Part shown: positions 1 through 32,000 of the stretch, one piece after another
How the letters are laid out: each line of letters starts with the position of its first letter
How positions within the stretch are numbered: the stretch's first letter is position 1
Origin: Raphidiopsis brookii D9
GTDB taxonomy: Bacteria; Cyanobacteriota; Cyanobacteriia; Cyanobacteriales; Nostocaceae
Assembly (NCBI GenBank): GCA_000175855.1
Contig: ACYB01000027.1
Coordinates: forward strand, 1-32,000
DNA length: 32,000 nucleotides
Reading direction: 5' to 3'
Position numbers and translations under genes: made by a program
The notes under the pieces: model-generated
Databases searched by the model: none
Told to the model about the DNA's origin: nothing
Seen by the model: the letters and a program-made list of their open reading frames with translations, nothing else

Positions 1-25
1 TGATTGACGAAAAATTTGCCGAGTT

Positions 26-679
26 TTGAATGAGTTACAGCGAGACAGGGAAGAGCAAGCTCGCAAATGGGATGAGCAAAATCGTAAATTCGATGCTTTC
101 CAAGCTGAGCAAGCTCATAAATGGGATGAGCAAAATCGCAAATTCGATGCTTTCCAAGCTGAGCAAGCTCGTAAGTGGGATGAGCAAAATCGTAAATGGG
201 AGGAAAATAATCAACGTCTGGACAGAATCGAAGCCCAGAACAGTGCTACCCTGGAGGAAATCCAGAAAGCTAACCGTCGTTATGAAAGTGCCATTGGTGC
301 TATTGGTTCCCGCTGGGGTCTCTATTCTGAAGCTAGTTTCCGTAATGGACTCCAAGCTATTCTAGGCCAGTCCTTTGGGGTGGAGGTGCTCAATCTTACC
401 CTTTACGACCAGGAGGGAGAAGTATTTGGTCGACCAGAACAGGTGGAATTGGATATAATCATCAAAAATGGGCTAACTATTGTCTGTGAACTTAAGTCTT
501 CTATTGACAAAGCTGGTATGTACATCTTTGGTCGTAAGGCAGACTTCTACGCTAAAAATCAAAATAGAGTGGTTAACCGTAAAATTGTGATTTCGCCCAT
601 GGTGGATGAGCGAGCTATACCGGTAGCTAAATCCCTAGGCATTGAGATATATAGTTATGCAGATGTAGTGGTACCATAA
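26..679 (+). CDS. DUF3782-like coiled-coil protein with C-terminal PD-(D/E)XK nuclease-type core; probably the 3' part of a gene that starts left of the window
   Basis: 217-codon ORF whose only in-frame start is TTG at 26. It has N-terminal 18-aa repeats (EQARKWDEQNRKFDAFQA). These are followed by IGAIGSRWGLYSEASFRN...GRPEQVELDIIIKNGLTIVCELKSS...ISPMVDERAIPVAKSLGIEIYS, which gives the D...E-x-K arrangement of a PD-(D/E)XK core. The pattern matches the cyanobacterial DUF3782 family as I remember it. Frame 3 at nt 3-26 (IDEKFAEF) is open to the window edge and would join in frame if the T4 run at 24-27 were T5. Confidence 0.6.
   Translation: MNELQRDREEQARKWDEQNRKFDAFQAEQAHKWDEQNRKFDAFQAEQARKWDEQNRKWEENNQRLDRIEAQNSATLEEIQKANRRYESAIGAIGSRWGLYSEASFRNGLQAILGQSFGVEVLNLTLYDQEGEVFGRPEQVELDIIIKNGLTIVCELKSSIDKAGMYIFGRKADFYAKNQNRVVNRKIVISPMVDERAIPVAKSLGIEIYSYADVVVP
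53..197 (+). repeat. 54-bp intragenic tandem repeat, about 2.7 copies (units start at 53, 107, 161)
   Basis: Direct reading: unit 1 (53-106) and unit 2 (107-160) differ at 3 of 54 positions. Unit 3 matches for 37 nt and then diverges. The repeat is in frame and encodes the 18-aa repeat EQA(R/H)KWDEQNRKFDAFQA. Confidence 0.9.
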
Positions 680-716
680 AAGGGAAGCATTTCAACATCT
701 ATAAAACCAAAAACCT

Positions 717-848
717 ATGATAGAGGCTGAAATTAAGGCATTAATTCAAAAAGAATTGCCCCGGGCGATCGCGGAGGAATCGGGTGTGCGGGATTTTGTC
801 TTGCCCACGGTGTCAGAATATTACACTCCCCTAATTAGATGTGCATAA
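717..848 (+). pseudogene. stranded N-terminal fragment (43 codons) of a second DUF3782-like paralogue
   Basis: ATG at 717 gives MIEAEIKALIQKELPRAIAEESGVRDFVLPTVSEYYTPLIRCA*. The segment (E)IKALIxxELPxxxxE...R.F(I/V)L.TVSEYY resembles the N-terminal module of this family from memory, and that module is absent from ORF 26..679. All three frames close by 848, 30 nt before the stop codon of the SNF2 gene. Confidence 0.35.
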
Positions 849-878
849 ACTTTTGCAAGCGGTAGCTAGGGATTGCAT

Positions 879-3800
879 TCAACCTCTTAATAAAAATGCT
901 GTTAAGGAAATTTGCATACTGGTAGGTTTAATTCCTTCATCCAAAATTAGGTTTAACCTATCCGTATCTTCGAACAACTGAATAATAAATTTCTCATCAT
1001 CCAAATTTGATTTGTCCCCATCTGTATATTCCTTCAAAAGTTTTTGTACAGATTTTCCCTCTTTCCAGGTATTCAGTTTTTTTAGTGTACCTTTGACCTT
1101 ACTACGGTCTAACTTATCTGGGAAACTATCCAGCTTATTCAAACGACGTTGAATTTTGGTAATCCGTTCTGAAGTGATATTAATATTTTCCAGGGTTTCT
1201 AGTTCTTTTAGTTCTGCACTACCTTGTTCCTTGAGTTTCACCAGTTCGTCATAAATTGATTCAGCTAATGATATTAAATATTTTGAAGAAAATACATTGT
1301 TAGCTGCTGGGGTTTTAATAGCAGTGGCGATCGCCAAACCATAACCATCTTTTTCTCCTGTGATATTGTTCCAAAATAGGGTTTTTTGCTTATTTTTTAT
1401 AAGTTCACCATTGGGTCCGAAATATTGCACTGTTAGTGCTACTAATCCGGATGGTTGGTTTGGTTCATTGATTCGACCTAGAGCAATGGGATTTGGTTGG
1501 TAATCATCGCCCATTTTTTTTAAAAGTTCACTCAGCTCTTCACTGTGTAATATTTCATTTTGGGTATAAACATCTCGATTGGTTTCTTGTTTTTTATAAG
1601 CATCCTCCTGTAAATTACCTTGTTCCATTTTTCTAGCTTTAATGAGACTTTGGATAAAATCCACATATCCTGGTAAAATTTCGCCATCAAATAATGTATC
1701 ACCATAAATAGAAGATCCTAATGTACCGGTATCAGAAATAGGGGAAATATTGTAATTATATTCAAGACTTGTCTTATTTTCCTGTTGTTGAGATATTTCT
1801 CCTACTAACTTTTTATGTAAATTTTTTAGGCGAGATGCTTGTCTTAATAGTTGACTTTCACTGTTAGCATAGTAAACGTAAATATATTCTGCCTTATGTT
1901 GTTTCGGTCTATCAATCCTGCCAATTCTTTGCTCTAAAATCATGGGATTCCAAGGTAAATCAATATTAATTAAATAATCCGCATCTTGTAAATTTTGACC
2001 CACCGATAAGGTTTCTGAACCAATTAATACTTTAATTTCCTCTTCTGCTTGAGGAAGTTCTTCAAGATTTTTACAGGTAGCATGTGGAGCAAATAATCTA
2101 AAGATACTTTGGCGATCGCAAACAACTCGACCTCGATTAGGTTGTAGTACATCAGCAGGATTTACTCTTTGTGGTTTATCTGAATTGTCGGGATAATATA
2201 ATTTTGTGGAACCAATTAACATCCCAATACCCTTAGCTGCGATCGCACCATCACGGGTCATGTGATGATAATAATCAATTACAGTATCGCTAAAGGTAGA
2301 AATTAGTAGTACCTTATGACCAAGTTTCACTAACTCACGAACTTTTTGGGTAACTTGTTGTTTTTTGTGATCAACAAAAAACTCATTTTCTAATAGGGTG
2401 TGAATTTCATCCAATTGTTGTAAGTCTTTTTTACAATCATCCAGCATGCGATTATAAATCCTTTGGGCACTGTCAGGATCATTCTGTAGATTACCTGTGA
2501 AAGTATCTATAGAACTTCTTAATTGTTGACGGTTTTGTTCTGGATTTACTTGATTTTCTTCTTCCTCCTCATCTTCATAATCCTCATCTTCATAATAATC
2601 TAAGAACTTGTCTGAGTTATCTTTTTTATCGGAGTTAAAATTATAATGGACTAGTAAAAACTCCTTTAGTCCCTCCCCATCAAAAGAAACTGATTCTAAT
2701 CGTTTCTGCATTTGTTTAATCCGGTAACCAAAACTCTCAATAGTTCTACCCAAAGCATACATACTAGATTCAGCTCTTTGTAAGAAAAAGCGGCGCTGGT
2801 TAGATAACAAACTACGTTGTTCCACATTACTGGTTAAATAACGAATAGGGTCAGCAAAAGGAATATATAAACTAGTTTCAAATTGGGTGAAAATTTGCTC
2901 TAGCGCTAATTCAGTACTCTCTTCAAATTGTACTGGTAACCATTCCGCCACTCGTTTGGCATACAAGTTTAAATCCGGAGTAGCTTCTCGTAGCATTTGC
3001 CTGGTCCGTTGAAGAAACAGTTCCCGATAGGTGCGGCGAAATAGTTCCGTATTGTCAGTAAAGTTTTCCACACCAGTTTCGCGATTTTGAAACCAGTGGG
3101 TTACTTCTGGGGGGAAGTTTAAATCATTAAAACCTTCTGGACGACTAATAAAGGGTGAAAGGATATTATAAATATCTTCTCGGCGATTATTCCAGGGAGT
3201 GGCGGTTAAAAGCAAAAAATAACGTTGCTTGCCAGTTTTTCTATCTTGTTCTTGTATCTCTAAACAAGTTTTGTGAATACGGTTTCTATAATTGCGAATA
3301 CCTTCGTGGGCCTCATCAATAATTACTAAGTCGGGTCCCCCATAACGACCAAAGTCTGCCAAAAAACCACCTTTACGACTCATGAGGTTTTTATTATAAA
3401 ATTCGTAATCACGGGATTGAAACCCTAATTCTGCTAGTTCTCTTTCCCAGTTAGGATGAAGTTTTTTAGCAGCTATAATAGCAATTTTAGCTTGTGCATT
3501 TTGTTGAAAGTATAATTTAGCTACGGTAGCGGCTAAACGGGTTTTACCTAAGCCTACTGCGTCTGCACACACAGCTACACCAAAATTTTTCATCACTCTT
3601 AAACAATGTTGAGCGCCTGACTTTTGGTGTTCAAAGAGGGTGCTATTATTTAACAGTTCATCTAATAAATCACTGCGTTCTACTTGAAACTGTTGGGGTT
3701 TTTGCCGTGCTAACCAATAAAGAAAGTCACTAGGTGTGCCATGATTACCCGCTAAAATCATTTCTACTGCTGGTTTAAATCCCTCAATTTCTGCAAATTC

Positions 3801-5120
3801 AGGAATTTCTGGGGAATGAGTAACCACCGGAGGTTTTTTCGGTGCTATTTCATAACTTTGTTCAGTAGTTCTTACCTTAAACGCTTTTAAAAGTGTTGGT
3901 GGATGATTTGTGTTTATGGTAATTTGACCGGAAATACGCTCCGGTTCTTTACTATTAATGGTAACTTGTACCAGGTCATTATCAACAATTTGGATTTCTT
4001 CTACGTGGTCTAGATTTTGACCGGTAATTTCAACCTTGGTAGTCTTTCCTGAGGGAACGGTGTGGGGAGTGATAGAGTCAATAATTGGTGTTTTTAATTG
4101 ACTGCGACGTTCCTTTTCTGCTAGTACTTCCTGGAGGAATTCTAAACTGATATCAAATGCTATATCTTCCCGTTCCCATTCCTTATCAAATTGACGAATG
4201 TTCTCTAATATGGTTTCTGTATCTAGTTCATCCCAGGAATATAAAAAAGTGATACTTTCAGCATTTCGGGAATAAGCAGCGCGGGTCAAGTTGTCTGAAC
4301 CATCGTGTTGAATATGATATCCTAGGGAGTCGCTGAGGATTCCTGTTTTTTTATGATAAATGGCTCTTTCTGAGTCCATTTTGATTAGTTTAATCACCAT
4401 AAATCCTAATCTGACTAACTCAGCTAATATTTCTGTATGATCTAGTTCTCTATCTTTTAAATTTCGTAGAAACTCTTGTAAGGTGCGTTGGATAAACCGA
4501 GTGCGATAATTAGGGTCATGAAGTTTTTCCAGTTCTTGAATATCGGACTTTTTAGTAAATCCTTGCCAGTCCATTAACAAGCGAATTTTTCCTTCTGCTT
4601 GAATAATAGCAGCCAATGGTTCTTCATATAATTTCAGAATGCTACTATCAAAATAGGCTGTGGAACGACGATAAATTTGACTGCGCTCTAATACTTTACT
4701 AAAAAATTTATGGTACTTATCCAAATCATTGGGCAGATTGAAGCGACGCTGACGACCAGAGATTTCTCGGAAACTACCAGTTAATAAAGCTTTTTCTTTG
4801 GTGACATTTTCTAGATCCAAGAATTTTTCAATAATATTCAGCTTGGATGTTCTCAGTAAGCTCGTGCTGGGTAAGTCATTTTGCTTGATGGGGGTATACG
4901 TAAAGACCTTGCCAGCTTTTTGGTCTATTCTTAATAGTTTATAAGTTGTTTGTTTTTTACTAGCACCTAAGAATCTAACAACTTTATGTAGCAAGTTATC
5001 TGCATCACGATGTTTAAAAACCAACCAATACTGATTCTCAAGCCCTTTTATGGGTGTACCTTGGATGATGTAGTAAGGACGCTGTTTTCGGATCAGTTCT
5101 TGGATAAAGGTGTCCAGCAT
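879..5120 (-). CDS. HKD (PLD-family) nuclease - Ig-like (IPT/TIG-type) - SNF2/SF2 helicase fusion protein, 1413 aa
   Basis: Uninterrupted 1413-codon ORF. It has a single HKD motif, YHKKTGILSD-x9-GSDN (nt 4290-4355). SF2 motifs present: LFEHQ, Walker A ADAVGLGKT (3540-3554), DEAH (3306-3317), LLLTATPWNN, SVGQNLQ and QRIGRIDR (1908-1931). The inter-lobe insertion carries the acidic tract DYYEDEDYEDEEEEEN (2553-2600). The gene contains 3 HIP1 sites. Confidence 0.85.
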   Translation of the reverse strand: MLDTFIQELIRKQRPYYIIQGTPIKGLENQYWLVFKHRDADNLLHKVVRFLGASKKQTTYKLLRIDQKAGKVFTYTPIKQNDLPSTSLLRTSKLNIIEKFLDLENVTKEKALLTGSFREISGRQRRFNLPNDLDKYHKFFSKVLERSQIYRRSTAYFDSSILKLYEEPLAAIIQAEGKIRLLMDWQGFTKKSDIQELEKLHDPNYRTRFIQRTLQEFLRNLKDRELDHTEILAELVRLGFMVIKLIKMDSERAIYHKKTGILSDSLGYHIQHDGSDNLTRAAYSRNAESITFLYSWDELDTETILENIRQFDKEWEREDIAFDISLEFLQEVLAEKERRSQLKTPIIDSITPHTVPSGKTTKVEITGQNLDHVEEIQIVDNDLVQVTINSKEPERISGQITINTNHPPTLLKAFKVRTTEQSYEIAPKKPPVVTHSPEIPEFAEIEGFKPAVEMILAGNHGTPSDFLYWLARQKPQQFQVERSDLLDELLNNSTLFEHQKSGAQHCLRVMKNFGVAVCADAVGLGKTRLAATVAKLYFQQNAQAKIAIIAAKKLHPNWERELAELGFQSRDYEFYNKNLMSRKGGFLADFGRYGGPDLVIIDEAHEGIRNYRNRIHKTCLEIQEQDRKTGKQRYFLLLTATPWNNRREDIYNILSPFISRPEGFNDLNFPPEVTHWFQNRETGVENFTDNTELFRRTYRELFLQRTRQMLREATPDLNLYAKRVAEWLPVQFEESTELALEQIFTQFETSLYIPFADPIRYLTSNVEQRSLLSNQRRFFLQRAESSMYALGRTIESFGYRIKQMQKRLESVSFDGEGLKEFLLVHYNFNSDKKDNSDKFLDYYEDEDYEDEEEEENQVNPEQNRQQLRSSIDTFTGNLQNDPDSAQRIYNRMLDDCKKDLQQLDEIHTLLENEFFVDHKKQQVTQKVRELVKLGHKVLLISTFSDTVIDYYHHMTRDGAIAAKGIGMLIGSTKLYYPDNSDKPQRVNPADVLQPNRGRVVCDRQSIFRLFAPHATCKNLEELPQAEEEIKVLIGSETLSVGQNLQDADYLINIDLPWNPMILEQRIGRIDRPKQHKAEYIYVYYANSESQLLRQASRLKNLHKKLVGEISQQQENKTSLEYNYNISPISDTGTLGSSIYGDTLFDGEILPGYVDFIQSLIKARKMEQGNLQEDAYKKQETNRDVYTQNEILHSEELSELLKKMGDDYQPNPIALGRINEPNQPSGLVALTVQYFGPNGELIKNKQKTLFWNNITGEKDGYGLAIATAIKTPAANNVFSSKYLISLAESIYDELVKLKEQGSAELKELETLENINITSERITKIQRRLNKLDSFPDKLDRSKVKGTLKKLNTWKEGKSVQKLLKEYTDGDKSNLDDEKFIIQLFEDTDRLNLILDEGIKPTSMQISLTAFLLRG

Positions 5121-5209
5121 TTGAGGTTAAAAATGTCTAAAAATCACAGGTGCGGTTTGAGGAAATAATTATTTTGATTGTAGCAGATGAAAAATAACTA
5201 ATGCAATAT

Positions 5210-6265
5210 TTACTCAATGGGCCAGTTTGGTATGGTTTGATCAATTGATCGCATGAGTTTAATAGTTTGCTGTAGTGCTATAACTACGCGCTGATAATGT
5301 TGAATATCATCATCAGTTAGGGTGCGTCCCTTACGATCCTTGAGCCATTTTTGACAAACTTGATAACCTCCTATATAAAAGTTCCAAACTTCTTCGGGTA
5401 CTCCCAAAAATTTGTCACCTTTTTTGTTGATTAATACTGCATTTTGGGTATATTTAGGATATCCCGCATCTACTATTGAATTACCTCCATTTGGGGTAAA
5501 TTGGGTGATAAGGTTATTTAATTTGGGTGATTTCATGAGGTGCAGGGCTACTAATTGTTCTCCACATTCTGCAAGTTGACAAAATAGGTTATTGTTTCTG
5601 GTGAGGGGAACGCGGGGGAAGTCTATTTTCAGAAATTCAGCGTAGCGTGTGCGGTAGGTGGGGGAGTGGAAGATGGCATAGATATAGTAGAATATGGTTT
5701 CTGGTGTGGGGAGATAACCCAGGTTTATTTCTATTTTTTTGAGGAACTTTTCTGAAAAGTTGGGGCGTTTTTTTTGTTGCAGTTCTTGCGGTTGATTTGT
5801 GTCGGGGTAGAGGTAAAGGGGAAAAACAGTTCCTCCACCTCTACGAAAAATATTTTGATCTATAATTAAATTACAAATAAAAATGACATCCCAATAAGTT
5901 GATCCTATTGCTGCTCCTTGTCTTCCCAAGACTATGCCATAATTCAGATATAGAAAATGTTGCATAACACGATAATTTAATCGTGCCACAAATTCTTGAT
6001 GGTAAAAGATAAACCTTTGATCAAATGGTCTAAATATTTCTTGCTTAATATAAGTTTCTATTTCTTGATCTGTGATACATTCTCTAGCTGTAGAAGCATT
6101 CCATTTATCTTTATCAAATAATTGTAATCCAAAGATATCAACTACTTCTTGATCACTTTTATTGCTGTCTAGAAATTTTACTATGTTATCTTTGATTTCC
6201 TTAAATGAATAATTAATAACCAGTTTATCTCTCTTAGTAAGACATCCTAAAGAATATTCTTGCAT
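5210..6265 (-). pseudogene. C-terminal (type ISP-like specificity/TRD) remnant of an N6-adenine DNA methylase gene
   Basis: Sequences such as FHSPTYRTRYAEFLKIDFPRVPL and FYIGGYQVCQKWLKDRKGRTLTDDDIQHYQRVVIAL are typical of the C-terminal domain of type ISP / YeeA-like methylases (from memory). The frame is open upstream to 6349 (PKSEFYLLIPQDTYLF...) without a start codon. No SAM-binding or (N/D)PP(Y/F) motif is present. Confidence 0.7.
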
Positions 6266-6324
6266 AATATCAGTAATTTTTAAAAACTGCCCATACTCTG
6301 CAAATAAATATGTATCTTGAGGAA

Positions 6325-7005
6325 TTAATAAATAAAACTCAGATTTTGGTTAAACCTTAGAAAACTTTTAAGTAATGTATGTAAATATCCATTTTCCCGT
6401 TCTTGCTTGTAAGCGATAGGTATTACCTGCTCAATCTGACGAGCTGCTTGTGCTAATTTTAGGGCCAACTCTTTGGCGGTCTTGATTGGTTCATAAAACA
6501 CCCATTCCACTAAAGGAACAGACATCAGTACTTTAGTAGCAATAAATATTTCGTCTTGTGTAATTCTTTTTAGTCTAGACAGTAACTGCTCATCATCATA
6601 ACTAAAAGTTTGAATTTGTTGCTGACGCAATTTACCTTCTCCAGGAAGGATTAAAGAAATCCTACCAGATGACCCATTGGGTAAAATTAGATACATGACG
6701 GGTTGTTCCTCAGCTACTCGACTGATGTAATGACCGTAAATATCTTTTTGTTGCGCTTCCTCAGTGAAAAATCTTTTAGCCTCTAATTCACTTAAAGACA
6801 CCAGTTCTTCATAAAAACCTACTGCAATAGGGCAAGTTTCCGCTGCTTCCTCTTCATCATTACCAGGACGTAAATACCAAAACCGTGAACCTTCCCGATC
6901 CAGTTCTTTCACCGGATATCCTAACAATTGCCGTAATGCTTCCACACGAATTTTTTCGTCTTGGCTATTTCTGACAATTTGTAACTGTCCTGATGTGAAG
7001 GTCAT
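6325..7005 (-). pseudogene. N-terminal remnant of the same methylase gene (226 codons, different frame from the C-terminal remnant)
   Basis: The ORF ends ...AKELALKLAQAARQIEQVIPIAYKQERENGYLHTLLKSFLR followed by the tail FNQNLSFIY*. The helical segment resembles the region that precedes the catalytic domain in large type IIG/ISP-like methylases (from memory). It is co-oriented with ORF 5210..6265, with only about 60 nt between the two ORFs. Confidence 0.55.
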
Positions 7006-7030
7006 TTTATTCCTTTCTTTAATTTGTCTG

Positions 7031-7090
7031 AATGTTATAGAGTTAAAATGTTATAAACTTAGTCGGATAATGATGTTATATGATCATAAC
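7031..7090 (-). promoter_or_regulatory. three direct copies of ATGTTATA plus GTTAT-N6-ATAAC inverted repeat, upstream of the methylase remnant
   Basis: ATGTTATA occurs at 7032, 7048 and 7073. On the minus strand each reads TATAACAT, which contains a -10-like TATAAC. The inverted repeat GTTAT(atgatc)ATAAC lies at 7075-7090. The cluster sits 26-85 nt upstream of the ATG at 7005. A regulatory function is inferred only. Confidence 0.25.
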
Positions 7091-7185
7091 ACTACCCGAA
7101 TCTACTTAGCAAGCTTACTTGCTTGTTTTTATTACGTTTTATTAAGCATTGGAGAAAGGCGATCGCTCCTCAGTCTAAACTCCAG

Positions 7186-8904
7186 TTAAAATACTTGAGC
7201 TAAAACGAATGCAAATGCTGGGAGTTGAAGATGGATTTCTCCTGTTGATAATTTAGTTGCTTCACCAGACGTAACAACTAATATCTTTAGTTGAGTGAAA
7301 TCTCCATAACCATGGGGAGGTTTAAAACAAAAGTCAAATATGTCCTTACCCATATTCATGGCAACCAGAAAAGAATATTTTTCAGCTGGATCATGAATCA
7401 GCACGCACCGAATTCTATGATTTTCGTATAGTAAGGTGCGTCTACCATTTTTAATTAATTTATATTGCCAACGAGTTTCAGCAAGTTTGTGAATCAGTAC
7501 AAAAGTAGGGTGGTTTTTATTGTAGGGTTGAAAAGTTTTACGGTTAATTGGACCAAATTTCCAAGTACAGGCGGGATTATCAAACATATCTTCTCGTACG
7601 TAACAGTCGTGACCCATAGAATCTGGTTTTTTTTCATCCTCATGCCATCCTAATGCACCATCAAATTCTTGCTCTGTTCCTTGATAAATAGAAGGTGTTT
7701 GTGGTCCCAATATTAAACAAGCCAGAGCAAAATGTACGCGAATACGTGCTTGGTCTCGATTGTGAGTACGATGTAAAAACTCGTGGAAAACCCTGCTGGT
7801 GTCGTGGTTGTCTAGAAACATAATATTATTTTGCCAACCAGCATAATAGGAATGTGATGGTTCCAGGAACCCACAAAAATAATCTACCAAACTAGATAGC
7901 CAATTAGCATCACCCAATGAATGCTTAACTCTATAGTAGGTAGGATAATCAATCAAACCGGAAAATTTGGCCGAGTTATATTCAATCACCTCTTCGTGGG
8001 TGCTCCCCGCATGTTCAGCTATTTGCAAAAATTCTTTTTTTCCTAAAACGCTTGCATATCTTGATATTTCTTCTACGCAGGGTTCCCAAAAATCTAACCC
8101 AACGTGGCGTGCAGAGTCATAGCGAAAACCATCAATATCAGTTTCACCAATCCAGTACTTTAGATGTTGGATTAGTAATTCACGAACATAAGGGGTTTCA
8201 GTGCGCCAGTCCTCTAAAAAGCCAAATAGTCTTTGATTAACCATGTCTGTGTATTCTGGTCCATGAAATAGCAATGTATTCCTTGCTTCTATGGGAAAAG
8301 GCATAACCGCAGATTCATCACCCTGTATGTATTTGAACTCTCCCTGTGGTGGTCCACCATATTCTGGCCAGTTAATGCTATCAGCAATGTGATTAACAAT
8401 TACATCTAGAACAATGGCAATATCCAGTTCATGAGCCTTTTTGACCAGTTGACGTAAGCTGTGAATTGTACCTAAACGGGGATCAATCATCAATAAGTGA
8501 ATAGGATGATATCCATGATAGCCATCTGGAGCGTTGACGTATACGGGACTGAGAATAATTACTCTGATCCCCAGAGACTTGAGGTAATCCAAATGCTCGG
8601 TTACACCCGCAATTGTACCTCCATGACTTGAATGGGGACAAGAAAGGTCATAGTTAACTAAGCTTAAACGACTACGAATTGGATGTTTGCTGCGGGCAAA
8701 TCTATCAATCATGATAGAATAGAATAAACGTGAGTTCCAGTTTTTAGGACTGGATGTCATGGGTACAGATGGTTTTGGTCCGTAAACATGGTGATTATTA
8801 ACCATTCCCAAAAATACGGAGGGAATCTCTTTCATGGAGCGAGGAGCTTCATCGCAAACAAAACAAAAAATGGGATATTTCACTGATATGTTCAACGCCA
8901 TCAA
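7186..8904 (-). CDS. GH13 alpha-amylase-family glycoside hydrolase (catalytic part; gene appears to continue upstream through two frameshifts)
   Basis: GH13 conserved regions I-IV are present: DVIVNH, GFRYDSARH, LQIAEH, FLDNHD, with the catalytic Asp/Glu/Asp intact. The ORF-track start (TTG at 8904) is arbitrary. Confidence 0.85.
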   Translation of the reverse strand: MMALNISVKYPIFCFVCDEAPRSMKEIPSVFLGMVNNHHVYGPKPSVPMTSSPKNWNSRLFYSIMIDRFARSKHPIRSRLSLVNYDLSCPHSSHGGTIAGVTEHLDYLKSLGIRVIILSPVYVNAPDGYHGYHPIHLLMIDPRLGTIHSLRQLVKKAHELDIAIVLDVIVNHIADSINWPEYGGPPQGEFKYIQGDESAVMPFPIEARNTLLFHGPEYTDMVNQRLFGFLEDWRTETPYVRELLIQHLKYWIGETDIDGFRYDSARHVGLDFWEPCVEEISRYASVLGKKEFLQIAEHAGSTHEEVIEYNSAKFSGLIDYPTYYRVKHSLGDANWLSSLVDYFCGFLEPSHSYYAGWQNNIMFLDNHDTSRVFHEFLHRTHNRDQARIRVHFALACLILGPQTPSIYQGTEQEFDGALGWHEDEKKPDSMGHDCYVREDMFDNPACTWKFGPINRKTFQPYNKNHPTFVLIHKLAETRWQYKLIKNGRRTLLYENHRIRCVLIHDPAEKYSFLVAMNMGKDIFDFCFKPPHGYGDFTQLKILVVTSGEATKLSTGEIHLQLPAFAFVLAQVF

Positions 8905-8916
8905 TATCTATGTAAC

Positions 8917-9198
8917 CTACTCTATACTGATATCCCCCACCATTACCAATAGGGGAAGAATAACTGAAAACATCTTGAAGCCATTTTCAATTATGCCTTC
9001 CGTTTGTGTTGTAATGCGATCTATATCACAATACCCCTTTCCATCATTCAACTCATAAACTACCTGTCCAAAATCCGGATGTTTAGACACATGAACTCCA
9101 AAGGTAATAGAGATTTTTTCTTGATTTCTAAACACCCAGTTATAGGGTGCAATATCTGGATCTAAGTGTACTTCACAGTATTCATCAAAATAGTGCAT
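8917..9198 (-). pseudogene. probable N-terminal portion of the GH13 gene, separated from it by two homopolymer frameshifts
   Basis: It is in the same frame as 7186..8904 (9198 and 8904 are both 0 mod 3). Between 8871 and 8966 a different frame is open and reads FSYSSPIGNGGGYQYRVGYIDIDGVEHISEISHF. Changing A4 (8967-8970) to A5 and A6 (8865-8870) to A5 gives one continuous 670-codon ORF, 7186..9198. Confidence 0.5.
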
Positions 9199-9385
9199 GG
9201 TCAGAACTGGATTTACTAACAGTGTTTAGGTATTGCATATTTGCGGGATGATTTAAGATTTTCTCCTAATTTGAAAAATTTCTCTTTTGTTCCTCGCGGC
9301 GATCGCCTGCTAAAAATTCTTCCGCTCATTATATATCATCCTGTGCAGGTGCAACGCCTGGAAAATCTATGGTGACTGAGAATTC

Positions 9386-10735
9386 TCATTGGGTTCTTAC
9401 GTCGTTCATTTTTAGAACATCATTTAAAATTTGCTCATTGTTATTATCTCGGAAATAAAAATAATTGTACAAACAGATGGATATCGATAACATTATCATT
9501 CCCTCTATAATCATCAAAAATCCAACACCTCGACCTGGACCTGTGGCAATTAATTTGCCAATACTATTGGCAAGTATGCCATTAACATGCAGCATGGGCT
9601 CTAAAAATTTATCCGTTAGTGGACTGGCACTAAGATTACCAATAGCCACACCTAAGCCCACAGAAGTATGTAGAAATGAAAGCACTCGCCCTTGCACATT
9701 TGGATCAACGCTATTTTGCCAAATCGCACTGTTGTATCCTAAAACTAGGGGTAGGGTAAAGAAGGTAATAAACATACCCAGAGCTATAATTGAAACAGAA
9801 GGTTGGAATCCGGAAATTATTAGACCAATACCATTGAATGCGCTAAAAATGAATAGGGTGGAAATAGGCTTTTTACTTCCGCCCCAAAAGGTCATAAATA
9901 AGCTCCCAAGAATCATTCCACAGCCAGCAATCGACATAACAATGCCAAAATTTTGAGGGGAAGAAAAGGACAAGATTAGGGGATTAATCAAAACATTAGT
10001 CATACCGTCTAAAAAGAAATACAGTGTCATAAACATCAGTAAAATAATCAAAAAAATTTGTGATGAAATATTTTGCCAACCATCCACAATTTCATGAATA
10101 ATGGTAGAAAAACCTAGCCTGGATTTGATACTTCTTTCTGGTTCAGGGATATGAATGATTAAAAGAGTAAACAAACCAATAAAATAGGTACATAGATCAA
10201 TTATCAACAAGCCTTTAATTTGGATAATAGCAATAAGTATGGCCGCTAAAATCGGTGCGCCCAGTTGTCCTATGGCTGTGCTAAGATGAACCAATCCGTT
10301 GGCTCTTACAAGGTCATCTTTTTTCACCATCATTGGTAGGGCCGATCCCTTAGAAATCATTTGAAAAGAACCACAAACGGATGTAAAAAATGCTGTTATG
10401 TAGGTATGCCAAATTTGTAAGTTATCTGTTGCAATAAGCACTATGAGTACTAGAGTTACGGTAGCTGCGGCTAGGTCACTAAAAATTATGGTCCATTTAC
10501 GATTCGACCTATCCACTAATGCACCAACAAAGGGCGTGATTACTACTCCAGGTAGGGTTGTAAAAAACACGATTAAACTCAATCCCGCAACTTCGTGGGT
10601 GTTTTGATAAACCCAGATACCCAAACCAAAACCTGTCAAACGATTCCCAATTTCTGACAAAGATTGCCCTAACCAGAAAATAATAAATCTACGTAATTCA
10701 CCTACTATTAGTACCAGGTTAGTAGCATAGTCCAT
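9386..10735 (-). CDS. MFS transporter (EntS/MFS_3-like exporter)
   Basis: 449 aa, hydrophobic throughout with about 12 helices. The N-terminal LGQSLSEIGNRLTGFGLGIWVY is typical of the MFS_3 / enterobactin-exporter-like subfamily (from memory). Confidence 0.75.
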   Translation of the reverse strand: MDYATNLVLIVGELRRFIIFWLGQSLSEIGNRLTGFGLGIWVYQNTHEVAGLSLIVFFTTLPGVVITPFVGALVDRSNRKWTIIFSDLAAATVTLVLIVLIATDNLQIWHTYITAFFTSVCGSFQMISKGSALPMMVKKDDLVRANGLVHLSTAIGQLGAPILAAILIAIIQIKGLLIIDLCTYFIGLFTLLIIHIPEPERSIKSRLGFSTIIHEIVDGWQNISSQIFLIILLMFMTLYFFLDGMTNVLINPLILSFSSPQNFGIVMSIAGCGMILGSLFMTFWGGSKKPISTLFIFSAFNGIGLIISGFQPSVSIIALGMFITFFTLPLVLGYNSAIWQNSVDPNVQGRVLSFLHTSVGLGVAIGNLSASPLTDKFLEPMLHVNGILANSIGKLIATGPGRGVGFLMIIEGMIMLSISICLYNYFYFRDNNNEQILNDVLKMNDVRTQ

Positions 10736-10830
10736 AGATTTTCCTGTTATCTCCCCTTCTTTATTACAATACTATTGCCAATTTTTCTGGGTTCTCCGAT
10801 CTGGGATGCGCTATCCCGTTTAGGTTAGTA

Positions 10831-11859
10831 TTATTCTCGTGGTAGTGCATTAGCAACTACGACCATATCAATTAAATGTAATTTTTTTAATGTTTCATTT
10901 TGATTTACCTGTTGTTCAAGTTCCAAGATTTCCTCTACACTCTCAATTGGTTTAATTGGTCGATAGAGCCGAGCTTGAATTTGGGGATATTCAATATATG
11001 TGCCACCTTCCATAGTTTTATGTGTATAAAACTGGGAGTGGTAAGCTTCCCATTTCTTGATGGTAAATAGGGGTGTTGTGGGCAGTTGATAAAGTGCTGA
11101 TTCCGACTTGAATTCCTCTAAAAATATTGGTTGTAATCTAGGATTAAAGGGATTATCTAGGATAGTTTCTAACATTTCAAAAGGTATATATCTAACTCCT
11201 AATCCTGCACCTAAACCATTCTTACAAATTTTGGCAAATTCCGAGCGCGTAATTAAAACATGTTGATGAGCAAACTCCTTCTGGGCACGGATATGATAGA
11301 GGACGGGAGATTTACAAGCAAATATCACTAAAGAACCATTTGGCTTAAGGAAATTATAAAAAGCCGCAATACTTTCTTGGATAACATCTAAACAAATATG
11401 CTCAAAAATGTGGGAACAAACGATCAGGTCAAAAGGCCCATATTGGGCAATATCTGGACTTTGCATCACTTCATTGACAACATGGACTTTCTCACTATTG
11501 AGATGTGATGTATAAGCCAATAAGTTATTGTATTCCTGAGTTAGCCAAAAACCGTCATCTTTTAATTTTTTCAATAGTTCCTGATCATCATTCAGTAGAC
11601 ACTGAGCGACTAAGGAAGTGTGTAGAAATCTCCGGTGGTCAGGTTCGACTAAAACAATCTTTTTGGCTGTCCAAAAACGCGGTAGTAATCTGCCCAGTCC
11701 ACACCCAGCATCCAGAATAACTGCATCAGGGGTAATCAAGTCTTGAATGTTGTTGGACCAAACTTCCTGATCTCTGGCTTTCCAGGCTTGATGAGTAATA
11801 TCTGTAACCCGCTGGTATGGGTCAACTGTTTCATACACTGTAGCAGTAATCTTTTCCAT
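10831..11859 (-). CDS. class I SAM-dependent methyltransferase with unassigned ~140-aa C-terminal extension
   Basis: Motif I VILDAGCGLGRL, an acidic post-I LVEPD, and FDLIVCSHIFEH. The substrate is not inferable. Confidence 0.7.
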   Translation of the reverse strand: MEKITATVYETVDPYQRVTDITHQAWKARDQEVWSNNIQDLITPDAVILDAGCGLGRLLPRFWTAKKIVLVEPDHRRFLHTSLVAQCLLNDDQELLKKLKDDGFWLTQEYNNLLAYTSHLNSEKVHVVNEVMQSPDIAQYGPFDLIVCSHIFEHICLDVIQESIAAFYNFLKPNGSLVIFACKSPVLYHIRAQKEFAHQHVLITRSEFAKICKNGLGAGLGVRYIPFEMLETILDNPFNPRLQPIFLEEFKSESALYQLPTTPLFTIKKWEAYHSQFYTHKTMEGGTYIEYPQIQARLYRPIKPIESVEEILELEQQVNQNETLKKLHLIDMVVVANALPRE

Positions 11860-11957
11860 AATCTATACCTCAATAAAACTCCAAAAAAACTATTGGTAAT
11901 AGGTAATTACAACGATTATTGCCATTATAACACTGATATATAACATTGATAAAAGTG

Positions 11958-13352
11958 CTAACTTTCTCCCCCGACGACCACATCTCGAATCCTTAAACTA
12001 GGTCCACCACAACCTACGGGTAACCCATTCTGTCCCCCCTTACCACATCCACCAGATTCATCCCAGTGAAAATCATCCCCAATTCCTTCTATATCTGCTA
12101 AAGTCTGAAAAACATTGCCGGATAGGGTTACATCTTTTACCGGTTCCGCTATTGCTCCATTTCTAATCATCCATGCTTCACCTGCACTAAACGTAAACAT
12201 TTCTCCATTGGTCATTCCTCCTAACCAATTCCGTGCATATACTCCTTCTTTAATATCTGTAAATAAATCTACCACTGGTGTTTTACCTCTTTCTATCCAA
12301 GTGTTGGTCATCCGCACAATAGGGGAAAAATGATAGTCTAAACAACGAGCATTACCCGTGGGTTTTTCTCCCAATTTACCCGCAGTTTCACGGGAGTGCA
12401 AACGTCCTACTAATACCCCATCCTCAATTAATTGGGTGGTTGTGGCGGGCGTTCCCTCATCATCGTACAAATAACTACCCCGATGACCTGGAGATCCTGC
12501 ACCATCAAAAATTTGTAGTTCCTCTGGACCAAAACGTCTCCCCAAGGTCATCACTTCCAGTAAATCTGGATTCTCATAGGCCATGTCCGCTTCTGAAAGA
12601 TGACCGAAGGCTTCATGCACAAATAATCCTGTCAGTATGGGGTCAATAACTACAGTGTAGGTGTTACCTTTGACTGGTGGTAGAGATAAGGCCGTGACTG
12701 CTCTTTGGGCAGCTCCTTGTACTAAAGTGTCTAAATTGACTAAGTCATCATAATCTTTACGTGAACCTACTGTTTCTCTCCCAGTTTGTACTGTGTCCCC
12801 ATTCCTGGCTGTGGCAGCAAATCTCATTTCCATATCTACCCATGACTGCTCTATTAGGGTTCCTTCAGAAGTGGCAATTATTACTTTCTGACTACTATCG
12901 TTGTAACGAACGGATGTGGTCGTGATCCGAGAATCAACGCCCTTTAGTATTTCCCGGTAGCGATCGCATAATTGTTTTTTCTTTTTTAAAGGAACCGTGG
13001 ATGGGTCAATACCAGTTATGCCTAGTTTGTAAGTGGATTGAATAACAGGAATAGGAGCGAGAATGGTCTGTTCATCTCCGACTGTGCGTGCTGCGGAGAT
13101 AGCTTCTTGAATGCGTTCTTCAATATCGGCAATGTGGTTGAAGCTAGTTAAACCCCAACCACCTTTATGACAAGCCCGAACATGGGCACCCATGGAAACG
13201 CCTTCGCTAAGAGTTTCTACTTTATCACCTCGCAACAAGATATCGGTTCCCTCTGCTTCTTCCAGTCGAATCATTAAGTAGTCAACCTGATTTTTATAGC
13301 GAGCAATCAGGTAGTTAAGCAAATCATGGGTGTCCTTGGTTAGTCTAAACAT
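11958..13352 (-). CDS. tldD: TldD-family metalloprotease
   Basis: 464 aa with the HEAFGHLSEAD metal-binding motif and TldD/PmbA-family similarity throughout, including the C-terminal GGxGKGGQ..PVG..GP. Confidence 0.9.
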   Translation of the reverse strand: MFRLTKDTHDLLNYLIARYKNQVDYLMIRLEEAEGTDILLRGDKVETLSEGVSMGAHVRACHKGGWGLTSFNHIADIEERIQEAISAARTVGDEQTILAPIPVIQSTYKLGITGIDPSTVPLKKKKQLCDRYREILKGVDSRITTTSVRYNDSSQKVIIATSEGTLIEQSWVDMEMRFAATARNGDTVQTGRETVGSRKDYDDLVNLDTLVQGAAQRAVTALSLPPVKGNTYTVVIDPILTGLFVHEAFGHLSEADMAYENPDLLEVMTLGRRFGPEELQIFDGAGSPGHRGSYLYDDEGTPATTTQLIEDGVLVGRLHSRETAGKLGEKPTGNARCLDYHFSPIVRMTNTWIERGKTPVVDLFTDIKEGVYARNWLGGMTNGEMFTFSAGEAWMIRNGAIAEPVKDVTLSGNVFQTLADIEGIGDDFHWDESGGCGKGGQNGLPVGCGGPSLRIRDVVVGGES

Positions 13353-13388
13353 CTTTCTAGTTTTGTTTATAAGCTTGGCTATAATTAT

Positions 13389-13827
13389 TCAACCATCTTG
13401 ATCACTGTTAGGTCTAAAAACATATTTTTCAGCCACCTTCCAATAACGGGAAAATCTTTTCAGGTCAAGAAAACCATCATAATCAAAAAAGGGTTCCACT
13501 GCTAATACTTCCAAATCTAAATGGGGGCGAATCAAATCGCAAATTTGTGCAAATTTGGGACTGGGGCTCTTAGTAGTGATAACTAAACCAGTATTGTTTT
13601 CTCTGGCAAATCTAATCACTTCCTGTGCTACATCTCCCCGACGAATTTCCACTGGTAACTCTATTAGACATTCATAAATGAAAGTTATTCTTTTTAAACT
13701 AAGTTGCCATTCTGCAATTAAAAGCATCATCCCAGACCCAAATTGCTGAACTACCAGGATATTTCTTGAAAGCAGGACTATGGGGACTTAAACAGTCTCC
13801 GTTAACCCAAACTATTGGTTGATTCAT
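13389..13827 (-). pseudogene. small hypothetical protein of unassigned family (~145 aa) interrupted by a 1-nt homopolymer frameshift
   Basis: ATG at 13827, 16 nt after the HAD gene stop, opens MNQPIVWVNGDCLSPHSPAFKKYPGSSAIWVWDDAF*, with the stop at 13717-13719. ORF 13389..13730 continues in another frame as LLIAEWQLSLKRITFIYECL... Shortening the A4 run at 13720-13723 to A3 joins them as ...WVWDDALIAEWQLSLKR... Confidence 0.5.
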
Positions 13828-13842
13828 ATTCAATTAAATATA

Positions 13843-14655
13843 CTAAATATATATATTTACTAATTCAGCGGTTTTGGATGGTGTCAACTCCTGAACATTG
13901 GTCAACAGTATATTTGCACCTGCTTGCAGCATAATTTTCTGATAAGCATCTCTACGGGATGGAGTTTCCTGAACATGGGGTGGTAAAACTCCTACAGATA
14001 CCCAGGTTCGAGAACTGTCCAAAATTTTGGCTTTGGCTACAGTGTGCATATCCGCTACTGTATCCCCTACATATATAACCGGTTGTTTTTTGTTTTGGTC
14101 TTGTTTGGCAATTTCTAAAAGATTAATGGTAGCGAAAAGTCCTGTAGGGTCAGGTTTACCAGGTGCATCTTCCATGGCGATTAAAACTGGAGATTTTAAA
14201 CCTAAGCGACGCTCCAACACATAACTAGCAGATCCACGAGTTGCACCACTAAAAAATCCCCAGCTGATATTTGCCTGGGTCAGGGACTCCAAATAACTTG
14301 GTTCTAATAATAGGGGTTCATCACAAATATAACCATTCCAGTTTTCTGTGTCAGTACCGCGATAACGAGATTGAAAATAGGCAACAATGCTCTCATAATC
14401 TAATTGTAACTCTTCCCTTTGGTAACCCTGACTCACAAAATAACGGTAAATCAACTCTTGGGAACCCTCCCAATCATTGTTCCATATCCCCTCAGATTTG
14501 AGGTCGTCAATATCCGTAACCGTAGGACGATAGGCATAGTTAGTAAAATATTCTACTGTATCTGCCAAAGCACGGCGGTAAGAACCACTCACATCCCGAA
14601 TTACACCATCAATGTCAAAAACAATTATCATAATTAAGCTAAGAGCTAAATACAT
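13843..14655 (-). CDS. HAD-superfamily hydrolase (subfamily IA-like)
   Basis: Motif I VFDIDGVIRD (DxDG) and motif IV YVGDTVADM. The true start may be the internal MIIVFDIDG methionine. Confidence 0.8.
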   Translation of the reverse strand: MYLALSLIMIIVFDIDGVIRDVSGSYRRALADTVEYFTNYAYRPTVTDIDDLKSEGIWNNDWEGSQELIYRYFVSQGYQREELQLDYESIVAYFQSRYRGTDTENWNGYICDEPLLLEPSYLESLTQANISWGFFSGATRGSASYVLERRLGLKSPVLIAMEDAPGKPDPTGLFATINLLEIAKQDQNKKQPVIYVGDTVADMHTVAKAKILDSSRTWVSVGVLPPHVQETPSRRDAYQKIMLQAGANILLTNVQELTPSKTAELVNIYI

Positions 14656-14815
14656 TAAATCAAATTATTAGATTATCTGGCAACTTTGCACAAATGGGGA
14701 TCTTTGTCAAGACCAGATATTTGGGTGGAAACAAAAATATTGGCGTTGCAGAACATCTGATATTATGTATACGTAGCCAGGCGAAAACTATAAAATTAAA
14801 TTAAGGTGTGGAAAC

Positions 14816-15337
14816 ATGTTTAAAGTTTACCCTAAGCAGCTATTAACCTACTACTTCGAGGAACAATTTAGGTACTACCATTTGGTTTTTCTAGGGTTAC
14901 TAGCATTATCAGGAGTATACTCAATTAGCTACCTCAGGGGGCAAAATCAAGTTAAAAGTTCATTCAATCCTCCATCTGTACAGGTAGCTAAAGTGGTGAC
15001 AAACAGACCCAGTTCCATAAAGGTTGCCAGACCTGTCGTGAAGATCAATAAACAAAAAGCGGTCAAAGCTGTTTGGAATTTACGACAAGTACAACGGAAA
15101 GCCAAGGAGATTAAAACCCTTTCCCAGGGAGCTATTAATGTGGGTGTAGTTGTTAGCAGCTATCCAAAAATTAGTCAACCATTTTACACTGTCAAAGTGT
15201 TAGAAAATCACCCTGACAGCACCACCAGTCCGGTTTATTGGTTTCGAGTTTCCAGCTCTAATGGTGCAATTCAACCCCTAGATTTAGTAAGTAATAAATA
15301 CACAACTTTGGCAAACTGGAATCCCGATGGTATTTAA
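14816..15337 (+). CDS. hypothetical membrane-anchored protein
   Basis: 173-codon ORF with one N-terminal hydrophobic helix (LVFLGLLALSGVYSISYL). No recognisable domain. Confidence 0.45.
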   Translation: MFKVYPKQLLTYYFEEQFRYYHLVFLGLLALSGVYSISYLRGQNQVKSSFNPPSVQVAKVVTNRPSSIKVARPVVKINKQKAVKAVWNLRQVQRKAKEIKTLSQGAINVGVVVSSYPKISQPFYTVKVLENHPDSTTSPVYWFRVSSSNGAIQPLDLVSNKYTTLANWNPDGI

Positions 15338-15421
15338 CTAACTAATTCCTGACCACTTTCAGCCTTTGAGTAATCATGGTAACACCATCATCGCGAACGA
15401 TGACGGCAGAAATCCATTGGT

Positions 15422-16132
15422 TTACTGGTTGTAAGGGAGCAGTGCCAGTTTTAAATAACCCCCCGTACTAAGTAATTCCAAGTTTATTGGTGTAGGATTA
15501 AGATACTTATTAGGTTTAATAGTTTCTTCCATAGCGGTTCCCAGGAGGAAGTTATTACCTAATGGCTCCTTTACAATGGCATCAAAAGCATATTTTTCAC
15601 CCACCTTCACTTGTTGTGGTAACCTAAATTCCACCTGGGGAGGTTTTTTACCCGATGTCATTTGAGTTCGTTCTGACAAAATTTCTTGATGGGTAATTTG
15701 TGTACCCCTAATGTGCTGTCTTGAAGTGATAGCTGCATTTATGGCAAGAGGACTAGTCTTGTCGGAGGATAGACCCGTAATCCGGGTTACAGTTTCTGCA
15801 ATGATAGTCTTACCATTTGACTTCCAGGATTGTAATTTTGTCTGATAGCTCAATTTAGGGTATCTTTGCCAAAAGGATTTTAAAGACTGCTCCATAGCTT
15901 GTCGAGTTAATCCATCCCCATGGGTAAATTTGGAACTATAAAATCCCATGACTCCCTTGATGTCACCACGACTGGAAGCAGCATCAATTTCAGCAATCAG
16001 CTTTTTCAGTTGGGGGGGTGCATTACCTGGGGTTGATGTTTGTGTTTGTGCGTATGCACAACTAACTATATCCAGACTCAACCAGAATGAGAACAAAGCA
16101 GTACTAAAGAGTAGTTTTTGGTTTGGGTGCAT
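15422..16132 (-). CDS. secreted NTF2/SnoaL-like hypothetical protein; C-terminus probably altered by a frameshift (reconstructed gene 15342..16132)
   Basis: Signal peptide MHPNQKLLFSTALFSFWLSLDIVSCAYA-QT. If the C6 run at 15459-15464 is read as C7, the tail becomes STGGLFKTGTAPLQPVNQWISAVIVRDDGVTMITQRLKVVRN*, with the stop at 15342-15344. This looks more protein-like than the present 15-codon tail. Confidence 0.6.
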   Translation of the reverse strand: MHPNQKLLFSTALFSFWLSLDIVSCAYAQTQTSTPGNAPPQLKKLIAEIDAASSRGDIKGVMGFYSSKFTHGDGLTRQAMEQSLKSFWQRYPKLSYQTKLQSWKSNGKTIIAETVTRITGLSSDKTSPLAINAAITSRQHIRGTQITHQEILSERTQMTSGKKPPQVEFRLPQQVKVGEKYAFDAIVKEPLGNNFLLGTAMEETIKPNKYLNPTPINLELLSTGGYLKLALLPYNQ

Positions 16133-16368
16133 GAATAAACCAACAATTCAAATAAGTCTAGTGAGTTTAGTTAACAATAGCTAACAAGAGCTACTAATAA
16201 TAGTTTACTAAGTTGTCCGTGAGATGGGAAAATTCTGCGTTAAATAACAGGATATATTGCCATCCCTGTTGTATCCCATTGTAGGATCCAATTATAGGGT
16301 GCAATCAAAAAAAATGCAGTAACTACAAAAAAATCTCAGGAATAAACAGTATAACGGTATAAATTACT

Positions 16369-17487
16369 ATGGTAAACGGAAGGTTAAAACTATTAGTAGC
16401 TGCTAGTGGTACGGGTGGACATTTATTTCCAGCGATCGCTCTGGCCGAGAAATTGACGGAATATGATATCGAATGGTTAGGAGTACCCAATAGACTGGAA
16501 ACCCAGCTAGTGCCAAACCAATACCCCCTACATACTATCCCAGTGGAAGGTTTTCAGAAGGGTCTGAGTTTAGCTTCTTTAACTGTCATCTGGAAACTGG
16601 TCCGGTCCATTTTTTGGGTGAGACAGATTCTTCATCAAGGTCGGTTTCAAGGAGTATTCACTACAGGTGGCTATATCGCCAGTCCAGCTATTATTGCAGC
16701 TCGTTCCTTGGGGTTACCAGTTATTTTTCATGAGTCCAATGCTCTACCTGGAAAGGTGACCCGATTTTTCGGTTCCTATTGCACTAGAGTGGCTATAGGA
16801 TTTGACGTAACTACCAAATATTTACCCAATGCTAAAACTGTATGTGTTGGCACCCCCGTGCGATCGCAGTTTTTAAACCGCAAAGCCAATTCTCCACTAG
16901 AGTTACCCATACCCGATGAAGCACCCTTAATTGTAGTTTTTGGGGGTAGTCAGGGAGCAGTAGGGGTAAATCAATTGGTTAGACAAGCAGTAATTGCTTG
17001 GTGTAATGCAGGAGCTTATGTTGTCCACTTGACGGGAGATAAGGATCCTGATGCTAACAGTTTACAACACCCCCAATACATAGTTTTACCCTTCTATGAA
17101 AATATGGCAGGTTTGTTGGGTCGAGCTAATCTAGCTATTAGTCGTTCTGGAGCTGGGAGTTTAGCCGAGTTGGCAGTTTGTGGTACTCCTGCTATTTTAA
17201 TTCCCTATCCTTTTGCAGCGGAAGATCATCAATCCTATAATGCTGCTGTTTTTACCAAGGCTGGTGCTGCTTTAACTTTTCAACAATCAAAACTAACAGC
17301 AGTAATTTTACAGAACCAAGTTTTAGAACTATTAAAGTCGCCAACAATTTTACAAGGGATGAGTCATAGTGCTAAAGCTATAGCTGTTGTCGATAGTGCT
17401 GAGCAATTGGCTGAATTGGTGAGACAGATTTTCAGTTCCAACCACACCCAAACCAAGAGTTTAGAAAAACGAGAAATTTTCCACTGA
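16369..17487 (+). CDS. murG: undecaprenyldiphospho-muramoylpentapeptide beta-N-acetylglucosaminyltransferase MurG
   Basis: N-terminal AASGTGGHLFPAIALAEKL glycine loop, HESNALPG, FGGSQGA, and a length and order typical of MurG. Confidence 0.93.
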   Translation: MVNGRLKLLVAASGTGGHLFPAIALAEKLTEYDIEWLGVPNRLETQLVPNQYPLHTIPVEGFQKGLSLASLTVIWKLVRSIFWVRQILHQGRFQGVFTTGGYIASPAIIAARSLGLPVIFHESNALPGKVTRFFGSYCTRVAIGFDVTTKYLPNAKTVCVGTPVRSQFLNRKANSPLELPIPDEAPLIVVFGGSQGAVGVNQLVRQAVIAWCNAGAYVVHLTGDKDPDANSLQHPQYIVLPFYENMAGLLGRANLAISRSGAGSLAELAVCGTPAILIPYPFAAEDHQSYNAAVFTKAGAALTFQQSKLTAVILQNQVLELLKSPTILQGMSHSAKAIAVVDSAEQLAELVRQIFSSNHTQTKSLEKREIFH

Positions 17488-17583
17488 TTTTAACTCTTTA
17501 CTTCCCCACTAGTCAAGTTTTAGATTAGAATGAGGTATTGCAAACCATAGCAAGTTATAGCCGGATTTTCCCCGGAGGTACGA

Positions 17584-17883
17584 TTGACCAAATTTATCTT
17601 AAAAATTCTCTGGTTAGATGATAATGTGGCCTTAGCAGTGGACCAAGTTGTCGGTAAAGGTACTAGTCCCCTGACTAAATATTTCTTCTGGCCCCGTAAT
17701 GATGCTTGGGAAGAACTCAAGAAGGAGTTGGAATCCAAACACTGGATCAGTAATCCTGATCGCGTGGAATTACTGAACAAGGCCACAGAGGTGATTAATT
17801 ATTGGCAGGAAGAGGGTAAAAACCGCCCCATGTCTGAAGCACAGTTAAAGTTTCCCGAAGTTGCTTTCACTGGTAGCACTTGA
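17584..17883 (+). CDS. ycf65: 30S ribosomal protein PSRP-3 / Ycf65
   Basis: [44 protein letters not shown]...[15 protein letters not shown] is the Ycf65 signature as I recall it. TTG start at 17584, preceded by GGAGG at 17574-17578. Confidence 0.88.
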
Positions 17884-17905
17884 TTGCTCTCTCCGCCAAT
17901 TAAAC

Positions 17906-17947
17906 CTGCATGATGGTTACTACCACCATGCAGTCTGTTGTTTATTT
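17906..17947 (+). terminator. rho-independent terminator candidate between convergent ycf65 and atpC
   Basis: Stem CTGCATGATGGT (17906-17917), loop TACT, stem ACCACCATGCAG (17922-17933) with 1 mismatch. It is followed by the T-rich tctgttgtttatttta. Confidence 0.55.
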
Positions 17948-17952
17948 TATCC

Positions 17953-18366
17953 TCATACCATACCACCAGCAGCTTGGAAGCGAGCTCGAGCCCGTTTTAA
18001 TGCTGCCGTAGCCTGTATTTGGGCTTGCCTGTCTCCTCCTGCAACCTGGTTTAGTTTAGTTTGAGCTGCGTTAAACTCCGAACGAGCTTCCTCTAAATTA
18101 ATAGTGTCACCACGCTGAGCCCCATTTACCAGGATAGTTACTTCATCTTCTTCAACTTCCGCAAAACCACCTAAAAGAGCTATGGACTGCCAGTTGGCAT
18201 TTTTCTCTGCCCTTACACGCATTACACCTATGTCTAATGCGGTTAACATGGGAGCGTGACCACTTAGTACACCTAATTGACCAGTAGTGCTAGGGAGGAT
18301 TACCTCATCAGCAGGACCATCCCAGACGGTTTTATCTGGGGAAACTACACGAATGGTTAATGTCAT
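17953..18366 (-). CDS. atpC: F0F1 ATP synthase subunit epsilon
   Basis: [45 protein letters not shown] is a typical epsilon N-terminus. I prefer the ATG at 18366 (137 aa) over the ORF-track start at 18405. Confidence 0.9.
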
Positions 18367-18400
18367 CTGTCTGTTTTCCTTGATTATTTCTAATTTGTCA

Positions 18401-18432
18401 GTCACTAGTTGTTGAGACTAGTGACTAGTGAC
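18401..18432. repeat. hairpin / short tandem heptamer (STRR-like) element in the atpD-atpC spacer
   Basis: GTCACTAGT (18401-18409), loop tgttgag, ACTAGTGAC (18417-18425), followed by a further TAGTGAC copy (18426-18432). Confidence 0.6.
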
Positions 18433-18437
18433 AATGA

Positions 18438-19916
<1,479 letters not shown>

Positions 19917-20040
19917 TCAAGTTGGTCTTCAAAGACCACAAGATCAAGCAATATCATCTTTTAGGTTAGCACTTAACGATCCCATCTTTGCTCTAAATTC
20001 ATCATTTGCCAAGAATTTCCTTTGGAGCAAATTTCTTCTC

Positions 20041-20439
20041 CTATTTCTTGGTCGCTATGGCCAATTTCACCCCTTCCACTTGTCTTATTTGATCCATTAC
20101 CGCTACTACCTGCCCATGACTAACGGATTTGTCTGCATTAATTACTACAATTAATGGCTTTGATGGTTTCCTTTGTGATTTTACTTCTTTTGACAACTGC
20201 TGTAAATTAATTTTTTGTTGATTCAAAAAAATCTGGCCCTGGGGATTAATTGTCACTGTTATTTGCGGAGGGGGACCAGTTTGGGTTGTTCCCCCTTGAG
20301 GCAAATTTACAGGTAAGCTATTGAAACGGGTCAAGTATAAAGATGACATGATAAAAAAAGTCAAGATTGCGAATATAACATCAATCATGGGCACAATATT
20401 AATTTGTGCTGGTATATCCGGTTCATCTGGTAGACGCAT
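20041..20439 (-). CDS. exbD: ExbD/TolR-family biopolymer transport protein
   Basis: MRLPDEPDIPAQINIVPMIDVIFAILTFFI is a typical ExbD N-terminus and transmembrane helix. I prefer the Met at 20439, which leaves a 17-nt overlap with exbB. Confidence 0.8.
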   Translation of the reverse strand: MRLPDEPDIPAQINIVPMIDVIFAILTFFIMSSLYLTRFNSLPVNLPQGGTTQTGPPPQITVTINPQGQIFLNQQKINLQQLSKEVKSQRKPSKPLIVVINADKSVSHGQVVAVMDQIRQVEGVKLAIATKK

Positions 20440-21076
20440 AGGATTTATCTCCCCGTTCATAACGACGACGGTATAATAGTTCTAGTTGTCCACCGTATTC
20501 TTGTATTAGGGCTATTTGCCTTTGGTAAAGACCTCGAAAGGAATTGGCAAATAAGAGGGTGAAAATAGCTACAATTAGACCTGTAGCAGTAGAAACTAAC
20601 GCCTCACTAATACCACCGGTAACACCTGCTGTTTGAGTCCCTCCCACATTGCCAATATTTAAAGAAGCAAAGGAATTAATCAGTCCCAACACGGTTCCCA
20701 ATAATCCTAATAGGGGGGCCAGGGCAATAATGGTGTCAAAAACCGTCGTGAATCGTTTCAATAAGGGTATTTCCGCCTGAGCTTCAGTTTCCAAGGCCAA
20801 ACGAAATTCCTCCGGGTTGGGTTCTTCTAGTTCTAAAGCAGTCAAAAAGATCCGAGCTATGGGTAAGTCAGCATTCCTTTGCAGAATGTCAACGATATTA
20901 ACTAAGTTATTCTGACGATATAGATTCAATACGTACTTAACTACTTTTTCTTCTCGCTTGGTAATTTTTGACCAAAACCAAATACGCTCAATAATTAGTC
21001 CTACTGCAATTATGGAAGACAATAGCAGTGGCCACATAACCACGCCACCAGCTATAAATAATTGTTTAATGTCCAT
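20423..21076 (-). CDS. exbB: MotA/TolQ/ExbB proton-channel family protein
   Basis: Three transmembrane segments and the conserved LGLLGTVLGLINSF...GGISEALVSTATGL region. Confidence 0.85.
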   Translation of the reverse strand: MDIKQLFIAGGVVMWPLLLSSIIAVGLIIERIWFWSKITKREEKVVKYVLNLYRQNNLVNIVDILQRNADLPIARIFLTALELEEPNPEEFRLALETEAQAEIPLLKRFTTVFDTIIALAPLLGLLGTVLGLINSFASLNIGNVGGTQTAGVTGGISEALVSTATGLIVAIFTLLFANSFRGLYQRQIALIQEYGGQLELLYRRRYERGDKSYASTR

Positions 21077-21252
21077 ACTGATTCTTCATACCTTCGCTGA
21101 ACACAAAAAATAATTTACCTCGTGCCATTTTCCTATATACCAACCACAAAAAGCAAATATGTCAAGTGTATACTGCATGGTAAAGTCCAGGTTAATTAAT
21201 GGTTATTTTTTGTTTGATATATTAGAAATATAAGTAAGAGATTAGATTACTC

Positions 21253-22074
21253 ATGATCTGGCCGTTTAAACCCAAGTTTCGTAAACAAATCGCTCGCATT
21301 GAAATTACTGGTGCGATCGCCAGTAGCACAAGAAAGCGAGTGTTGGAAGCCATAAAAACCGTAGAAGAGAGAAAATTCCCTGCTCTGTTGCTACGTATTG
21401 ACAGTCCTGGTGGTACGGTAGGGGATTCCCAAGAGATCTATGGTGCCCTCAAGGAATTGGGCAAAAAAACCAAAATCGTCGCCAGTTTTGGCAACATATC
21501 CGCTTCGGGTGGTGTCTATATAGGCATGGGGGCGAAGCATATTATGGCCAATCCAGGTACAATTACAGGTAGTATAGGTGTAATCCTACGGGGAAACAAT
21601 CTAGAACGCTTGTTGGAAAAAGTTGGTGTGTCTTTTAAAGTAATTAAGTCTGGTCCATACAAAGACATTTTATCCTTTGACAGAGAACTGACCCAACCAG
21701 AGGAAAATATCCTGCAAGAACTGATTGATGTCAGTTATCAGCAATTTATTCAAACAGTAGCTCAGGCGCGCGCCTTACCTATAGAAACTGTCAAAACATT
21801 CGCTGACGGACGTATTTTTACAGGAGAGCAGGCCTTAAACTTGGGAGTTGTAGACCGTTTGGGAACGGAGGAAGATGCTCGACGTTGGACCGCTGAATTG
21901 GTGGGACTTGATCCCCAAAAAACTCCCTGCTATACCTTAGAAGAGCGGAAACCATTATTAAGTCGAGTTCTACCAGGTAGTCGCTATCCCAAATCAAGTA
22001 TTAGATCTGGAATTGATTGGCTGGAGTTTGAAATGTCTACAAGTGGGTTACCACTGTGGTTATATAGACCCTAG
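21253..22074 (+). CDS. sppA: signal peptide peptidase SppA, 36K type
   Basis: IDSPGGTV, the catalytic-Ser region GNISASGGVYIG, and GSIGV...KSGPYKD are typical of the S49 peptidase family. Confidence 0.88.
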   Translation: MIWPFKPKFRKQIARIEITGAIASSTRKRVLEAIKTVEERKFPALLLRIDSPGGTVGDSQEIYGALKELGKKTKIVASFGNISASGGVYIGMGAKHIMANPGTITGSIGVILRGNNLERLLEKVGVSFKVIKSGPYKDILSFDRELTQPEENILQELIDVSYQQFIQTVAQARALPIETVKTFADGRIFTGEQALNLGVVDRLGTEEDARRWTAELVGLDPQKTPCYTLEERKPLLSRVLPGSRYPKSSIRSGIDWLEFEMSTSGLPLWLYRP

Positions 22075-22095
22075 AAGGTTATGTCATTCGTCAAT

Positions 22096-22130
22096 GGTCA
22101 GTCGTAAAAATTGGCAACTGACGACTGACC
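22096..22130. repeat. inverted repeat between sppA and aroH
   Basis: GGTCAGTCGT (22096-22105) and ACGACTGACC (22121-22130) form a perfect 10-bp stem with a 15-nt loop. Flanking CTGAC/TGACA words recall Nostocales short repeats. Confidence 0.5.
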
Positions 22131-22167
22131 GCTGATAGTAATAACTGACAACTAGAAAAGGAGGAAC

Positions 22168-22554
22168 TTGGAAGTGGAATGGCAAATGCGGGCAATTCGT
22201 GGCGCGACAACTGTTGCGGAAAATAGCGTAGTGGCAATTACGGAAGCAGTGACGGAATTACTTAATGAATTGGAAGACCGCAATCAACTGCGACCTACGG
22301 AAATTTTGAGTGTCACCTTCTCTGTTACCCGTGACTTAGATGCTATCTTTCCAGCAGCGATCGCCCGCAGTCGTCCTTTATGGGATAGCGTGGCCATGCT
22401 AGATGTTCAACAAATGTATGTGGAAGGAAGTTTGCAGCGCTGTATAAGGTTTTTAATTCATGCCTATTTACCCACTTCTTCTCCCATACACCACGTGTAT
22501 TTACGTCAAGCAGCTAAATTACGTCCCGATTGGGGATTTGTGGGAGTTCAATAA
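22168..22554 (+). CDS. aroH: chorismate mutase, AroH class
   Basis: MRAIRGATTV...VTFSVTRDLDAIFPA...LIH is the AroH signature. The start is ambiguous (TTG 22168, GTG 22174 or ATG 22186) downstream of AAGGAGGA at 22158-22165. Confidence 0.85.
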   Translation: MEVEWQMRAIRGATTVAENSVVAITEAVTELLNELEDRNQLRPTEILSVTFSVTRDLDAIFPAAIARSRPLWDSVAMLDVQQMYVEGSLQRCIRFLIHAYLPTSSPIHHVYLRQAAKLRPDWGFVGVQ

Positions 22555-22928
22555 TTTAGCAAGTTGGCAGGTATTAACGTTATGGAGCTGCAACTACTAC
22601 TAAACAATTTAAAACTAGTCGTGAATCATTCTTTATCTTGCCTTTTGGTGAGTACTTATGCTTAAAAAATGCTGGTTTTTAGAGTAACAATGGAGGAAAA
22701 AATAATAAATTCTGAAATCTATATAAATTAATGCTTTCACCTACCCACTTTCGACTACAAGACCTTAGAATAATTCATTGAAAAGTCGAGCTGATCTGAT
22801 GTACAGGGGTTGGGAGTGTAAATACTCTTAACGAACGATTTTTGTAATTCTACCGACAGAGATTTCCGTAAAGATGCGACAGGATTTCATCTTGCAGTAA
22901 ATTTCAAGTAAACCTCAAGGAGTTTGAT

Positions 22929-23213
22929 ATGAACAAGGCTGAATTAGTAGATGCAGTGTCCGAAAAAGCTAGCGTGACCAAAAAACAAGCGGATGCTGTA
23001 ATCAGTGCTGCCATTGACACTATTATTGAAGCGGTTGCTTCAGGTGATAAAGTTACTTTGGTTGGTTTTGGTTCTTTTGAATCACGGGACCGTAAAGCTC
23101 GTGAAGGTCGTAACCCTAAAACTAATGAAAAAATGGAAATCCCAGCCACGAAGGTTCCTGCTTTCTCTGCTGGGAAACTATTTAGAGAAAAGGTAGCACC
23201 CCCAAAAGAGTAG
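22929..23213 (+). CDS. hup: HU family DNA-binding protein
   Basis: MNKAELVDAVSEKASVTKKQADAVISA...GFGSFESRDRKAREGRNPKTNEKMEIPATKVPAFSAGK is canonical HU. Confidence 0.95.
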   Translation: MNKAELVDAVSEKASVTKKQADAVISAAIDTIIEAVASGDKVTLVGFGSFESRDRKAREGRNPKTNEKMEIPATKVPAFSAGKLFREKVAPPKE

Positions 23214-23239
23214 TTTTAGTTCTAGGAAGCGCAGTTTTG

Positions 23240-24316
23240 ATGGGACACAAAGCACATGGGGGAAATCTAGCTTGGGCGGCGGCATTAGCTGGCTGTTCCC
23301 CGGAGGCTATTGTGGACTTTTCCGCTAGTATTAGCCCCTTGGGACCGCCTAAAACCGTAATTGATGCGATCGCCTCCCAATTGGCTAGTCTAAAACATTA
23401 TCCCGACCCGGATTACACGGAACTAAAACTGGCTCTGGGTCGTTTCCATGAACTACCACCGGACTGGATTTTACCCGGTAATGGTTCGGCTGAATTGCTA
23501 ACCCTAGTGGGTAGGGAACTAGCACAACTAAGAGGAACTATATTAGTAACTCCGGCTTTTGGCGATTATTACCGCACTCTGGCGGCCTATAATGCTAAAG
23601 TGTTGGAGTTTCCTATGGATTTAAGTTGGGAGAGGGGGTTACCCCCCCTTTTATCTTCTGTTTCTGGATCGGGGGAATATGGATTGTTGCTGAATAATCC
23701 CCACAATCCAACGGGTAAGTTATTTTTACGGGAGGAGATTTTACCCTACTTACAGGATTTTGCTCTGGTGTTGGTAGATGAAGCGTTTATGGATTTTCTC
23801 ACCCCCGCACAAGAGCAAAGTTTGATAGGGTTAGTTCGGGAATATAGGAATTTGGTCATATTGCGATCGCTGACTAAGTTCTACAGTTTGCCAGGTCTGA
23901 GATTAGGCTATGCTATAGCTACACCTGACCTGGTACAAAAATGGCAGTCTTGGCGAGATCCCTGGCCCGTAAACAATTTAGCCGTATGTGCTGCTATAGC
24001 TGCACTTCAAGATCAGGAATTTCAACACCAAACCTGGACCTGGTTACCTCAAGCCAGGAATCAACTTGTACAAGGTTTATCTGGTTTACCTGCTCTTAGA
24101 CCTTTGCCGGGTGCTGTCAACTATTTATTGGTAGAGTCCCAAATTTCCACTTCTTGGTTACAAGAACAGCTACTAGTAAAACACCAAATCCTCATTCGTG
24201 ACTGTTTGAGTTTTAAGGAACTAGGCGATCGCTATTTTCGTGTTGCTGTGCGCTCCATACCAGATAATCAACGTTTAATTACTGCTCTGGAATCCATAAT
24301 GCAAAATCATCTATGA
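23240..24316 (+). CDS. cobD: threonine-phosphate decarboxylase (CobD), PLP-dependent class I/II aminotransferase fold
   Basis: N-terminal HGGN motif, NPHNPTG, and the PLP lysine context RSLTKFYSLPGLRLGY. I prefer the ATG at 23240 over the TTG at 23237. Confidence 0.8.
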   Translation: MGHKAHGGNLAWAAALAGCSPEAIVDFSASISPLGPPKTVIDAIASQLASLKHYPDPDYTELKLALGRFHELPPDWILPGNGSAELLTLVGRELAQLRGTILVTPAFGDYYRTLAAYNAKVLEFPMDLSWERGLPPLLSSVSGSGEYGLLLNNPHNPTGKLFLREEILPYLQDFALVLVDEAFMDFLTPAQEQSLIGLVREYRNLVILRSLTKFYSLPGLRLGYAIATPDLVQKWQSWRDPWPVNNLAVCAAIAALQDQEFQHQTWTWLPQARNQLVQGLSGLPALRPLPGAVNYLLVESQISTSWLQEQLLVKHQILIRDCLSFKELGDRYFRVAVRSIPDNQRLITALESIMQNHL

Positions 24317-25791
24317 AACTGGACTATGATATAATAATCATTGGTGATAGTATTGCGGGATATGAAGCTGCTTTATATGCAGCTCAACTACATGCCAAAG
24401 TAGCTTTAGTAAAGTCCCAACCCACTTACCAACTAAACTATGTTTACCCATTGAGGGAACTGAGCAGAATCTCTTATCAGTACTTAGAAATGATGGGTTT
24501 AGGCATTTGTGCCAATCAATCTCCTAGTACGGAAGTAATAAAGCAGCTGCAACAGTCAGAAAGATGTTTAATTTCTTCTTACCAGCGGGCAATATTTTAT
24601 GCCCAAGGTATGGAGTCCCAATTTAACTTAATAAATTCCCTGGATAATTTAGCTACTCAAGGAGTAGATATAATTATTGGTAGGGGGGAGTTTGCCAATT
24701 CTAGAAAACCCAGTTTTAGAGTTCAAGGTCGAACTTTAAGGGGGAGTAGATACTTACTGGCCTGTGGTTCGGTGACTAAAATTCCCGACATAGAAAATCT
24801 TGCCACCACTGGTTATGTTACCCTAACCAATATTTGGCAATACCTAGTAAGCGCCAATCTACCTAAACGCTGGGTAATTCTTGGTGGTTTACCCCAAAGT
24901 ATAGAAATCGCTCAAACCCTAGTTCATTTAGGTTGCCATATAGATTTAGTCCTCAACCATCCCACGGTTTTATCGTATTTAGAGCCAGAAATAGTTGAAT
25001 TACTCATGGCCCAACTAGAAGCTGAAGGGGTAAGTATTTTCCGAGAACAAACGGTCACCCAAACAAGAAAAATTAAAGGTCAAAAATGGGTACAACTAAA
25101 AGACCAAGCCATAGAAACTGACGAAATTTTAATAGCTGATCACCAACAACCAAAAATAGACAACCTGAACTTAGCCAGTCCGAGAATTAAATCCTCAAGC
25201 GATCGCCTGATCACCAACGACAAACTACAAACCACCAATCCCAAAATTTATGCCTGTGGAGATATTATAGGTGGTTATGATATGGAGAACATTGCCAAAT
25301 ACGAGGCAAAAATAGCTGTGAAAAACGCCCTATTTTTTCCTAGACATCGGGTAAACTACAGTGCCATTCCCTGGATAATATCTACCCAACCTATGGTAGC
25401 TCAGGTAGGAATCACCGAATTACAGGCCAAAAAAACATATAATAAAAATCGAGTTCTAGTTTTTAAAAACTACTTTAAGACCACAACAGCAGGTCAAGTT
25501 AAAAATGAGACCACAGGTATTTGCAAACTAATTGTTTTAGAAAACGGCAAAATTTTAGGGTGTAGTATATTTGGTCAACAAGCAGAAGAAATAATCAACC
25601 TTATTGCCCTAGCAATAGCTCAAAACTTGAAAATTGACAACTTAGAAAATTTAGCTGTGGTCTACCCTAGCTGCTCAGAAATTCTCACCCAAACCGCTAG
25701 GGAATGGAGCACCCACAAACTACACAAAAACCACCTGTTACAAGAGTTCCTGCAGAGTTTTTTACATTTTCGCCGGGAATGGAAGTTTTAA
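24313..25791 (+). CDS. pyridine nucleotide-disulfide oxidoreductase-fold protein with degenerate active-site motifs
   Basis: The overall order matches the lipoamide-dehydrogenase/glutathione-reductase fold (YDIIIIGDSIAG..., ...YACGDIIGG..., C-terminal dimerisation domain). However, there is no CxxxxC near the N-terminus, GxGxxG is replaced by GDSIAG, and HPT.SE is replaced by YPSCSE. The start overlaps the cobD stop (ATGA). Confidence 0.7.
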   Translation: MKLDYDIIIIGDSIAGYEAALYAAQLHAKVALVKSQPTYQLNYVYPLRELSRISYQYLEMMGLGICANQSPSTEVIKQLQQSERCLISSYQRAIFYAQGMESQFNLINSLDNLATQGVDIIIGRGEFANSRKPSFRVQGRTLRGSRYLLACGSVTKIPDIENLATTGYVTLTNIWQYLVSANLPKRWVILGGLPQSIEIAQTLVHLGCHIDLVLNHPTVLSYLEPEIVELLMAQLEAEGVSIFREQTVTQTRKIKGQKWVQLKDQAIETDEILIADHQQPKIDNLNLASPRIKSSSDRLITNDKLQTTNPKIYACGDIIGGYDMENIAKYEAKIAVKNALFFPRHRVNYSAIPWIISTQPMVAQVGITELQAKKTYNKNRVLVFKNYFKTTTAGQVKNETTGICKLIVLENGKILGCSIFGQQAEEIINLIALAIAQNLKIDNLENLAVVYPSCSEILTQTAREWSTHKLHKNHLLQEFLQSFLHFRREWKF

Positions 25792-25827
25792 CATCCATCC
25801 CAGCAAAAGGAAAAATATCGCCAATAT

Positions 25828-27000
25828 CTAACGAATATACTCCTTGAGAACACTGTTCCGATTGGGATGACGCAGTTTCCGCAGGGCCTTAGCCTCGATT
25901 TGTCGAATCCTTTCCCGGGTAACATTAAAAATCTGACCGATTTCCTCCAGGGTTTTCATCCGACCATCATCCAAACCATAGCGCAGTCTCAAAACATCCC
26001 TTTCTCGGGGACCCAAACTATCTAAAACTCTTTCTAGGTCTTCCCTAAGAAGACTTTTAGAAACCTGATCCTCAGGTGTTTCACCATCAGATTCAATAAA
26101 ATCTCCTAAACGGGAATCCTCCTCCTTACCAATAGGTGTTTCCAAAGAAATAGGCAATTGAGCTGATTTGGCAATAAACCTCAGTTTTTCAATGGTCATT
26201 TCCATGCGGGTCGCAATTTCTTCCTCCGTGGGTTTGCGTCCCATTTCTTGAGATAAAAGTTTGGTAGTTTTCTTAATCCGTGATATAGTCTCGTAAAGGT
26301 GAACGGGTAAACGAATAGTTCGAGACTGATCAGCTATTGCCCTTGTAATTGCTTGACGGATCCACCAAGTCGCATAAGTAGAAAACTTATAGCCCTTTTC
26401 ATGGTCAAATTTTTCGGCGGCCCGGATCAGACCTAGACTTCCCTCCTGAATTAAGTCCTGGAATGACAAACCCCTATTCATATATTTTTTGGCAATGGAA
26501 ACCACCAACCGTAGGTTGGATTGTACCATTTTATCCTTCGCCCTGCGCCCGACGTGAAGACGATAGCGGAAGGTTGGTAATGGCAATTTTACGGCCTCGG
26601 CCCATTCTCTAAATTCCGGTTCCCTTTCTAGCTGTTCGTATAAATCATCCCTAACTCTTTCTAGCTCCAGCAAATCAGCTATTTTTCGTGCCAACTCAAT
26701 TTCTTCATCTGCCCGTAGTAGTCTGATTCGACCAATCTCTTGCAGGTAAAGACGAATTGAGTCCTCAGTAAATGGCTTCTTCTTAGTCTGTGTGCGACGA
26801 CGCGATTTAGCGGCTTTTCCAGACTTTGCGTCGTCCTCATCAGTCTGAGGCTCTAAAAAATCATCAATATCCCCGTCATCAACTAGCAGTAAGTCCTCTT
26901 CCTCCTCGATTAATAAGAGTTCTTCTTCTATCTCGGGCGGATTTATCATTTCTAGCTCAGGCTGATAAATGCTATCGAGTACGTTGTTAGCCTGGTTCAT
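25828..27000 (-). CDS. sigA: RNA polymerase principal (group 1) sigma factor SigA
   Basis: 390 aa with an acidic N-terminus. Regions 1.2-4.2 include the RpoD box [15 protein letters not shown]. It closely matches Anabaena/Nostoc SigA as I recall it. Confidence 0.97.
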
Positions 27001-27381
27001 GCCGCGTTCCTCATGCTCCTTGCAGAATCAATATTATGGAGTTAATTTTGTTGACTTTATTTTGCCCTTTGTGAAGGCATTATTTTAACTCTTGACGGAT
27101 CCACTGATGTTTTACCGAAGATAGTTCAGTACACAATTCCCAGTTTACCCCGTCCCCACCTCATAAATATAACTGGTGACAGATTTATTTTGTCAACTGT
27201 TTTCTAATTGTAACCTCTTTCACAGAAATTGCACTCTTTTTGTGTATTAACCATGAACTCATTTCCTCATGGAAGGCCACCTTTATCAAAAAGACATTAA
27301 AAATGTATTCACACCATTAATTCTTATTGAAAGCTTTTTGGTTTATCATTAGTCTGTTTGTTGCTATCTTCCCCTGGAGGA

Positions 27382-29778
27382 CTAGATATCTAAATCTGTT
27401 AGATTGAGCTTAGAACCATAAGTTTCAATAAACTCCCTCCTAGGAGCAACCCGATCACCCATTAGTATGGTGAATATTCTGTCAGCTTCTGCTGCATCCT
27501 CTATTTCCACCTGTTTCAGGGTTCTGGTTTCAGGGTTCATAGTAGTAGTCCACAGTTGTTCTGGCATCATTTCGCCCAAGCCCTTAAATCGCTGAATTGT
27601 GTAATTAGCGTTTCCAGGTAAGGTACTAATGTGTTGTTGTAGTTCTCGATCACTGTAACAGTAATTATAGTTCTTCCCTCTCTCTACTTTGTACAGTGGT
27701 GGACAGGCAATGTAGATAAATCCCTGTTCAATTAGTGATCTTTGGTATCTATAGAAAAATGTCAGCAGCAAGGTACGAATATGGGCCCCATCCACATCCG
27801 CATCTGTCATGATCACCACCCGATGATACCGCAATTGTGAAGCGTCAAACTCTTCACCTTTCACCCCTAAACCTAAAGCCGTAATTAATGATTGTACCTC
27901 ATTATTTTTATAAATTTTCGCATCATCGGTTTTTTCTATATTTAAAATTTTACCCCGTAGAGGCAAAATTGCCTGAGTCCGGCGATCGCGTCCTTGCTTG
28001 GCACTATTATGGACAAAAACTCCTGCTGCTAAAGCAAAGTTATGGGTATGGGGAACTTCTAAATCATAAACATCAAATTTCTCTGGTAAACTTTCCACAC
28101 TTACCACCCGGTGGTTATAGGTGGTGACAGCACTCCGTATTACAGTGGGTATAGACTGGTCATAATAGGGCATTAAGGAATCCTGTGGAGTGAGCAAACC
28201 AGCAGCTTGGTAATTTCCATCCCGCAACATAAATAAATGGTCAGGAGTGCAAATCAAAACCTGGTCATTATCCAAAGTTACCCTAACTACCTCAGCGTTG
28301 GTTTTGGTCCTGCGGACATGAAGAATTTTTTCTATTCCCACCTCACCATTTTCCCGTATGGTATAACAATAGTTTTCTTTACCTGCTGCTTGTTCAGCTA
28401 TCAAATCTGTAAAAGTAAGATTACGCCCATCCTTTAGAGAAACTAAAGTATTGCCCACAAAACAACCACCCGCACTGTCTCCTTCCACAATAAATATTTC
28501 CGACTCAGCAGGATCGCGGGAACTGCAGTCAGCTAATTTACCAGGTAAAGGGGAAGACTCCAAAACGGATTTTCTGCGAACCAGCTCCCGTGCGTGTCTA
28601 GCTGCTTCTGCAGCTTTAAAAGCCTGGATAGCCTTATCCAAAATAGAATCCGCAATACCAGGGTGAAATTCTAAATATTCCGTCAGCACTTCTCCCACCA
28701 GAGAATCCACAATGCCACGTACTTCCGTATTACCCAACTTAGTTTTGGTTTGTCCCTCAAACTCCGGATCGGGAACCTTCACGGAAATAACTGCAGTTAA
28801 ACCTTCCCTCACATGTTCACCGCTGAGATTGGATTCATTCTCCTTAATTTTATTACGTTTGCGGGCGATAGAATTCAAAGTTCTTGTCAGAACAGTCTTC
28901 AGACCTTCTAAATGAGTACCACCATCAATAGTGCGAATATTGTTAGCAAAACCTAAAACATTATCAGTATAAGCATCTGTACACCATTGTAAAGCCACCT
29001 CTACTTGAACATTATTGCGCTCACCTTGGACGTAGATAATTTCCTCATGTAAAGCCTGCTTATCTCGATTTATGTAGGACACATACTCCTTAATTCCCCC
29101 CTTATATTCATAAGTTTCTACCTTAGGGGTATCGGTTTTGAGGAGTTCCAAACGATGATCGGTAAAACTAATTTTCACCCCCGCATTGAGATAAGCCAAT
29201 TCTCGGAGACGACCGGCCAGGGTAATATAATCAAATTCAGTGCCAGTGGTAAAAATTTGGGCATCTGGTTTAAACTTTACGGATGTGCCAGTACGGGACT
29301 GTTGGTCTGGTTCTACTTGCAATTCAGTTGTGGGTGCACCTCGTTCATAACGTTGAGTATGAACCTTATGCTCTCGCCACACCGTAATATCCACTACTTC
29401 CGATAAAGCATTAACTACGGACACACCCACACCGTGTAAACCCCCAGAAACCTTGTAACCACCGCCTCCAAATTTACCACCAGCATGGAGTACAGTTAAC
29501 ACAGTTTCCAGAGCGGACTTACCAGTTTTAGGGTGAATGTCAGTGGGAATACCTCGACCATCATCGGTAACCGTACAGGAACCATCAGCATTGAGTTCTA
29601 CATCTACATGGGTACAGTAACCCGCCAAAGCCTCATCAACAGAGTTATCAACTACCTCATAAACTAGATGGTGCAGTCCTCGCGGTCCGGTAGAGCCAAT
29701 ATACATACCCGGTCGTTTGCGGACGGCTTCCAGACCTTCCAGAACTTGAATCTGATCGGCACTGTAACTGCTCGTCAT
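27382..29778 (-). CDS. gyrB: DNA gyrase subunit B, interrupted by a 153-aa mini-intein
   Basis: GHKL ATPase motifs ([28 protein letters not shown]), the Toprim EGDSAGG / SAKQGRDR motif split by the insert, and the C-terminal QRFKGLGEM. The extein totals 645 aa. Confidence 0.97.
28006..28464 (-). mobile_element. GyrB mini-intein (153 codons, no homing-endonuclease domain)
   Basis: It begins with Cys ([10 protein letters not shown], block A). Block B is TPDH and block F is [17 protein letters not shown]. Block G is VFVHN, followed by Ser+1. The codons were checked on the DNA: TGT at 28462-28464, AAT at 28006-28008, AGT at 28003-28005. Confidence 0.9.
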
Positions 29779-29934
29779 GAAAATTCTCCTGATTTAAAGG
29801 GCGTTAATTCGCTAAAAACATAAAAAAGTAAAATCACCCCAGAATTATAGCATTAAAGCCTTGGTGTCGTGTTTAGCACCATTTAGTGATAAACTGATAT
29901 GAGAGGGGGGGATGAGGTAAATGGGTAAATCAAG

Positions 29935-30852
29935 ATGGATCAATCAATTAGGTTAAATAGGGCTGTTAAGCTCATAGTGATTTGTGGTGCAACAGCAACG
30001 GGGAAATCCGGACTGGGGGTGAGTTTAGCACAAAGACTTGGTTGTGTCATTCTAGGTGCTGATTCCCGTCAGGTGTACCGCGAATTTAATATTGGAACAG
30101 CCAAGCCAACGGAGGAAGAACGGGGATTAGTACCCCATTATCTCATAGATATATGTGAACCAACGGAAACCTTGACAGTAGCAGATTATCAAGAACAAGC
30201 CCAACGGTTAATTGATAATTTGCCAGTTTCACCAATATTTTTAGTTGGTGGTACAGGTTTATATATTCGGGCTATTGTCCAGGGCATGAAAATTCCCAGG
30301 GTATCTCCACATCCCCAATTGCGCTCCCAACTAGAATCCTTGGGTCAACATCAACTTTATCAGATATTGCAACAGGTTGATGCAGTTGCTGCCAGAAAAA
30401 TTCACTCCCATGATTTGGTTAGGACTTTAAGGGCGTTAGAGGTGTATTATGTCACAGGTTCTCCCATATCTGAACAGCAGGGAGAGAGACCACCGACCTA
30501 CCCAATTTTACAACTTTATTTGGATTGTGAACCAGATGTTTTGGATTTGAGAATTTATGGGAGGACAAAGGAAATGATTAAAGATGGTTTAGTAGAGGAG
30601 GTAGAGTATCTATGTCAAAGATATGGTGTGAATTTACCGCTGTTGAATACCTTGGGGTATGCAGAAATTAAGCAATATTTAGCTGGGGAGATTAGTTTAG
30701 AAGCGGCAATAGATTTAATTGCTTTACACACCAGGCAATTTGCTAAGCGTCAACGAACTTGGTTTAGACAGTCTTCCAATTTAGAATATTTTGATGTTAA
30801 TAGTCCGGACTTATTAAATAGGCTTTGCAAGAGAATAGATCAGTTTATTTAA
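29935..30852 (+). CDS. miaA: tRNA dimethylallyltransferase MiaA
   Basis: P-loop GATATGKSGLG, DSRQVYREFNIGTAKP and GGTGLY, with the C-terminal TRQFAKRQRTWFR. Confidence 0.94.
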   Translation: MDQSIRLNRAVKLIVICGATATGKSGLGVSLAQRLGCVILGADSRQVYREFNIGTAKPTEEERGLVPHYLIDICEPTETLTVADYQEQAQRLIDNLPVSPIFLVGGTGLYIRAIVQGMKIPRVSPHPQLRSQLESLGQHQLYQILQQVDAVAARKIHSHDLVRTLRALEVYYVTGSPISEQQGERPPTYPILQLYLDCEPDVLDLRIYGRTKEMIKDGLVEEVEYLCQRYGVNLPLLNTLGYAEIKQYLAGEISLEAAIDLIALHTRQFAKRQRTWFRQSSNLEYFDVNSPDLLNRLCKRIDQFI

Positions 30853-30893
30853 TAAGATGATTGTTGACTGTTGATTAGTCTTTTCTCCTTCTC

Positions 30894-32000
30894 TTACTTA
30901 ATCCCATTTGGACTGAAAAAAGCTAGATTGGATTGATTGACTGTTGGCACTAAAACCCCCCTATCTAAATACTTATTCCCCCTTTCACAAGATGTTTCAG
31001 GACTGAATAAACAAGCATGACAAGCAGCCCAATGCAAAGAAGTCATACCCTGAAATGGTGTGTGTTCTGCACATAAAGGATCGGATGTACATAATTCCAT
31101 TTGCTGTAAAGCTTGGCGAATATGATAACTTAACTTCTCAGGAACGCCCAAACTGACTAATCCGCCCAAAGTTCCTTCACTGTCTGGTGATGCCGTATAA
31201 ATTAATATACCCGCCATCGGACCTTCTTCTTCTTCTGGACGTTTAGAGTAAATTCTTTCTTTTAAACTAGCTGCATTATATCCACATTCTACAGACATTT
31301 GTCGCATTAGGGCATGAGCAAAAGAGTGTAACAAAATATATCTTACATCGGAAAATTTGACTTTTGTAGGATCAAGGCTACGCACTTTACACCACTGTTG
31401 ATGAGCTTCTACGATTTCATTTTGGTAATCTTGCAATGGTTGACTTTTTTCCCATTGATTTAATTTTGCTTCATTAAATTCTATGAATATACCTTCTCCT
31501 TTACATTCAGTTGCTATTACCCATTTTGGCTGATTACGACTTAGTTTTACTTTACATTCCTGGGGGATTTCACCAAAATCTAGAAATTCTCCCGGTGATT
31601 GAATACGTGTAAACCCAATCAATGCACAAACTTCTCGTAATCTTTCAGCCAAGATAATTTGTGCAAAGTAGTCCCGATAATCTATGGGCAATTCAACTTT
31701 TCTTAGGTGGAAATCGGATGTATTTAATCCAGGGTCACATTGACGAATTACTTGCCATTCTGGAGTTTTTAAGTCTGTGGCTTTATGACTATCGGGAACA
31801 TCCAATGTTTGACTTTGTATTTGATTTTTCATTGCCGAGATTATTTCCCAGACTTTTTCTGTACTATATTTTGATAATTCTTGTAATAGTTCAGGGAAGC
31901 TACCTATGGCTCGTAGTAGTTCTAAATTACTTTTTAAACTTATAAGGTCAGTAGCCTTATTTAAAATATGCCAGTTTTGCGAAATTATTTGCGATAGTAA
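30894..32000 (-). CDS. DUF1998 (MrfA-type zinc-binding) domain protein, DrmB-like; 5'-partial, continues beyond the window
   Basis: LLHSFAHALMRQMSVECGY, GILIYTASPDSEGTLGGLV, and the Cys cluster C-x5-C...C-x2-C-x7-C (CTSDPLCAEH...AACHACLFSPETSCERGNKYLDR, nt 30987-31091). I translated 31833-32000 by hand in the same frame and found no stop, so the ATG at 31832 is internal. No helicase motif occurs in the visible 368 codons. Confidence 0.65.
   Translation of the reverse strand, partial: LLSQIISQNWHILNKATDLISLKSNLELLRAIGSFPELLQELSKYSTEKVWEIISAMKNQIQSQTLDVPDSHKATDLKTPEWQVIRQCDPGLNTSDFHLRKVELPIDYRDYFAQIILAERLREVCALIGFTRIQSPGEFLDFGEIPQECKVKLSRNQPKWVIATECKGEGIFIEFNEAKLNQWEKSQPLQDYQNEIVEAHQQWCKVRSLDPTKVKFSDVRYILLHSFAHALMRQMSVECGYNAASLKERIYSKRPEEEEGPMAGILIYTASPDSEGTLGGLVSLGVPEKLSYHIRQALQQMELCTSDPLCAEHTPFQGMTSLHWAACHACLFSPETSCERGNKYLDRGVLVPTVNQSNLAFFSPNGIK

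Follow-up and report, generated by a model that had tools for sequence, protein, structure and literature searches.

A probable two-gene restriction-modification-like module of cyanobacteria, recently inactivated in Raphidiopsis brookii D9

The window analysed here, a stretch of 32,000 nt from the genome of Raphidiopsis brookii D9, probably holds one copy of a cyanobacterial two-gene R-M-like defence module. This copy appears to have been inactivated recently, leaving a methylase remnant and an orphan gene for a giant nuclease-motor protein. The module is defunct in the D9 genome. A full-text literature search found no paper treating this HKD-Snf2 plus methylase-TRD family. As judged by the intact relatives, the best reading, and a fairly probable one, is an ATP-dependent R-M-like system in which a methylase-TRD subunit directs an HKD-Snf2 translocase-nuclease. 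The features in the window are as follows.

879..5120, minus strand: intact giant ORF, 1413 aa (N-terminal domain, HKD/PLD nuclease, IPT/TIG, Snf2 ATPase, C-terminal region)
882..1895, minus strand: C-terminal region, aa 1076-1413 (338 aa), family-conserved (family alignment)
1896..2330, minus strand: Snf2 ATPase lobe 2, aa 931-1075, with KVLLIS, GQNLQ and QRIGRIDR (Helicase_C and RapA matches)
2331..3170, minus strand: long, family-conserved inter-lobe region, aa 651-930 (motif positions, alignment)
2556..2600, minus strand: acidic tract DYYEDEDYEDEEEEEN, ~aa 841-855, inside the inter-lobe region
3171..3653, minus strand: Snf2 ATPase lobe 1, aa 490-650, with HQKSG, GLGKT, DEAH and TATPWNN (Pfam, motifs)
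3831..4088, minus strand: IPT/TIG Ig-like beta-sandwich, aa 345-430 (Pfam TIG, AF2, Foldseek)
4116..4715, minus strand: PLD-superfamily nuclease domain with a single HKD, aa 136-335 (PADLOC PbeA, Pfam, Foldseek)
4290..4358, minus strand: HKD motif YHKKTGILSD-x9-GSDN, aa 255-277, the sole HxK...D in the protein
4716..5120, minus strand: family-specific alpha/beta N-terminal domain, aa 1-135 (AF2 model, Foldseek, protein search)
5121..5209, minus strand: 89-nt intergenic gap from the methylase remnant to the giant gene (ORF coordinates)
5210..6265, minus strand: 351-aa ORF holding all of the Type_ISP_C (TRD) portion of the former methylase, in a different frame from the N-terminal portion
5823..6263, minus strand: variable TRD core, in whose place the orthologous C. 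raciborskii locus has a different cassette (comparison with L065)
6325..7005, minus strand: 226-aa ORF, N-terminal domain of the former methylase (aa 1-217) with a 9-aa out-of-frame tail
6360..6367, minus strand: deletion junction, the single remaining 8-nt direct repeat AAGTTTTC (comparison with L065)

The preliminary description had proposed a 1413-codon ORF that joins an unassigned N-terminus of ~140 aa, one HKD half-site, an Ig-like segment and a complete SF2/SNF2 ATPase. The ORF is real and largely composed as proposed; its product shows 100% identity to CRD_00577 of R. brookii D9. The N-terminal domain was modelled by AF2 with pLDDT of ~88-92 across most of aa 1-120 and a dip to ~50 at aa 41-60. 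Foldseek gave no specific PDB fold match for this domain, which among 1.8 billion representative proteins is confined to the present family; it is a candidate docking domain. At the other end of the protein, a profile of aa 1075-1413 had zero matches among PDB sequences.

The nuclease domain matched the PADLOC PbeA profile over aa 134-324 (1.4e-38) and the folds of NucT (6ehi, 1.3e-4), Zucchini (4gel), Nuc (1byr) and R.NgoAVII (4rct), with Foldseek values of 1e-4 to 3e-3. A motif scan of the whole protein found no second HKD motif besides H256-K-K258-x5-D264-x9-G274-S-D-N277, in which H256, K257, K258, D264, G274, S275, D276 and N277 do not vary among 35 homologues. These data point to a single-HKD member of the PLD superfamily (Nuc/BfiI/NucT type), for which dimer formation is a predicted requirement. 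Around the active site of this domain, confidence in the AF2 model is low, with pLDDT <50 at aa 253-257 and 275-286. The Ig-like segment shows beta-sandwich strands at aa 346-425 in the AF2 model and IPT/E-set matches in Foldseek, and homologues P0060, P0104 and P0105 carry precomputed PF01833 assignments. In the Pfam search of the giant, SNF2 and Helicase_C exceeded their cut-offs, and PLDc_2 (E = 3e-3, 17.9 bits, cut-off 27) and TIG (E = 1.1e-3, 19.4 bits, just below the cut-off of 20.9) were present below theirs.

The two motor lobes are marked by HQKSG, GLGKT, DEAH and TATP at positions 498, 523, 602 and 639 and by KVLLIS, GQNLQ and QRIGRIDR at positions 936, 1041 and 1064, all of them invariant or nearly so in the family, with GLGKT, DEAH, TATPWNN and QRIGRIDR among the invariant ones. 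With SNF2-rel_dom at 30.8 bits (cut-off 24.9) and Helicase_C at 39.3 bits (cut-off 23.5, E 8.6e-10), the protein is assigned by motifs and profiles to the Snf2-family SF2 ATPases. An inter-lobe insertion of ~330 aa with an acidic tract had been proposed; the tract is present, but motifs III and IV are ~297 aa apart. Lobe 2 has its best PDB sequence matches in RapA (3e-8).

The 89-nt gap upstream of the giant gene had been given correctly, and the same spacing is kept in the intact loci L001, L064 and L065. The methylase/TRD gene described beyond it does not stand as such in the window, where two ORFs were found in its place. Pfam, PADLOC and NCBIfam detected no methyltransferase domain in either, and comparison with intact genes showed them to be the two ends of a ~1073-aa gene. 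The 351-aa ORF matches positions 3-341 of the 342 of Pfam Type_ISP_C (6e-86) and positions 720-1074 of the 1096 of PADLOC REase_MTase_IIG, and homology to intact methylase genes runs upstream of it to ~6364-6382. The 226-aa ORF matches aa 1-217 of intact methylases in tblastn, and its region has 98% DNA identity to L065; its AF2 model (pLDDT 86.8) has no significant match among PDB folds.

Both copies of the repeat AAGTTTTC are present in L065, at 7328-7335 and 8751-8758, and the window retains one copy without the intervening 1,423 nt. This loss, together with a frameshift, removed residues ~216-689 of the methylase in D9, including the catalytic motifs DPACGTG (aa 396) and NPPY (aa 531). The deletion between the 8-nt direct repeats took the whole catalytic part. 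Motif I (FxGxG-like) and motif IV (NPPY), which a functional R-M system needs, both lie within the deletion; since the methylase domain is deleted, the D9 module is unable to act as an R-M system. Modification and methylase-directed targeting are both lost, because the catalytic part is gone and the frame is shifted. The giant gene differs from its C. raciborskii orthologue (P0350) at 11 of 1413 codons, of which 6 differences are synonymous and 5 are not; hence the deletion is very recent, and it is solely for this reason that the giant gene remains intact.

In other genomes the module is complete. Gene 1 encodes a methylase-TRD protein of 1012-1142 aa with N6_Mtase, Eco57I and Type_ISP_C in Pfam, and its parts are, in order, a family-specific N-terminal domain of ~215 aa, a gamma-class N6-adenine methyltransferase and a TRD of the type ISP/IIL type. 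Gene 2 encodes the ~1415-aa protein with N-terminal domain, single-HKD PLD, IPT/TIG, Snf2 ATPase and C-terminal domain. A survey of the neighbourhoods of orthologues, which had been suggested together with the preliminary description, showed that, of the 47 loci with at least 3.2 kb of upstream DNA, 46 carry methylase-homologous sequence there in the same orientation, with end-to-end coverage in 43. The same-strand pairing spans relatives at 39-99% identity, with intergenic gaps down to 8-17 nt, and extends to a distant clade (P0125, P0355) at 39-43% identity; the range of the module is the cyanobacteria and this one clade. When the flanking ORFs of 59 loci (up to 10 kb on each side) were clustered, only two families were widespread, that of the giant, present in 59 loci, and that of the methylase, present in 47, and no third conserved gene was found.

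The pairing is broken in some loci. Giants without an adjacent intact methylase are those of the D9 window, L028, L043 and the P0124 locus, and broken giants stand beside full-length methylases in L039, L041 and L054; the persistence of one gene does not strictly depend on the other. The orphan giants would fit an autonomous effector, SauUSI-like (type IV) or HmaA-like, beside which the methylase would be protective, regulatory or unrelated and of which the D9 orphan could be a functional example. SauUSI, a dimer with ATP-dependent cleavage (PMC7913695, PMC3141236) that has been characterised biochemically and structurally (PMC7913695), likewise combines an N-terminal PLD nuclease and an SF2 helicase-like motor in a single chain. 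The Snf2-nuclease fusion HmaA protects against T4 on its own (PMC11232893), so that dependence of the giant on its methylase is not guaranteed, and ~470 aa of the giant fall in unassigned domains that are potential DNA readers. However, SauUSI is autonomous, with its own C-terminal reader for modified cytosine and without a partner methylase, whereas SRA, EVE, DUF3427 and other modified-base readers were undetected in the giant by Pfam, PADLOC and NCBIfam. The near-universal pairing with a TRD-methylase would be needless for an autonomous effector and hazardous for a type IV enzyme. The intact D9 ORF carries no weight here and says nothing on function, because only 11 codons separate it from the orthologue. 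An autonomous giant is therefore considered unlikely. Assignment to type IV was provisionally rejected, no reader being detected by profiles, though the unassigned domains could hide one, and a methylase partner being nearly universal.

The methylase and TRD parts of intact gene 1 match the PDB sequences of DrdV (7lo5, 4e-44), LlaBIII (4xqk, 1e-41) and LlaGI (5ffj, 1e-37), and the NCBI name for the protein is 'type ISP restriction/modification enzyme'. In length and methylase-TRD organisation it also resembles the type IIG/IIL enzymes DrdV (a 1029-aa type IIL enzyme), MmeI and BpuSI, and REase_MTase_IIG is its best PADLOC family (649-716 bits), so that it could have a nuclease of its own. Gene 1 might then be a self-contained type IIG/IIL enzyme with its N-terminal ~215 aa as the nuclease, and the giant a separate or auxiliary protein that merely co-travels; Foldseek hits of the N-terminal domain, weak and below significance, include the PD-(D/E)XK proteins RecE, BpuSI and SPARDA. 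Yet all fold matches of this domain have E values of 0.2 or worse, the IIG profile aligns only from position ~141-156, leaving its N-terminal nuclease part unmatched, and no PDB sequence match covers aa 1-330 of the methylase. In 28 homologues the lysine of the sole ExK-like triplet is not conserved (EGK or EGG), and the domain has no invariant lysine; unlike in type IIG/IIL enzymes, the family-specific N-terminus thus has no recognisable catalytic triad and a separate HKD-Snf2 gene accompanies the methylase. The tight same-strand linkage across the whole range of identity also speaks against a giant that merely co-travels, and a self-contained gene 1 is regarded as quite unlikely.

The TRD is the least conserved part of the methylase, with column conservation of 0.45-0.54 against 0.7-0.89 elsewhere, and loci with 98-99% identity in all other parts have exchanged it as a cassette. 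Between D9 and L065, the variable core has zero DNA match and 44% amino acid identity, and its flanks are 98-99% identical. The chromosomal context of the module differs between genomes; copies lie on plasmids (P0015, L058) and next to integrase/recombinase genes, one genome may hold several paralogous copies, and toxin-antitoxin insertions and pseudogenisation are frequent. A housekeeping pair, for example a RapA-like Snf2 remodeller or repair factor with an epigenetic methylase, would agree with the RapA matches of lobe 2 and with the D9 neighbourhood, where the module is surrounded by housekeeping genes (MurG, ATP synthase beta, PmbA/TldD and an MFS transporter). Against it stand the invariant HKD motif, the hypervariable TRD and the patchy, mobile and decay-prone distribution with its several paralogues per genome, which make a role outside defence very unlikely.

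The preferred reading, a methylase-TRD subunit directing a motor-driven nuclease, would give the module the logic of type ISP enzymes such as LlaGI and LlaBIII, with which it shares a homologous methylase and TRD and the inventory of nuclease, ATP motor, methylase and TRD. The earlier proposal that this inventory is here split over two proteins is supported by the linkage, by the homology to LlaBIII, LlaGI and DrdV and by the hypervariable TRD; the homology holds for the intact orthologues, and the D9 window, its methylase deleted, keeps the TRD part only. The module differs from type ISP in having its parts on two polypeptides rather than one and in its additional N-terminal, IPT/TIG and C-terminal domains. 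Type ISP enzymes use an Mrr-type PD-(D/E)XK nuclease and a non-Snf2 motor, neither homologous to the HKD/PLD nuclease and Snf2-type motor of the giant. Identity with a single-polypeptide type ISP enzyme was rejected on account of the two genes, the HKD nuclease and the Snf2 motor.

Partial profile matches of the giant to DrmD, DpdE, HmaA, the 'HKD+Snf2' model C3a139, PLD_Helicase and NF042964, and the closeness of its PLD domain to PbeA-type HKD-SF2 proteins, suggest another alternative, namely a reduced member of class 1 DISARM, MANTIS/Gao_RL (type-2 BREX-related) or PbeABCD. In MtsD of MANTIS/Gao_RL, too, an N-terminal single-HKD PLD is fused to an SF2/Snf2 ATPase and a paired N6-adenine methylase gives specificity, and two MtsD chains together build a single PLD site (bioRxiv 10.64898/2026.09.23.753747; PMC12839542). 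The dimer, whose structure has been solved, depends on the methylase complex, and MtsD is required for restriction in vivo (bioRxiv 10.64898/2026.09.23.753747). However, MANTIS requires a DUF3780 protein and an AAA+ ATPase of the DUF499 type, and the NF042964 and PLD_Helicase profiles, with 895 and 905 positions, fall ~500 aa short of the giant. The NCBIfam scores are far under the cut-offs (NF042964 122.8 against 1100, DrmD NF038317 76.2 against 610, DpdE 90 against 500), and no conserved DUF499, DUF3780/DUF7680, DrmA/DUF1998, CxC-ABC ATPase or DndE was found in flanks of up to 10 kb per side at 59 loci. As a positive control, two other PLD-Snf2 proteins among the sampled relatives (P0221 and P0248) do occupy operons with DUF499, DUF7680 and a DUF1156-type methylase. 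Since the defining partners are absent from these flanks, the module is not DISARM, MANTIS/Gao_RL or Pbe, and reduced membership in any of these is extremely unlikely.

Each of these systems was rejected in turn: MANTIS/Gao_RL on the absence of DUF499 and DUF3780 and on the NF042964 score; PbeABCD, reported as a defence system (PMC6459918) with PbeA as an HKD-helicase fusion (PMC10853773) joined by a CxC ABC ATPase, a DndE cognate and a small protein, on a profile match limited to the PLD domain and on flanks without ABC ATPase and DndE; and class 1 DISARM, which combines the helicase DrmA, the DUF1998 protein DrmB and the PLD protein DrmC with DrmD and DrmMI, on the absence of its defining DrmA and DrmB and on the DrmD score. 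DUF1998 was absent from the Pfam tables of the examined loci. The earlier equation of the pair with DrmC plus DrmD beside DrmMI consequently holds as an analogy of domain inventory and fails as DISARM membership.

Two further likenesses lie outside these systems. CglI and NgoAVII combine a PLD-family nuclease with an SF2 helicase-like motor (PMC5861437), and the PLD domain of the giant matches R.NgoAVII in fold. In two non-cyanobacterial genomes, PLD(cd09178)-Snf2 genes adjoin Cj0031-like type IIG genes (PMC9881135), with the same two-gene adjacency and variable methylase specificity regions; these pairs were given as genomic context in a survey of programmed inversions and are likened here by description, not by sequence. 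The preliminary statement that no function has been shown for HKD-Snf2 fusions is outdated for HKD-helicase fusions, which are already under experimental study, SauUSI (PMC7913695) and, genetically and structurally, MtsD (bioRxiv 10.64898/2026.09.23.753747).

In the proposed mechanism, the methylase-TRD subunit would read a short, probably asymmetric site and methylate host DNA, and at unmodified sites it would recruit or license the giant protein, possibly through contact between the two family-specific N-terminal domains. The Snf2 motor would then translocate along double-stranded DNA with ATP. Cleavage would require two HKD domains building one PLD active site, which may come together because the giant is a standing dimer, like SauUSI and MtsD, or because two complexes converge, as in type ISP enzymes. 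A bolder formulation, to which slightly less than even weight is given, is that the module represents a distinct, unnamed two-component ATP-dependent R-M class, in which a methylase-TRD, bearing a family-specific N-terminal adaptor where a nuclease would otherwise stand, loads a Snf2-driven single-HKD nuclease that cuts only when two meet, and specificity is re-programmed by exchange of TRD cassettes and recombination between paralogous modules of one genome.

Such a class would be a third independent solution of the type I/ISP design, beside those with Mrr-type and PD-(D/E)XK-type nucleases. If intact copies work in this way, two genes would cover site reading, self-marking, ATP-driven translocation and cleavage, functions that take at least four genes in MANTIS and BREX-related systems. 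The module would then be a tractable minimal model for these larger systems and a simple one for the handing of unmodified DNA by a methylase to a PLD-helicase effector; the nuclease activity of MtsD is still unreconstituted in vitro. The module is among the commoner large restriction-like modules in filamentous cyanobacteria and is therefore relevant to the poor transformability of these cyanobacteria and to the ecology of phages in genera that form blooms, such as Raphidiopsis/Cylindrospermopsis, Nostoc, Nodularia and Pseudanabaena. The message of the D9 window itself is modest, that of a fresh pseudogene remnant. The database names for gene 1, 'type ISP restriction/modification enzyme' or 'type IIG', overlook the partner gene.

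The minus-strand gene at 879..5120 of the window encodes a giant protein of 1413 aa, which is 100% identical to CRD_00577 of R. brookii D9. The gene and its neighbours are arranged as follows.

26..679, plus strand: DUF3782-PDDEXK_10 gene, downstream of the giant gene and on the opposite strand
879..5120, minus strand: giant gene
5210..6265, minus strand: Type_ISP_C ORF of 351 aa, upstream of the giant gene and on the same strand
6325..7005, minus strand: ORF of 226 aa, an N-terminal methylase remnant, upstream of the giant gene and on the same strand
6360..6367: retained copy of the 8-nt repeat AAGTTTTC, the deletion junction recognised by comparison with L065, the orthologous locus of Cylindrospermopsis raciborskii
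Farther upstream of both remnant ORFs: alpha-amylase gene

The remaining genes of the window have housekeeping functions (MFS transporter, PmbA/TldD, MurG and ATP synthase beta), and the window is not a defence island. The product of the DUF3782-PDDEXK_10 gene has an N-terminal region of repeated QAEQA(H/R)KWDEQNRKFDAF-like units; the gene is present in one copy in the window and in three tandem copies in L065 (14442..16680).

The preliminary description had divided the giant protein into an N-terminal region, one HKD half-site, an Ig-like segment, a complete SNF2 ATPase and a C-terminal region, and this parsing was essentially right. A single HKD motif (YHKKTGILSD-x9-GSDN, aa 255–277) is present, without a second copy in the protein, and its residues are invariant among 35 homologues (53–95% identity). 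The match to Pfam PLDc_2 was marginal and under its cut-off (E = 3e-3); PADLOC PbeA profiles matched aa 134–324 at 1.4e-38. An AF2 model of aa 1–480 (mean pLDDT 70.6) was compared with PDB structures, and its best matches were the single-HKD nucleases NucT (1.3e-4), Zucchini, Nuc and R.NgoAVII. The Ig-like segment, aa 346–425, was modelled as a beta-sandwich similar to IPT/E-set domains (Pfam TIG, E = 1.1e-3). The complete Snf2 ATPase includes HQKSG, GLGKT, DEAH, TATPWNN, KVLLIS, GQNLQ and QRIGRIDR, with Pfam scores exceeding the cut-offs, and the nearest solved sequences are those of RapA. Motifs III and IV are separated by ~297 aa that include an acidic tract at aa 841–855.

Most of aa 1–135 forms a confident fold in the model (pLDDT about 88–92, with a dip at aa 41–60), for which a known match was not found. 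Likewise, the C-terminal 338 aa, which are conserved in the family, gave no match when their profile was compared with PDB sequences. Among 1.8 billion representative proteins, the N-terminal architecture was recovered in only approximately six 50%-identity clusters. The PLD part on its own has hundreds of matches to ~700-aa HKD-SF2 (PbeA-like) proteins, at 27–33% identity.

The gene upstream of the giant gene had been described as encoding a methylase with a target-recognition domain (TRD). This does not hold for the window, where two ORFs were found, both devoid of a methyltransferase domain. A complete Type_ISP_C domain (6e-86) makes up the 351-aa ORF, and no match for the 226-aa ORF was obtained from the profile libraries searched (Pfam, PADLOC and NCBIfam). 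The upstream gene in the window is a pseudogene. In L065, the true orthologous locus, which shares 98–99% DNA identity with the window, the methylase gene encodes 1073 aa with N6_Mtase, Eco57I and Type_ISP_C domains and is separated by 89 nt from a nearly identical giant gene downstream; this intact module occupies L065 6690..14242 (MTPU01000051). Between two copies of AAGTTTTC, L065 has 1,423 nt that are missing from the window. The deletion took out about aa 216–689 of the methylase, and thereby both motif I (DPACGTG at aa 396) and motif IV (NPPY at aa 531). It shifted the frame as well, since 1,423 is not divisible by three. As the deletion runs cleanly between the 8-nt repeats, an insertion element was discarded as the source of the split.

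Of the 1413 codons of the giant gene, 11 differ between D9 and L065, six synonymously and five not, which makes the deletion a very recent event. Hence, that the giant ORF is intact is no evidence that it still functions. The D9 copy is a fresh remnant that is unable to work as an R-M system. Relaxed selection on the D9 giant gene had been considered from a comparison with P0002, the homologue at locus L001 (92% identity), which gave a dN/dS of 0.23 and a seeming surplus of changes derived in D9 (42 vs 25 overall, and 7 vs 0 at conserved sites). This was withdrawn, since P0002 represents another allele or a paralogue. In the comparison with the true orthologue (P0350 in L065), one of the non-synonymous changes among the 11 differing codons is D9-derived.

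Internal or N-terminal parts of the methylase have also been deleted, independently, in P0299, P0322, L043 (118..1984) and L028 (7290..8855); P0299 is an in-frame fusion in which the N-terminal methylase domain is joined to the conserved TRD end. Loss of the methylase therefore appears to be recurrent in the family.

A scan of the family with one genome per species gave 54 loci, all cyanobacterial except three MAG contigs labelled otherwise. Linkage was assessed in 47 loci with at least 3.2 kb of upstream sequence, drawn from the scan and from other look-ups. The predicted linkage of orthologues to a methylase gene was borne out: 46 of the 47 loci have sequence homologous to the methylase upstream of the giant gene and co-oriented with it, and in 43 the methylase is covered from end to end. 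In eight loci (L007, L014, L029, L031, L035, L036, L051 and L056) methylase and TRD are encoded by two genes, the break lying near aa 660. Linkage is also kept in a distant clade (P0125 and P0355; 35% GC), whose giant proteins are 43% identical over the whole length and 39% over the N-terminal 480 aa; HIP1 sites were looked for in the loci of this clade (L062 and L063) and none were found. The three MAG contigs, labelled Woesearchaeota (L041), Bacteroidota (L033) and Acetobacteraceae (L016), would imply spread beyond cyanobacteria. However, they contain 18, 3 and 2 octamers of cyanobacterial HIP1 (GCGATCGC), respectively, which makes mis-binning of cyanobacterial DNA probable.

When the flanking ORFs of 59 loci were clustered all against all, only the giant (in 59 loci) and the methylase (in 47) emerged as widespread families, which ruled out a conserved third gene. 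The next cluster (20 loci) is an antisense ORF of ~112 aa that is open within the giant gene (e.g. L007 10406..10711); rather than a gene, it is most likely a shadow of the conserved reading frame. The methylase and giant genes form one module. Its context varies among genomes; some copies are plasmid-borne, and one lies beside integrase and recombinase genes.

Small genes that are not conserved sometimes occur between the methylase, TRD and giant genes. They resemble VapBC/PIN pairs, other antitoxin-toxin-like pairs, Uma2-like genes and further selfish elements of this kind. On sequence inspection, the gap of the split loci holds small toxin-antitoxin-like pairs (Pfam PIN and DUF2281 in L007). 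Such pairs, Uma2-like genes and 204-aa nuclease-like ORFs were also seen between methylase and giant, and inserted small genes are present in L015, L021, L038 and L046 besides the eight split loci. In a Nostoc MAG (L024 8558..9655), methylase and giant are separated by an additional ORF of 365 aa, which itself carries an HKD-like motif (HVKAYC...GSANLT). An 80-aa HTH_3 protein encoded just upstream of the methylase of the intact module of Calothrix PCC 7716 (L006 6312..6554), absent as a conserved gene elsewhere, could be a C-protein-like controller.

The module had been likened to a type ISP enzyme split in two. It would work like a split type ISP enzyme, but membership is ruled out by its division over two genes, its HKD nuclease and its Snf2 motor. 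The equation with DrmC and DrmD beside DrmMI of class 1 DISARM failed, as DrmA and DrmB are missing and the DrmD score was 76 against a cut-off of 610. Unlike MANTIS/Gao_RL/type-2 BREX-related systems, the module lacks DUF499 and DUF3780 (NF042964, 122.8 vs 1100) and does not belong to them; other sampled PLD-Snf2 proteins are encoded in operons with DUF499, DUF7680 and a DUF1156 methylase. Nor is the module a PbeABCD member. Overall, the preliminary description was partly confirmed in its observations, for the giant protein but not for the upstream methylase in the window, and its interpretation was partly supported. A type IIG-like gene adjoining a PLD(cd09178)-Snf2 gene has been mentioned in passing for two other bacteria (PMC9881135), and a full-text literature search found no published analysis or test of this particular family.

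By analogy, the methylase-TRD subunit would mark self DNA and direct the giant protein to unmodified sites, where the Snf2 motor would translocate. Cleavage would need two HKD domains, which could come from a standing dimer or from two enzymes that converge. This mechanism is supported by the precedents of MtsD (MANTIS/Gao_RL), a dimer that builds a single active site from its two PLD domains and acts downstream of the methylase complex (bioRxiv 10.64898/2026.09.23.753747), and of SauUSI, an ATP-dependent PLD-helicase endonuclease (PMC7913695). Intact methylases are missing beside the giant genes of the window, of L028 and L043 and of the P0124 locus; conversely, L039, L041 and L054 combine a broken giant gene with a full-length methylase. 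Decay in both directions is compatible with, and no proof of, a giant protein that is harmless when its methylase-TRD partner is lacking.

The TRD region (methylase aa ~680–840) is the least conserved, with column conservation of 0.45–0.54 vs 0.7–0.89 elsewhere. Between the window (5823..6263, minus strand) and L065 (8855..9298), ~440 nt of the TRD core are without DNA similarity (44% protein identity), whereas the flanks on both sides are 98–99% identical. This pattern points to a replaced cassette and looks like horizontal exchange of specificity. Among the fetched loci, the closest TRD to that of D9 is from Pseudanabaena (52%). Both the TRD variability and the cassette swap point to a system driven by specificity.

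In one C. raciborskii genome, L004 and L065 are both present as paralogous modules. In another strain (L064), an L004-type methylase with its upstream context (Cas2) is joined to an L065-type giant with its downstream context. This mosaic implies that paralogous modules have recombined in C. raciborskii strains, with a chromosomal rearrangement. D9 itself has a second methylase of the family on another contig (P0331, EFA74183.1), which has an annotated length of 1010 aa, contains both DPACGTG and NPPY, and has a start 68 aa short of that of its C. raciborskii counterpart.

What the first reader, a model, noticed from the sequence alone, without database searches (positions are those of the whole stretch)
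30894..32000. DUF1998 / DrmB-like four-cysteine protein opens a second defence-like locus at the right edge
The visible 368 codons carry the hallmarks I associate with DUF1998. These are an HS(F)AHAL helix, an aspartate/glycine-rich loop (SPDSEGTLGG) and a terminal Cys cluster ending ETSCERGNKYLDR. No helicase motifs precede them, which fits a stand-alone DrmB rather than a MrfA/YprA-type fused helicase. In DISARM, drmB follows drmA (a large helicase) in the same operon, so the gene just right of this window on the minus strand is the decisive one. The locus ends abruptly 41 nt from the convergent housekeeping gene miaA, and no PLD gene follows it.
Basis: partly seen in the sequence, partly recalled or inferred. 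Interest (0 to 1): 0.7.

Follow-up and report, generated by a model that had tools for sequence, protein, structure and literature searches.

The report
Orphaned DrmB from a deleted DISARM island
The gene at the right edge is a genuine DrmB, the zinc-binding partner of the helicase in the known DISARM anti-phage system, but in this strain it is very probably all that survives of a 16-kb DISARM island after a 14.5-kb deletion, so it is an ordinary defence-gene relic rather than the start of a working defence locus.

Summary
Window 30894-32000 (-) is an open frame running off the edge. It matches NCBIfam DrmB_fam (385 bits, cut-off 240; profile 265-604 of 604) and Pfam MZB/DUF1998. The named motifs and the four zinc cysteines are 92-100% conserved in 75 homologues. 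It is a stand-alone DrmB, not a fused helicase, and no PLD gene follows it.

The window comes from Raphidiopsis brookii D9. Sister Cylindrospermopsis raciborskii strains (99% DNA identity) carry drmD-drmMI-(RelE/ParE-UvrD helicase)-drmA-drmB as a 16.4-kb island in the spacer between miaA and an ABC-2 permease gene. Other strains have that site empty.

D9's own protein (EFA73387.1, 601 aa, starting MRLW...) is reproduced exactly by joining the island's first 8 nt to drmB codon 40. That implies a 14,553-nt deletion removing drmD, drmMI, the UvrD-like gene, drmA and DrmB's 39 near-invariant N-terminal residues. No D9 DrmA, DrmD, DrmMI or UvrD-like protein is on record.

This is a known system and of low interest. 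D9 DNA beyond the window was not seen, so the deletion is inferred from the protein sequence.

The parts
30894..32000 (-). 3' part of drmB: 368 codons plus stop, equal to codons 270-637 of the 637-aa sister-strain DrmB. The gene continues past the window edge; the annotated D9 start is predicted at window-equivalent 32697-32699.
   Evidence: Open frame; NCBIfam DrmB_fam 384.8 bits, PADLOC DrmB E 6e-71, Pfam MZB; 100% identical to EFA73387.1 of R. brookii D9; full-length orthologue matches PDB 7S9V chain B at E 1e-177.
31008..31322 (-). MZB / DUF1998 zinc-binding domain (called the 'helicase allosteric relay' domain in the Serratia DrmAB structure)
   Evidence: PF09369 covers fragment residues 227-331, profile 1-80 of 80; coordinates verified; role taken from PMC9142583.
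31308..31328 (-). HSFAHAL helix motif
   Evidence: Translation verified; both His 100% conserved in 75 homologues.
31161..31190 (-). SPDSEGTLGG loop
   Evidence: Verified; PDSEGTLGG 92-100% conserved.
30987..31091 (-). Cysteine cluster: the four-Cys zinc site (fragment C304, C310, C327, C330) plus a fifth conserved Cys (C338) in ETSCERGN
   Evidence: 97-98% conserved; aligns with Serratia DrmB C559/565/581/584.
30877..30893 (.). 17 nt of island-specific sequence after the drmB stop codon; this is the right end of the DISARM island
   Evidence: Comparison of occupied (L092) and empty (L094) sites, whose flanks are 99.6% identical; the window spacer is identical to the occupied junction.
30853..30876 (.). 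24 nt remaining from the ancestral spacer between miaA and the ABC-2 permease gene
   Evidence: Aligns with the start of the 55-nt empty-site segment.
29935..30852 (+). miaA, a convergent housekeeping gene that flanks the island; not part of the system
   Evidence: ORF; IPPT family and the same synteny in sister strains and in empty-site strains.

Best explanation
The ORF is the C-terminal 60% of drmB, the stand-alone OB/DUF1998 zinc protein that forms a 1:1 complex with the SF2 helicase DrmA in class 1 DISARM.

In the R. brookii / C. raciborskii lineage, a 16.4-kb island (drmD, drmMI, a RelE/ParE-UvrD helicase gene, drmA, drmB; no drmC) is inserted in the 160-nt spacer between miaA and an ABC-2 permease gene. 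In the intact system, by analogy with Serratia, DrmMI marks the cell's own DNA. The DrmA C-terminal 'pivot arm' wraps the DrmB N-terminus, and the DUF1998 domain acts as a hinge when DrmAB loads on unmethylated single-stranded DNA ends.

In strain D9 a single 14,553-nt deletion has fused the first 8 nt of the island to drmB codon 40. This created a new ATG across the flank/island boundary and a 601-aa ORF (MRL + residues 40-637). It removed drmD, drmMI, the UvrD-like gene, drmA and the 39 near-invariant N-terminal residues of DrmB. The D9 gene is therefore a recent, still-open relic that cannot provide DISARM immunity.

Shown: the DrmB identity, the sister-strain island and its junctions, the empty site, the exact match of the deletion model to the D9 protein, and the absence of D9 partner proteins on record. 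Inferred: the D9 DNA beyond position 32000, loss of function, and the mechanism, which is transferred from Serratia.
For: Identity.
Source genome: P0001 = EFA73387.1, R. brookii D9, on a contig of 32,869 nt.
Sister loci: 98.9-99.8% identical in DNA with the same miaA-gyrB(intein)-sigma70 synteny. DrmA scores 1435 bits on the NF038325 equivalog. DrmD scores 1420 bits and DrmMI 1750 bits in PADLOC. The full island is in L092.
Empty sites: L094, L095 and L096, with clean junctions. Island GC is 37.9% against 42-43% in the flanks.
Deletion model: L092 1-2002 joined to 16556 onward gives a 601-aa ORF, MRLWNIDNTT..., the same length as P0001. Only the V90G and Q428E strain differences remain. There are 13 in-frame codons without a start codon upstream, preceded by TAA. 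Start-Arg-Leu 9-mers occur only 4 times in 16.4 kb.
Partners: no D9 member in the fully listed 90% clusters of DrmA, UvrD-like, DrmD or DrmMI, and none in the DrmA homologue search, whereas D9 RidA (EFA73666.1) is found. The D9 assembly had 27x coverage and its gaps are attributed to repeats.
N-terminus: residues 1-40 are almost invariant and conserved in Serratia DrmB. The DrmA pivot arm wraps the DrmB N-terminus.
Against: The D9 nucleotide sequence right of position 32000 could not be retrieved. D9 is absent from genome contigs and from the contig index, so the junction is inferred from the deposited protein sequence only. The predicted junction 24-mer was not found in metagenomes. The D9 contig ends no more than 170 nt beyond the annotated start for no identified reason. 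Stucken et al. estimate 100-150 kb of unassembled sequence in the D9 gaps. Within the window the gene is intact and differs from the sister strain by only 2 nt, so sequence decay gives no independent sign of pseudogenisation.
Confidence: 0.85

Rival explanations
1. D9 carries the complete DISARM operon. The contig merely breaks near the 5' end of drmB, the odd MRLW start is a contig-end sequencing or annotation artefact, and drmA and the other genes lie in an unassembled or unannotated gap.
For: The contig ends no more than 170 nt past the annotated start. Stucken et al. estimate 100-150 kb in gaps. Other draft assemblies also break inside this island, for example L006 inside drmA.
Against: The MRL start, the 601-aa length and the first-ATG-after-stop property are all predicted exactly by the island's left-edge sequence, and an artefact would not reproduce them. 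About 14.5 kb of non-repetitive sequence at 27x coverage should have assembled and been annotated, yet no D9 DrmA, DrmD, DrmMI or UvrD-like protein is on record while D9 control proteins are.
Confidence: 0.08
2. The surviving drmB is not junk. DrmB can act without an adjacent DrmA, either with a helicase encoded elsewhere or on its own, and D9 keeps it for that reason.
For: Full-length solo DrmB genes with no DrmA within 10 kb occur next to housekeeping genes in other cyanobacteria (L051 and L086 after a leuA-like gene, L042 after a permease). L051 and L086 are 79% identical with dN/dS about 0.11. The D9 ORF is intact over 601 codons.
Against: The D9 copy lacks the 39 N-terminal residues, which are near-invariant even in the solo genes and which contact DrmA in the solved complex. 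Its start codon is an accident of the deletion junction. It is 99.8% identical to the sister allele, so the open frame is explained by how recent the deletion is. DISARM genetics and structure make DrmB a subunit of DrmAB.
Confidence: 0.05
3. The ORF is the C-terminal DUF1998 module of a fused YprA/MrfA-, DruE- or ArmC-type helicase whose motor domains lie beyond the window edge.
For: DUF1998 is usually fused to such helicases, and the frame is open at the window edge.
Against: The exact D9 protein is 601 aa and the orthologue 637 aa. Both are covered end to end by the 604-position DrmB_fam profile and by Serratia DrmB, and neither has a helicase domain. The helicase DrmA is a separate gene 45 nt upstream in sister strains.
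Confidence: 0.01

Closest known systems
DrmB of the class 1 DISARM system of Serratia sp. SCBI (PDB 7S9V/7S9W; Bravo et al. 2022, PMC9142583)
   Same: Collinear over the full length (E 1e-177, residues 2-632 against 4-617). Same four-Cys zinc site, same C-terminal DUF1998 domain, same conserved N-terminal segment in the intact orthologue, and encoded separately from the helicase.
   Different: The D9 copy lacks residues 1-39 and has no DrmA partner on record. The cyanobacterial island lacks DrmC, and no DrmMII was seen in the island.
Class 1 DISARM island of Cylindrospermopsis raciborskii sister strains (e.g. GCA_026929835.1; NCBI names DrmD and DrmA 'DISARM system' proteins)
   Same: Same insertion site, the same 41-nt junction with miaA, and 99.7-99.8% DNA identity over drmB.
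   Different: Those strains keep drmD, drmMI, the RelE/ParE-UvrD gene, drmA and the full 637-aa drmB. D9 keeps only 8 nt of the left edge plus drmB codons 40-637.
ARMADA type II (ArmA-ArmD; bioRxiv 10.1101/2025.09.15.676423; PMC13463889)
   Same: The sister-strain island combines a Snf2-type helicase, an adenine methyltransferase, a YprA-family helicase module and a UvrD/GajB-like helicase with a RelE/ParE-like N-terminus, and lacks a PLD nuclease. This is the same set of parts as ArmA-D.
   Different: Here the helicase and the DUF1998 module are split into DrmA and DrmB, and all four score as DISARM proteins above curated cut-offs. The UvrD-like gene lies upstream, not downstream, of the YprA-like helicase. 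Direct homology to ArmD was not tested.
MrfA / YprA and DruE fused helicase-DUF1998 proteins
   Same: Share the MZB/DUF1998 zinc domain.
   Different: [quoted passage not shown]

Membership tests
DrmB family (NCBIfam NF038324) | Score above the curated cut-off of the DrmB_fam profile | tested here: met
   Window fragment 384.8 bits against a cut-off of 240, profile 265-604 of 604. Full-length orthologue 707.8 bits, profile 1-604.
DrmB family (NCBIfam NF038324) | C-terminal DUF1998/MZB domain with the four-cysteine zinc site | tested here: met
   PF09369 46.7 bits against 24.2. The Cys residues align with C559/565/581/584 of 7S9V_B and are 97-98% conserved.
DrmB family (NCBIfam NF038324) | Stand-alone protein, not fused to a helicase core | tested here: met
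   601-aa (D9) and 637-aa (sister) proteins with no helicase domain.
DrmB family (NCBIfam NF038324) | Complete N-terminal half, including the conserved first ~40 residues that are wrapped by the DrmA pivot arm | tested here: not met
   D9 protein starts MRLW followed by residue 41 onward. Residues 1-39 are missing, although they are near-invariant in relatives. This is met in sister strains.
Class 1 DISARM system | drmA (SF2 helicase) immediately upstream of drmB in one operon | tested here: not met
   Present in sister strains (1381 aa, NF038325 1435 bits, 45 nt upstream). For D9 no DrmA is on record, and the deletion model removes it. D9 DNA itself was not seen, so the 'not met' rests on the protein records.
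Class 1 DISARM system | drmD (SNF2 helicase) and drmMI (N6-adenine methyltransferase) | tested here: not met
   Both present in sister strains (1420 and 1750 bits). There is no D9 member in their clusters.
Class 1 DISARM system | drmC (PLD nuclease) downstream of drmB | tested here: not met
   The island ends 17 nt after the drmB stop codon, and tblastn finds no DrmC in the window lineage. DrmC is reported as non-essential and is absent in 14 of 70 surveyed loci.
Class 1 DISARM system | Anti-phage protection and methylation of host DNA | not testable with these tools
   Needs phage challenge and methylome data.
MrfA/YprA- or DruE-type fused helicases | DEAD/DEAH helicase core in the same polypeptide, N-terminal to DUF1998 | tested here: not met
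   The full-length proteins contain no helicase domain, and the helicase is a separate gene.

The most novel reading that the evidence does not exclude
The truncated drmB of D9 might not be inert debris. It could be an example of DrmB persisting and acting as a solo gene, as suggested by the full-length solo DrmB genes kept under purifying selection next to leuA in other cyanobacteria (L051 and L086, dN/dS about 0.11, no DrmA within 10 kb). That would imply a DrmA-independent or trans-acting role for the OB/DUF1998 protein.
Probability: 0.06. Interest if true: 0.55.

Novelty: new member of a known kind. Interest (0 to 1): 0.2.

Why it matters
It mainly matters as a correction. A defence-system caller or a reader seeing DrmB at a contig edge would infer a DISARM system in R. 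brookii D9, but the evidence says the system has been deleted and only a decapitated drmB remains. This fits the genome reduction described for this strain. It also documents DISARM as a strain-variable island in a bloom-forming toxic cyanobacterium: present, empty and gutted alleles occur at one site among strains with about 99% identical flanks. That could help explain strain-specific cyanophage susceptibility. The side observations may interest defence-system specialists: a RelE/ParE-UvrD helicase built into most cyanobacterial class 1 DISARM loci, and solo DrmB genes under purifying selection. Both lie outside this window.

Tried and rejected
1. Retrieving the D9 sequence right of the window failed. 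Exact-protein contig look-ups for the window's miaA and for P0001 found nothing.
2. Two genome-contig scans returned no Raphidiopsis or Cylindrospermopsis locus. One used the window fragment. The other used only the N-terminal 270 residues, in case the window itself was masked. D9's own PFPGWMVC motif fitted a search pattern, so D9 is not in that collection and the representative genomes of the genus lack drmB.
3. An exact search of metagenome contigs for the predicted deletion junction found nothing.
4. No intrinsic terminator-like hairpin was found in the drmB-miaA spacer.
5. I considered the 1413-aa SNF2 protein at window 879-5120 as a displaced DrmD. Rejected: its DrmD hits cover only the helicase-C motif (E about 1e-18) and its best match is PbeA. 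The real DrmD is a 1054-aa protein inside the island.
6. I considered the fragmented DISARM genes of L011 as natural pseudogenes. Rejected: gyrB, the sigma factor and other housekeeping genes are fragmented too, so these are assembly frameshifts.
7. I first read the MRLW start as a G36R change plus loss of two Asp codons, or as contig-end sequencing error. The exact deletion model replaced this.
8. No microhomology or target-site duplication was evident at the island borders or at the deletion endpoints.
9. Direct comparison of the UvrD-like protein with E. coli ArmD (z5902) was not carried out.

Full report
**Observation.** The minus-strand frame from 30894 to the window edge at 32000 has no stop in 369 codons, so the protein is cut off at its N-terminus by the window. 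The 368 visible residues match three independent profile libraries:
- Pfam MZB/DUF1998 (PF09369, E 5.4e-12, 46.7 bits against a cut-off of 24.2, residues 227-331)
- four PADLOC DrmB models (best E 6e-71)
- the curated NCBIfam DrmB_fam model (384.8 bits against a cut-off of 240)

The NCBIfam match covers profile positions 265-604 of 604, so about 264 N-terminal residues of a normal DrmB lie outside the window. Against 75 DrmB homologues from GTDB species representatives, the two His of HSFAHAL are 100% conserved, PDSEGTLGG 92-100%, and the five C-terminal Cys 97-98%. miaA ends at 30852 and the drmB stop codon is at 30894-30896, leaving a 41-nt gap.

**Identity of the protein.** The fragment is 100% identical to EFA73387.1, a 601-aa 'conserved hypothetical protein' of Raphidiopsis brookii D9 on a 32,869-nt contig. 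Its 90% cluster contains a 637-aa Cylindrospermopsis raciborskii protein (P0121). P0121 matches DrmB_fam over the whole profile (707.8 bits). It also aligns end to end with the solved Serratia sp. SCBI DrmB (7S9V chain B, E 1e-177). The four zinc cysteines of that structure (C559/565/581/584) align with the window's cysteines.

**What lies to the right, in sister strains.** D9's own DNA beyond the window could not be obtained. Several C. raciborskii assemblies are 98.9-99.8% identical to window 25-32 kb. They show the same order: drmB, convergent miaA, intein-containing gyrB, sigma-70. In GCA_026929835.1 (L092) the full block is:

| Gene | Size | Best match |
|---|---|---|
| ABC-2 permease (divergent flank) | 270 aa | - |
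| DrmD | 1054 aa | PADLOC 1420 bits |
| DrmMI | 1412 aa | PADLOC 1750 bits |
| UvrD-like helicase | 722 aa | no Drm model |
| DrmA | 1381 aa | NF038325 equivalog, 1435 bits against 950 |
| DrmB | 637 aa | DrmB_fam 707.8 bits |
| miaA (convergent flank) | 305 aa | - |

This is a class 1 DISARM system without drmC and with one extra helicase. The apparently fragmented genes in one long-read assembly (L011) are assembly errors, because its housekeeping genes are fragmented too.

**The island and its borders.** Other strains have miaA directly followed by the ABC-2 permease gene (L094, L095, L096). Consecutive accession numbers, such as CS-505 EFA70528/EFA70529, suggest the same layout in many strains. 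L094 and L092 are 99.6% identical in both flanks. The island (L092 ~1995-18369, 16.4 kb, GC 37.9% against 42-43% in the flanks) sits between ...GCATTTAA and AATCAACAGTC.... The drmB stop codon is 17 nt from the island's right end. In the window, 30877-30893 is island tail and 30853-30876 is ancestral spacer. So the 'abrupt end' next to miaA and the lack of a PLD gene are properties of the island as it exists in this lineage. The closest Nostocales relatives with 67-69% identical DrmB (Anabaena cylindrica, Nostoc FACHB-152) still have drmC overlapping the drmB stop. Others lack it (L002, L012, L013), and one keeps a 25-codon drmC remnant (L035). Across 70 assessable loci drmC is absent in 14. 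DrmC is reported to be dispensable for DISARM.

**What D9 itself has.** The D9 protein begins MRLWNIDNTT..., where all relatives read ...SVMVMGL(D/E)DWN... after a nearly invariant 35-residue N-terminus. That N-terminus is also conserved in Serratia. The island's left edge in the sister strain reads GCATTTA-ATG-AGA-TTA-GTC, and ATG-AGA-TTA encodes M-R-L. Joining L092 1-2002 to L092 16556 onward (drmB codon 40, TGG) gives an ORF with these properties:
- It starts at that ATG, which straddles the flank/island boundary.
- That ATG is the first start codon after an in-frame TAA 13 codons upstream.
- It is 601 aa long, exactly the length of EFA73387.1.
- It differs from EFA73387.1 only at two strain polymorphisms (V90G, Q428E).

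Start-Arg-Leu 9-mers occur only four times in the 16.4 kb upstream, so finding one exactly at the island edge by chance has a probability of roughly 0.005. The implied deletion is 14,553 nt. It removes drmD, drmMI, the UvrD-like gene, drmA and drmB codons 1-39.

Independent evidence agrees. The fully listed 90% clusters of DrmA, the UvrD-like protein, DrmD and DrmMI contain no D9 sequence. A DrmA homologue search shows nothing between the C. raciborskii cluster and 71% identity. D9's RidA, from the island's left flank, is found as a positive control. The D9 genome was assembled at 27x coverage, with residual gaps attributed to repeats. Fourteen kilobases of unique sequence would therefore be expected to be assembled and annotated if present.

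I conclude with about 0.85 to 0.9 confidence that D9 carries a gutted DISARM island. The caveat is that the junction is inferred from a protein record, not read in DNA.

**Function.** In the intact system the mechanism is taken from Serratia. DrmA and DrmB form a 1:1 complex. The DrmA C-terminal pivot arm wraps the DrmB N-terminus and completes an OB fold in trans. The DUF1998 domain acts as a hinge when unmethylated single-stranded DNA is loaded, and DrmMI protects the cell's own DNA. D9's DrmB lacks both DrmA and the N-terminal segment at that interface, so it should not confer DISARM immunity. Within the window it differs from the sister allele by only 2 nt, one synonymous and one Q to E. 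The deletion is therefore recent, and the open frame is not evidence of retained function.

**Side findings.**
1. The UvrD-like gene between drmMI and drmA has an N-terminal RelE/ParE-like domain. Pfam ParE_toxin matches 17 of 18 orthologues, and a profile of the domain hits the archaeal RelE structure 1WMI at E 1e-4. That is the architecture described for ArmD of the DISARM-related ARMADA II system. The gene is present directly upstream of drmA in 21 of 25 assessable cyanobacterial loci but in only 1 of 30 from other phyla. The ARMADA/YprA preprint text I searched does not mention such a gene in DISARM.
2. Three cyanobacterial loci have a full-length DrmB with no DrmA within 10 kb. Two of them (L051, L086) share a leuA-like upstream neighbour, are 79% identical and have dN/dS of about 0.11. 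This hints at a maintained solo DrmB.

**Verdict.** The prediction that a DISARM locus opens here holds for sister strains but very probably not for this genome. DISARM is well known, and NCBI's pipeline already names the sister-strain genes. The finding is a new, truncated member of a known kind and of low interest.

Noticed in passing
L092:10001-12169 (sister strain; outside the window), and 21 of 25 assessable cyanobacterial DrmAB loci among L012-L091: A 722-aa helicase gene sits between drmMI and drmA. It has a RelE/ParE-like N-terminus (Pfam ParE_toxin in 17 of 18 orthologues; PDB 1WMI aRelE at E 1e-4) fused to a UvrD/GajB-like core. This is the architecture reported for ArmD of ARMADA II. 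It is nearly restricted to cyanobacterial class 1 DISARM (1 of 30 loci in other phyla) and is not mentioned for DISARM in the ARMADA/YprA preprint text searched.
   Followed up: partly
L051:9992-11860, L086:7835-9694, L042:5995-7824: Full-length DrmB genes with no DrmA, DrmC or DrmMI within 10 kb, embedded among housekeeping genes (a leuA-like gene upstream in L051 and L086, a permease in L042). L051 and L086 are 79% identical with dN/dS about 0.11, suggesting a maintained solo DrmB.
   Followed up: partly
window 879-7005 (-): The other defence-like locus in the window. A 1413-aa protein has a PbeA-like N-terminus (PADLOC E 1e-38) and an SNF2-type helicase core. Upstream of it is a 351-aa ORF that consists only of a Type ISP C-terminal specificity domain (PF18135, E 6e-86), and then a 226-aa ORF with no hits. 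It looks like a fragmented Type ISP/IIG restriction-modification gene next to a helicase. It is not the DrmD of the DISARM island.
   Followed up: partly
window 27382-29778 (-): gyrB (798 aa) carries an intein inserted in the Toprim region (precomputed Intein_splicing hit in the identical sister-strain gene). It is conserved in all Cylindrospermopsis loci examined.
   Followed up: no
L035:8298-8372; also L002, L012, L013 and L005: drmC has been lost repeatedly in the Nostocales clade nearest the window. L035 retains a 25-codon drmC fragment 96% identical to Anabaena cylindrica DrmC directly after drmB. Overall drmC is absent in 14 of 70 assessable DrmB loci.
   Followed up: partly
L046, L047, L049, L050, L052, L056, L065, L066 (non-cyanobacterial loci): A weakly UvrD-like ORF (25-31% identity to the cyanobacterial gene) lies downstream of drmB, between drmB and drmC where drmC is present. 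In the non-cyanobacterial loci in general, DrmA aligns only from about residue 150-170 of the cyanobacterial DrmA, so it is either shorter at the N-terminus or too diverged there to align.
   Followed up: no
L011 (GCA_002321945.1) and the 3.48-Mb CENA302-type assembly: All genes in this region, including gyrB and the sigma factor, are split by frameshifts. These are long-read assembly errors that could be mistaken for pseudogenised DISARM genes.
   Followed up: yes
window 31661-31945 (+): A 94-aa ORF antisense to drmB. It lies entirely inside the conserved drmB coding region and is most likely spurious.
   Followed up: no
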